A stretch of DNA of 24,000 nucleotides from Candidatus Heimdallarchaeota archaeon. Its GTDB lineage: Archaea > Asgardarchaeota > Heimdallarchaeia > Hodarchaeales > Hodarchaeaceae. A model generated the notes under the pieces. It was given only the letters and a program-made list of their open reading frames with translations. It ran no database searches and was not told the origin of the DNA. The stretch is from positions 46,105 through 70,104 of the forward strand of contig DXJL01000156.1 of the NCBI GenBank assembly GCA_019057635.1, given 5' to 3'. Position 1 is the first letter of the stretch; each line of letters begins with the position of its first letter. A program made the position numbers and the translations under genes. Below, piece after piece: positions 1 to 24,000 of this stretch.

Positions 1-1827
1 GTACTTCGTCATCGTCAGTTCAATATGGATGTTCTCATCTTTATTGGGACTAATGCGGCATTTTGGTATTCCGTTGTATCATTGTTTATCCTAAAGGGCG
101 AAGTTTTCTTTGAAACAGCAGCATTCTTGATCACATTTCTGCTCTTAGGGAAATTTTTAGAGGCTCGTGCAAAAGGTCAGACCTCACAGGCTATTCGGAA
201 ATTAATTGATCTGCAAGCGAAAGAAGCAACCGTATTGGTGGAGGGTCAAGAGACAAAAATTCCTATTGAAGATGTAACTGTAGGTATGGTAGTACTGGTT
301 CGTCCAGGTGAGAAAATACCAGTTGATGGTTCCATCCTTGAAGGAAAATCTACAGTTGATGAATCAATGATCACTGGAGAATCTATGCCTGTTAAAAAAT
401 CTGTAGGTGACAAAGTCTTAGGTGCGACAATTAATAATAATGGCCTTTTGAAAGTACAGACAAGTAAAATTGGTGCGGATTCAGCGTTAGCTCAAATTGT
501 TAAACTAGTTGAGGATGCGCAAGCATCTAAAGCTCCAATTCAGCGACTTGCGGATATTGTCTCTGGCAGATTTGTCCCATCTGTAATATTAATCTCCCTA
601 ATTACCTTTTTAATATGGTTTAGTCTCTTTACATTTGGTATTCTACCTACATCACTGATTACTGATCTGAATATGAGCCCCTTTGTCTTTTCTTTAAAAT
701 TAATGATAGCAGTGCTAGTGATTGCCTGTCCTTGCGCTTTAGGATTAGCTACTCCAACTGCAATTATGGTTGGTACAGGAAAGGGGGCTGAGAAAGGAAT
801 TTTGATTAAAAATGCCGAATCATTAGAGGCTGCACAAAAAATCGACGCTTTAATATTTGATAAGACTGGCACCTTAACTAAAGGGAAACCTCGTGTAACA
901 GATATAACTGTATTAAAAAAAGACTTGACTGAAGACGATGTATTAAAGTGGGTCGCCTCTGCCGAACGAGGTTCCGAGCATCCATTAGCTCAGGCAATTT
1001 TAGAAACAGCTACTGAAAGAAAAATTTCATTATGGGAGCCTAAAGATTTTGAAGCAATTCCAGGTAAAGGAGTTCGTGTACGTGTCGATGGTACGATTGT
1101 CACTGTAGGCAATAGAAAATTGCATGAAGTAGATGGTTTAATTACAGATTCTATAGAAGCTCTAATGCAAAAATTGGAGAGCCAGGCAAAGACAGTAGTA
1201 TTGATTTCTCTAAACAAAGAGCTGATAGGCCTTTTGGGAATTTCAGATCCAATCAAAGAAACGAGTAAAATCACTATTCAACTTCTTAAGGAGATGGGAA
1301 TTCAAACTTACATGGTTACTGGCGATAATAATCGTACAGCTGAAGCTATTGCAAGGGAGTTAGGTATTATTGAAGTATTTGCAGAAGTTCTTCCTCAAAA
1401 TAAGGCTCAGATAGTTAAAAATTTACAACAAGAAGGTAAATTCGTGGGTATGGTGGGTGATGGGATTAATGACGCTCCTGCTTTAGCACAGGCTGATGTA
1501 GGGTTTGCGATAGGAAGTGGTACCGACATTGCTATTGAAACTGGAGATATTGTCCTTATTAAGGAAGATCTTCGGGATGTAGTAGCAAGTATTCAATTAA
1601 GTAGTAAAACTCTTTCAAAAATAAAGCAGAATCTCTTCTGGGCATTTATTTATAATGTTCTCGGCATTCCCTTAGCAGCAGGTGTTTTATTCCTTCCATT
1701 CGGCGTATTACTCGTTCCTGAGATAGCTGCTGCAGCAATGGCCTTCAGCTCGGTATCTGTAGTTTCAAATAGCCTCTTACTCCGATATTACTCTCCTAGT
1801 GCTCAGAATACTAAGATCCTCGCCTAG
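1..1827 (+). CDS. copA: Cu(I)/Ag(I)-translocating P1B-type ATPase, 5' end cut by the window edge
   Basis: Frame 1 is open from nt 1 (VLRHRQFN precedes the listed Met at 25). TM6 CPC motif is at 727-735 and the phosphorylation site DKTGT at 859-873. Other motifs: hinge [12 protein letters not shown]-type actuator motif (ITGESMP), and the TM7/TM8 P1B-1 signatures YN(VLGIP) and MAFSSVS (MxxSS). Confidence 0.93.
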
Positions 1828-1879
1828 GACATTAATTCTAATTTCTTTTCTTTCGACCAAATTCCTCAATCTGAGTAAA

Positions 1880-1908
1880 TTTCTCTAATTTTTCTGAAAT
1901 TAGAGAAA
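1880..1908 (+). terminator. Perfect 12-bp stem / 5-nt loop hairpin about 50 nt downstream of the copA stop
   Basis: tttctctaattt (1880-1891) and aaattagagaaa (1897-1908) are exact reverse complements, with loop ttctg. The hairpin is AT-only and weak, and sits in T-rich context. A terminator role is inferred. Confidence 0.35.
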
Positions 1909-2046
1909 GACGATAGAAATTTAAACACCTAAGTCATAAAAACAACTACTTGAAAGGAGTGTGGAAAGTACCTTTCACTAGAACTTACTTCCATTCATCC
2001 TCAAATCTAAACAAAAAACTACTTCTCCAATGCTTCGGAAACAGGG

Positions 2047-3066
2047 ATGAGTTGTCAAATGTACGAGTTGGCGCCAATTCGCAAATTATCTGAGGTAGAT
2101 TATGCTCGAGCTGATACATTTGGCGATAGAGCATGTTCCCTCTCACGCTTAATGGCACGAGGGTATCACGTTCCTAAGGGTATTGTAATATCTACAAAGG
2201 TTTTCAAACGATATCTTAATACCGCTCCAGGGACGAAACGAATTGATCAGTTAATTGAGCAAGTTTCCCCTGCAACGATTAACGAAACTGCGCAAGAAAT
2301 TCAGGATTTAATTAATTTTAGTCCTGTCCCAATGCAGATGGCAAATCAAATAGCTAATGCAATAACTTCACTTTTAGAAAATTCTCCTTCTCAGGCATTA
2401 ATTGTTCGGACTTCGGCTAATGTAGAAGGGTCATCGCGACATGTTTGTTCTGGAAGGGGAGTACATTTCAATATGAATGATATCAGCCAAATTATTCGTG
2501 TCGTAAAGAATTGTTGGGCATCAGCGTATACAGCTGATGTACTGAAAGATTTGATAAATGTGGGTCTTGCCCCTGATAGCGTTTGGGTGGCTGTTATTGT
2601 CGAAAAAATGGTGCAGGCTAATATCAGTGGGATAATGTATATCGAAAAAGGTAATAAGGAAGAGAAAATCCACATTGAAGCCAATTGGGGAGCTCAAGTT
2701 CACCATTCTGAGGATGGAATTTTCCCTGACCATGTCATCATAGATCCATCCGAGACAAAAATTGGAGAACCTATCGAAACATTTAATGCGTACAAAGGAA
2801 AAATTTTTCAAATATCTCCCGAAAATCATCAATTGGAAATTATCGAAAACGATCCAGCGAAAAGAAATGTACTTTCGCTAGATCAAGCAAAAATTTCAAC
2901 TCTAGCTCAATTAGCTAAAAAAATTCATGATGATTTTGAGGTAGGCTATATGATTGAGTTTGTATTTGATGAAACTGACACCTTGTGGTTATTGGACGCT
3001 GTACCACTTTCGGTCCATAAGAATCTCCACAAAATAGGTCAATCCTCGGTGGTTAAAACGACCTAG
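2047..3066 (+). CDS. Stand-alone PEP/pyruvate-binding (PPDK_N, ATP-grasp) domain protein
   Basis: 339 aa. The N-terminus (TFGDRACSLSRLMARGYHVPKGIVISTKVFKRYL) follows the canonical vGgKaanLgeL..G.pVP.GfvittdaY..fl pattern of PEP synthase / pyruvate phosphate dikinase N-terminal domains. VRTSANVEG resembles the vRSSa..ED block. No phosphohistidine swivel or PEP-utilising TIM domain follows. Confidence 0.7.
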   Translation: MSCQMYELAPIRKLSEVDYARADTFGDRACSLSRLMARGYHVPKGIVISTKVFKRYLNTAPGTKRIDQLIEQVSPATINETAQEIQDLINFSPVPMQMANQIANAITSLLENSPSQALIVRTSANVEGSSRHVCSGRGVHFNMNDISQIIRVVKNCWASAYTADVLKDLINVGLAPDSVWVAVIVEKMVQANISGIMYIEKGNKEEKIHIEANWGAQVHHSEDGIFPDHVIIDPSETKIGEPIETFNAYKGKIFQISPENHQLEIIENDPAKRNVLSLDQAKISTLAQLAKKIHDDFEVGYMIEFVFDETDTLWLLDAVPLSVHKNLHKIGQSSVVKTT

Positions 3067-3078
3067 AATTAATTATCA

Positions 3079-4269
3079 TTATTCAAAGAACAAAAGCTCT
3101 AATGTTTCTTTCATAGGGGAGGAAAGACGGTAGTAAACTTCTCTACCTTCCTTGAAATAGGAAATGATTCCCGCTTTCAAAAGGGTCTGACATTGATACG
3201 TTAAGGAAGAATCTTTAATTCCTGACCTCTCCTGGAGCTCTGATCGCTGAATTGAACCCTCTAAATAATCAAGAAAGATCATCTCCTCTAAAATTTCCTT
3301 CTTAGGAAGTGCGTTCTTTTTTATACGAGTTAAAGAACGGGTAAATGATGGAGAAATGGCTTTTAATGGATCTATTATAGGCCAGAACTCTCCTCCAGAT
3401 TCATCTTTTTCTTCTTGAACGATTCGAGCATTATTATCGATAATGAGTCTTAGAGCTTTCTCGAAACTCAATCTGGATACTACACTTTGAAAATCATCGA
3501 GAGTAATTTTTTGGACCTTGTTTCGATCAATAACTTTGAGGGGGATATTTCTAATTATCCAAAGAGCAAGTCCTGGAAGACCCAATGATAGAATACCTGC
3601 ATAGCGCAATATATTCATAGGTAGGAATTGTGTACTTTCAAGGAAATCCATCCTTTCCTTTAATATTTGGACGATTTCGGTATGACTAGGCTTTTTATAA
3701 TGGAAGAAGAGTGGTTTATGGTCAAATAATACTAACTCCTCACTTTTTGACCGTCTTCTTAACCAATGATCTTCAATTGAATTTAATAATGTCACAATAA
3801 CTATTTTATCATGGCTAGAGCGTCGGAGAAGATCCTGGAAGGAAGTAAATGATAAATCATCCCAAATTGGAAAGATATCATCCAAGAAGAATATCTGCGT
3901 CGAGGAAAAATCTGTCTCTTCCCACCACTCCCAAAATTTATGATCGTACTGAACATAACGAGAATAGTTAGGACCGACGATACTATTAATTTCCTGCGAA
4001 ATAAAACGTGCAGCAGAAGATTTTCCGATTCTTCGTGGCCCCAAAAGTGTTAAGGAAAGGATTTCATTTGGTAAAGGCGTAGCATTTACCATTTGTCCAA
4101 GTAAATGGCTTAATCTCTGAATTTCAGAAGTATTGATATAACACTGAGGAAAAGAAATAGGGAAGTCATCCTGAAAAACATTATTAAGCATCTGACTAAA
4201 ATTTAATTGCTCACGCCAATGCCGCGAGTGTTTTTTACCTTCTAGAAATAATTTTCCAGGAGAATCCAA
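3079..4269 (-). CDS. P-loop ATPase of the archaeal ATPase (PF01637-like) type with a C-terminal winged-helix domain
   Basis: 396 aa. Walker A is LLGPRRIGKSSA, matching the GPRR.GK[ST] signature typical of 'Arch_ATPase'. Walker B-like is QIFFLDDIF. The C-terminal segment SELQERSGIKDSSLTYQCQTLLKAGIISYFKEGREVYYRLS reads as an ArsR/MarR-type wHTH. Confidence 0.65.
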   Translation of the reverse strand: MDSPGKLFLEGKKHSRHWREQLNFSQMLNNVFQDDFPISFPQCYINTSEIQRLSHLLGQMVNATPLPNEILSLTLLGPRRIGKSSAARFISQEINSIVGPNYSRYVQYDHKFWEWWEETDFSSTQIFFLDDIFPIWDDLSFTSFQDLLRRSSHDKIVIVTLLNSIEDHWLRRRSKSEELVLFDHKPLFFHYKKPSHTEIVQILKERMDFLESTQFLPMNILRYAGILSLGLPGLALWIIRNIPLKVIDRNKVQKITLDDFQSVVSRLSFEKALRLIIDNNARIVQEEKDESGGEFWPIIDPLKAISPSFTRSLTRIKKNALPKKEILEEMIFLDYLEGSIQRSELQERSGIKDSSLTYQCQTLLKAGIISYFKEGREVYYRLSSPMKETLELLFFE

Positions 4270-4744
4270 CTAAGAAGCCTCTAGTGATGTAATATATATT
4301 CGAACTATTTAAATTATTTGAATTTTCTTTGTATATTAGAAAAACCGACTTAAAATAGAAATATCTATTTAATTATTATGTTAATATTTATTTTACATCT
4401 ACCGCACTTTATGAGAATCATGTCCTCAATATCCTAATTTATTATGATGATTGCACATTTCATTTGATTTAGTCCAGCTATAGTGTTATTCATTCATTTC
4501 TTAATCCGAAATCTCATTTTACAGTCCTCTTACCAAATATAGTCTTATTCAACGAATATTGACAACAAATGGAGTAGCTGGAATTATCTAGGTAGGTAAA
4601 AGATAAGGTTATCGTTGGAAAAATGATTTTAGATCTTTTAACACTTATGTGGGGTCTTGACAATAGCAATAACTGATAAAAATAAGAAAAGATTTACATC
4701 TAGATGGAATTTGTTTTTTCTAAACCATTTGTGAGTGATGTATA

Positions 4745-5926
4745 ATGGTAGCCCTATTGCTTGAAAGTGTGAATAAGGGTAGAAAATCTATTAAGGCCTT
4801 TTTACACGATTTAGGGTCTCTGAAATACATATTCTTTTTTCTAATTTCTCTCCACTTAGTTTTGGGGGTATTCTTCCTTCCATTATTCTCGAGTGATTTT
4901 GAAAGGAACCTTTTTTATGGGGAAGCCTTTTGGAAACATGGTTTTCAGGTTTATGATATGACGCCACTCGAGATCGATCCTAATTACTCGATTGGTGATC
5001 CCACCTCGGGGATTCTATCATATCCAAATACAACTTTTGATTATCCAACTCTCCAGTTATTATTTTGGGTTGGAATTGCGGCCCTGCCCTTTCCTCAAAT
5101 CACAGCGAAATGGATTTTGTCAATCTTTGATATATTTAATACGATCTTGATTTTTGAGCTATTGAAGCGGTTTTCGCCTAATGAAAATGGTAGTGAGAAA
5201 TCTGAATTATTTGAAAAAGGATTTACTCTCTCCTATCTCTTATTTGCTATTCCCTTCTCTGCTATTGAAGGACAATCTACTTCTATTACCATTTTTTTCT
5301 TTTTAATTTCGATAGCATTGTATTCTCGTAATAATCAAGCGAGTTATTTGGCCGTTGGCCTTGGTTTCCACTGGAAATATGTAACATTGCTTATTCTTCC
5401 GTATTTACTTGTGAAGGATATCGGTTCGGTGAAAAAAATGTTGAGTGGCCTTGGTTATCTTGTTGGTTGTTTAATTTTATTGTCCTTCCCACTATTCTTT
5501 TCCCAGTTTATATTGTCATACTTTAGTTTTTTTGGGAACTTATCTCTATACTCTGGGCAAATCCCCTCTAATCCTTTGTTGATATCGAAATTGTATATAT
5601 CATCGATTCTATCAACTGGAATGCTACTATTGGGTATTTTTATTTGGTTAAAACCAGTTTTAGAAAATAGAAAGATCTCATTCGATATCCAAGGAATAAT
5701 AGGTAGGGGATATTGGATTCCTTTACTCTTACTCCTTTTATTCTTAAAAATATATGCAACAGCATTTCCTTGGTACTGGATGTGGTTTTATGCGTTAATT
5801 GTCATTTTTCCAAGGAAAGACCGACGCTTATTTACTAAATTATTCGCGATTACGTTCGCGTTTGGTTTAGTCGACTTTGTAGATATGACTGTGGGGTTTG
5901 AGACTTTTTTCGGTTTTTTTTCTTAA
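4745..5926 (+). CDS. Polytopic integral membrane protein, possibly a GT-C-type glycosyltransferase (DUF2029/ArnT-like)
   Basis: 393 aa with about 10 hydrophobic segments. A first-loop acidic/aromatic region (SSDFERNLFYGEAFW...YDM) is reminiscent of GT-C enzymes. The functional assignment is weak. Confidence 0.55.
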   Translation: MVALLLESVNKGRKSIKAFLHDLGSLKYIFFFLISLHLVLGVFFLPLFSSDFERNLFYGEAFWKHGFQVYDMTPLEIDPNYSIGDPTSGILSYPNTTFDYPTLQLLFWVGIAALPFPQITAKWILSIFDIFNTILIFELLKRFSPNENGSEKSELFEKGFTLSYLLFAIPFSAIEGQSTSITIFFFLISIALYSRNNQASYLAVGLGFHWKYVTLLILPYLLVKDIGSVKKMLSGLGYLVGCLILLSFPLFFSQFILSYFSFFGNLSLYSGQIPSNPLLISKLYISSILSTGMLLLGIFIWLKPVLENRKISFDIQGIIGRGYWIPLLLLLLFLKIYATAFPWYWMWFYALIVIFPRKDRRLFTKLFAITFAFGLVDFVDMTVGFETFFGFFS

Positions 5927-5961
5927 GTATGTAAACCTAGAGATCCTCTTACCTATTATTA

Positions 5962-7332
5962 CTACTGTCCAAGATACAGGCTACGTCCACGCGAGGGGAG
6001 TATCAACGGAATGTCAACAATATCTTTATACTTTTCTGGATGTTCACTATGAATAGGGATTAAGATTTCTGGGGCAATTTCTTCAACGATATGCTTTAAA
6101 TCCTTGCGAGGGGCATGCCCTGAAGCATGAAATTGATGGAAATCAAGCTTAAAAGCTTCAACCCATTCCATCATTCGTTTATAGTCAATTAATCCCTCTT
6201 CAGAGAAAGGATCTCCATGTGAATAGAAATAAGTAGCTGATTTTGGTTTAATATCAATTAAATCCGTTAGGTTCCAAAAATCACAATGGAAAATATATTC
6301 TTCTTGAGCAAAATTAGGATTATCAATAATTGTGATGGAAGGATCGTTAATAATTTCCTGTTCCCAGCGATAGTATCGTCCTTTTGGTCGTTGATAAACC
6401 TCGATATTAGGGTCTTCAAAGGATGGGATATCCAAATGTACATCTTTTTGCAATAATTTCAGCAAGTGTGCCTGTTTCAAATTAATCATGAGTTTTCGTG
6501 AGTTTTTTGTGGCAGCAAAATAGAAACTTCTAAACCTGTCTATGTCTCTTAAAGTGTAATTTGCAATTGCCAAACCTTCGGTCATTTGAATAGTTTCTGA
6601 TACATCTTGTTGTACCTGTGGCTCATTTAATTCAAAATCCTCATCAACATTGGTACCTTCCATTAATAAGATCTTTACCCCTTTCTTCTTAGCGATATTA
6701 ATGAAGTCAGTTGTAAGATCTTTTCGCCATCCATGTAATCTCACATCACCTGAATAACCTATCACTAAATCTTCTTTACGATCTTCAATTATAAAACCAT
6801 AAGCTCCTGGGATAGAATGATCTACATGTACTGGGGTAATGGTTAATCCCGAAATCTGGATTGTATCTCCAGTACGAAATGTTCGCACATTAGATGAAGT
6901 ATTATCAGACGGGGGTCGAATAAACGGTCTTCCAAATCTAGGTCGTGAGGTTTCCTGTACAGAGGTTAGTATAGTTTTTGCAGTTTCCCCCATATAGACA
7001 GGAATATCTTCTGATAGGAGATGAATGTTGCCGTAGTGATCCATATGAGCATGTGATAAGAAACAACCATGAATGTTCTTAATATCTCCCGGAAAACTTA
7101 CATTGAAGTCATCGGAGTATAATCCATTCATTTTAGGCAAAATATTAAATTCCAGGAAATCGGTTAACCCTTGGCTTGTACGTGGTTGTAAATATCCTGC
7201 GTAATAAATCCCTTCATTTTTAAAAGAACGACCAAAATCTAAAAGGATACTGGCATTTTCTTCCTCAAGAAGGAAACAATTACCCCCAATTTCATCAATA
7301 CCACCATACGGTGTTAGTTTCATATTATTCAT
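5962..7332 (-). CDS. Metallo-beta-lactamase / beta-CASP ribonuclease, archaeal RNase J-like
   Basis: 456 aa. MBL motif 2 is LSHAHMDHYG (HxHxDH), motif 3 is VHVDHSIPGAYG and motif 4 is YSGDVR. beta-CASP motif B is FHASGHA and motif C is IPIHSEH. Length and order match archaeal RNase J. Confidence 0.8.
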   Translation of the reverse strand: MNNMKLTPYGGIDEIGGNCFLLEEENASILLDFGRSFKNEGIYYAGYLQPRTSQGLTDFLEFNILPKMNGLYSDDFNVSFPGDIKNIHGCFLSHAHMDHYGNIHLLSEDIPVYMGETAKTILTSVQETSRPRFGRPFIRPPSDNTSSNVRTFRTGDTIQISGLTITPVHVDHSIPGAYGFIIEDRKEDLVIGYSGDVRLHGWRKDLTTDFINIAKKKGVKILLMEGTNVDEDFELNEPQVQQDVSETIQMTEGLAIANYTLRDIDRFRSFYFAATKNSRKLMINLKQAHLLKLLQKDVHLDIPSFEDPNIEVYQRPKGRYYRWEQEIINDPSITIIDNPNFAQEEYIFHCDFWNLTDLIDIKPKSATYFYSHGDPFSEEGLIDYKRMMEWVEAFKLDFHQFHASGHAPRKDLKHIVEEIAPEILIPIHSEHPEKYKDIVDIPLILPSRGRSLYLGQ

Positions 7333-7356
7333 TCCTAGTTTTTCTTGTTGCTTTTC

Positions 7357-8172
7357 TTACTTCCGTTTCTTCAATATTAAAGCATAATGGTGATGGATAT
7401 TGGAAACAAAACTATATGGATAGCCATACGGTCTCAAATTTTTCTGATTTTGTAACCAAATTCGTTCTCCCAAAAAGGAATACCATTTTGTTAGACGTAG
7501 GGGGAGTTCGAAGGCGAGAGGTATCATTTCTCCCTTATCCCTGACATTTTGGATAAATACAATTAGATGGGCTTGGGGAAGTAATAGTTCATGAATTTTA
7601 GTGAATATATCTACCAATTCATTTAGGAACTCTTCTTTTTCTTCTATCATTCCTAAATCAAGAGGATTTTGCCCATATTGGAGGTCGAGACCTTTTTCTA
7701 AGCGTTCTTGTTGATTATAATCTTTTTTTTTCTTTAATATTCGCCAATATGGAGGAGAGGTGATGCAAAGAGAAAAAGATTGTTTTTCTAAAGTGGGTAG
7801 AAGTATTCGGACATCACCTTCAAGAACAGGGAACTTTGTTCTAGATTTTGCAGTTTTAAAATACTTAGGATAAAGTTCTATACCGATACCCTTTCTTGCT
7901 GTGTTTTCACAGGCAACTAAAGTCGACCCTGTCCCCAAAAATGGATCTAGTACTATTTCACCAGGTTTCGTGAAAAATTCGATGAATTCTTCTATCATAG
8001 AGGGAGGAAATGACGCAGGATGTAAATCAATCTCATGTGAAATGTCACTTGGTCTACCATCGGCTATAAACCAAGATTTTGTAAAACGAATCCACTCTTT
8101 CCCCGAGAGTGCGTTTAGCTTATTCCGAGGATCAATCTTTCCTGAATCTTTCATCACTATCCACTCTCTCAA
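7357..8172 (-). CDS. DNA (N4-C or N6-A) methyltransferase with PF01555-type signatures and motif I upstream of motif IV
   Basis: 271 aa. HPASFPPSMIEEFIEFFTKPGEIVLDPFLGTGSTLVACENTARKGIGIELYPKYF matches the HP..kP..L.erli...t.pgd.VLDPF.GsGtT...A..lgR..iGiEi block. The catalytic-loop motif CITSPPYW lies about 60 aa downstream. The listed start is TTG (8172); the first in-frame ATG is at 8154. Confidence 0.8.
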   Translation of the reverse strand: MREWIVMKDSGKIDPRNKLNALSGKEWIRFTKSWFIADGRPSDISHEIDLHPASFPPSMIEEFIEFFTKPGEIVLDPFLGTGSTLVACENTARKGIGIELYPKYFKTAKSRTKFPVLEGDVRILLPTLEKQSFSLCITSPPYWRILKKKKDYNQQERLEKGLDLQYGQNPLDLGMIEEKEEFLNELVDIFTKIHELLLPQAHLIVFIQNVRDKGEMIPLAFELPLRLTKWYSFLGERIWLQNQKNLRPYGYPYSFVSNIHHHYALILKKRK

Positions 8173-8400
8173 TCCATTTTTCTAAGTTAAAAATATATAA
8201 TAAAAAGGTACGGTGAGGAATCATGACTAAAATTGTCAGACAACTCTTGAAAACGAGTTCTGGACAGGATGAGTCACACATCCGCTATCCGGCAGGTTAG
8301 TAACACTAGAATGGATACTATCCGTTGGGACTACTTGGGAGTCTGTAGGATAACGTTGAAGAATATTCCGAGCCGCGTTATAATCGGCATTCAGATGAAC
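8173..8400 (-). ncRNA. Predicted omega-RNA (reRNA) region of the tnpB element
   Basis: Placed by analogy only. In IS200/IS605 elements the guide RNA scaffold overlaps the 3' end of tnpB and ends at the right end of the element. No structure was verified here. Confidence 0.25.
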
Positions 8401-9555
8401 CCCGCACCTCTGACAACAAAAGGAACCTCGCGATGTTCGATTCCGCTTATCTACATGGCCACACTTACTACATTGTTGGGAGGTATACGCTTCGTCTACC
8501 CGTACTACGGTCATTCCAACAAGTTTAGCCTTGTATTCAAGCATTTGAACCAATTGGGAGAAGGGAAGTTGAATAAACGACTGATTTATCCGTTTTCCTA
8601 AGTTGCAGTGCTGTTTCCATCCCGCATTATAACCAATGACTAAGGTCTTTATCTTCTGCTCTAAACAGTAGTTGATTATTCGACGGGAGATTTGATGGAA
8701 GATATCGTGGAGCTTATTAATCCGTCTACGATGTAGGCGTTGTATACGACGAGTAGTATACTGATGATTACAGATGGTGGCTAAGGATCGATAATGCGCA
8801 AGTTGCTTGTTATACCACTGATTAATGGTCTTAACTACCCCGCCTTTGACGAGTAAGCCGTCTGACGTAGTTACGAGATTGGTAAGACCGAGATCTATTC
8901 CCATAGTTCGGGATGGAAAATCAGAGGAAGGAAATGGTTGCGCTTGTACTTCATAGAGTAATTCTACCACAAAGCGATCATAAAATGGCACTAACCGCGC
9001 CCCAACACATGCTTCCGCTGTCAATGGAAGAGAATCCAGGGGAAAGGTCGGAAACCCTCGTGCCATGAGATTTCGAGTAAATAGAATTTGGCTATTACGG
9101 ATTCGAACTCTGCGCCGGGGAAAGCTCAGCATATACATTCCGTTCTTGGGTTTATATCTAGGGGTTCGGGGGCGGGTTCGAAACCGGCCAGGATCCTTTT
9201 TCCAAACTTTCAGCGCGTTAAAAAAGCTGCGCCAAGTTTGTTCTACCTGTCGTAGGACCTGTTGGGGTAAATAGCTATCAGACATGTCTTTTAATGCTAG
9301 ATACACTGGTTCGTGCTTGAGGCGATGATATAGGTTGGTATATTGGATCCATTTCCCTGTACTGAAAAATTCTTGTCGTACCTCATATGTCGCTCGATTA
9401 TAGAGATTTTTGGCACAGGTGCACAAATCGGTGAAAATTGGCCTAGGTTTCATTTGCATTCGGATAGCTAATTGGGGTTGAGGGTTTTTCTTGATACGCA
9501 TTCCCATTCCTTTTTGGAATTTTCACTCTTATAAACTTGAGACAAAGAGAGAGCG
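8200..9555 (-). mobile_element. tnpA-less IS200/IS605-family element carrying only tnpB (boundaries approximate)
   Basis: tnpB has no Y1/HUH transposase ORF on either side. Hand counts of 60-nt lines inside tnpB give 43-50% G+C (lines 8941 and 9121), against about 32% in flanking genes (lines 7621 and 9661). The composition step coincides with roughly 8.22 kb and 9.52 kb. Exact LE/RE hairpins were not resolved. Confidence 0.55.
8236..9507 (-). CDS. tnpB: TnpB (IS200/IS605 family OrfB, RNA-guided RuvC-type endonuclease)
   Basis: 423 aa. RuvC triad candidates are D in MGIDLGLTNLV, E in VDEAYTSQQC and D in LNADYNAARNI. A zinc ribbon CSKCG...CCQRCG sits between RuvC-II and RuvC-III. There is an N-terminal helical bundle (NLYNRATYEVRQEF). 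Confidence 0.9.
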   Translation of the reverse strand: MGMRIKKNPQPQLAIRMQMKPRPIFTDLCTCAKNLYNRATYEVRQEFFSTGKWIQYTNLYHRLKHEPVYLALKDMSDSYLPQQVLRQVEQTWRSFFNALKVWKKDPGRFRTRPRTPRYKPKNGMYMLSFPRRRVRIRNSQILFTRNLMARGFPTFPLDSLPLTAEACVGARLVPFYDRFVVELLYEVQAQPFPSSDFPSRTMGIDLGLTNLVTTSDGLLVKGGVVKTINQWYNKQLAHYRSLATICNHQYTTRRIQRLHRRRINKLHDIFHQISRRIINYCLEQKIKTLVIGYNAGWKQHCNLGKRINQSFIQLPFSQLVQMLEYKAKLVGMTVVRVDEAYTSQQCSKCGHVDKRNRTSRGSFCCQRCGVHLNADYNAARNILQRYPTDSQVVPTDSIHSSVTNLPDSGCVTHPVQNSFSRVV

Positions 9556-9639
9556 GTGAAATTGATGAATGTGATGAAATTGAACCCTTTTTCTTCCCGA
9601 CCAGTACTGATAAAAACTAGTGTTCTGACAAATTTGATC

Positions 9640-10287
9640 ATGCCTAAGATTCAGTGTATCATATTCGATGTGGATGGGACATTACTTGACAATACAAATT
9701 TTATAGTATCCCTATTTCAGGATACTGTAATAAAATATCTTGGACCAGCAAAAAGTATGTCTAGGAATGAAGTTTTGTCATTATGGGGTCCACCTGGAGA
9801 TGAAATCTTTAGAAAAGTATTTCCACCCGAGGTAGTTGACGAAGCTTGGTCAGAATTTCTCATTAAGTATCGTAACACTCATACAAAAACGGGTTTTTTT
9901 TCTCGTGTGGAATTGAATGACTTTCGGAAATATGTTCAATATCTAGTAATTTTTACTGGTAAATCGCGTTATACTAATACCATCTCTTTGGAAGAATTGG
10001 ATATTACTGATTGTTTCGACCTTATCTATACTGGAAGTGATGTGGAAAATTCAAAACCCCATCCTGATGCACTGTTCCTTATATTAGAAGATTTAGATCT
10101 GAATCCGGATAAAGTAATCTTTATTGGGGATAGCCATCTTGATATCATTGCAGGAAAGGCTGCAGGTATTCCAACCGCTGGGGCCGAATGGGGAGCAGTT
10201 GAGTTGGAAAAGCTCCTCCAAAGCAAGCCTGATCATGTTTTTAAGACCCCAAATGACTTTATCAAGTTCATAGAAAGCGCTTCATGA
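9640..10287 (+). CDS. HAD-superfamily phosphatase (phosphoglycolate phosphatase / PpaX-like)
   Basis: Motif I is IIFDVDGTLLD, immediately after the ATG at 9640. Motif II region is FTGKSR. Motif IV is IFIGDSHLDIIAGKAAG. The track ORF starts at GTG 9556, but the 28 extra residues precede the nucleophile motif, so ATG 9640 is preferred. Confidence 0.8.
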   Translation: MPKIQCIIFDVDGTLLDNTNFIVSLFQDTVIKYLGPAKSMSRNEVLSLWGPPGDEIFRKVFPPEVVDEAWSEFLIKYRNTHTKTGFFSRVELNDFRKYVQYLVIFTGKSRYTNTISLEELDITDCFDLIYTGSDVENSKPHPDALFLILEDLDLNPDKVIFIGDSHLDIIAGKAAGIPTAGAEWGAVELEKLLQSKPDHVFKTPNDFIKFIESAS

Positions 10288-10302
10288 TTTGGTCTTGATT
10301 TT

Positions 10303-12447
10303 ATGACTAAAAAAATGATTGAAACCACTTTTCCAATCATTGAAATAAGTCAACTCGCCATACCTGAACGCAGCAGCTATAAACCTATTTATCAGATTTC
10401 TAAATGGTTTGCCCGACGATCTTCGGCTATTTTTAGGGCCATTCTCCTTAGCTGTACTCTTAATTCATCAGAGAATTTCATGGACGAATTTTATAATGCT
10501 AAGGATAGTTTCAAAGATATAACTATTCTTGATCCATTTATGGGAGGAGGAACAACAATTATAGAAGCTTTAAGGCTTGGTATGCAATGTATCGGAGTTG
10601 ATATTAATCCAGTTGCATGGTTTATCACTAAAACTGAGAGTGCTATGGTCGATATAGAAGAACTTCAAGGTTTAATCACAAAATGTGAAGAAAACCTTGA
10701 AAATGATGTGAAAAAATGGTATAAAACCTCCTGTCCAGTATGTGAGAATCCCGCTGATATAATTTACACTCATTGGGTCAAATGCTTACCCTGTCCGACA
10801 TGTAATTCACTCATCCCTATGTTTCGTAATTTTCTTGTCGGTTATTTGGCTAATGAGGCAATCCTTCTCTGTCCCTCATGTTATGCAGTATTTCCTTCAA
10901 ATAAACCGATCACATCAGATAATAGATGTCCTGAATGTACTCAAAAATTCAAACCGAGTGCGGGTTTTAGAAAGGGTAGAAAATTGCTCGAATGTCCAGA
11001 TTGTGGAAATTCTGTCAATATCTTAAACTCTATTCGTTCGATTAAGACTCCTCTCGCTTGCAAACCGTTTGCCATTGAAGGATATTGTTGTCACTGTGCA
11101 AATGAGAAAGATCCTGATTCAGACCTTGCAAAATCTAGATATAAATTTATCAAAAGAGTTTCACAAACAGACAGAGATCTTTATAAAAAGGCTGAAGATC
11201 ACTGGAAGAATTATTCAGGCATCTTTCTTTGGCCAAAAGAAGATATCCCGATTGGCATGACAACAAAGGTTTTATTAAATCATAACTATACTAAATGGGC
11301 TGACCTATTTACATACCGTCAATTATTAACTTTGAGTTTAATTTTAAACTTCATTAAAGACATTGAAGAAGAACATCTCCAAGAGATGTTTTTAGCGGCA
11401 TTTCTAAACCTCTTAAATCACAACAATTCGTTTACAAGGTATTCTCCTAAAGGGCAAAAAGTCGAGGGGATATTTTCTCGCCATGATTTTCACCCTTTGT
11501 CTACATTTGCAGAAAATAATGTGTGGGGGACGAGATATGGACGTGGAACTTGGATCAAATGCCTCAAAAGATTACTAGAAGGGAAGAAGTACAACCTTGA
11601 ACCCTATAATTTTACGTCTATAAATTCCAAAGAAAAGATCTCTAAGCGTCGAAGAATCGTATCTGGTAAAATTGATGGAAAAGTATACAATGGAGAAATT
11701 GAGCATTTTCCTGATGAAAAAAGTAATTTACTTCTTCTCTGTCAAGACTCTGAAAAACTTCCCTTGTTTACAAATGGCGTTGACCTTTTGATCTCTGATC
11801 CCCCGTATGCTGATAATGTAAATTATTCAGAACTATCTGATTTCTTATATGTTTGGATTCGATTAATATTACAGGAAAAATATCCCTTCTTTATTCCAGT
11901 TGAGACTCCAAAATTGGGAGAGGCAATTGAAACAAAAAATAGAGGTACTGATTACTATTCCAAACTCTTTAATATTTTTAGAAGCTGTAAGAAACAGCTC
12001 ATCCCAGGTGGGTTGTTTGTATTTACATTTCATCATGGTAATCCTGATACTTGGTTTAAACTTGCTGAAGTAATTGAATCGTCTGGTTTTAGCGTGGTTA
12101 AAACGCATGTTTTGCAGAGTGAAGCCTTGAATGTTCTGAATATCCAAAATAAGAAAGCCGTGTCTTATGATTTAATTCTTGTCTGCCAGCAGAATCAACA
12201 AAAAAGGAAAAAACCCCATAATTTATCAGAATTTGTAGAACGGTTAAGCAAGAATTATGATAAGAAATTTACCTATTATACTGAGATAGGTCTCACAATA
12301 CATACAAATAATGTGATAGTTGTATTCTTTGGTGAATATTTGGAGCTTATTTCAAAGGTACAACCAGTAAACTGGTCAGACTCAATTGCTAAATCTGATC
12401 TAAGAAAAAGTTGTAAAGACCTTTACTCGAGTAAAATTATTGCCTGA
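10303..12447 (+). CDS. DUF1156/COG1743-type adenine-specific DNA methyltransferase with three inserted zinc ribbons
   Basis: 714 aa. N-terminal DUF1156-like block: MIETTFPIIEISQLAIPERS...ISKWFARRSSAIFRAILLS. Motif I: ILDPFMGGGTTIIEALRLGMQCIGVDINPVA. Three CxxC...CxxC pairs: CPVC/CPTC, CPSC/CPEC, CPDC/CCHC. Motif IV: LLISDPPYADNVNYSELSDFLYVWIR, the family-typical DPPY...Y..LSDF.YVW. Confidence 0.8.
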   Translation: MTKKMIETTFPIIEISQLAIPERSSYKPIYQISKWFARRSSAIFRAILLSCTLNSSENFMDEFYNAKDSFKDITILDPFMGGGTTIIEALRLGMQCIGVDINPVAWFITKTESAMVDIEELQGLITKCEENLENDVKKWYKTSCPVCENPADIIYTHWVKCLPCPTCNSLIPMFRNFLVGYLANEAILLCPSCYAVFPSNKPITSDNRCPECTQKFKPSAGFRKGRKLLECPDCGNSVNILNSIRSIKTPLACKPFAIEGYCCHCANEKDPDSDLAKSRYKFIKRVSQTDRDLYKKAEDHWKNYSGIFLWPKEDIPIGMTTKVLLNHNYTKWADLFTYRQLLTLSLILNFIKDIEEEHLQEMFLAAFLNLLNHNNSFTRYSPKGQKVEGIFSRHDFHPLSTFAENNVWGTRYGRGTWIKCLKRLLEGKKYNLEPYNFTSINSKEKISKRRRIVSGKIDGKVYNGEIEHFPDEKSNLLLLCQDSEKLPLFTNGVDLLISDPPYADNVNYSELSDFLYVWIRLILQEKYPFFIPVETPKLGEAIETKNRGTDYYSKLFNIFRSCKKQLIPGGLFVFTFHHGNPDTWFKLAEVIESSGFSVVKTHVLQSEALNVLNIQNKKAVSYDLILVCQQNQQKRKKPHNLSEFVERLSKNYDKKFTYYTEIGLTIHTNNVIVVFFGEYLELISKVQPVNWSDSIAKSDLRKSCKDLYSSKIIA

Positions 12448-12453
12448 TATTGA

Positions 12454-13236
12454 GTGTATAGCATGAGCGACGAATCCAAATACAAACTAGTAATAGGAGA
12501 TGTTAACCATGCTCTACCTAATATGGCAAAAAAACGTTTGTTTGATTTAATCATTGCTGACCCTCCATTTGGAATTTCCTTCAGCAAATCTTCTCATGAA
12601 TATGGAGCAGACGAATATCACCTATATAATGACGATTATACTACTGATAATTATTACGAATTTTCAAAAAAATGGATTTTAAATTGTTATAATGCGCTTA
12701 GTCCAACTGGAAGTCTTTATATTATATCTGGATGGACTAATCTTCAATACATTTTAAATGCACTTGAAACCACAGATTTTCATATGCTAAATCATGCGAT
12801 TTGGCATTTTTCATGGGGGGTCTACACGAAACGTCGCTTTGTTACAAGTCATTACCATATTTTATTGCTTGTAAAAAATCGTAAGAAATATCAGTTCTAT
12901 AAACAAAAGCATTATGATGAAGATGTTTTCTTTTGGCAGGAATACAATAGAGGGAATGACCCTCATCGTATTAAGGGACATCCTTGCCAACTTCCCATAG
13001 TTCTCCTAGAAAAATTAATTCTAACCTCAAGTTCTGTAGGTGATCTAGTAGGAGATGTATTTTCTGGATCTGGAGGGACGATTCTAGCAGCGCGTAAGAC
13101 TGAACGGGATGTAATAGGATTCGAACTTAGAGAAGAATATAAACCCATTATCGAAAAGAAAGCGTTGTTTGGGAAATCTCTATACAAATATAATCAGAAG
13201 AATACACTAGATTCTTACTTAGAAACACAAGAATGA
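12454..13236 (+). CDS. Beta-class N6-A/N4-C DNA methyltransferase (PF01555 type)
   Basis: 260 aa. Motif IV (DLIIADPPFGISF) is N-terminal and motif I (VGDVFSGSGGTILAARKTERDVIGFELREEY) is C-terminal, preceded by GHPCQLPIVLLEKLI. The GTG start at 12454 lies 6 nt after the upstream stop; the ATG alternative is at 12463. Confidence 0.85.
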   Translation: MYSMSDESKYKLVIGDVNHALPNMAKKRLFDLIIADPPFGISFSKSSHEYGADEYHLYNDDYTTDNYYEFSKKWILNCYNALSPTGSLYIISGWTNLQYILNALETTDFHMLNHAIWHFSWGVYTKRRFVTSHYHILLLVKNRKKYQFYKQKHYDEDVFFWQEYNRGNDPHRIKGHPCQLPIVLLEKLILTSSSVGDLVGDVFSGSGGTILAARKTERDVIGFELREEYKPIIEKKALFGKSLYKYNQKNTLDSYLETQE

Positions 13237-13253
13237 GAGTATCGTCTCTCAAG

Positions 13254-14999
13254 TTAGTCTGAAACCAACAGTAGTTCTTTATACGAAGAACATTCATATA
13301 GTTCTAATATTAAATCGTCGATTTCGTCTTTCTGCATAATTCGAGGCTGTGTTGATGGGTGAGAATTCTTGAATTGAGTTTCAATTGTCCCGAGAATCTT
13401 TTCATTATCCTCTGGAGGTCGAATTGGAAGACGTTTCAGATTTTTGATTGAAATTGCATTTGTATATTTTGATCCAAGGTTGAATTGATTTTCATAATAC
13501 CAATGCATAAGACTAGAATTCAGTATTGCTAAAATGTAGTAAAGATAAATTGGTTTTCTTCGCCATTGTTCCTTTAACCGTATATTGTAAACATTCTGAG
13601 TTGTAAGAGTGTTATTTAAATCAATTGCAGCACAGGGAAATTGCTTTATTTTCTGTAACACAATTTTTGGTGATTTGTAGACATTTCGATTCTTTTTAGA
13701 TTTAAATTCTATTGTGTCATTAAAAAAATGAGTAGATTTAATATAATAATGGTTAAAATCATCACCCGTAAGTATTGGTGTAATATGCTCTGACGATTTA
13801 CTGGGATTTATTAGGAATTGGATCAATAATTGACTTTTATCTAGAATCTCATGACATTGAGGACATTCAACTCTAGGTTTTCTACTTGATAATGGTACCC
13901 ACGATGTACAGAAATTACAGTACATTACTCCTCCTTTTTTACTTAGCTCTTCACCCCGCTGTATTGTTACATATTCTTCTAATCCTTTTGCATTTTTCTT
14001 AATTTGATCTAATACTTGGAAAGATGTTTTATCAGTTATGTTCGTAAATATATAATCAGTATTGGTCATGTAGACAGTTTGCAGAATTCTTTCCTCATTA
14101 TCTACAAGAATTTCATTCTTGGATTTGATTTTGTCAGTGAAGAGAGCTACAATTGATATGAATTCCTGTGTTACATGTTCAAATAAATCGTGAAAAAACA
14201 GAGATTTAATCCGATAGTTATGGAGAATGAATTTTCGCAGATTTGCATATTGATTAGACCGTGTTAAGTTTTTTGGGAGATATAATGCCAAGTAACCACT
14301 ATTTGATCTTAGTAAATATGTGCTTTGATATACAAATAGTTCAAACGAGTTCAAATTTCGTCTTGAACCTGATAGTTTAAATTTTTTGAAATAATGAGCT
14401 CTTTCCTCTTTTGTTAATTGACTTCCCCAAGGTGGATTTCCGATAATGAGGTCGAATCCAGGAAAATTCTCAGGTATCTTTTTCCAAGAAGTGAAATCAC
14501 TTTCTAGAAAATTCCCTCTCACTAGATTATTCTTCATCCACTTTGGAATAATTTCTTTGTCTATATCCCAGGAATGCCCTTTTAAAATTTCTTGGCATCC
14601 AAGCAGAGTTCTAGAATTTATTTCCATGCCATACAGGTTGTTTAATATTTTCCTTCGATAATTTTTTGTCTTATTTATTCCTAATTCGGCAAGTCGTTGA
14701 GTTATAGAATCAGAAACTCCAAGTAATAAATGATAGGACGTTATTATAAATTCTCCTTGTCCTACTGAACCGTCAAGGATCGTAAAGCTTAGTATGTACG
14801 ACAATAGTTCTTGTAAGACTTTGGTATTGCCTGAATTGATAATATTTTCAACAGATGAATGTGAAACATTAAACCTACGTCGCATTTGAAATATAATTGC
14901 TTGTTGAATGGCTCGATTCGTCAATTCAAATGCGAGTGAACTTGGAGTGTTAAATGCACCGAAGGATTTTTTGAATTCACTATTCTTCATTGGATCCAA
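13254..14999 (-). CDS. Gamma-class N6-adenine DNA methyltransferase (Eco57I/TaqI-like) with its own C-terminal target-recognition domain
   Basis: 581 aa. Motif X: FGAFNTPSSLA. Motif I: ILDGSVGQGEFI. Motif IV: LIIGNPPWG. Internal zinc ribbon: CNFC...CPQC. The C-terminal TaqI_C/HsdS-like TRD pattern is YLYYILAILNSSLMHWYY...IKNLKRLPI. No N-terminal nuclease domain. Confidence 0.85.
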   Translation of the reverse strand: MDPMKNSEFKKSFGAFNTPSSLAFELTNRAIQQAIIFQMRRRFNVSHSSVENIINSGNTKVLQELLSYILSFTILDGSVGQGEFIITSYHLLLGVSDSITQRLAELGINKTKNYRRKILNNLYGMEINSRTLLGCQEILKGHSWDIDKEIIPKWMKNNLVRGNFLESDFTSWKKIPENFPGFDLIIGNPPWGSQLTKEERAHYFKKFKLSGSRRNLNSFELFVYQSTYLLRSNSGYLALYLPKNLTRSNQYANLRKFILHNYRIKSLFFHDLFEHVTQEFISIVALFTDKIKSKNEILVDNEERILQTVYMTNTDYIFTNITDKTSFQVLDQIKKNAKGLEEYVTIQRGEELSKKGGVMYCNFCTSWVPLSSRKPRVECPQCHEILDKSQLLIQFLINPSKSSEHITPILTGDDFNHYYIKSTHFFNDTIEFKSKKNRNVYKSPKIVLQKIKQFPCAAIDLNNTLTTQNVYNIRLKEQWRRKPIYLYYILAILNSSLMHWYYENQFNLGSKYTNAISIKNLKRLPIRPPEDNEKILGTIETQFKNSHPSTQPRIMQKDEIDDLILELYECSSYKELLLVSD

Positions 15000-15125
15000 T
15001 ATTATTCTACCTAAATGTTATATCTTCTTTTGAGAGCTGAATAGTGTTTTACAGGTCACACTGCAGAAGATAGGATTTAAACTCTGCGATCAAAAATATT
15101 GTATTCCATAATATGAGAAGAGAGA

Positions 15126-15137
15126 AATTTTTATACT
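15126..15137 (+). promoter_or_regulatory. TATA-box-like element upstream of 15160 (short-leader or leaderless transcript)
   Basis: aaatttttatac is centred about 28 nt upstream of the ATG at 15160, which fits archaeal TATA-to-start spacing if the mRNA is leaderless. The background is AT-rich, so specificity is low. Confidence 0.25.
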
Positions 15138-15159
15138 CTCACAATTTATGTGAAGTTAA

Positions 15160-15612
15160 ATGAAAGGTCTAACTCATGTCTTCTTCGGAGTAGGACTTGT
15201 TAGTGCTGTTTTAGCTTACTTACAGATATCCCTAGGTCTATGGGGAATCGGAACATTTATAATAGCACCAATATTTTCTCGTCTACCCGATTTTGATCAA
15301 AAAATTGCGAAAATTACTTTTAATCAGGTTATTCCCCATCGAGGTATTCTTTCACACAATTTACTATATGGAGTTCCAATATTTTTGTGTTTCTATGTAT
15401 CTGATTCCCCAATATTCCTGGTAGCTATTATCTCGGTATTTGGAGCTCTTTTTATTCACGTTTTCGTTGATGCATTTAATTCAGGAGGTGTTTGGATGGG
15501 ACTCTTTCATCTATCATTTGCCAATTTTGGATGGGACTCGTTTTTAGGGAATTTAATTTTTAAGCTCGTAGGGATAGGATTACTAGGAATATCAATTTTC
15601 GTCTATTTATAA
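15160..15612 (+). CDS. Membrane-bound metal-dependent hydrolase, DUF457/YdjM family
   Basis: 150 aa with 4-5 TM segments. Family-like His/Asp positions: MKGLTHVFFG, PHRGILSHNLLYG, FIHVFVDAFNSGGV. Confidence 0.6.
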   Translation: MKGLTHVFFGVGLVSAVLAYLQISLGLWGIGTFIIAPIFSRLPDFDQKIAKITFNQVIPHRGILSHNLLYGVPIFLCFYVSDSPIFLVAIISVFGALFIHVFVDAFNSGGVWMGLFHLSFANFGWDSFLGNLIFKLVGIGLLGISIFVYL

Positions 15613-15648
15613 TCTAAATAGAATTCACTGTCTGGAAAGCGATTCAAA

Positions 15649-16359
15649 ATGGTCGAAACAATATATCTTACCGATATGTACCAAAAAGAGTTTGAAGCGG
15701 AAGTTATTTCTGTAACTGATGATAAATTCATTGTACTTGATCAAACAGCCTTTTATCCTAAGTCGGGAGGAGTTGCTAATGATGAAGGCCACCTTATCCG
15801 TGACAATGATGAGTTTAATGTTGTTTATGTAGGCAAATTTAGTGGTAAAATTTCTCATGAAGTAGATAAGCCAGGTTTAAAAGTGGGTGATAAAATAATT
15901 GGAAAATTAGATTGGGATCGCCGTTACACATTGATGCGATATCACACAGCTGCCCATGTAATATCTGGCGCTTTTTATCATAATTTAAATGCTAAAATAA
16001 CTGGGAATGAGATTTCAATTGACCAAGGAAGAGTGGATTTTAATTTGGAAAACTTTGACCGAGCACTTATCGAAAAAGAAGTTAACAATTCGAACATAAT
16101 AATTTCCAAAGATCATTCTGTTGAAGTGTATTCTCTTGATAGGAAGGATGTTGAGTCAGATCCTGATCTAACGAAACTAGCAATGGGTTTACCTAAAAAT
16201 ATTCAAAAATTAAGAATTGTTGATATCAAAAATTTTGACAGACAACCTGATGGCGGGTGTCATGTCAGATCGCTAAAGGAAATAGGTAATATAAAGATTA
16301 AAAAACTTGTGAATAAAGGAAAAAATAATAGACGTTTATATTTCACAATCGAATCTTAA
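15649..16359 (+). CDS. alaX: Alanyl-tRNA editing protein AlaX-M (tRNA synthetase second additional domain)
   Basis: 236 aa. The zinc-binding HxxxH is in RYHTAAHVISG and the CxxxH-type motif is in PDGGCHVRS. An N-terminal beta-barrel-like region (FYPKSGG) is present. The size fits AlaX-M. Confidence 0.85.
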   Translation: MVETIYLTDMYQKEFEAEVISVTDDKFIVLDQTAFYPKSGGVANDEGHLIRDNDEFNVVYVGKFSGKISHEVDKPGLKVGDKIIGKLDWDRRYTLMRYHTAAHVISGAFYHNLNAKITGNEISIDQGRVDFNLENFDRALIEKEVNNSNIIISKDHSVEVYSLDRKDVESDPDLTKLAMGLPKNIQKLRIVDIKNFDRQPDGGCHVRSLKEIGNIKIKKLVNKGKNNRRLYFTIES

Positions 16360-16371
16360 AGGTGAAAAAAA

Positions 16372-17727
16372 ATGGAAATAGTAGTCATAGGAGGAAATGC
16401 TGCTGGCTTAAGTGCAGCTAGTGCTATCAGGAGAATACACCACGATTGGCAGATCGATGTATATGAAAAAGATCAATATATCTCATTCGGTTCGTGCGGT
16501 ATCCCGTACTATGTTTCAGAAACCGTTGAAAATCTTCATAGTTTAATCACTCTCACGCCTGAAATAGTTGAGAAGAAAAGAAAAATACCCGTTCATTTGA
16601 TGAACGAGGTAATTGATGTTGATTTTAACTCAAAAACCTTAACAATTTTAGATAAGAATACAAAATCTCAGTATAATCGTTCTTATAAAATACTAATTAT
16701 CGCTACTGGAGCACACGCAACCTCCTCCCCAGAATTAAATCTTGAACATGAACGAATATTTTTCGTACATAATCTTAGTCATGCTGAAAAATTAAGAACT
16801 TTCTTGAAGACCCCTAACCATAAAATTCAATCTGTGGCCATAATCGGAGCAGGATACATAGGATTAGAGATGTTGGAAGCATATAAAGCACAAGGCATTA
16901 ATGATATTACGATTATTGGGCCTCGTCTTGTTTTTCGATCACAAAGCCAAGAATATTTACTTAAAGAGCTGAAATCTCATGAGATTAAGGCTATCCTTGG
17001 GAAAAGAGTAAGTCAACTAGAAGGTCTATCAAAGGACAGAATTAAAATTTATCTTGATGATCATTCCTCAATAGAAACAGATTTATTACAAATTTCCATA
17101 GGTGTTTCACCTGCAACTGACATCTTTATGAATAAAGGGTTACACATGCTGTCAAATGGGGCAATCTTAACAGATGAATATATGAAAACTAATATTTCTG
17201 ATGTTTATGCAGCTGGTGATTGTATTGCATCATACCACCAAATTTTGAAACAACATGTATATTATCCTTTAGCGCCTGCTGCAAATAAACAGGGACGTTT
17301 AGCTGGATCAATAATTGCTGGGAAAGAAGTTAGCCCTTATCCGGGTATCGTCGGAACTTCAATCTTTAAAGTTCTTGATCTTTATTGCGCGAGAACTGGA
17401 ATTTCATTAGAACAGGCTGTAGAAATGGGTTTTGATGCAGAATCTATACTGATTGAAAATAATGAGATTGCTCATTATATGGGTACAAAGAAGATGTCAG
17501 TCTTTTTGGTTTTCGACCCTAAAAGTCATCTTCTATTGGGAGCGGAAATAACTGCTCCTACTGCGCTTGGTGCAAAAAAAATTGATACCTTGGCCACAGC
17601 TTTGTCTGCAAAGATGAAAATTGAGGATGTTCAGTCATTAGATTTGGCTTATGCTCCTCCATTCGCCCCAGTTTGGGATCCAATTTTAGTAGCCGCTAAT
17701 ATCGCAAGTAAGAAGCTAGCAAAATGA
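16372..17727 (+). CDS. FAD-dependent pyridine nucleotide-disulfide oxidoreductase, CoA-disulfide reductase / NADH oxidase type
   Basis: 451 aa. FAD fold: VVIGGNAAGLSAA. Single redox-active Cys motif: SFGSCGIPYY. NAD(P) fold: VAIIGAGYIGLEM. Also AAGDC and a C-terminal dimerisation domain. SD-like aaggtga lies upstream. Confidence 0.85.
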   Translation: MEIVVIGGNAAGLSAASAIRRIHHDWQIDVYEKDQYISFGSCGIPYYVSETVENLHSLITLTPEIVEKKRKIPVHLMNEVIDVDFNSKTLTILDKNTKSQYNRSYKILIIATGAHATSSPELNLEHERIFFVHNLSHAEKLRTFLKTPNHKIQSVAIIGAGYIGLEMLEAYKAQGINDITIIGPRLVFRSQSQEYLLKELKSHEIKAILGKRVSQLEGLSKDRIKIYLDDHSSIETDLLQISIGVSPATDIFMNKGLHMLSNGAILTDEYMKTNISDVYAAGDCIASYHQILKQHVYYPLAPAANKQGRLAGSIIAGKEVSPYPGIVGTSIFKVLDLYCARTGISLEQAVEMGFDAESILIENNEIAHYMGTKKMSVFLVFDPKSHLLLGAEITAPTALGAKKIDTLATALSAKMKIEDVQSLDLAYAPPFAPVWDPILVAANIASKKLAK

Positions 17728-17948
17728 GAATATTATAATCTTAGATAAATAATTAAGTTTCTTAGTCAGGAATTCATTCACAGTAACATTTGAAGACAAG
17801 ATCAGTTTTTTAATTTGCCACAATCATTTTACTTAAGAATGCTAATGTTTAAGGAAGTACATAATTCATTTTATGGGTCCACCTGAATCGATTGTTGATT
17901 ATTCTCGCGTAAGAGTAACAATAATGATTCACCTCTAGTACACAAAGC

Positions 17949-17981
17949 GGGAATGACTTGCCAGTCCAGCAAATCATTCCC
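17949..17981. other. 13-bp stem (one mismatch) / 7-nt loop GC-containing hairpin in a convergent intergenic region
   Basis: gggaatgacttgc (17949-17961) pairs with gcaaatcattccc (17969-17981), with loop cagtcca. A T-run (ccttttta) follows within about 20 nt. Confidence 0.4.
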
Positions 17982-18051
17982 AATTCTCCATAAATCCTTT
18001 TTATTATAAATTTAAAAATAAATTAGCTGGATTACACTTCAGGAAAATCAA

Positions 18052-18408
18052 TCAACGCATAGCAATAACGTCTATCATTAATCCTGCATTTAAAGGTAGC
18101 GCAGCTGCTTGTAAAGTTGATCGAGTTGGAGGGTCACTTGGGAATGATTTTGCATATTCCTCATTAACTTGTTTGAAATCCTCAATATTTGTGAGATATA
18201 TTGTAGTTTTGACCACATCGCTCATAAAAGCACCCGCATTCTTTAATAAATTTTCTATCTTCTTCATTATTTGTTGTGTTTGAACTATAATGTTTGCATC
18301 TAGGTCAGTGGCAATTTGTCCTGAAAGAAAGATAAAATTTGTTCCTGAAGCAACTATCGCTGGAGAATATGGTCCAACAATCTTTCCTGTTTGAATTATT
18401 TGTCGCAT
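18052..18408 (-). CDS. ridA: RidA/YjgF/TdcF-family reactive enamine/imine deaminase
   Basis: 118 aa. GPYSPAIVASGTNFIFLSGQIA and the C-terminal PTRSTLQAAALPLNAGLMIDVIA follow the family consensus. Confidence 0.85.
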   Translation of the reverse strand: MRQIIQTGKIVGPYSPAIVASGTNFIFLSGQIATDLDANIIVQTQQIMKKIENLLKNAGAFMSDVVKTTIYLTNIEDFKQVNEEYAKSFPSDPPTRSTLQAAALPLNAGLMIDVIAMR

Positions 18409-18426
18409 ATTATTTCATCTCAATAT

Positions 18427-18855
18427 TCACATTTTTTCTGGAAGCGATAGGAGTTTCAAGTTTGTTTCGGAATCTAATTCACGAATAACTTTAGGTTTGA
18501 ATACCATGACAGAAAGCTCACAGGTAACCGAAATAATACACCCTGGTAAAATATGCCCCCCCACACAAGTTCCATCGACTCTACCAAAAATTCCATGAAG
18601 ATGAACAATTTGGTTCTCTGCAATATTACCAATTATCGACAGTACTTCAAGATTTTCTTCCAAAATAGTTTCTAGATATTTTTCTCCGTTAAAAAACCCA
18701 TATATTGCTTGTGATACAGCCCCTATCCCATAAATCGACCCAGCTCCAATATCTGGATGTTTCTCACAAAACTTTTCTAATGATAGAAGTAGATCTTCAC
18801 CTTTTAATAATCGTATTAAGAAGCTATATTGGTGTGTTTGTCGCATAAATTCCAT
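18427..18855 (-). CDS. PPC (DUF296) domain protein
   Basis: 142 aa. The LSIIGNI......VHLHGIFGRVDGTCVGGHILPGCIISVTCEL pattern is typical of PPC/DUF296. It lies 18 nt upstream of ridA on the same strand, so an operon is probable. Confidence 0.7.
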   Translation of the reverse strand: MEFMRQTHQYSFLIRLLKGEDLLLSLEKFCEKHPDIGAGSIYGIGAVSQAIYGFFNGEKYLETILEENLEVLSIIGNIAENQIVHLHGIFGRVDGTCVGGHILPGCIISVTCELSVMVFKPKVIRELDSETNLKLLSLPEKM

Positions 18856-19097
18856 AATTTATCAACGCTACGTGATGTCTATATTCGGGAAGAATATTTG
18901 CGAAATTATAAATTTATTCTGTAAATAAAAAGAGTTTTACACCTCAGAGATTTAATTAAAGAGTAATCCTTGTGCAAAGTATCAATTGAGTATAATTTGA
19001 ACCACAAAATTTTTAAATAATAGATCGTAGAAGTTCCTAGTAGTGGGAGAATTAAGAAATAACCCTTCTTCCGAGATTTCGCTCAGGTGCTAGAACC

Positions 19098-20075
19098 ATG
19101 AAGATTCATTGTGATAGTGATTGCCGACCATGTGTCTTTGAAGGGGGGCCAAGTCGTGATATTTCAGATCAATTCGAAGCTAATTATTGCCCTACCTGCA
19201 GGAAAGCTTTTTTCTGTGATGTAGGAGTAATTCAACACTTCTCTGCCGCTAGTAGCGTTTCCTATTCTTGTGTGGATTGCAATACTCCTCTACTGACAAA
19301 ATCTCTTGAAGAAATTAGTATGCTTCAAGCTCGTTTCTCCTTGAAGAATCAATCACATTCTAGTCGTCTCTCTTATAAACAAAAATTTATTCCCAAAAAG
19401 GATTTAGCGTCTCTTAAATCGCTTTCAATGTTATACGATATTAAATCTGTAAGTACTTATCACCGCTCACTGATTGATGAAATCCGTCATATTTCAGGGT
19501 TATCACCACAGGTTATCAGAAATTTTGCCCGGGAGTATGGGATTAGCGAGACGATTATTTCTAACCTATCTGGAGAACGAGAAGAAATTCTTCTCACACT
19601 TGCCAGCTTACAACCAAAATTCATTGAAATACTGTATGCAATAATAATTGGTCGCGATCCTTCTATCGAAGGAGGAATAGCGTTAAGATTCACTGTTTAC
19701 TCTGAAAATATTGGAGATATTGTTTTTATTCAGCCATCTGGGGCATTAATAGAAAGCGGTCCATTTGACCTAATCGCTTATGATCATCAAGGTATGATGA
19801 TTTGGATTTTTTGCATACAAGAAACTGTCGATATTGACGATATAAGTAAAATCGTAAGCCCAATATTAAATCAAACATTAGATGAATTTAAGGGTATTTC
19901 AAGTATTTATATTGTCGCTCAAGCATTTTCGTGGGTATCTAAACAAATTTTAAAGAAATATCAAGGTATTATTATCAGAGAGGGAGAAAAAACACGAACT
20001 ATTCCTTTCAAGTTATGGACTGAGGAAAAAAAATCAGATCAAGCTCAAATCTTATTTAAATCGGAAATCCTCTGA
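19098..20075 (+). CDS. Uncharacterised protein: N-terminal Cys-cluster/zinc ribbon, central HTH-like segment, C-terminal restriction-endonuclease-like (Mrr_cat-like) region
   Basis: 325 aa. Cys at positions 5, 9, 12, 31, 34, 40, 58 and 61, including CPTC...CVDC. HTH-like segment: GLSPQVIRNFAREYGISETIISNLSG. C-terminal FDLIAYDHQGMMIWIFCIQETVDIDDISKIV...IYIVAQAFSWVSKQILKKY resembles the Mrr-type core layout but has QET where (Q/E)xK is expected. SD-like caggtg lies upstream of the ATG. Confidence 0.6.
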   Translation: MKIHCDSDCRPCVFEGGPSRDISDQFEANYCPTCRKAFFCDVGVIQHFSAASSVSYSCVDCNTPLLTKSLEEISMLQARFSLKNQSHSSRLSYKQKFIPKKDLASLKSLSMLYDIKSVSTYHRSLIDEIRHISGLSPQVIRNFAREYGISETIISNLSGEREEILLTLASLQPKFIEILYAIIIGRDPSIEGGIALRFTVYSENIGDIVFIQPSGALIESGPFDLIAYDHQGMMIWIFCIQETVDIDDISKIVSPILNQTLDEFKGISSIYIVAQAFSWVSKQILKKYQGIIIREGEKTRTIPFKLWTEEKKSDQAQILFKSEIL

Positions 20076-20091
20076 AGGCGTGTGAGTTTTT

Positions 20092-20622
20092 TTGTCTTCC
20101 CCGACACAAGTAAATGGTTTTCATCCGTATTATAAAATAGTATTCCTTGGAAAACAAGGAGTTGGGAAAACCTCAATTATAAGAAGACTAGTTGCTTCAA
20201 ATGTTGATACAGAATATGTACCTACTCTTGGAATTTACTATTATAATTTAGAATTAGAGTATCAGAAACACAATTACTATCTCCAATTCTGGGATATATC
20301 TAATAGCTTGGATTATCAAATAAAGAACTTCTTGCAGAATGCAGCAGTCGTCGTATTGATTTTTGACTTTGCTGATAGGGAATCCCACATCTATGTAAAT
20401 CAGGTTTTTGAGACTATTAAAGAAGCAAACCCCTTCATGAAATTCCTTCTTGTTGGAAATCGATCAAAAGGGGAAAAAGAAAAACCTCCCAAGAATTTGA
20501 ATAATTTAGTGAATGAACACAATTTAACAATATACCCTATGTCCCCTCAAAATAACTCGGGGATGTCTTTGCTATTACAAGCAATTGTACATGATCTACC
20601 TCGTCCTACCGAGAGAGATTAG
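20092..20622 (+). CDS. Ras-superfamily small GTPase-like protein with degenerate G3 and G4 motifs
   Basis: 176 aa. The TTG start is forced: an in-frame TGA at 20083-20085 and no other start codon before the P-loop. G1 GKQGVGKT is at 20149-20172. G2 Thr is in YVPTLGI. G3 is WDISNS (20290-20307) instead of WDTAGQ. G4 is NRSK (20458-20469) instead of NKxD. Starts 16 nt after the upstream gene. Confidence 0.8.
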   Translation: MSSPTQVNGFHPYYKIVFLGKQGVGKTSIIRRLVASNVDTEYVPTLGIYYYNLELEYQKHNYYLQFWDISNSLDYQIKNFLQNAAVVVLIFDFADRESHIYVNQVFETIKEANPFMKFLLVGNRSKGEKEKPPKNLNNLVNEHNLTIYPMSPQNNSGMSLLLQAIVHDLPRPTERD

Positions 20623-20628
20623 ATCCTC

Positions 20629-21030
20629 TTATTTCCATTCCTCTTCATCATTTGGTAAGCAAGAGGCTTGGACAATTTCACACTCCCACCAGCGTGTACC
20701 AACTTCAAATGGGCAGCTATCATCCGTGATTTGGCACTTTCTCTCCTCTGTTAAGTATAAACAAAAACTTGACATTGTTAGACGTAGATTCATTTTCCCT
20801 GGTGCTTCTCCCATCTCATACTTCTTTGATATGGTTTCCTTTATTTCTTGATAATTCTGAATCTGTAAGGTGGTGATAATACTTCCAGTTTTAAAAGTAA
20901 TTCCCCCAGCAAGAGAATCATCGAATTCAAGAAATTTAAATAACTGTCTTTGCAGATTATCAAGAATTTCGTCATCGATATCCATTACGCCCATGAGTTG
21001 TAGCATTTCGCGCAATTTCTTTCTAAACAT
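20629..21030 (-). CDS. Hypothetical 133-aa protein with a C-terminal four-Cys cluster
   Basis: This is the longest ORF in an otherwise 577-bp gap. A GGTG (complement of 21040-21045) lies about 9 nt upstream of the ATG. The C-terminus is CQITDDSCPFEVGTRWWECEIVQASC. No family was recognised. Competing + strand ORFs (20585-20851, 20870-21073) are shorter and low-complexity. Confidence 0.5.
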   Translation of the reverse strand: MFRKKLREMLQLMGVMDIDDEILDNLQRQLFKFLEFDDSLAGGITFKTGSIITTLQIQNYQEIKETISKKYEMGEAPGKMNLRLTMSSFCLYLTEERKCQITDDSCPFEVGTRWWECEIVQASCLPNDEEEWK

Positions 21031-21110
21031 CCAACTTTACACCAGATATTTTATGGGGGAGGGAGTAAAATAATCATAAATCCCATTTTCTACGTATGTA
21101 TCATGTACGA

Positions 21111-21130
21111 GATTATATTTATAATATTGC
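21111..21130. promoter_or_regulatory. TATA-rich element in the divergent intergenic region between 21030(-) and 21200(+)
   Basis: gattatatttataatattgc lies about 70-90 nt upstream of the TTG at 21200 and about 80-100 nt upstream of the minus-strand ATG. It could serve either or both divergent genes. This is inference only. Confidence 0.25.
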
Positions 21131-21199
21131 TAACGGATTCGGTACAAGAATTTTTGTCTTTCTCGAAAACTTTTTCGATTCTCTAAAGGTGTTACAATT

Positions 21200-24000
21200 T
21201 TGACAGACCATGATTTTCAACCAGTTGCATGGGTTTCACTCGCCTCTCTATCAGGATTAAGCCTGGTGTCTTTAGGACAACCAGGATTAAAATCTGTGGA
21301 CGAACAAGTATATACAGGTGGTTTAACAGCTGTACAACAGATGTTGGGTGGAGAAATTGGTGGAGATACGAGCCGTTTTGTTGGGGGCAGTCATAACAAT
21401 AAAACTGGGAGATTTCTTGTAAAAACACCTGATTATGAACTTGTTGGCCAGTTTTTATTAATTTCTCGTCAGCATATTGCCGTAGCGCCTGTTCTTGTCG
21501 AGTTTTATGAGCAATTGGTTACATTCTTTGCTGAGGAGACCCTAAAAACTGATCTTGTTGAACGTGCAGAGAAGGAATTTACTGCGTTTGGAATCTCGGA
21601 TGTTTTAGATTTCTTTCTGAGTAGTATAAAGAAAGCCAGGAAAAAAGTATCAATCCCTCATAATGATAATCTTTTCAGTCAATCACTTGAAGAAAGCCTT
21701 GAAAAATCAATCAGTGATTATGAATACTCTGCTTCCTTGGTTAAAATTTCAAATCTAAAAGGAAAGTTTCATGAAATTGTTCCAACGATCCAAGCTGAAA
21801 GAAAAGATCTACTAGAAAAATTTACACATGAATTAATGGAATTCCTGGCAAGTGAATATCCTCACTCGGTTGTAATGTATTCTAAAGCGAGTTCGCTTCT
21901 AAAAGAAGTAAGAAAGTATGTTGAAAGAAACCTGGGTACTTTCAAATTTGATGCTGCATTGCAAGAAGTGATCCGTGAGTTCGAAGAGAACGATCTTCGA
22001 ATGTTTCTTGAAGATATTTCCTTACATGAAGTTACTAAGAAAAACCTTCGTTCTCGTATTGAAGATGCGATTTTTCGTAAATATCTCAAAGAGTTTCCCC
22101 TTTATTTTTTAGCAAACCCAGAAATAACCTCCTTTAACACCGAAGTAGGTCATTTAACGACACGAATAAACGAAAATTATGATATTGGGGGTACACTATC
22201 GCGAATTGCAGAAAAAATGATCGAAGATAAGATTTTTGCTAATTTACTAATACCTTACATAAGATATTTTTGTGAAGAATTTTCTGCAGGATTAACTCCT
22301 TCTGCATGGAAGTATATGCAAATCGTTTTTAAATTAATAAGTAATGAAACAAAAATTGATATCTTAGATGTATTACCCGCGATGAAAGATGAAATTCCTC
22401 CTTCTCATTTCAGTACTATCGAAAAAATGATGACTAAATTCAAGTTGACCGGAACCAAATTATCTCCGCTTTCTTTCACAGTAAAAAAAGCCAGTGATGT
22501 ACTTCCTTTTTATCGTGCTCTTTTTTCGTCTCTTGCTTTCGGTGTAAATGCAGTTATCTCGGAATTAGCATTCAGTGAGGAGAACCCAAATAATCTGCTT
22601 GAAACATTGAATAAAAATCTTGATCTTTTAGCTCGTGATCTTCACCAATCTCATGGAATTTTCAAAGTATATTCCTATTTAGAGAGCGTCCAGTCAAAAG
22701 TCTCATTTTCTTTTGCATTCCCCGATGACAAGATTACTTCGGAAAAAATCTTGAGTAATCAGCTTACAATCGATGAGTTGATGCAATCGGTGATTGATGC
22801 AAATGTGAAGAGCTTGTCAGAAGAAGGACAGCTTATTAAAAAGAAAATTACAGCGTTTCGTTCAGAATTCGATGATGAGATTAAGAATATTCTAAGATAT
22901 TTATCTCAAAAACCGCAGGATATTTCTAAAGGGTACCAACTCAAGATTGCTAAGCGACACTCGTTAAAATTTACTATAAGGCCCATATCCGAAGTAAATT
23001 CAAACATAACGAAAAATCTTTCTGAATTTGATAAATTAATGACAGACCTGCAAGAAAATCTTAAGAAATCGAAAAATGCTTCAAAAGAATTTGTAAATGG
23101 AAAATTAAAAGAGCAGGAACTTAAAAAAGTTTTGAAGAACCAAGGATTTATCAAAGACACTGAGAAAGAATTCCGAAAAATTACTGAAAAAATGGAATCA
23201 GCCGTAACAAAAAGTTACAGCAATGTATTATCTCTGGTAGAAAAGCAAGTAAAGGGTGTGTCAAAAGAAGCCTCAAAAACGTTTATGCAAGCCTGCAATT
23301 TCTTAAATATAAACAGAAAAAATCTTGCTAATCAAGATAGTAAATTAATTTCGGCCTCCTCTGCGTCAATGAAAAGCATTCAAAAATCTATCACAGAAAG
23401 TTTCGAAAAAGACCCATTCTTTGAATTTAAGAACGTAGGACGATATTATTTTTATGCAATATACAGATCTTTACCTAATAATTTACAGTCAGAAGTTTTA
23501 GACGCTCTTGTTACCAAAAAGAGTTATCCTTTTTTGAAAGAATCGATTACTAAAGTTACATCGTCATCCGATATATTCCGTAGTTATGCTAAAGTATTAG
23601 AAACGCATGCTTATGAGCTCTTATCGAATGTGTTTAGTTCTTCTGGGAAACTTGTCGGAAAAAACGTATTTAAATCTGATCCAGAAGTTAAAATAGTAAT
23701 TCAAAATAATATCCCTGTTCCAACACTTGAAGTGGGTTATCTTACAAATGAAAGGGCAGTTAAATCGTTAAAATCCCTTTATGGAACACGAATTGTTGTT
23801 GAAACAGAAAAATCAGAGAATAATGCCATTTATAGAATTTTACTTGTTGTTCCAAGTTTTAAAAGTGATTATAGTACAATGAAACATTTCTGGGAAACCA
23901 AGGATTGGACCCTGAAAAAGACTGTAATTACTCTGAGTTGGTTTTCCTTATTAGCACAGAACAAATTCTATTTGGACCTTCTTCGTTTCTCATCAGATTT
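21200..24000 (+). CDS. Large uncharacterised protein (more than 933 aa, 3' end beyond the window) with an N-terminal Roadblock/LC7/longin-like domain
   Basis: Frame 2 is open from the TAA at 21131-21133 to nt 24000 with no stop. It is not in the supplied track, presumably because it has no stop in the window. TTG at 21200 is preceded by aaaggtg (21185-21191) with an 8-nt spacer; the first in-frame ATG is at 21341. My translation begins (M)TDHDFQPVAWVSLASLSGLSLVSLGQPGLKSVDEQVYTGGLTAVQQMLGGEIGG... The remainder looks mostly helical, with a coiled-coil-like Lys/Glu stretch around 23.0-23.3 kb. Confidence 0.8.
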   Translation, partial: MTDHDFQPVAWVSLASLSGLSLVSLGQPGLKSVDEQVYTGGLTAVQQMLGGEIGGDTSRFVGGSHNNKTGRFLVKTPDYELVGQFLLISRQHIAVAPVLVEFYEQLVTFFAEETLKTDLVERAEKEFTAFGISDVLDFFLSSIKKARKKVSIPHNDNLFSQSLEESLEKSISDYEYSASLVKISNLKGKFHEIVPTIQAERKDLLEKFTHELMEFLASEYPHSVVMYSKASSLLKEVRKYVERNLGTFKFDAALQEVIREFEENDLRMFLEDISLHEVTKKNLRSRIEDAIFRKYLKEFPLYFLANPEITSFNTEVGHLTTRINENYDIGGTLSRIAEKMIEDKIFANLLIPYIRYFCEEFSAGLTPSAWKYMQIVFKLISNETKIDILDVLPAMKDEIPPSHFSTIEKMMTKFKLTGTKLSPLSFTVKKASDVLPFYRALFSSLAFGVNAVISELAFSEENPNNLLETLNKNLDLLARDLHQSHGIFKVYSYLESVQSKVSFSFAFPDDKITSEKILSNQLTIDELMQSVIDANVKSLSEEGQLIKKKITAFRSEFDDEIKNILRYLSQKPQDISKGYQLKIAKRHSLKFTIRPISEVNSNITKNLSEFDKLMTDLQENLKKSKNASKEFVNGKLKEQELKKVLKNQGFIKDTEKEFRKITEKMESAVTKSYSNVLSLVEKQVKGVSKEASKTFMQACNFLNINRKNLANQDSKLISASSASMKSIQKSITESFEKDPFFEFKNVGRYYFYAIYRSLPNNLQSEVLDALVTKKSYPFLKESITKVTSSSDIFRSYAKVLETHAYELLSNVFSSSGKLVGKNVFKSDPEVKIVIQNNIPVPTLEVGYLTNERAVKSLKSLYGTRIVVETEKSENNAIYRILLVVPSFKSDYSTMKHFWETKDWTLKKTVITLSWFSLLAQNKFYLDLLRFSSD

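Follow-up and report, generated by a model that had tools for sequence, protein, structure and literature searches.

Longin and roadblock proteins such as MglB, Ragulator, GATOR1, FLCN-FNIP and TRAPP bind and regulate their GTPases, while HemK2/Mtq2/N6AMT1, a family that also enters the present comparison, is a protein glutamine methyltransferase working with Trm112. The nearest described pairs to the locus presented here are MglA-MglB of bacteria and archaea, and the Asgard Rab/Rag-like GTPases with their roadblock/longin proteins (Tran et al. 2024, PMC10933270). FLCN/SMCR8-type longins are present in Heimdallarchaeia (PMC12290439), and the GTPase genes of Asgard archaea are reported not to share operons, as a rule, with genes for roadblock or longin proteins (PMC10933270).

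The locus lies in a stretch of 24,000 nucleotides (the window) from a Hodarchaeales (Heimdall-group Asgard) archaeon. It comprises four genes, for an orphan protein (ORF1), a small GTPase, a Cys protein (p133) and a giant protein (Table 1), which the original prediction had treated as one candidate module. Our data look like two adjacent transcription units in a long conserved gene-order block rather than one module, and we favour, with modest confidence, a GTPase-regulatory role. The layout itself was confirmed in positions and strands. ORF1 and the GTPase gene form a same-strand pair with a spacer of 16 nt and are presumably co-transcribed; the GTPase and p133 genes are convergent, with stop codons 6 nt apart; p133 and the giant are transcribed divergently, and the spacer between them is presumed to be a candidate bidirectional promoter. 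All four are real, conserved genes: about 20 other genomes contain full-length homologues of each, at 33–96% identity. Three of the products (ORF1, p133 and the giant) have no Pfam match and are sequence orphans.

Table 1. Features of the locus and its left flank (positions within the window)
Feature	Position	Strand	Remarks
RidA/L-PSP protein	18052-18408	-	Pfam Ribonuc_L-PSP 4.1e-26
PCC-domain protein	18427-18855	-	Pfam PCC 1.7e-25
ORF1	19098-20075	+	325 aa
ORF1 N-terminal Cys region	19110-19283	+	residues 5-61
ORF1 C-terminal alpha/beta domain (predicted)	19710-20072	+	residues ~205-325
Rab-like small GTPase	20092-20622	+	176 aa, TTG start
p133	20629-21030	-	133 aa, orphan, Cys cluster
p133/giant intergenic region	21031-21199		169 nt, divergent spacer, AT-rich (sequence read directly)
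Giant	21200-24000, past window end	+	TTG start; 933 of 955 aa inside window; gene end ~24067
Giant N-terminal longin-type domain (predicted)	21200-21655	+	residues 1 to ~150

Judged by its sequence, the GTPase is a Rab-like member of the Ras superfamily (Pfam Ras, 2.5e-18, 66.6 bits, cut-off 21.6; Roc, 4.6e-16) with degenerate switch II and guanine-specificity motifs, in keeping with its earlier description as divergent. In the PDB it is closest in sequence to Ypt6, Rab6, Sec4 and Rab1 (3e-15 to 1e-9). G1 (GKQGVGKT) and the switch I Thr of G2 are present; where the standard G3 is DxxGQ, this protein has DISNS and other clades have DVSGN, and G4, normally NKxD, reads NRSK here and NK[FAS]E elsewhere. 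Given NRSK and DISNS, the protein of the window's clade may not bind guanine nucleotides. The catalytic Gln is absent across the entire orthologue set, and no C-terminal prenylation cysteines were found. This is also the fastest-evolving gene of the block, with 33–41% identity where ORF1 has about 55%.

ORF1 is an orphan family confined to Hodarchaeales: none of its 48 homologue clusters (52–96% identity) has a Pfam match, and searches of ORF1 against Pfam, NCBIfam, PADLOC and PDB sequences returned no match. The AlphaFold model (mean pLDDT 70.5) suggests zinc ribbons, a helical domain and a PD-(D/E)xK-like fold lacking the ExK motif. Eight Cys are conserved in the alignment (C5, C9, C12, C31, C34, C40, C58, C61) within a region modelled as short beta-hairpins, and weak zinc-ribbon Pfam matches are scattered across family members; residues 5–61 probably form two ribbons, which would bind zinc. 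For the C-terminal domain, the best Foldseek PDB matches were NucS/EndoMS (2vld, 5gkj), Card1, SfsA, AF1548 and EcoO109I (E 6e-3 to 0.1), NucS/EndoMS being the top match at 6e-3 and none reaching 1e-3. A GP[FY]D224 motif is invariant in the family; the strand expected to bear (D/E)xK reads C239-[IV]-Q/P/K/R and is not conserved. We therefore retain the label "endonuclease-like" for the fold but not for catalysis, and regard the domain as a predicted restriction-endonuclease-like fold with a degenerate active site. Neither an HTH nor a DNA-binding family was detected in ORF1 by sequence.

The giant is 100% identical to a 955-aa database protein (P0049) and has 51 homologue clusters at identities of at least 41%; a full-library HMMER search extended the family to proteins of 960–1019 aa. 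It models confidently (mean pLDDT 87.3) as an N-terminal longin-type domain, some 700 aa of helices (residues 120–820) and a C-terminal alpha/beta domain (829–883), after which further helices follow. Its N-terminus had been described as Roadblock. No sequence profile linked the giant to any longin or roadblock family, and the modelled topology, beta(9–15)-beta(21–25)-alpha(36–49)-beta(59–63)-beta(67–75)-beta(80–88)-alpha(97–115)-alpha, judged against the description in PMC10933270, suggests a longin-type rather than a roadblock-type domain because it has no N-terminal helix. Most of the proteins that Foldseek listed are GATOR1 NPRL subunits, LAMTOR, roadblock proteins, the Lst4 longin domain and the Roadblock-Longin protein 8yqg from Loki, all weak matches (E 0.1–2, probability up to 0.97) in an output that does not give the aligned query segment. 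The putative longin assignment thus draws on one AlphaFold model together with Foldseek matches at E of at least 0.1. Conservation in the giant is highest in the N-terminal domain (mean column identity 74–79% against 43–47% for the whole protein); across the wide family W11, G19, G26, G29, G40, E52 and G54 do not vary, and R71 and Q84 hardly do. The 'GP' motif characteristic of GAP longins of the FLCN/NPRL2/SMCR8 type is absent from its defined position.

For p133, with 43 homologue clusters at identities of at least 57%, neither a Pfam match nor a match to Trm112 was found. Its designation as a Cys protein was borne out by five Cys (C90, C99, C106, C117, C124) that are invariant among Hodarchaeales orthologues. 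A distant homologue (hmmsearch E 1e-23) precedes, in divergent orientation, a distant homologue of the giant (locus L026) and retains four of the five.

In every sufficiently long Hodarchaeales locus, from about 20 species, the four genes stand in identical order, and ORF1 and the GTPase gene keep order and strand in all ORF1 loci (19 species loci and 9 metagenome loci). This synteny is uninformative because the entire RidA-gyrase block is equally conserved across the order: RidA-PCC are followed by ORF1-GTPase-p133-giant-MTase-p236-p408-RHH-p171-Metallophos-gyrB-gyrA, a run of 14 or more genes. The PCC and RidA genes, divergent from ORF1 and adjoining it in all loci, form a conserved flank for which we claim no membership of a system. 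In most species the conserved neighbours include a protein related to SMC and specific to archaea (NF045487; 354 bits, cut-off 300). The setting "between ordinary housekeeping genes" is only partly right: the immediate flanks are PCC/RidA on one side and, past the window end, a HemK2-like methyltransferase on the other, and a variable, clade-specific methylase/TnpB islet lies about 4 kb upstream, with AlaX, an oxidoreductase, RidA and PCC in between. The cluster itself occupies a core-syntenic locus, not the variable or defence island that had been considered.

In more distant lineages the association dissolves. Neither ORF1 nor a Rab-like GTPase was found within 8 kb of five more distant giant homologues, and therefore the giant needs no GTPase encoded alongside. 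Co-localisation of the four genes is thus constant within Hodarchaeales but fails for ORF1 and the GTPase in these five lineages, which, with the equal synteny of the RidA-gyrase block, leaves the four-gene unit unsupported. One of the five loci (L026) has kept p133. Four of the five have a HemK2/Mtq2-like methyltransferase gene directly downstream of the giant, on the same strand and 17–126 nt from its 3' end, as in all Hodarchaeales loci; in the present genome this gene lies beyond the window end and was identified from relatives. It matches HemK2/MTQ2 (NCBIfam hemK_rel_arch, PRK14968) and PDB N6AMT1, below the curated cut-offs (66–82 bits against 87). In one locus (L029) the giant is present but the methyltransferase is missing; in two (L026 and L028) a DRG-type (MMR_HSR1+TGS) GTPase adjoins the giant-methyltransferase pair. 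As the methyltransferase is found in four of the five distant loci and ORF1 or the GTPase in none, the persistent partner of the giant lies outside positions 19098–24000.

Of several possible explanations, we favour one, at a probability of roughly 0.4, in which the giant is a longin-type scaffold that docks a small GTPase, with ORF1 as effector or adaptor. The first unit would be the ORF1-GTPase operon, encoding a soluble Rab-like protein, and the second, older unit would consist of p133, with a four-to-five-Cys cluster of metal type, divergent from the giant and its downstream methyltransferase. The conserved N-terminal domain of the giant would dock the GTPase, in Hodarchaeales most plausibly the neighbouring Rab-like protein, in the manner of the longin/roadblock proteins named at the outset (MglB, Ragulator, GATOR1, FLCN-FNIP, TRAPP). 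Lacking a catalytic Gln, the GTPase would depend on this partner for hydrolysis or a change of state. ORF1, from the same mRNA, would not act as a nuclease but would bind a ligand, which may be nucleic acid. The physical interactions, the GAP or GEF direction, the binding of metal and the cellular process served are all elements that we infer.

The constant order and strand of the ORF1-GTPase pair and the missing Gln, which fits partner dependence, are consistent with this scheme, as are, at the level of the models, the confident giant structure, its longin N-terminus, the Foldseek list of GTPase regulators and the high N-terminal conservation. The divergent p133-giant pairing recurs in the distant lineage L026. 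The PADLOC search and the search of viral contigs gave no defence or mobile signal, which also speaks for the scheme. Adjacency of GTPase and longin genes counts in its favour because it is not the default in Asgard archaea (PMC10933270). Of the two roles proposed originally, regulatory or defensive, we thus prefer the former, with a Rab-like GTPase two genes from a longin-type protein whose nearest structural neighbours are GATOR1 NPRL2/3, Lst4, Ragulator and Asgard longin/roadblock proteins. Against it stand the non-specific synteny, the GTPase-less distant giants, the absence of a longin profile link and of the GP motif, and a GTPase that may not bind guanine nucleotides.

A rival only slightly less probable than this scheme is coincidental adjacency: ORF1-GTPase and p133-giant-methyltransferase would be independent, held together only by regional gene order. 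The methyltransferase would then be what the giant works with, whether as partner, substrate or scaffold, perhaps in a process linked to translation or the ribosome, and any GTPase of the giant would be encoded elsewhere. The pairing of giant and methyltransferase in Hodarchaeales and in four of the five distant loci, the HemK2/MTQ2 and N6AMT1 matches, the adjoining DRG-type GTPases, the distant giants lacking ORF1 or a Rab-like neighbour, and the presence in the block of plainly unrelated genes such as gyrase all agree with it; on the other hand, a small GTPase with a longin-type domain beside it fits a functional pairing that is well known, the methyltransferase scores under the curated cut-offs, and L029 dispenses with it.

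It is unlikely that ORF1 and the GTPase alone form a nucleic-acid-directed system for chromosome- or transcription-related regulation, in which ORF1 would bind DNA or RNA under GTPase control, with no connection to the giant or p133. The domain make-up of ORF1 (zinc ribbons, helical domain, inactivated nuclease fold), the divergent PCC (PPC/DUF296-type) neighbour, the SMC-related protein in most species and gyrase farther downstream point that way; but nucleic-acid binding by ORF1 is only predicted, its sequence yields no HTH or DNA-binding family, and the neighbourhood arguments share the problem of block-wide synteny. Anti-virus defence or signalling, switched by the GTPase with the endonuclease-like domain of ORF1 as effector or sensor, is highly improbable, even though that domain resembles NucS, Card1, Cap4 and restriction enzymes in fold, the GTPase evolves fastest in the block, three assemblies have breaks that coincide with its gene, and the methylase/TnpB islet lies 4 kb away in this clade. 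PADLOC yielded nothing beyond P-loop and coiled-coil noise, the viral contigs searched did not carry ORF1, the (D/E)xK residues are missing, every genome examined has the cluster at one fixed core-syntenic locus near gyrase, and the islet is clade-specific and set apart by four genes.

Compared with known systems, the gene directly downstream of the giant in relatives matches the HemK2/Mtq2/N6AMT1 family, but has a 955-aa protein with a predicted longin domain, not Trm112, as its companion and scores below the curated cut-offs. The C-terminal domain of ORF1 shares its predicted core fold with NucS/EndoMS, Card1/Can2 and AF1548, and, with PD-(D/E)xK nucleases, the conserved P-x-D that opens the second core strand; it differs from these in the unconserved (D/E)xK and in having no sequence-level match, and carries zinc ribbons and a helical domain where the others have the NucS half-barrel or a CARF domain. 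The GTPase has its best PDB sequence matches in the Rab family (Ypt6/Rab6, Sec4, Rab1), with which it shares G1 and the switch I Thr, yet it lacks prenylation cysteines and replaces DxxGQ by DISNS/DVSGN and NKxD by NRSK/NKxE.

Unlike MglA-MglB and the Asgard pairs, the longin-type domain here is the N-terminus of a mostly helical 955-aa giant rather than a dimeric protein of ~120 aa, GTPase and giant do not share an operon and have a convergent gene between them, the giant has no sequence similarity to Robl_LC7, and its distant orthologues have no GTPase neighbour. Alike are the proximity of a Ras-superfamily GTPase gene to a predicted longin/roadblock-superfamily fold, a GTPase without a standard catalytic apparatus of its own and, for the Asgard pairs, the host. 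From GATOR1 (NPRL2/NPRL3), FLCN-FNIP/Lst7-Lst4 and C9orf72-SMCR8, whose clients in eukaryotes are Rag or Arf rather than a Rab-like neighbour, and from the FLCN/SMCR8-type longins of Heimdallarchaeia, the giant differs in having no recognisable DENN, TINI or winged-helix region, no match at E of 1e-3 or below, and, in the loop before beta2, an invariant Gly and a hydrophobic residue instead of the GP motif, with a conserved G-x-P-G after beta2. Nevertheless, its best, if weak, structural matches are NPRL subunits in KICSTOR-GATOR1 (9o5a_C, 9o5d_C), GATOR1-Rag (6ces_N), the SEA complex (8adl_S) and the Lst4 longin domain (4zy8), and like these proteins it is large and multidomain, with a predicted N-terminal longin domain and a conserved Arg (R71) in the beta3-beta4 region.

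The open reading frames of the window reproduce exactly the four frames of the original prediction: a protein termed ORF1, a small GTPase, a protein on the opposite strand (p133) and a very large protein (the giant) that runs off the window end. A 955-aa database protein (P0049) is 100% identical over the giant's 933 in-window residues, so that only the last 22 codons of this gene lie outside the window. The window has a G+C content near 35% along its whole length, the four-gene block does not stand out in composition, and neither Rfam families nor tRNAs were found in the window. Homologues of ORF1 all come from Heimdall-group Asgard MAGs, mostly labelled Hodarchaeales or Hodarchaeota, the nearest being B3_Heim with 96% identity. 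Most of the homologues collected for ORF1, p133 and the giant are full-length, which indicates that all four frames are real, constrained genes. Sequence and profile searches of Pfam, NCBIfam, PADLOC and PDB returned nothing meaningful for ORF1, p133 or the giant, and these are three lineage-restricted orphan families.

Coordinates and properties of the features discussed. Locations are window positions unless giant residues or a locus of a relative (L001-L030; L026-L030 are loci of distant giant homologues) are named.
Feature	Location	Strand	Description
396-aa protein	3079-4269	-	weak nSTAND3 NTPase match only (E 4e-4, below cut-off)
393-aa ORF	4745-5926		neighbour of the nSTAND3-like gene; no Pfam match
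DNA methylase fragment	7357-8172	-	match confined to positions 140-220 of the N6_N4_Mtase profile
TnpB/Cas12f-like gene	8236-9507	-	OrfB_IS605 and TNB domain
Three DNA methyltransferase genes in a row	10303-14999		714-aa DUF1156-type, 260-aa N6_N4, 581-aa Eco57I/TaqI_C
ORF1	19098-20075	+	325 aa; 48 homologue clusters, 52-96% identity to window protein; no Pfam match
GTPase	20092-20622	+	176 aa; TTG start, 16 nt past ORF1
p133	20629-21030	-	133 aa; stop codon 6 nt from GTPase stop; 43 homologue clusters, at least 57% identity to window protein; no Pfam match
Giant	TTG at 21200, off window end	+	preceded by 169-nt spacer; 51 homologue clusters, at least 41% identity to window protein; no Pfam match
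Giant, N-terminal domain	residues 9-115		predicted beta-beta-alpha-beta-beta-beta-alpha, more helices after (DSSP of AlphaFold model, residues 9-149)
Giant, Gly-rich segment	residues 29-56 (21284-21367)		GLKSVDEQVYTGGLTAVQQMLGGEIGGDT
Giant, central part	about 700 residues after N-terminal domain		predicted helices (AlphaFold model)
Giant, alpha/beta domain	residues 829-883		predicted (AlphaFold model)
Giant, C-terminal end			predicted helices (AlphaFold model)
Corresponding islet of close relatives	L002 1-5938		includes an extra 966-aa Dna2/AAA_11/AAA_12 helicase
Conserved genes after giant	L002 15028-19388		beyond window end in relatives
MTase	first after giant		209 aa; HemK2/Mtq2-like
Two orphan paralogues		opposite	236 aa and 408 aa; mutually 33% identical; no Pfam/NCBIfam match
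Then RHH protein, coiled-coil protein (133-171 aa), metallophosphoesterase, gyrB, gyrA	downstream of giant, L002
SMC-related gene	L004 7114-8946; L005 6938-8785		equivalent position in most loci
Assembly breaks in GTPase gene	L001 end; L005/L012 11124-11373; L024 11211-11310; L025 8959-9058
DRG-type GTPase / Mut7-C domain genes	L026 11766-12941; L028 9955-11004; L026 4214-4804; L028 5472-5933
About 950-aa conserved protein	L027 4870-7725; L030 1-1674	-	divergent from giant homologue

Loci of relatives were obtained from a one-genome-per-species scan (19 loci) and a metagenome scan (9 loci), and neighbours were mapped by tblastn. The order PCC(-) / ORF1(+) GTPase(+) p133(-) giant(+) is present in every sufficiently long locus. 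A longer string is kept equally well (RidA-PCC / ORF1-GTPase-p133-giant-MTase-p236-p408-RHH-p171-Metallophos-gyrB-gyrA), with at least 10 further genes always accompanying the four within Hodarchaeales. Co-localisation is thus perfect but uninformative within this order, as unrelated genes are equally syntenic. The sole variable side is the left flank, which carries CYTH and an archaea-specific SMC-related protein in most species, and an oxidoreductase, AlaX, YdjM and a methylase islet in the window clade. The SMC-related protein (610-615 aa; NF045487, 354 bits at a cut-off of 300), preceded by the CYTH-domain gene, adjoins RidA in most Hodarchaeales, and its position is taken by the oxidoreductase, AlaX and YdjM in the window clade.

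Two chromosome-level MAGs, bin76 (CP070665.1) and bin272 (CP070760.1), appear to have a truncated GTPase and a split cluster; the missing half of the bin272 GTPase lies at another scaffold joint, with p133, the giant and the MTase after it. As a 100-N scaffold gap falls exactly at each break, we regard both as scaffolding artefacts and not as biology, and the notion of a split gene or split intein was dropped on the same grounds. Breaks within the GTPase gene occur in three independent assemblies (residue 155 is the last one on a Logan contig, and CP070665.1 and CP070760.1 have gaps at about residues 89 and 65), with strain variation or paralogue repeats as possible causes. Beyond the breaks the scaffolds join unrelated DNA, in bin76 with a Robl_LC7 gene and a Yip1-domain gene that could be misread as a GTPase-Roadblock-Yip1 operon.

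Unexpectedly, the giant is persistently linked to a HemK2/Mtq2-like methyltransferase (MTase). A full-library HMMER search with a profile of the giant's N-terminal part gave 30 representatives, among them proteins of 960-1019 aa with E-values from 1e-37 to 2e-4. The distant homologues come from MAGs whose labels vary (Odin-, Thor-, Prometh- or Hodarchaeales); one MAG holds two paralogues, and the full-length profile aligns with them end to end. When the genomic contexts of five distant giants were scanned with HMMs for all four families, neither ORF1 nor a Rab-like GTPase was found within 8 kb of any of them, the MTase was directly downstream in 4/5, and a p133 homologue (E 1e-23) was present in one (L026), divergently upstream of the giant and with four Cys kept. 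By this pattern, the deep, persistent unit is (p133)-giant-methyltransferase. The five loci, together with a co-localisation that does not go beyond general synteny, speak against the original claim that the four genes form a conserved functional module. ORF1-GTPase is a Hodarchaeales-specific operon, which either happens to lie beside the giant unit or was selected to do so.

The MTase matches HemK2/MTQ2 (NCBIfam) and human N6AMT1 (PDB), below the curated cut-offs. A role of p133 as a Trm112-like partner of the MTase found no support in p133 sequence searches. The substrate motif of HemK2 is G-Q-x3-R, and the sequence LGQPGL[RK] of the giant was considered as such a motif and rejected because its Gln is not conserved (Q, H, K or R). 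In two distant lineages the giant-MTase pair is flanked by genes for a DRG-type GTPase (MMR_HSR1+TGS) and a Mut7-C domain protein, which hints at a translation- or RNA-related neighbourhood. The conserved protein of about 950 aa encoded divergently from the giant in two other distant loci lacks a Pfam match, and its N-terminus is hydrophobic and membrane-like; the two copies are 38% identical to each other and unrelated to the giant.

The GTPase matches Pfam Ras with 66.6 bits (cut-off 21.6) and Roc with 59.6 bits (cut-off 27), and its top matches among solved structures in the PDB are Ypt6, Rab6, Sec4 and Rab1, from 3e-15. Judged by these matches, it is a Rab-like small GTPase of the Ras superfamily. 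An alignment of 18 orthologues taken from related loci confirmed its description as divergent. The G1 P-loop GKQGVGKT and the switch I Thr (G2, YVPT) are present and kept in the orthologues. Both G3 and G4 are degenerate: the catalytic Gln of G3 (DxxGQ) occurs in no orthologue of the alignment, the motif being WDISNS in the window clade (with loss of the switch II Gly) and DVSGN in other clades, and G4 (NKxD) reads NRSK in the window clade, with loss of the guanine-specificity Asp, and NK[FAS]E in most orthologues. The C-terminus (...DLPRPTERD) is without Cys, and a prenylation Cys or other lipidation motif is absent. With 33-41% identity the GTPase is the least conserved protein of the block (ORF1 about 55%, p133 about 65%, giant about 45%), and in the window clade it may be a pseudo-GTPase.

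An alignment of ORF1 homologues (A1) revealed eight conserved Cys within the first 61 residues, in CxxC pairs typical of zinc ribbons. Beyond them lie a helical central section, likewise conserved, and a C-terminal region whose invariant motif is GP[FY]D-L-x-A-Y-D ... G-M-x-I-W-x-F-C. From this alignment AlphaFold gave a model of moderate confidence (pLDDT 70.5; 80-90 in the C-terminal half), and the order of its elements is that expected for a PD-(D/E)xK core (alpha-beta-beta-beta-alpha-beta). A Foldseek comparison with the PDB gave no match at or below 1e-3, and the top matches all have the restriction-endonuclease fold (NucS/EndoMS at 5.9e-3, then Card1, SfsA, AF1548 and EcoO109I). In the same alignment D224 is invariant, and the next strand, W-[IV]-F-C-[IV]-Q/P/K/R/E-G, lacks the conserved acidic-x-Lys of a catalytic D...(D/E)xK. 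We conclude from the model that ORF1 has a predicted PD-(D/E)xK-like fold whose active site is degenerate, which suggests a binding module and not a demonstrated nuclease. The earlier label "endonuclease-like" thus holds for the resemblance in fold, and fails for the catalytic (D/E)xK, which is absent.

The AlphaFold model of the giant, built from 43 sequences, is confident (pLDDT 87.3). Longin domains have the topology beta-beta-alpha-beta-beta-beta-alpha-alpha and are without the N-terminal helix of roadblock domains (PMC10933270), and the predicted N-terminus of the giant conforms to this, opening directly on beta1 (pLDDT <50 at residues 29-56). No sequence method, Pfam and PDB profiles included, links the giant to any known family, and a Foldseek comparison with the PDB gave nothing at or below 1e-3. 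In the list of matches, all with E-values of at least 0.1, GTPase regulators of the longin/roadblock superfamily predominate: NPRL subunits in the KICSTOR-GATOR1, GATOR1-Rag and SEA complexes, the longin domains of Lst4 and of a Lokiarchaeota Roadblock-Longin protein (8yqg), and LAMTOR subunits (probabilities up to 0.97), as well as dynein LC7, bacterial and Thorarchaeota roadblock proteins, Mon1-Ccz1 and Fuzzy-Inturned. Probabilities for Lst4, NPRL, 8yqg and Mon1-Ccz1 are 0.3-0.9, yet at E-values in the same range. Pfam gave no Robl_LC7 match in the giant, and hhalign of its N-terminus with a genuine Heimdall Robl_LC7 protein gave a probability of 0.1; p133 showed no similarity by hhalign either to this protein or to the giant N-terminus. 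The "Roadblock" label of the original prediction is therefore right at the superfamily level, and a longin-type domain fits better, on modest evidence (no N-terminal helix, no Robl_LC7). The modelled alpha/beta domain near the C-terminus is a candidate that might be roadblock-like.

By far the best conserved part of the giant is its N-terminal 150 residues (74-79% column identity). The Gly-rich segment 29-56 has the highest conservation and hardly varies within the order. Oddly, it is the sole segment modelled at such low pLDDT, which would be compatible with an interface that becomes ordered only upon binding. The defining features of GAP-type longins (FLCN, NPRL2, SMCR8) are a GP motif ahead of beta2 and an Arg finger (PMC12290439). 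The giant has no GP motif at the end of the pre-beta2 loop, which reads S-x-S/T-G19-[LIM] with an invariant Gly and no Pro, and carries G26-x-P28-G29 after beta2 instead. R71 (GRF) is nearly invariant over the wide family; the invariance of R59 is confined to Hodarchaeales.

Of several explanations, we favour, with a probability of roughly 0.42, a model in which the giant's longin-type domain regulates the adjacent GTPase, all steps of which we infer. This domain would be the platform on which a small GTPase docks and is regulated, the probable client in Hodarchaeales would be the adjacent Gln-less Rab-like protein, and ORF1, co-translated with the GTPase, would be its effector or adaptor. Asgard GTPase genes are generally unlinked to roadblock or longin genes (PMC10933270), which makes the GTPase-giant adjacency mildly informative, not decisive. 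As the main rival, it is possible, if somewhat doubtful, that the two units are independent and that the true partner of the giant is the HemK2-like methyltransferase, as would be consistent with the distant loci. We consider improbable a joint reading that takes the giant for a single-chain archaeal equivalent of the longin-domain GTPase regulators of eukaryotes (GATOR1/FLCN-FNIP/C9orf72-SMCR8/Mon1-Ccz1 type). In this reading the giant, with a putative metal-binding p133, would control the Rab-like GTPase next to it, which would depend on a partner for catalysis, with ORF1 (an exapted nuclease fold) as effector and the HemK2-like methyltransferase modifying one component.

That the four genes are a defence system, as originally offered beside a regulatory role, is very unlikely. 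PADLOC returned only noise from short P-loop (LeoA, BrxF) and coiled-coil (ZorA) matches and no defence model, a search of viral contigs did not find ORF1, and the nuclease motif of ORF1 is degenerate. The locus is fixed and core-syntenic in all loci, next to gyrase, and shows no patchy or variable placement. The upstream methylase/TnpB islet is clade-specific and separated from ORF1 by five unrelated genes. Its stretch 7357-9507 looks, from profile matches, like a truncated methylase with an IS605-family element next to it. The three methyltransferase genes in a row form a variable islet of restriction-modification or defence-like character that is peculiar to the window clade; close relatives (88% ORF1 identity) have an extra helicase gene between the Eco57I-like gene and YdjM, which is missing from the window.

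The closest archaeal relatives of eukaryotes may be the Hodarchaeales. If the joint reading were true, the giant would represent a previously undescribed large GTPase-regulatory scaffold that is older than eukaryotes. To match the many small GTPases of Hodarchaeales with their longin or roadblock regulators is a standing problem, since the genes are mostly unlinked (PMC10933270), and the fixed pairing of a Gln-less Rab-like GTPase with a large conserved longin-domain protein provides a concrete candidate pair for biochemistry. If the two units are unrelated, they are a caution that conservation of gene order inside one order is not evidence of a module. In either case, three uncharacterised families (ORF1, p133 and the giant) are defined. 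Small GTPases with longin or roadblock regulators are of an already known kind, Asgard archaea included; new are the architecture of the giant, the domain combination of ORF1, the p133 family and the link between the giant and the methyltransferase.

Follow-up and report, generated by a model that had tools for sequence, protein, structure and literature searches.

Small GTPases and Their Degenerate Relatives

Among described proteins, the one considered here is closest to the Rab/Ypt GTPases, with Ypt6 and Rab6 as its top sequence matches, and to the Rab-like paralogues of canonical type in Asgard archaea (Tran et al. 2024, PMC10933270). It shares with them a single G domain of ~175 aa, the P-loop GxxxxGKT, the Thr of switch I, the G3 'WD', and the order of β-strands and α-helices. 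In contrast to these, however, the DxxG glycine, the Gln, the Asp of NKxD, the SAK motif, and the prenylation Cys are missing, switch II is two residues shorter, and the region of switch II/α2, the site of Rab-family motifs, is unrelated. The protein is encoded in a Hodarchaeales MAG, on a stretch of 24,000 nucleotides that is referred to as the window.

Several G-domain proteins with comparable losses have been described. Rnd1-3 and the N-terminal domain of p190RhoGAP combine, as does the window's protein, the G-domain fold and an intact P-loop with the loss of hydrolysis residues, and they act as constitutive binding modules that hold a nucleotide without cycling (PMC10211241), a behaviour that is predicted for the window's protein as well. 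While they keep NKxD and SAK and are guanine-specific, the window's protein is archaeal and lacks the base-reading residues, and the kinship between them is no closer than the superfamily. The class i, nucleotide-free scaffolds CENP-M and the N-terminal domain of AAGAB (PMC12490416, PMC10211241) are resembled by the most degenerate orthologues (grade 3, see below), whereas the window's protein itself retains a perfect and invariant P-loop, the switch I Thr, and the G3 Asp. The G4 aspartate is likewise replaced in the P-loop-competent TRAFAC-type G domains of the ATP-preferring YchF/Ola1 and of SpoIVA, an ATPase derived from a GTPase (PMC8779481, PMC10731463), the NxxE of YchF/Ola1 being comparable to the NKxE of the least degenerate (grade 1) orthologues. 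However, both belong to other families with extra domains, a working switch II, and ATP hydrolysis. MglA–MglB and Rag–Ragulator, finally, unite a small GTPase with a Roadblock/longin platform, but the motifs of the window's G protein are neither MglA- nor Rag-like, membership of its neighbour in the Roadblock family is unsupported by sequence, and the two genes lie in different transcription units.

The Gene and Its Neighbourhood

The gene comprises 176 codons and is accompanied by three genes for orphan proteins:

19098 to 20075, + strand: orphan protein of 325 aa whose N-terminal part holds eight invariant Cys (open reading frame (ORF), alignment)
20092 to 20622, + strand: Rab/Ras-like G-domain protein of 176 aa, a grade 2 degenerate orthologue (ORF, Pfam Ras, AF2, Foldseek, dN/dS)
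20629 to 21030, − strand: orphan protein of 133 aa in convergent orientation, five Cys invariant (ORF, alignment)
21200 to 23998, + strand: 955-aa orphan protein, start only, open at the window end (ORF, alignment)

The initial annotation had stated that the GTPase requires a TTG start, and this is borne out: an in-frame TGA is located upstream (20083-20085), and neither ATG nor GTG nor a further TTG occurs between this stop and the P-loop, so that TTG is forced. The same start, together with a GTGTGAG-T-rich leader, is found in five orthologous loci, and a more distant orthologue begins with ATG at approximately the same place. The 325-aa gene ends 16 nt upstream of the GTPase start (the gap ranges from -4 to about +25 nt across all loci) and is thus probably co-transcribed with it. 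Its product belongs to no Pfam or PDB family and yielded only weak zinc-finger-like noise. The 133-aa gene, which is restricted to the order, is the most conserved of the block (dN/dS 0.014-0.037, with one near-identical pair at 0.074), and its product has no sequence match in Pfam or PDB even at E 10. Two N-terminal helices, a β-β-α-β-β order, and the invariant Cys of the latter prompted a comparison with TRAPPC3, since Asgard TRAPPC3 shows the same N-terminal helices, element order, and Cys (PMC10933270). Assignment as a V4R/TRAPPC3-like zinc protein is unsupported, as the AF2 model is poor (pLDDT 59) and gave no Foldseek match below E 0.4.

A Rab-Like Fold

ORF 20092-20622 is a genuine Ras-superfamily gene. 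Pfam Ras (PF00071) matches residues 15-168 with an E-value of 2.5e-18 and 66.6 bits (cut-off 21.6), and the AF2 model (pLDDT 79.9, pTM 0.81) is Rab-like, its six strands and five helices following the canonical G-domain order. The best Foldseek matches of this model are Rab9B, Rab11, Rab23, and Rab35 (E 1e-11 to 1e-12), and its Rab and Ras matches reach a probability of 1.00 at a TM of ~0.7. The family profile, the G-domain fold, G1, and the G2 switch I Thr of the superfamily are accordingly present, while G3 DxxG, G4 [NT]KxD, and G5 SAK/SAx are absent. The protein ends in ...DLPRPTERD without a Cys in its last 80 residues and hence lacks the prenylation Cys of Rab proteins. Switch I and the interswitch show partial likeness to Rab6/Ypt6 (LGIYY, LQFWD), and no similarity to the same proteins was seen in the alignment for switch II/α2. 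With a GTPase fold and a non-conservative loss of residues for catalysis that is conserved in evolution, the protein shows the sequence and fold features expected of a pseudoGTPase.

Nucleotide-Binding Motifs

The register of the motifs was set by aligning the protein with HMMER, residue by residue, to Ypt6, Rab6, and Rab6B, and residue roles were assigned from alignment together with textbook Ras numbering:

20149 to 20172, + strand: G1/P-loop GKQGVGKT, residues 20-27, invariant in 13/13 clade members
20215 to 20235, + strand: switch I YVPTLGI with Thr45 (G2), aligned to 'ATIGI', Thr45 in 13/13
20290 to 20307, + strand: degenerate G3 WDISNS, followed by a two-residue switch II deletion (alignments)
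20458 to 20469, + strand: degenerate G4 NRSK (alignments, clade conservation)
20542 to 20550, + strand: degenerate G5 SPQ versus SAK (alignment with the canonical paralogues L031 and L032)

In this register, GKQGVGKT falls on the P-loop and YVPTLGI on the switch I 'ATIGI' of Rab6/Ypt6, WDISNS stands opposite 'WDTAGQ' and GNRSK opposite 'GNKSD/GNKTD', and a gap after G3 leaves switch II two residues short. The initial annotation had read G1 and the switch I Thr as canonical, G3 as devoid of the DxxG glycine and the Gln, and G4 as devoid of the Asp; each of these readings stands, and a mis-registration of the motifs, which it had named as its own refutation, is ruled out by the HMMER alignments and those with canonical paralogues. 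The degenerate G5 and the switch II deletion are losses beyond those it had listed.

At the residue level, G3 retains Asp68 but has Asn71 in place of the DxxG glycine and Ser72 in place of the catalytic Gln, a non-DxxG G3 being also a feature of RGK proteins. G4 carries Lys126 at the position of the guanine-reading Asp and Arg124 at that of the Lys. The backbone NH of the G5 Ala contacts guanine O6 in Ras, and Pro152 has no such NH to offer. All ligands of the phosphates and Mg2+ are thus retained (Gly, Lys, and Thr of the P-loop, the switch I Thr, and the G3 Asp), and what has been lost is the γ-phosphate-sensing Gly, two switch II residues, the catalytic Gln, the G4 acid, and the G5 Ala.

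This pattern bears on a further suggestion of the initial annotation, namely catalysis supplied in trans by a partner such as the adjacent Roadblock-like protein. The window's protein would then be a conventional GTP switch that receives its catalytic residue from, for example, the putative longin/Roadblock-like head encoded by the 955-aa gene, as in the pairs MglA–MglB or Rap–RapGAP. All loci share this neighbourhood, and small GTPases without Gln61 whose GAP supplies the residue exist, as exemplified by Rap. Yet the loss goes beyond the Gln and extends to the glycine of DxxG, to two residues of switch II, and to both the G5 Ala and the acid of G4, and a residue donated in trans would be unable to restore γ-phosphate sensing, the glycine for which any GAP mechanism requires, or the reading of guanine. 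Moreover, the first ~115 residues of the 955-aa protein gave no Roadblock (PF03259) or longin sequence match in Pfam or PDB up to E 10, and this head is extremely conserved, with a mean column identity of 79 % over the three grades of the GTPase, and thus shows no co-variation with the changes in the active site. Since the GTPase and the 955-aa gene are furthermore part of different transcription units, catalysis in trans finds no support here and appears very unlikely.

Conservation Within the Clade and Among Paralogues

The clade of the window's protein (grade 2) was sampled as 13 protein clusters of 44-100 % identity, all of which share the degenerate motifs, so that these are not a one-off error. 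G3 reads WD[IV]S[NA][STA] in 13/13, the DxxG glycine being replaced by Asn, or by Ala in 3/13, and the Gln by Ser, Thr, or Ala; G4 reads N[RKG][SA]K or T[ST]RK, likewise in 13/13, and Lys126 is invariant. G20, G25, K26, T27, S28, T45, and D68 are each found in 13/13, and the base-contact positions 38, 123, 124, 151, 152, and 153 are variable, Lys126 excepted. The P-loop x-positions K21, Q22, and G23 are fixed solely in this clade and vary among grade 1 orthologues. Their invariance amounts to a new constraint at the γ-phosphate site that could mean retained or re-engineered catalysis, a counterpoint to reading the motifs as loss; similarly, an invariant Lys126 at the base-reading position could mean a new ligand and is a counterpoint to an idle pocket.

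These observations may also be read as an active NTPase whose specificity for the base has changed or relaxed (ATP, XTP, or any NTP) and whose catalytic and γ-phosphate contacts would have moved from switch II to Lys21 and Gln22 of the P-loop. We consider this reading, a form of the altered nucleotide specificity named in the initial annotation, rather unlikely. All phosphate/Mg ligands are invariant, the fixation of K21, Q22, and G23 is peculiar to this clade, NKxE is already present in grade 1 orthologues, and Lys126 does not vary, all of which would fit such an enzyme. On the other hand, Gln22 takes the position of Ras Gly12, at which a bulky residue normally impairs hydrolysis, the free drift of all base-contact positions except 126 is unexpected for a new specific pocket, and the sister clade (grade 3) drops the P-loop glycine while the gene stays in the same block. 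Gln22 is also located four residues ahead of the P-loop Lys, as are Gln40 of dynamin-1 and Gln34 of DNM1L, which contact the γ-phosphate and the bridging water (PMC3747075); the dynamin mechanism, however, also relies on a glycine in switch II (PMC3747075) that the window's protein lacks. That replacement of NKxD can shift specificity is known from the ATPase YchF/Ola1, in which NxxE takes its place (PMC8779481), and from SpoIVA, which uses ATP (cited in PMC10731463).

The gene is under purifying selection, with dN/dS values of 0.07-0.11 within grade 2 and 41 columns (~23 % of all) invariant across the 13 clusters. A decaying pseudogene is ruled out by dN/dS and copy retention. The related view of a paralogue without functional importance, under relaxed selection and heading for loss, could draw on the progressive erosion of the motifs and on a rate of change between clades that exceeds that of every other gene in the region (40 % identity to locus L041 versus 55-79 % for eight neighbours). 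It is scarcely credible in light of the dN/dS values and the invariant columns, of a frame that is intact in every genome examined, of one match per genome in 20/21 genomes of the family, and of the retention of even grade 3 at 58-88 % identity over 16 clusters.

The genome encodes 48 Ras-like frames, 42 with a detectable DxxG (33 of them DxxGQ) and nearly all with [NTSH]KxD; its Rag-like genes carry HKxD. ORF 20092-20622 is the only one among the 48 that has an intact P-loop while lacking the glycine of G3 as well as the aspartate of G4. It is not the sole degenerate paralogue of the genome, as C169:428-652 is also degenerate, albeit in a different way.

Three Grades of Motif Loss

The GTPase is a single-copy, vertically inherited orthologue that is fixed in one Hodarchaeales gene block, always lying between the gene for the 325-aa Cys protein and the convergent gene for the 133-aa Cys protein, which is followed by the 955-aa gene. 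Synteny of the block continues into housekeeping genes, and its conservation may therefore reflect close kinship alone. In this slot, the orthologues fall into three grades, which can be set against the NKxD at G4 and SAK at G5 of canonical paralogues. Grade 1 has DxSG without the Gln, NKxE, and S[AV]x (SA/SV), so that the catalytic Gln and the G4 Asp were already lost across the whole orthologous group, that is, before grade 2. Grade 2, to which the window's protein belongs, combines a frozen GKQGVGKT with the loss of the G3 Gly, the G4 acid, and the G5 Ala. In grade 3, the P-loop Gly is replaced in 11/13, the switch I column holds Ser in 11/13, the G4 Asn has become Ile or Leu in 13/13, and the Ser-Ala of G5 has given way to aromatic or hydrophobic residues, which leaves a hydrophobic-filled base pocket. 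The phosphate/Mg-ligand positions drift in this sister clade. Conserved throughout all grades are β2-β3 (N52, E54, Q65, W67) and α5 (G157, L161, I165).

The gene tree of the GTPase recovers the orthologous group with 100/100, grades 2 and 3 together with 98/93, and grade 3 with 100/100, and rooting on canonical paralogues places grade 1 basally. As the tree of the neighbouring 325-aa gene contains the same clade of grades 2 and 3 (100/100), the order of the grades is supported by two gene trees. Motif loss is best explained by a small GTPase that decayed into a pseudo-GTPase in this particular lineage, a process of which the window's protein would represent the middle grade, with a class i state of the CENP-M/AAGAB type as the likely end point. 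A graded loss that ends without the P-loop glycine points to a module that is independent of the canonical GTP cycle.

The window's protein might conceivably be a nucleotide-free (class i) pseudo-GTPase already, its P-loop being kept for folding, for another anion, or for an acidic or phosphorylated group of a partner. Four base and γ-phosphate elements are gone, fold and genomic role outlast the loss of the P-loop glycine in the sister clade, and CENP-M and the AAGAB domain are pure interaction modules (PMC10211241, PMC12490416). This is nevertheless quite improbable, because seven phosphate/Mg-ligand positions are kept in 13/13 clusters down to 44 % identity, where merely ~23 % of columns are invariant, and because the drift of the same positions in the sister clade illustrates what relaxation looks like; known class i proteins, moreover, lack the P-loop consensus (PMC12490416).

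A Probable Non-Switching Pseudo-GTPase

On balance, the protein is probably a non-switching pseudo-GTPase that still binds nucleotide phosphates and has the role of a constitutive subunit, as judged from its sequence and that of its orthologues. The initial annotation had considered a pseudo-GTPase locked in one state; it is the non-switching pseudo-GTPase of this proposal, rather than the lock in one state, that is backed by the graded motif loss among syntenic orthologues. The phosphate end of a nucleotide would still be bound, as a structural cofactor and with little or no selectivity for the base, a spring-loaded change of switch II would not take place, and hydrolysis would be slow or absent. 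The GTPase may belong to a complex, as its constitutive subunit or adaptor, and the most plausible partners would be the products of the three orphan neighbours. Interaction would probably occur via the interswitch β2-β3 surface and helix α5, which are proposed on account of their conservation through all three grades. Precedents for pseudoGTPases as scaffolds are CENP-M, Rnd, and p190RhoGAP (PMC10211241, PMC12490416).

Extending this, it is possible, though far from assured, that a Rab-like switch has been converted into a nucleotide-independent scaffold in three steps, the intermediate of which would bind any NTP, or just its phosphates, as a structural cofactor and take part in an undescribed complex with three order-specific orphans; this would be an archaeal counterpart of eukaryotic pseudoGTPase scaffolds such as CENP-M.

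Significance

PseudoGTPases are known mainly from eukaryotes and as finished products, and distant paralogues are the usual basis for inferring the path from switch to scaffold; no archaeal case was found in the literature searched for 'pseudoGTPase' with 'archaea'. In Hodarchaeales, the archaeal order nearest to eukaryotes, closely related species carry one and the same orthologue in one genomic slot, its decay having reached three different grades. Such a series makes it testable which motif losses end hydrolysis, base specificity, and binding, and what maintains selection. In addition, the four-gene block with its order-specific orphans is flagged as a likely protein complex around a G-domain subunit.

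Gene model and fold

The gene in question and its neighbours in the window are as follows:

19098-20075, + strand, 325-aa protein whose N-terminal part has eight invariant cysteines; its 3' end lies -4 to about +25 nt upstream of the GTPase start at all loci recovered
20092-20622, + strand, Ras-superfamily ORF of 176 codons (ORF call, Pfam Ras match)
20629-21030, - strand, 133-aa protein with five invariant cysteines (C90, C99, C106, C117, C124), converging on the GTPase 3' end
from 21200, + strand, 955-aa protein, divergent from the 133-aa gene

The product of ORF 20092-20622 matches Pfam Ras at E 2.5e-18, far over the curated cut-off, with weaker matches to Roc and Arf. An AlphaFold2 model based on 13 homologues (pLDDT 79.9, pTM 0.81) comprises six strands and five helices in canonical G-domain order, with confidence lowest at both switch regions, and Foldseek retrieved Rab9B, Rab11, Rab23, Rab35, Rap, and Ras with it (E about 1e-11, TM about 0.7). 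Both profile and fold place the protein in the Ras superfamily as a Rab-like member. The TTG start proposed in the initial annotation is forced, because TTG 20092 is the sole start codon ahead of the P-loop; an in-frame TGA lies nine bases 5' of the ORF. The identical TTG and leader recur in five orthologous loci, and one more distant orthologue has an ATG at almost the same site.

Nucleotide-site motifs

A canonical G1 and switch I threonine had initially been read next to degenerate G3 (WDISNS) and G4 (NRSK) motifs, with an alignment named as the check on this register. All four assignments are upheld when the residues are aligned to Ypt6 and Rab6 with HMMER: GKQGVGKT aligns with the P-loop and Thr45 with the switch I threonine, while WDISNS falls opposite WDTAGQ and GNRSK opposite GNKSD/GNKTD. 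The observation was right, and understated, as G5 and switch II are also altered: G5 reads SPQ as compared to SAK in canonical paralogues, and relative to Rabs, two residues are missing from switch II. In Ras proteins, the amide of the DxxG glycine senses the γ-phosphate and the glutamine after it is catalytic, whereas the G4 aspartate reads guanine N1/N2 and a G5 backbone NH, which proline does not offer, reads O6. Judged by the aligned residues, the γ-phosphate-sensing glycine, the catalytic glutamine, the N1/N2-reading aspartate, and the O6-reading NH have all been removed. Since the protein departs from three of the five G motifs that define small GTPases and has no prenylation cysteines, it is best classed neither as a Rab nor as a functional small GTPase.

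The window's genome (3.19 Mb, 92% complete) holds 48 Ras-profile matches. DxxGQ is found in 33 of the 42 frames with a recognisable DxxG, nearly all of which have [NTSH]KxD and mostly SAK; ORF 20092-20622 alone combines an intact P-loop with loss of both the G3 glycine and the G4 aspartate.

Further Ras-like frames of this genome lie on other contigs. C169:428-652 (+ strand, outside the window) encodes a second degenerate protein (193 aa) with losses of another pattern: its P-loop reads GDEGVGKRS, with arginine after the lysine where Ser/Thr is expected, and MWILNPLE replaces WDxxGQ, while TKND is retained. C141:415-669 (- strand), which matches the Ras profile, lacks a P-loop and contains an in-frame TGA, and may be a fragment or pseudogene. 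Two proteins of ~340 aa encoded 3.5 kb apart on one contig (C12:5034-5555, - strand; C12:9006-9422, + strand) have HKxD for NKxD and long C-terminal extensions, and both look Rag/Gtr-like.

Conservation, selection and distribution

A 94%-identical orthologue is present in the MAG Candidatus Heimdallarchaeota archaeon B3_Heim, and orthologues of 80-82% identity in Candidatus Hodarchaeota MAGs. The altered motifs, WD[IV]S[NA][STA] with N[RKG][SA]K or T[ST]RK, recur in 12/12 homologous clusters (44-83% identity), and 41 columns are invariant in the clade alignment, including the entire P-loop, Thr45, Asp68, and Lys126. Pairwise dN/dS among five close orthologues is 0.07-0.11 (dS saturating to moderate); the three neighbours give 0.04-0.07, 0.014-0.037 (133-aa gene), and 0.04-0.11. 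ORF 20092-20622 is a working gene and not a decaying one, and functionless decay as the source of the motif losses, being contradicted by these selection data, is most improbable. Within the GTDB family of the window (21 genomes), the profile of these GTPases matches exactly once in 20 genomes. Of two genomes from the order's second family, one matched only weakly, and to a canonical paralogue; the remaining 60 genomes in the class yielded no match at E 1e-20.

A graded series of motif loss

By their motifs, the syntenic orthologues sort into three grades. Grade 1, with 15 species, has a normal P-loop, Thr or Ser in switch I, mostly NKxE at G4, and S-A or S-V at G5; its G3 is D-V-S-G with Asn, His, or Asp as the next residue (glycine kept, glutamine absent). 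In grade 2, the window's clade of 13 clusters, the P-loop is frozen as GKQGVGKT, its x-residues Lys21, Gln22, and Gly23 being fixed in this grade only. Grade 3 (16 clusters, annotated Hodarchaeales; same four-gene block at locus L041 of one such genome) has the switch II deletion, Lys21, and Lys126 in common with grade 2. Here, the P-loop glycine ahead of the lysine has become Asp, Glu, Tyr, or Asn in 11/13, the G4 asparagine Ile or Leu in 13/13, and the G5 Ser-Ala Phe/Tyr/Asn followed by Leu/Phe; this drift of the glycine illustrates how the site looks once relaxed.

With canonical paralogues as the root, grade 1 takes the basal position in a maximum likelihood tree (support: orthologous group 100/100, grades 2+3 98/93, grade 3 100/100, grade 2 91/83), and a separate tree of the 325-aa protein also unites grade-2 and grade-3 genomes (100/100). 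The losses are therefore sequential and vertically inherited. The glutamine was lost first, with Asp changing to Glu; at the next step, the G4 acid and G5 alanine disappeared together with the G3 glycine and two residues of switch II, and on one branch the P-loop itself went last. Between clades, no gene of the region changes nearly as fast as the GTPase (40% identity to L041 versus 55-79% for eight neighbours), whose identity to grade 1 is 33-41% as compared to 48-72% for its module partners.

Within grade 2, the phosphate/magnesium ligands G20, G25, K26, T27, S28, T45, and D68 are invariant in 13/13 clusters, whereas the would-be base-contact positions 38, 123, 124, and 151-153 vary, Lys126 alone being fixed. 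That the protein is already nucleotide-free is hard to square with this invariant ligand set, and we regard it as distinctly unlikely. A re-engineered NTPase would fit the position of Gln22, which corresponds to dynamin Gln40 and DNM1L Gln34, residues that touch the γ-phosphate and the bridging water (PMC3747075), as well as the NKxD replacement that accompanies ATP use in YchF/Ola1 (PMC8779481) and SpoIVA (PMC10731463). However, this explanation also appears unlikely, as the dynamin mechanism depends on the glycine of switch II as well, and the Ras Gly12 position is occupied by a side chain, which normally hampers hydrolysis. Columns kept through all three grades lie in β2-β3 (Asn52, Glu54, Gln65, Trp67) and α5 (Gly157, Leu161, Ile165); the interswitch is one of the classical partner-binding surfaces in Rab and Arf proteins.

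The four-gene block

The GTPase lies in the same four-gene block at every recovered locus. Synteny runs on into housekeeping genes on both sides, so block synteny alone indicates kinship and not functional coupling. The 325-aa, 133-aa, and 955-aa proteins matched no Pfam family or solved structure by sequence. The 133-aa gene is the most conserved of the block (81% identity where the flanking oxidoreductase has 62%); its protein, for which structure prediction gave no confident fold, occurs in both families of the order (22/23 genomes besides the window's own) and in 0/376 other Asgard genomes. In the second family, its homologue stands in a different context that includes neither the GTPase nor the 955-aa gene. 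At L039 (genome G070 of that family), the GTPase, 325-aa, and 955-aa genes are all missing, and at 3624-4828 the homologue directly adjoins the MTS-type methyltransferase gene found after the 955-aa gene in relatives of the window, so the block has been either put together or broken up within the order.

Other features were noted at these loci. L039:4861-7899 holds a DRG/Obg-like GTPase gene followed on the same strand by two uncharacterised ORFs that encode 169 aa and 433 aa. At L040 (genome G069), a small GTPase (3145-3702) located 2.7 kb from the 133-aa homologue has WDIGAQ, with Gly/Ala swapped relative to WDxAGQ, and normal NKVD and SAK. In the grade-3 genome, the region is syntenic except that an OrfB_IS605/TnpB-like gene (L041:729-1433) lies at its upstream edge.

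The head of the 955-aa protein (~115 residues; window 21200-21589 and orthologues) has a mean column identity of 79% with 61 invariant columns over the three grades, and thus does not track the active-site changes of the GTPase. It has no Pfam or PDB sequence match, including to Roadblock or longin. Of the three options initially offered (pseudo-GTPase, altered specificity, catalysis in trans by a Roadblock-like neighbour), the first gains from the graded series with its loss of the P-loop glycine in grade 3, and the last draws no support from these sequence searches; overall, the initial interpretation is partly supported. Moreover, a residue supplied in trans by this head could not substitute for the lost sensor glycine or base-reading residues, which makes such catalysis very improbable.

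Functional reading and significance

The best-supported reading, which we favour somewhat over its negation, is that the protein is no longer a GTP/GDP switch. Its retained phosphate/Mg2+ site would probably bind a nucleotide as a structural cofactor with little base selectivity, glycine-dependent switch II movement would not be possible, and hydrolysis would be poor or nil. The gene would be kept for a subunit or adaptor role, most plausibly in a complex with its orphan neighbours. The persistence of the grade-3 orthologue after P-loop loss argues that the module functions without need of a GTP cycle.

This predicted mode of action fits known pseudoGTPases such as the Rnd proteins, p190RhoGAP domains, CENP-M, and AAGAB (PMC10211241, PMC12490416). 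The nucleotide-binding, non-cycling members come closest, but the window's protein has lost guanine recognition as well. Tran et al. 2024 (PMC10933270) deal only with Asgard Rab-like, Rag-like, Roadblock, and TRAPPC3 proteins of canonical type, and our literature search found no paper on an archaeal pseudoGTPase or on this GTPase family; the graded orthologue series is what the present analysis adds. Taken from sequence, the protein would be a pseudo-GTPase in the making within an order-specific orphan gene block, a clean and testable finding, with a putative subunit or partner role, in a lineage relevant to eukaryogenesis.

Follow-up and report, generated by a model that had tools for sequence, protein, structure and literature searches.

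An open reading frame at the end of the window (i.e. the whole 24,000-nucleotide stretch of Hodarchaeales DNA analysed here) is a genuine and strongly conserved protein-coding gene. Its product is a soluble single-chain protein of 955 amino acids (~109 kDa), and its family is unnamed and confined to Heimdall-group Asgard archaea. An AlphaFold (AF2) model predicts with high confidence a layout of an N-terminal α/β module, a helical part of ~700 residues and a C-terminal α/β module, and for the N-terminal module the predicted fold is of the kind seen in longin/roadblock platforms of small GTPases. The protein is best explained as a scaffold of the longin type or a regulator of GTPases, a reading that is plausible but stops somewhat short of probable. 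Regulation of the many small GTPases of Asgard archaea is a central open question. Matching a GTPase to its regulator is not easy, since GTPase genes as a rule do not share an operon with those for roadblock, longin or TRAPPC3 proteins (Tran et al., PMC10933270).

A large conserved gene at the edge of the window

The plus-strand frame starting at 21134 was confirmed on re-reading to be free of stop codons up to 24000, and a TAA at 21131-21133 closes it on the upstream side. At the base composition of the window, 955 codons would stay open by chance with a probability of ~2.6e-31. The original prediction had correctly remarked that this ORF was absent from the ORF list, the sole reason being that the listing program leaves out any ORF extending past the window edge. 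Its description of a giant ORF open past the window edge was too strong: the window encodes aa 1-933 and ends just 22 codons and a stop short of the complete gene, which is thus large rather than giant. Translation had been placed at TTG 21200, with a Shine-Dalgarno-like motif upstream. Both assignments were borne out, as no start codon precedes this TTG in the frame, AAAGGTG is present at 21185-21191 (i.e. 8 nt upstream of the TTG), a database protein of 955 aa and 100% identity (P0001) begins with MTDHDFQPV exactly at this codon, and distant orthologues have an ATG at the aligned position preceded by a GGAG/GGTG motif.

A frame broken in related genomes or a dN/dS near 1 had been set out beforehand as grounds against the gene; instead, the frame was intact in all 21 related loci and comparison with locus L002 gave a dN/dS of 0.09, indicating strong purifying selection, with a pS of 0.61 at synonymous sites. 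The ratio stayed within 0.05-0.11 across all five segments of the gene, and 43 full-length homologues align with the protein from end to end. The accompanying claim that three minus-strand ORFs are antisense shadows is reasonable given the low dN/dS of the plus frame in every segment. One of them (21862-22089) is interrupted by three additional stops in the corresponding part of L002, in favour of this reading, but the other two (21192-21428 and 22906-23160) are still open there. Coordinates of the gene, of the parts of its product and of the neighbouring genes are collected in Table 1.

Table 1. Features of the window around the gene for the 955-aa protein
Feature	Position	Strand	Basis or remark
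325-aa orphan, Cys-rich N-terminus	19098..20075	+	16 nt upstream of GTPase gene, operon-like
Rab-like small GTPase, degenerate G3/G4	20092..20622	+	Pfam Ras 2.5e-18
133-aa Cys-rich orphan, divergently transcribed	20629..21030	-	43 homologues
Intergenic region between 133-aa and 955-aa genes	21031..21199	.	Sequence, conservation
Coding sequence of 955-aa orphan protein	21200..24000	+	Open frame, P0001 identity, dN/dS 0.09 vs L002, 43 full-length homologues
N-terminal α/β module, aa 1-118, predicted longin-like β-β-α-β-β-β-α	21200..21553	+	AF2, conservation, Foldseek
Invariant Gly-rich segment LKSVDEQVYTGGLTAVQQMLGGEIGGDT, aa 29-56, α1 position of N-terminal module	21284..21367	+	AF2 and alignment
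Predicted all-helical body, aa 119-822, with well-conserved block aa 320-460	21554..23665	+	AF2
Predicted long antiparallel helices, Lys/Glu-rich coiled-coil-like segment, aa 524-700	22769..23299	+	AF2
Predicted C-terminal α/β module, aa 823 onward, β-β-α-β-β-α then three helices; cut by window edge	23666..24000	+	AF2

Family range and sequence searches

The family is narrow, with 38 representatives among 1.84 billion proteins at E<=1e-3 and ~50 clusters at 90% identity. Its members are ~955-990 aa long and are retained universally in the clade; every named one comes from an Asgard MAG and all are annotated as hypothetical. A metagenome scan with the N-terminal module returned core-type loci only. 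Searches of Pfam, NCBIfam and PADLOC with the window protein, 43 core members, 8 divergent members and 17 isolated N-terminal modules assigned no family. Neither Robl_LC7 nor Longin was matched in these 43+8+17 members at E<=1-10, the 17 N-terminal modules had no Pfam match at E<=10, and searches of PDB with sequences and profiles (full-length and N-module) gave no family match. The expectation of no full-length match to a known family thus held for Pfam, NCBIfam, PADLOC and PDB sequences. The protein had also been put forward as undescribed, which stands in that it belongs to no named family but not in full, as the sequence was already public as a 'hypothetical protein'.

The protein was found to be non-repetitive and devoid of a transmembrane signature, as had been read from the sequence: an all-against-all hhalign comparison of eight segments detected no internal repeats or duplication, and no TM-like or strongly hydrophobic stretch was found. 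A TBC RabGAP was considered on account of Y372-M-Q374, a YxQ-like motif of the core clade. The signature of TBC RabGAPs consists of dual catalytic fingers (i.e. IxxDxxR and YxQ) in an all-helical domain. This candidate was rejected because Q374 is replaced by R, K or S and R335 by K in distant subfamilies and no TBC fold was matched; IxxDxxR is absent from the protein, as is any TBC match in Pfam and Foldseek.

Predicted structure and conservation of the protein

The AF2 model of the 955-aa protein had a pLDDT of 87.3 and a pTM of 0.68. A distinct N-terminal domain had been anticipated, and ~115 residues do form a separate module, in which the predicted elements are E9-15, E21-25, H36-49, E59-63, E67-75, E80-88 and H97-115. 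This is the most conserved part of the protein and the one under strongest selection: core-clade members are 74% identical here, and identity to distant subfamilies is 41%, as against 9-25% in the remainder of the protein. Of the 20 residues that are invariant in the family, 12 lie in this module (i.e. W11, G19, S24, G26, G29, Q36, G40, G41, A44, E52, G54 and R71), and R71 is invariant in 19/19 sequences compared across subfamilies. Its Gly-rich segment is the sole part of the model with a pLDDT below 57 (36-56 for the α1 element), though nearly invariant across subfamilies, and is a candidate interface for a partner.

The C-terminal module is predicted to comprise E829-835, E838-848, H851-864, E865-871, E876-883 and H891-898, followed by helices to residue 954. 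Together with the preceding helix (792-819), the order of its predicted elements resembles that of a roadblock domain, a likeness that we infer from the model; a sequence relation between the N- and C-terminal modules was not detectable.

The intervening body is modelled as helical, in line with the helix-prone sequence noted at the outset, and its helices mostly have a pLDDT above 85. The Lys/Glu-rich peptide of the original prediction is present at ~aa 597-672, and the model places it in a coiled-coil-like segment of the helical body formed by helices 524-568, 597-632 and 649-697. A structural or tethering scaffold without a GTPase client, in which the end modules would self-assemble and the basic coiled-coil arm would bind membrane, nucleic acid or a cytoskeletal element, is a credible minority possibility. 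Such a role is favoured by the proportion of helix (~700 of 955 residues, including three antiparallel helices of 36-49 residues) and by the basic nature of the segments in aa 590-955 (pI 9.1-9.6; 9.6 for aa 590-700). Curated-family searches gave only sub-threshold coiled-coil or amphipathic-helix matches, which in the coiled-coil-like segment were to DUF445, Apolipoprotein, Phasin and a ZorA tail. Those to amphipathic lipid-surface families (DUF445 in 13 members, Apolipoprotein in 9, Phasin in 8 and BAR_3 in 3) and a weak I-BAR match in the PDB profile search (E 0.19) point in the same direction, as do the divergent subfamilies without an adjacent GTPase. However, the helix-family matches all lie below threshold, as is typical of composition effects, and the protein lacks a TM or strongly hydrophobic segment. 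The coiled-coil-like region is moreover the most variable part of the protein (35% identity in the core clade, 9-13% to distant members), and the focus of selection on the N-terminal module is unexpected for a purely architectural protein.

Similarity of the model to longin and roadblock folds

In Foldseek searches with the 955-aa model, the only coherent matches were weak, domain-sized ones to longin/roadblock proteins; E-values were at least 0.1 throughout, and the output attributed no match to a particular module of the model. Against PDB, all matches with a probability >=0.8 were longin/roadblock proteins except 5ere (a 77-column match). The top match was a GATOR1 chain (9o5a_C; probability 0.92, 288 aligned columns), and others included LAMTOR2 (5x6u_B; probability 0.97, TM 0.55 on target), 5y39_B (TM 0.58 on target), a Lokiarchaeota longin (8yqg_A; probability 0.85) and the Lst4 longin (4zy8_C; probability 0.77). 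In the viral library, a longin-domain protein (0.95) was the sole match above 0.6.

The longin fold has the order β-β-α-β-β-β-α-α, i.e. an antiparallel meander of five β-strands in which a single helix lies between β2 and β3 and the other face carries further helices, and the roadblock domain is a permuted form with a helix at the N-terminus (PMC3747258, PMC10933270). The predicted elements of the N-terminal module follow the longin order, with α1 being the element of low pLDDT. The claim that the protein has no assignable family stands by sequence, but the protein is not without kin, as this module has a recognizable predicted fold of the longin/roadblock type. Longin/roadblock dimers act as general GTPase platforms, and in DENND1B-Rab35 the GTPase is contacted by α1 and the β3-β4 loop (PMC3747258); many such domains are encoded by Asgard archaea (PMC10933270).

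PAS domains, periplasmic sensors and phytochrome GAF/PAS domains also appeared in the Foldseek list (probability 0.15-0.66), along with a viral 'histidine kinase' (0.57). The N-terminal module could on this basis be a PAS/GAF-like sensor of small molecules or signals, with the invariant Gly-rich segment lining a pocket and the whole protein serving as a signalling scaffold. This is improbable, as the longin/roadblock matches are higher both in probability (0.8-0.97) and in target-normalised TM (0.5-0.58) and Pfam detected no kinase, cyclase or HTH output domain in the protein.

Comparison with known longin and roadblock systems

LAMTOR2/p14 and LAMTOR3/MP1 of Ragulator and bacterial MglB share with one module of the model an α/β sandwich on an antiparallel β-meander, and the best structural matches of that module were of the LAMTOR2 type (5x6u_B, 5y39_B and 1sko_B; the identity of chain B as LAMTOR2 was checked). 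Roadblock subunits are, however, single domains of ~95-160 aa with an N-terminal helix, whereas the N-terminal module here begins with β1 and is fused to ~840 further residues. No likeness was detected at the level of sequence profiles: in hhalign comparisons with LAMTOR2 and LAMTOR3 (both verified), the N- and C-terminal modules reached probabilities below 1%, and Robl_LC7 was unmatched.

A longin-like N-terminal module followed by a larger C-terminal region is shared with NPRL2/NPRL3 (GATOR1/SEACIT), Lst4/FNIP, FLCN and SMCR8/C9orf72, and further Foldseek matches fell in this GAP-complex group (6ces_N, 8fw5_C and 8adl_S; group E-values 0.1-1.5). Proteins with an 'FLCN/SMCR8-type longin' have been described from Heimdallarchaeia (PMC12290439). 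GAP-type longins have a conserved catalytic arginine finger close in space to a GP motif, which is located just before β2 or at its start (PMC12290439). In the N-terminal module the invariant R71 may be a counterpart of the finger. The G-x-(P)-G motif that is invariant in this module (G26-Q-P28-G29) instead follows β2, the loop before β2 (S16-L-S-G19-L) contains no proline, and the P0065/P0068/P0070 subfamily has K-A-G in place of the segment with P28. The region after the longin-like module is all-helical, unlike the DENN- or NPRL-type C-terminal region, and yielded no DENN, Folliculin or NPR2/3 match in Pfam.

The Thorarchaeota roadblock 7f8m (7f8m_B, probability 0.66) and the Lokiarchaeota Roadblock-Longin protein 8yqg belong to the same fold class and come from the same phylum-level group, and some Asgard proteins carry modules of both types, longin and roadblock, on a single chain (PMC10933270). 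Asgard roadblock/longin proteins of solved structure are small or are fusions to GTPases and are recognizable by sequence, in contrast to the present family, which is invisible to Pfam and has a predicted helical insert of ~700 residues between its two α/β modules. DENN proteins and TRAPPC10 share the concept of a longin domain that supplies half of a GTPase platform within a large multidomain regulator (PMC3747258), but no structural or sequence match to them was obtained and the cDENN region is α/β as opposed to the purely helical body here.

Genomic neighbourhood

Synteny was examined for 17 core-type and 5 divergent-subfamily loci. The Rab-like GTPase is a Ras family member by sequence (Pfam Ras, 66.6 bits against a threshold of 21.6), with Ypt6/Rab6, Sec4 and Rab1 as best PDB sequence matches. 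Ras-superfamily proteins carry G1 (GxxxxGK[ST]), a switch-I Thr, G3 (DxxG(Q)) and G4 ([NT]KxD) motifs. G1 and the switch-I Thr are present here, but WDISNS replaces DxxGQ and NRSK replaces NKxD in the window protein, and orthologues have DVSGN (G3) and NKxE (G4); nucleotide specificity and hydrolysis are doubtful. The large gene had been described as lying beside this small GTPase. The two are in the same block, but the 133-aa minus-strand gene stands between them. The Rab-like GTPase gene is present in 17/17 core loci and in 0/5 divergent-subfamily loci. Its adjacency is uninformative within the core clade, as the collinearity of these genomes extends beyond 15 kb.

The 133-aa orphan, whose 43 homologues (where named) all come from Asgard MAGs, has no Pfam match and has invariant cysteines at C90, C99, C106, C117 and C124. 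It is adjacent and divergent in 17/17 core loci and in one of the five divergent loci (L009; 31% identity, pairwise E 8e-20, HMM E 7e-23). Its AF2 model (pLDDT 64) gave no meaningful fold match; that it is Trm112-like is only an idea. The 325-aa orphan, which matches no family in Pfam or NCBIfam, is 49-56% conserved and is syntenic in core loci only.

The most persistent neighbour is a HemK2/Mtq2-like methyltransferase gene, located outside the window 16-100 nt downstream on the same strand, in every core locus extending far enough and in 4/5 divergent-subfamily loci. This enzyme has an NPPY motif and HemK2/MTQ2 and PrmC as best families, and in three divergent loci it is followed by a DRG/Obg-type (MMR_HSR1+TGS) GTPase gene. 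These features would fit a 955-aa protein that serves the methyltransferase as substrate, adaptor or regulator in the modification of translation factors or ribosomes. Such a tie is nevertheless distinctly unlikely: unrelated genes often share archaeal operons, the 955-aa protein resembles neither release factors nor Trm112 nor ribosomal proteins, and its EF_TS and S8 matches (E 0.005-0.02) lie in the coiled coil. Moreover, the enzyme falls under the curated cut-offs for PRK14968/TIGR00537 (66-127 bits against 87-243) and a paralogue locus (L011) has no methyltransferase.

In each of the genomes, two closed chromosomes among them, the 955-aa gene lies near RidA, PCC, gyrase and metallophosphatase genes. 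Some 8-14 kb upstream, the window contains a TnpB-like gene and several ORFs for DNA methylases. These and a weak PADLOC match to ZorA3 (E 0.0025, 14.6 bits) could suggest that the gene belongs to a mobile element or serves in defence against viruses, which is extremely improbable given the stable chromosomal setting in every genome, the restriction of the ZorA match to the coiled-coil tail, a GC content typical of the window and the absence of phage-like or plasmid-like neighbours.

Proposed function

As a longin-type scaffold or GTPase regulator, the favoured reading, the protein would pair through the β-sheet edge and α1 helix of its N-terminal module with a second longin/roadblock-type domain, which may be supplied by its own C-terminal module, by a further molecule of the same protein or by the 133-aa Cys-rich protein. 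The paired domains would present a platform for binding a small GTPase, with the Gly-rich α1 segment and R71 as a putative functional surface and the helical body as a scaffold or effector arm. In Hodarchaeales the client may be the Rab-like GTPase two genes upstream which, having no catalytic glutamine, would need a partner in order to hydrolyse or exchange its nucleotide. Against the GTPase-platform reading, no sequence method ties the N-terminal module to longin/roadblock families, the GTPase is missing from all five divergent-subfamily loci, the persistent methyltransferase neighbour has no known link to GTPase regulation and the GP motif is not at the position published for GAP-type longins.

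A more specific proposal, which is unlikely in this full form, is that the protein is the founding member of Asgard-specific, large single-chain GTPase regulators of the longin-platform type. A longin-like head would form the platform with a roadblock-like tail (or with the 133-aa Cys4 protein), the ~700 helical residues would be the effector arm and the client would be the Rab-like GTPase without a catalytic glutamine. In eukaryotes, multidomain longin GEF/GAP complexes (e.g. GATOR1, folliculin, DENN and TRAPPII) specify membranes, and the protein would then be a prokaryotic counterpart, possibly a forerunner in design, of these complexes. The family and the catalytically incomplete Rab-like GTPase constitute a concrete pair to test, within a fixed block of four genes. 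If the GTPase link holds, large multidomain longin regulators predate eukaryotes. If it fails, the family, which is conserved, lineage-specific and absent from Pfam, still merits a definition of its own, and its persistent pairing with an Mtq2-like methyltransferase needs another explanation.

Upstream region and paralogues

The intergenic region upstream of the 955-aa gene is a putative promoter, with a TATA-like sequence (TTATATTTATAATA) at 21113-21126. A conserved RNA element was rejected for this region, which has no Rfam match and is conserved only in close relatives. It is ~85% identical between the window and L002, the TATA-like sequence and AAAGGTG being invariant in the window, L001 and L002, and its sequence conservation is lost in more distant loci.

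Paralogous subfamilies of the 955-aa protein have also diversified inside single Heimdallarchaeial genomes.

The open frame at the window edge is a conserved gene

As stated in the original prediction, the forward strand is open from position 21134, immediately after a TAA at 21131–21133, to the window edge; the run comprises 955 codons, with a chance probability of ~2.6e-31 given the composition of the window. The frame is missing from the mechanical ORF list, as had also been noticed, only because the ORF tool leaves out ORFs that cross the end of the sequence. The proposed start at TTG 21200 is the first possible start of the frame and is preceded by AAAGGTG at 21185–21191. A public protein (i.e. 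P0001, 955 aa) is 100% identical and begins with MTDHDFQPV at this codon, and in more distant orthologues an ATG aligns with it, with a GGAG/GGTG motif ahead, indicating that the start call was correct and that the final 22 codons are all that the window lacks. Previously described as giant, the gene is large, with a product of 955 aa in total (~109 kDa, pI 8.6, with a basic C-terminal half).

The ORF is a real gene. Values of dN/dS were 0.09 overall, and 0.05–0.11 in each of five segments, as compared to the 80%-identical orthologue of L002, and 0.17 as compared to the 96%-identical orthologue of L001, these being the two related loci closest to the window. GC content by codon position was similar to the values for another window gene, and the frame was unbroken in all 21 related loci collected. 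Three internal minus-strand ORFs had been regarded as antisense shadows; one gains three stops in L002 and the other two are open there, and the shadow reading is the economical one given the strong constraint on the sense frame. An Rfam match to the S15 ribosomal leader inside the coding sequence (22279–22386, forward strand; 18.7 bits, below the gathering score of 39.5; E 0.62) almost certainly arose by chance.

Features of the window and of the predicted structure of the large protein
Feature	Position	Strand	Remarks
396-aa ORF	3079–4269	-	weak sub-threshold match to novel STAND NTPase 3 family (E 4e-4)
Methylase ORF	7357–8172	-	C-terminal part only of N6_N4 methylase domain
TnpB/Cas12f-like gene	8236–9507	-	OrfB_IS605 and TNB domains
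Methylase ORF	10303–12447	+	DUF1156 and methylase domain
Methylase ORF	12454–13236	+	full methylase
325-aa orphan	19098–20075	+	Cys-rich
Rab-like GTPase	20092–20622	+	176 aa; starts 16 nt after 325-aa orphan
133-aa orphan	20629–21030	-	Cys-rich; convergent with GTPase
Divergent intergenic region	21031–21199		169 bp, before large gene
N-terminal module	aa 9–115		β-β-α-β-β-β-α (AlphaFold2)
Helical body	aa 119–820		helices throughout (AlphaFold2)
Three long helices	aa 524–568, 597–632, 649–697		36–49 residues (AlphaFold2)
C-terminal module	aa 829–900		β-β-α-β-β-α, then three helices to C-terminus (AlphaFold2)

Every named family member in the databases searched is from Asgard archaea

The sequence of the large protein is already public, labelled 'hypothetical protein'. 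When 5.8 billion proteins were searched by word index, 51 clusters were matched, mostly of 953–982 aa and 41–100% identical; those with names all came from Asgard MAGs (Hodarchaeales, Heimdallarchaeota or others) and were annotated 'hypothetical protein', and no cluster carried a precomputed Pfam domain. An exhaustive profile search covering 1.84 billion cluster representatives detected only 38 proteins at E≤1e-3. The named ones were again Asgard MAG proteins, and the 38 include full-length members of ~960–990 aa with 18–25% identity to the window protein and to each other. No bacterial or eukaryotic members were seen in either search, and no paper describing the family was found in the literature. 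Two divergent members (NCBI locus tags ACXAC7_14670 for P0058 and ACXAC7_08885 for P0065) have the same MAG locus-tag prefix, indicating that paralogous subfamilies coexist in one genome. These paralogues are ~20% identical and lie in L012 and L011, respectively, from the same JGI sample.

The window protein, all 43 core-clade members, eight divergent members and 17 excised N-terminal modules were compared to Pfam, NCBIfam and PADLOC; no curated family was recognised, and the only matches, to amphipathic or coiled-coil families, fell below threshold. Membership of a defence system or mobile element is extremely improbable for this protein. Profile searches of PDB sequences yielded no matches, and neither a transmembrane-like stretch nor internal repeats were found.

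Predicted fold and conservation point to a possible longin-type platform

An AlphaFold2 model built from the 43-sequence alignment was confident (mean pLDDT 87.3, pTM 0.68). The architecture, with two α/β modules around ~700 helical residues in ~955 aa, could not be matched to anything described. The Lys/Glu-rich segment of the original prediction corresponds to the three long helices. Conservation was very uneven along the chain, with identities within the core clade and to distant subfamilies of 74% and 41% for the N-terminal module, 64% and 25% for aa 320–460, and 35% and 9–13% for the coiled-coil middle. Twelve of the 20 residues invariant across all subfamilies fall between W11 and R71. 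Model confidence is low in a single stretch, aa 29–56 (LKSVDEQVYTGGLTAVQQMLGGEIGGDT), which is also among the most conserved, a pattern that would be expected of a surface ordered only on a partner. A coiled-coil scaffold with a purely structural or tethering role is, as a rival reading, somewhat unlikely.

Foldseek comparison to the PDB gave nothing better than E=0.1, and the helical body was not covered by any match. Matches with a probability ≥0.8 were all to longin/roadblock proteins except 5ere (77 columns), and included LAMTOR2 (5x6u_B, 0.97), a GATOR1 chain (9o5a_C, 0.92, aligned over 288 columns) and, from a Lokiarchaeota Roadblock-Longin protein, the longin domain (8yqg_A, 0.85). A second LAMTOR2 match in this set, 5y39_B, had a TM of 0.58 normalised on the target; chain B was confirmed as LAMTOR2. 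The Lst4 longin (4zy8_C, 0.77) and more NPRL/SEA chains were just under 0.8, with a Thorarchaeota roadblock still lower. In a viral structure library, the sole match above a probability of 0.6 was a longin-domain protein (0.95). PAS/GAF-type sensor domains also appeared lower in the PDB list (0.15–0.66), and a PAS/GAF-like sensor scaffold is improbable.

Longin domains, as defined previously (PMC3747258, PMC10933270), have no leading helix and a trailing helix, an order shared by the N-terminal module, whilst the element order of the C-terminal module plus the helix before it resembles that of a roadblock domain. On the basis of the model, the large protein is best classed as a putative longin/roadblock-fold protein. 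GAP-type longins have a marker GP motif before β2 (PMC12290439); in the large protein a GP motif occurs after β2 and is not universal, and this assignment was not supported. A TBC GAP was likewise not supported, as the apparent YxQ motif is not conserved.

Longin/roadblock pairs are, as a general rule, GTPase platforms (PMC3747258). In the reading that we tentatively prefer, the N-terminal module would be a longin-type platform domain that pairs with a second α/β module; this could be the C-terminal one, the 133-aa protein or another copy of the large protein. A small GTPase would then be bound by the α1/Gly-rich face and R71, with the helical body acting as a scaffold or effector arm. This reading is an inference from the fold prediction, from the way constraint concentrates in the N-terminal module and from the longin/roadblock rule. 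As a family whose function we infer, these proteins are sound candidates for follow-up in work on Asgard GTPase regulation.

Gene neighbourhood

Family HMMs were used to tabulate 22 loci, 17 core-type (window included) and five from divergent subfamilies. All 17 core-type loci had the same gene block wherever the contig reaches, and every one extending past the large gene had a HemK2/Mtq2-like methyltransferase downstream, at a distance of 16–52 nt where checked. Core-type genomes are collinear well beyond this block (RidA/PCC on one side, gyrB/gyrA on the other), so that adjacency inside the core clade says little; the divergent loci are the informative ones for neighbour links. Neither a Rab-like GTPase nor the 325-aa gene was nearby in any of these five, the methyltransferase was directly downstream of the large gene in four, and a DRG/Obg-type GTPase gene (MMR_HSR1 + TGS) came right after it in three. 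In one of the five, L009, the 133-aa protein has a clear homologue (31% identity, E 8e-20) in the same divergent arrangement. The proposed association with the small GTPase is thus clade-specific, and the persistent companions of the large gene are the methyltransferase and, less strongly, the 133-aa protein. A role of the large protein as partner to the Mtq2-like enzyme is, as a rival reading, rather unlikely.

In the three divergent loci with a DRG/Obg-type gene, a gene with a Mut7-C domain is found upstream of the large one; these loci are L008, L009 and L010, where the DRG/Obg-type genes occupy 9853–10902, 9766–10941 and 9755–10957, respectively; this is a second conserved context, different from the Hodarchaeales block. 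As to the paralogues, L012 keeps the downstream methyltransferase, and in L011 the next gene instead encodes a membrane protein of 131 aa whose tail is zinc-ribbon-like.

The GTPase of the window is a Ras-family member (Pfam) whose closest solved structures are Ypt6/Rab6, Sec4 and Rab1; its P-loop is intact and the switch-I Thr is present. Its G3 (WDISNS) is devoid of the DxxG glycine and the catalytic Gln, and its G4 (NRSK) of NKxD. Orthologues in other Hodarchaeales have DVSGN as G3 and NKxE instead of NKxD as G4, and the catalytic glutamine is absent from the entire orthologous group. Judged by these motifs, the window lineage has drifted or degenerated beyond its orthologues, and its GTPase may be a pseudo-GTPase or have an altered nucleotide specificity. 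Hydrolysis by a protein of this kind would depend on a partner; alternatively, it may be a subunit locked in one nucleotide state.

Asgard MAGs were the only source of the 133-aa orphan, which has five invariant cysteines (C90, C99, C106, C117 and C124), four of them kept in the L009 homologue. Its gene and the large gene are transcribed divergently in 18 of the 22 loci. The protein may bind a metal. The AlphaFold2 model was poor (pLDDT 64; α-α-β-β-α-β-β at low confidence), and no fold match was found for it. The 325-aa orphan, with several CxxC-type pairs in its Cys-rich N-terminus, is 49–56% conserved, in core-type loci only, and had no match in Pfam or NCBIfam; its arrangement with the GTPase looks operon-like. 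Identity of the intergenic region to L002 was ~85%, while synonymous sites of the flanking gene were near saturation (pS 0.61). The three closest loci share, without variation, a TATA-like box (TTATATTTATAATA, 21113–21126) and the AAAGGTG-N8-TTG start context; the region had no match in Rfam.

Elsewhere in the window, the TnpB/Cas12f-like gene lies in the only GC-rich kilobase (GC 0.42), flanked by the DNA-methylase ORFs. An IS element may have disrupted a restriction-modification or defence islet here (7357–13236).

Follow-up and report, generated by a model that had tools for sequence, protein, structure and literature searches.

Asgard archaea are close relatives of eukaryotes, and their genomes contain many Roadblock, longin, and small-GTPase genes. 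Roadblock/longin modules serve as regulators of small GTPases. In phylogenomics by Eme et al. in 2023, the Asgard lineage to which the protein described here belongs is reportedly placed near the origin of eukaryotes. Among the proteins built on these folds, MglB, the bacterial Roadblock/LC7 regulator of the Ras-like GTPase MglA, stands alone, has a length of ~130-160 aa and a match to PF03259, and is encoded by a gene beside mglA. The eukaryotic LAMTOR2/p14 and LAMTOR3/MP1 are stand-alone subunits of ~120 aa that make up the Roadblock heterodimer of Ragulator, a scaffold for Rag GTPases; they are held by LAMTOR1, and it is the Roadblock domains of the Rag GTPases to which they bind. The Roadblock/longin proteins described in Asgard archaea can be recognized from their sequences, and they are either small proteins or direct fusions with a GTPase or TRAPPC3 domain; multi-domain combinations of Roadblock/longin domains with GTPases and "domains of unknown function" have also been reported in these archaea (Tran et al. 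2024, PMC10933270). GTPases bind Roadblock/longin dimers in an evolutionarily conserved orientation (PMC10933270). Asgard regulators are hard to match to their GTPases because they are seldom encoded in operons (PMC10933270).

The stretch of 24,000 nucleotides analyzed here, referred to as the window, encodes a giant protein with a predicted Roadblock/longin-superfamily domain at its N-terminus, and a Rab-like small GTPase is encoded two genes upstream. Together with two further lineage-specific orphans, the giant and the GTPase form a conserved cluster, which provides a gene set for testing.

The Giant Protein and Its Family

The giant gene (21200..24000, + strand) begins with a TTG start codon at position 21200 and overruns the end of the window, in which 933 of its 955 codons can be translated; the full length of 955 aa was obtained from a database protein of 100% identity (P0001). 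All 51 homologues come from Hodarchaeales/Heimdall-type MAGs, none of them (0/51) carries a Pfam domain, and the members of the family have a length of ~955-980 aa. Searches with the whole protein gave nothing meaningful in Pfam, NCBIfam, and PADLOC, and a PDB profile search with the whole family returned only chance matches or compositional matches to coiled coils and helical bundles. A description of the 955-aa family was not found in the literature searched. Judged from these sequence data, the family is an unannotated orphan restricted to Hodarchaeales-type Asgard genomes. An HMMER profile of the N-terminal domain, which was run exhaustively against 1.84 billion representatives, retrieved only 29 proteins, nearly all of which are the N-termini of ~960-980 aa proteins or their fragments; no stand-alone, bacterial, or eukaryotic relatives of the domain were present among these representatives.

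In the full-length AF2 model (pLDDT 87.3, pTM 0.68), the N-terminal domain is followed by an all-helical body at approximately residues 127-828 (21578..23683, + strand), with long Lys/Glu-rich helices around residues 524-697. A second small α/β domain is then predicted at residues 829-898 (23684..23893, + strand), having the order β-β-α-β-β-α and followed by terminal helices. The preliminary description had remarked on a fusion to more than 800 further residues, which is correct, as ~840 residues of the 955-aa protein lie beyond the domain. An internal duplication, relating the N-terminal domain to the C-terminal α/β domain, was also considered and rejected, because hhalign detects no sequence similarity between the two. 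In a Foldseek search of the full-length model against the PDB, there were 0 matches at E ≤ 1e-3. The joining of a Roadblock-like domain to a helical protein of this size, for which the PDB has no counterpart, would represent a new architecture.

Predicted Fold of the N-Terminal Domain

The preliminary description had read positions 21224-21538 as a Roadblock/LC7- or longin-like domain on the basis of the expected layout of its secondary structure. These positions correspond to residues 9-113, with a translation identical to the sequence that was quoted, and the AF2 domain model and Foldseek place the domain at residues 9-126 (21224..21577, + strand). The domain-only AF2 model (pLDDT 82.3, pTM 0.75) shows strands at residues 9-15 and 21-26, a helix at residues 35-53, strands at residues 59-62, 67-75, and 80-88, and helices at residues 97-115 and 119-126. 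The resulting order, β-β-α-β-β-β-α(-α), is the same in the full-length and domain-only models, both of which reproduce the layout proposed earlier, and the strands and the C-terminal helix of the domain model have pLDDT values of 86-95.

When the domain model was compared with the PDB by Foldseek, the best 50 matches were all Roadblock-fold chains, 11 of them at E ≤ 1e-3, and these chains span four groups, LAMTOR2, LAMTOR3/MP1, MglB, and Streptomyces Roadblock/LC7. The top match is LAMTOR2 (5x6u_B; E 1.5e-4, TM 0.62/0.68, probability 1.00); MglB (6izw_C, E 8e-4) and the Roadblock/LC7 protein 3kye are also matched with a probability of 1.00. With TM scores of 0.5-0.68 and rmsd values of 3-5 Å, the matches to LAMTOR2/p14, MP1, MglB, and Roadblock/LC7 bear out the structural likeness that had been suggested for residues 1-130. 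The top matches of the full-length model are weak and are enriched in longin/Roadblock proteins, which include NPRL subunits of GATOR1 (E 0.1-1.2), the Lst4 longin (4zy8_C, E 0.48), Mon1-Ccz1, Fuzzy-Inturned, and a Lokiarchaeota Roadblock-Longin protein (8yqg_A, E 0.67).

The Roadblock elements present in the domain model are the sheet, the central helix, and the C-terminal helix. Only 8 residues precede strand 1, leaving the domain without an N-terminal helix, and except for this missing helix the order of its elements agrees with the Roadblock description in PMC10933270. Because the N-terminal helix is absent, the connectivity predicted by AF2 is of the longin type, β-β-α-β-β-β-α-α, and the second C-terminal helix (119-126), as in longins, may stand in place of the missing one. 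Collectively, the models make it highly probable that residues 9-126 adopt a Roadblock/longin fold.

Sequence profiles, by contrast with the structural comparison, did not bear out the proposed membership in PF03259 or the longin families: residues 1-147 have no match to these or any other Pfam family at E ≤ 1 in hmmscan, and PF03259 is found in 0/43 members of the giant family. NCBIfam gave nothing meaningful for the domain, and a PDB sequence-profile search with it yielded no match beyond chance. An hhalign comparison of the 24-sequence domain alignment with a small LAMTOR2/DYNLRB1/MglB/MP1 set resulted in a probability of 0.5% and an E value of 0.13; a Pfam check of the control sequences in this set assigned three of them to PF03259 and MP1 to PF08923. 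The domain can be regarded as cryptic because the sequence-level Roadblock signal is absent. It would thus be a hidden member of the fold, missed by all sequence profiles yet nearly invariant across the family. Even without a link to a GTPase, this suggests that Pfam-based surveys undercount the Asgard proteins of Roadblock/longin fold.

Conservation of the Central Helix

Conservation in the giant protein is by far the highest in this domain, where 48 of 107 positions do not vary among 43 sequences, compared to 66 of 840 elsewhere. Conservation within the domain peaks at the small-residue-rich, hyper-conserved central helix of residues 34-56 (21299..21367, + strand; DEQVYTGGLTAVQQMLGGEIGGD), where the main group shows no variation at 16 of 23 positions. 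Q36, G40, G41, A44, E52, and G54 are unchanged even in distant members that have ~20% overall identity. It corresponds to the one helix that links strand 2 to strand 3 in Roadblock proteins as described in PMC10933270. It is also the least confident part of both AF2 models, with pLDDT values of 36-56 in the full-length model and 62-67 in the domain-only model. The low pLDDT of an invariant helix in a monomer model is consistent with an interface that depends on a partner. In the MglA-MglB and Mon1-Ccz1-Ypt7 structures, the central helix reportedly lies in the dimer interface and on the GTPase-binding face.

Outside the helix, the main group conserves Arg59 and Arg71, which the distant paralogues have lost. 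An invariant G-x-P-G follows strand 2, and the β1-β2 loop has the pattern S-x-[SA]-G-[LM]. The GAP longins of the FLCN/NPRL2/SMCR8 class carry a GP motif in or just before strand 2, near the arginine finger (PMC12290439). This motif was looked for in the domain and is absent from the β1-β2 loop, the required position.

Neighboring Genes and Gene Order

The open reading frame at 20092..20622 (+ strand), which had been taken for a small GTPase, does encode one: a Rab-like protein of 176 aa that matches Pfam Ras with E 2.5e-18, and also Roc and Arf. Its description as adjacent to the giant gene needs qualifying, as the gene is on the same strand (+) but two genes upstream, with p133 on the opposite strand (-) in between. 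The closest PDB relatives of the GTPase are Ypt6/Rab6, Sec4, Rab3, Rab1, Rab7, and Ran, with E values of 1e-24 to 1e-19. Its G1 motif and switch-I Thr are intact. The G3 and G4 motifs are degenerate in this lineage. Other orthologues have D[VI]SGN at G3, but the subclade of the window has DISNS, in which the Gly is lost and a 2-aa deletion lies alongside. At G4, most orthologues have GNKxE and the protein of the window GNRSK, and the NKxD aspartate is therefore missing family-wide. The protein has no C-terminal Cys. The family has Asn at the position of the Ras catalytic Gln after DxxG (DVSGN); GTPases that lack the catalytic Gln typically need an external regulator.

The orphan p325 (19098..20075, + strand), with a Cys-rich N-terminus, ends 16 nt before the start of the GTPase gene and is located directly upstream of it in every case seen; it is likely the operon partner of the GTPase. 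All 61 p325 homologues are Hodarchaeales-type, a Pfam domain is found in 0/61, and no match to the PDB was obtained at E ≤ 10. Having neither a PDB nor a Pfam match, p325 was rejected as a known GTPase regulator. The p133 gene (20629..21030, - strand) encodes 133 aa with four cysteines that are invariant in the alignment. It is divergent from the giant gene, and the 169-bp intergenic region between the two (21031..21199, from the coordinates) is presumed to be a shared promoter region. The 50 p133 homologues are likewise all Hodarchaeales-type, with Pfam domains in 0/50, and their locus tags place them beside the giant gene. Pfam, PDB, and hhalign searches gave no support to the idea that p133 is a partner of the Roadblock, longin, or V4R/TRAPPC3-like kind.

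In all main-group loci with enough flank (~20), the genes for p325, the GTPase, p133, and the giant follow one another in this order, over a range of giant identity from 41% to 96%. In the main group, the giant gene is directly followed on the same strand by a gene for an Mtq2/HemK2-like methyltransferase (MTS), the fifth gene of an order conserved in ~20 genomes. Linkage to the GTPase is confined to this group of close orthologues. The genomes that have this order also share a larger syntenic block, which extends from L-PSP and PCC as far as gyrB, and the GTPase-giant adjacency may therefore reflect inherited gene order only. A defence island was ruled out because PADLOC gave no matches and the cluster lies within a conserved core-genome block. 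At the three distant loci, L006, L007, and L008, no Ras-type GTPase occurs within 6 kb and p325 is absent. The methyltransferase is kept in L006 and L008, and a p133 homologue is kept in L008, near the giant homologue P0065; L007 keeps neither of them. Evolution is much faster in the GTPase, with an identity of 33-47%, than in the near-invariant domain, with 65-75%. A 1-aa deletion at the start of the giant's helix and the 2-aa deletion in switch II of the GTPase co-occur; they are confined to one clade and therefore do not provide independent evidence.

Possible Roles of the Domain

As an overall explanation, a predicted Roadblock/longin domain with an inferred role as a GTPase platform can be given somewhat less than an even chance. 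As in MglB, Ragulator, Mon1-Ccz1, and TRAPP, the domain would probably use its helix and sheet edge for pairing, either with another copy of itself or with a related domain. The platform so formed would have a binding partner, for which a small GTPase is the most plausible candidate. The helical body of ~700 residues, together with the C-terminal α/β domain, would serve as a scaffold or effector arm. By analogy to these systems, we tentatively propose that the domain is a putative GTPase-binding platform of some kind. The Rab-like GTPase two genes upstream is the candidate client, and its specific assignment to the giant is doubtful. It is unlikely that p325, the GTPase, p133, and the giant constitute a dedicated Hodarchaeales small-GTPase module with the giant as a GEF/GAP scaffold; in such a module, the giant platform would perhaps be paired with its own C-terminal α/β domain or with p133. 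If the GTPase link is true, the locus would offer a concrete four-protein system bearing on the pre-eukaryotic rise of large GTPase regulators.

The same fold could instead have a role that does not involve GTPases, either as a dimerization or assembly module or in the binding of another partner, for which p133 and the methyltransferase are candidates; the GTPase would then be present by inherited synteny and work with p325. This alternative is a genuine possibility, if a rather less than even one. Dynein light chain LC7 and the SNARE longins are examples of Roadblock/longin proteins with GTPase-unrelated roles. Functions of this kind are recognized for some Roadblock/longin proteins (PMC10933270). 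As regards gene context, p133 and the giant gene are divergent in every case and a p133 homologue persists in L008, the methyltransferase gene follows the giant gene in the main group, L006, and L008, the GTPase and p325 are missing together from all three distant loci, and the GTPase gene starts 16 nt past p325. However, physical contact with p133 or the methyltransferase is itself putative, L007 keeps neither gene, and p133 has no detectable Roadblock or longin signal. Moreover, Mtq2 is a housekeeping gene, and the adjacency of the methyltransferase could therefore be mere synteny.

An improbable alternative is that the domain is a ligand sensor, a profilin/PAS/GAF-like sandwich in which the Gly-rich loops GxPG, TGG, GGExGGD, RFxGGS, and KTGRF form a pocket controlling the body. 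The loops and helix are unusually dense in invariant Gly, Asp, Arg, and Ser, and the weak Foldseek matches of the full-length model include PAS, GAF, and sensor domains. However, PAS/GAF sensors account for 0 of the best 50 domain-only matches, and no known ligand-binding motif was recognized in the domain. In addition, the distant paralogues lose RFxGGS and KTGRF but keep the helix motif, which points to the helix rather than to a loop pocket. Finally, it is very improbable that the Roadblock likeness is a generic two-layer α/β sandwich or an AlphaFold artefact devoid of evolutionary and functional meaning, as might be suspected from the absent sequence-profile signal, the moderate TM and rmsd values, the low confidence of the central helix, and the shallow alignments (24-43 sequences), because the topology recurred when AF2 was run independently on a second alignment, the strands and C-terminal helix of the domain model are confident, the match list is homogeneous with no other fold class in the best 50, and the element order is the one published for Roadblock, the N-terminal helix apart.

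Comparison with Known Systems

MglB and the giant's domain share the core of the fold (6izw_C, E 8e-4, TM 0.55-0.58; many chains of 6hjm, 3t12, and 1j3w in Foldseek), a small-residue-rich central helix, and a small GTPase encoded nearby. Unlike MglB, however, the giant's domain has no PF03259 signal and no N-terminal helix and is fused to ~830 more residues. In contrast to the mglA-mglB pair, the giant and GTPase genes, which are on the same strand, are parted by the opposite-strand p133.

LAMTOR2/p14 and LAMTOR3/MP1 provide the best structural matches (5x6u_B, plus chains of 1veu, 5y39, and 6ehp), with a sequence identity to the giant's domain of 12-16%. The likeness also concerns the predicted arrangement of a platform inside a larger scaffold.

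The Asgard Roadblock/longin proteins, such as Thor-RB (7f8m), MKD1-RB, and the Lokiarchaeota Roadblock-Longin protein (8yqg), share the phylum-level setting and the fold superfamily, and 7f8m_B and 8yqg_A are among the weak full-length Foldseek matches. The giant family differs from them in its absent Pfam signal, its length of ~955 aa, its helical body, and its occurrence in Hodarchaeales-type genomes only.

With respect to the eukaryotic longin GAP/GEF subunits, the body of the giant is all-helical, not DENN or winged-helix, and its domain has GxPG after strand 2 and no GP motif of the longin GAPs. The general layout is nevertheless similar: NPRL2/3 of GATOR1, FLCN-FNIP/Lst7-Lst4, SMCR8-C9orf72, and Mon1-Ccz1 have an N-terminal longin-type domain and then a large C-terminal region. 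Such subunits lead the weak matches of the full-length model (9o5a_C with E 0.1, 4zy8_C, 6ces_N, 8adl_S, and 9lol_B, all at E ~0.1 or above). If the four genes did form the dedicated module considered above, with the giant as its GEF/GAP scaffold, then Mon1-Ccz1, GATOR1/FLCN, and TRAPPII, the large Rab/Rag regulators of eukaryotes that are based on longin/Roadblock domains, would have an archaeal counterpart in the giant, which might even be related to them.

Predicted Fold of the N-Terminal Domain

The giant protein is encoded by an open reading frame that initiates with TTG at 21200 on the + strand, spans 933 codons inside the window, and continues past its end. Since the database protein P0001, which is identical across all 933 of these residues, is 955 aa long, only 22 codons lie outside the window and ~840 residues are C-terminal to the domain. 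The preliminary description had placed a Roadblock/LC7- or longin-like domain at this N-terminus, and the sequence it quoted for residues 9-113 (positions 21224-21538) matches the translation exactly. The layout it had proposed is borne out by AlphaFold2 models and by Foldseek matches to Roadblock-fold chains, which make a Roadblock/longin fold highly probable. The full-length model (pLDDT 87.3, pTM 0.68) agrees with a domain-only model from a deeper alignment (pLDDT 82.3, pTM 0.75), in which strands 9-15 and 21-26 are followed by a helix (35-53), strands 59-62, 67-75, and 80-88, and helices 97-115 and 119-126. A Foldseek search of the PDB with the domain model yielded 11 matches at E ≤ 1e-3, and all of the top 50 were Roadblock-fold chains; the best was LAMTOR2/p14 (5x6u_B; E 1.5e-4, TM 0.62/0.68), and the others included MP1, MglB of Myxococcus and Thermus, and a Streptomyces Roadblock/LC7 protein. 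With the full-length model, no match reached E 1e-3; the weak list was enriched in GATOR1 NPRL subunits, the Lst4 longin, a Lokiarchaeota Roadblock-Longin protein, Ragulator, Mon1-Ccz1, and Fuzzy-Inturned.

In Asgard Roadblock structures, a five-stranded sheet lies between one helix, which follows strand 2, and paired N- and C-terminal helices (PMC10933270). The domain model has no N-terminal helix and two C-terminal helices, which corresponds to longin connectivity. Because Roadblock matches are combined with longin connectivity, we assign the domain to the Roadblock/longin superfamily as a whole and to neither branch in particular.

The expected profile signal did not appear by Pfam, PDB profile search, or hhalign. 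Residues 1-147 matched no Pfam family at E ≤ 1, so that the domain does not belong to PF03259 by sequence, and Pfam gave nothing consistent across 43 family members. The PDB profile search returned no match for the domain, and hhalign against an alignment of LAMTOR2, DYNLRB1, MglB, and MP1 (sequences checked with Pfam) gave only E 0.13. The domain is cryptic, being Roadblock/longin by predicted structure and carrying no sequence-level signal.

Conservation and Family Distribution

The closest public relative of the window is the MAG 'Candidatus Heimdallarchaeota archaeon B3_Heim', with 96% protein identity; the G+C content of the window is ~35%. All 51 homologues occur in Hodarchaeales/Heimdall-type Asgard MAGs, for which NCBI labels vary, and none of the 51 carries a Pfam domain. 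An exhaustive domain-profile search of 1.84 billion representative proteins gave only 29 matches, nearly all of them N-termini of ~960-980-aa proteins or their fragments, including distant members with ~20% overall identity. No description of this family was found in the literature searched.

Conservation within the protein is highest in the N-terminal domain, where 48 of 107 positions are invariant among 43 sequences, compared to 66 of 840 elsewhere. W11, G19, S24, G26, G29, Q36, G40, G41, A44, E52, and G54 are invariant in all profile-search matches, distant members included. The most conserved stretch of all is the central helix, residues 34-56 (DEQVYTGGLTAVQQMLGGEIGGD; window 21299-21367, +), with 16 of 23 positions invariant. 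It is also the lowest-confidence region in both models (pLDDT 36-56 in the full-length and 62-67 in the domain-only model), an unusual pairing within one helix. The low pLDDT fits a surface that requires a partner. In the structures of MglA-MglB and Mon1-Ccz1-Ypt7, the equivalent helix lies in the dimer interface and on the face to which the GTPase binds. Helix 34-56 corresponds to the helix that joins strands 2 and 3 in Roadblock/longin proteins, whose dimers are reported to bind GTPases with an orientation that is conserved (PMC10933270).

Residues ~127-828 are all-helical in the AlphaFold2 model, and the long Lys/Glu-rich helices of this body gave only compositional matches in the PDB profile search. 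A second small alpha/beta domain (residues 829-898; window 23684-23893, +) is modeled as beta-beta-alpha-beta-beta-alpha, followed by terminal helices. It could serve as a pairing partner of the N-terminal domain; hhalign detected no sequence similarity between the two.

Genomic Context

The giant gene and the gene for a Rab-like GTPase belong to one conserved cluster. The small GTPase that had been reported beside the domain is genuine (Pfam Ras, E 2.5e-18; 20092-20622, +), but it does not directly adjoin the giant gene, as the p133 gene intervenes. The order p325, GTPase, p133, giant, and Mtq2/HemK2-like methyltransferase is found at every main-group locus with enough flank (~20; giant identity 41-96%). 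In the same genomes, the syntenic block extends from L-PSP and PCC upstream through gyrB downstream, so that adjacency alone does not prove a functional link between GTPase and giant protein.

The nearest solved relatives of the GTPase are Rab6/Ypt6, Sec4, Rab3, Rab1, Rab7, and Ran, and it has no C-terminal cysteine. Ras has DTAGQ at G3, with the catalytic Gln, and the canonical G4 is NKxD. The orthologue family has DVSGN in place of DTAGQ and hence misses the catalytic Gln; G4 is GNKxE in most orthologues. In the subclade of the window (with L009-L012), the G3 glycine is lost (DISNS, with an adjacent 2-residue deletion) and G4 is GNRSK, whereas other orthologues keep DVSGN. The GTPase of this subclade may be weak or non-switching. 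Overall, the GTPase is conserved to a much lower degree than the N-terminal domain of the giant protein (33-47% versus 65-75% identity).

Both p325 (325 aa; 19098-20075, +) and p133 (133 aa; 20629-21030, -) are Hodarchaeales-only orphans with no Pfam or PDB relatives. The former, which has eight invariant Cys within its first ~61 residues, ends 16 nt 5' of the GTPase start, a gap that makes it the likely operon partner of the GTPase. The latter lies on the opposite strand, with the GTPase ending 6 nt before its stop; it and the giant gene are always transcribed divergently, here from either side of a 169-bp gap. The p133 protein carries four invariant cysteines (C90, C99, C106, and C117), and its C-terminal EEWK is conserved. 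Neither a Zn-binding nor a V4R/TRAPPC3-like fold, both of which were considered for p133, found support.

The window also contains a DNA-modification cluster (7357-14999) comprising N6_N4 methylases at 7357-8172 (-), 10303-12447 (+, with DUF1156), and 12454-13236 (+), an Eco57I/TaqI_C-type enzyme (13254-14999, -), and an embedded TnpB/Cas12f-like OrfB_IS605 gene (8236-9507, -). A 396-aa protein (3079-4269, -) with weak nSTAND3 NTPase and C-terminal Csa3-like matches adjoins a 393-aa ORF without a family match (4745-5926, +). A stand-alone AlaX-like editing protein (15649-16359, +; tRNA-synt_2c C-terminal region and tRNA_SAD) is followed by a pyridine nucleotide-disulphide oxidoreductase (16372-17727, +).

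Possible Role of the Domain and Comparison with Known Systems

We infer that the N-terminal domain would dimerise and build a binding platform. If MglB, Ragulator, Mon1-Ccz1, and TRAPP are taken as analogues, its partner would most likely be a small GTPase, and such a role is tentatively preferred. The obvious candidate client would be the upstream Rab-like GTPase, because an enzyme without the catalytic Gln may need an external regulator; that this GTPase is the specific client is rather unlikely.

The main alternative, itself a possible reading, is that the domain acts as an assembly module and binds a partner that is not a GTPase, such as p133 or the methyltransferase, and that the GTPase works with p325. 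Neither a Ras-type GTPase nor p325 occurs within 6 kb of the giant homologue in any of three distant members (L006, L007, and L008). The Mtq2/HemK2-family (PF05175 MTS) methyltransferase gene, past the window end, lies directly 3' of the giant gene on its strand in every main-group relative whose downstream flank is long enough (L001 8925-9548 among them) and in two of the distant members (L006 8958-9599 and L008 9026-9697). As a neighbour of the giant gene, it is conserved more widely than the GTPase is. L008 also keeps a p133 homologue (4912-5304); L007 keeps neither gene. In L006, the giant homologue has as its divergent neighbour a gene (2870-5725, -) for a 951-aa protein that resembles a polytopic membrane protein and is not a homologue of p133. 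A ligand-sensor function for the domain is improbable and ranks below the assembly module. Least probable is that the Roadblock resemblance is an artefact, which would accord with the silent profiles but not with the uniform Foldseek list.

Longin GAPs are marked by a GP motif (PMC12290439), which the domain does not have. With longins it shares connectivity, although the structural matches are weak. It at least resembles MglB and LAMTOR2/3, and has neither a PF03259 match nor the N-terminal helix. Multi-domain Roadblock/longin proteins of Asgard archaea are already known (PMC10933270).
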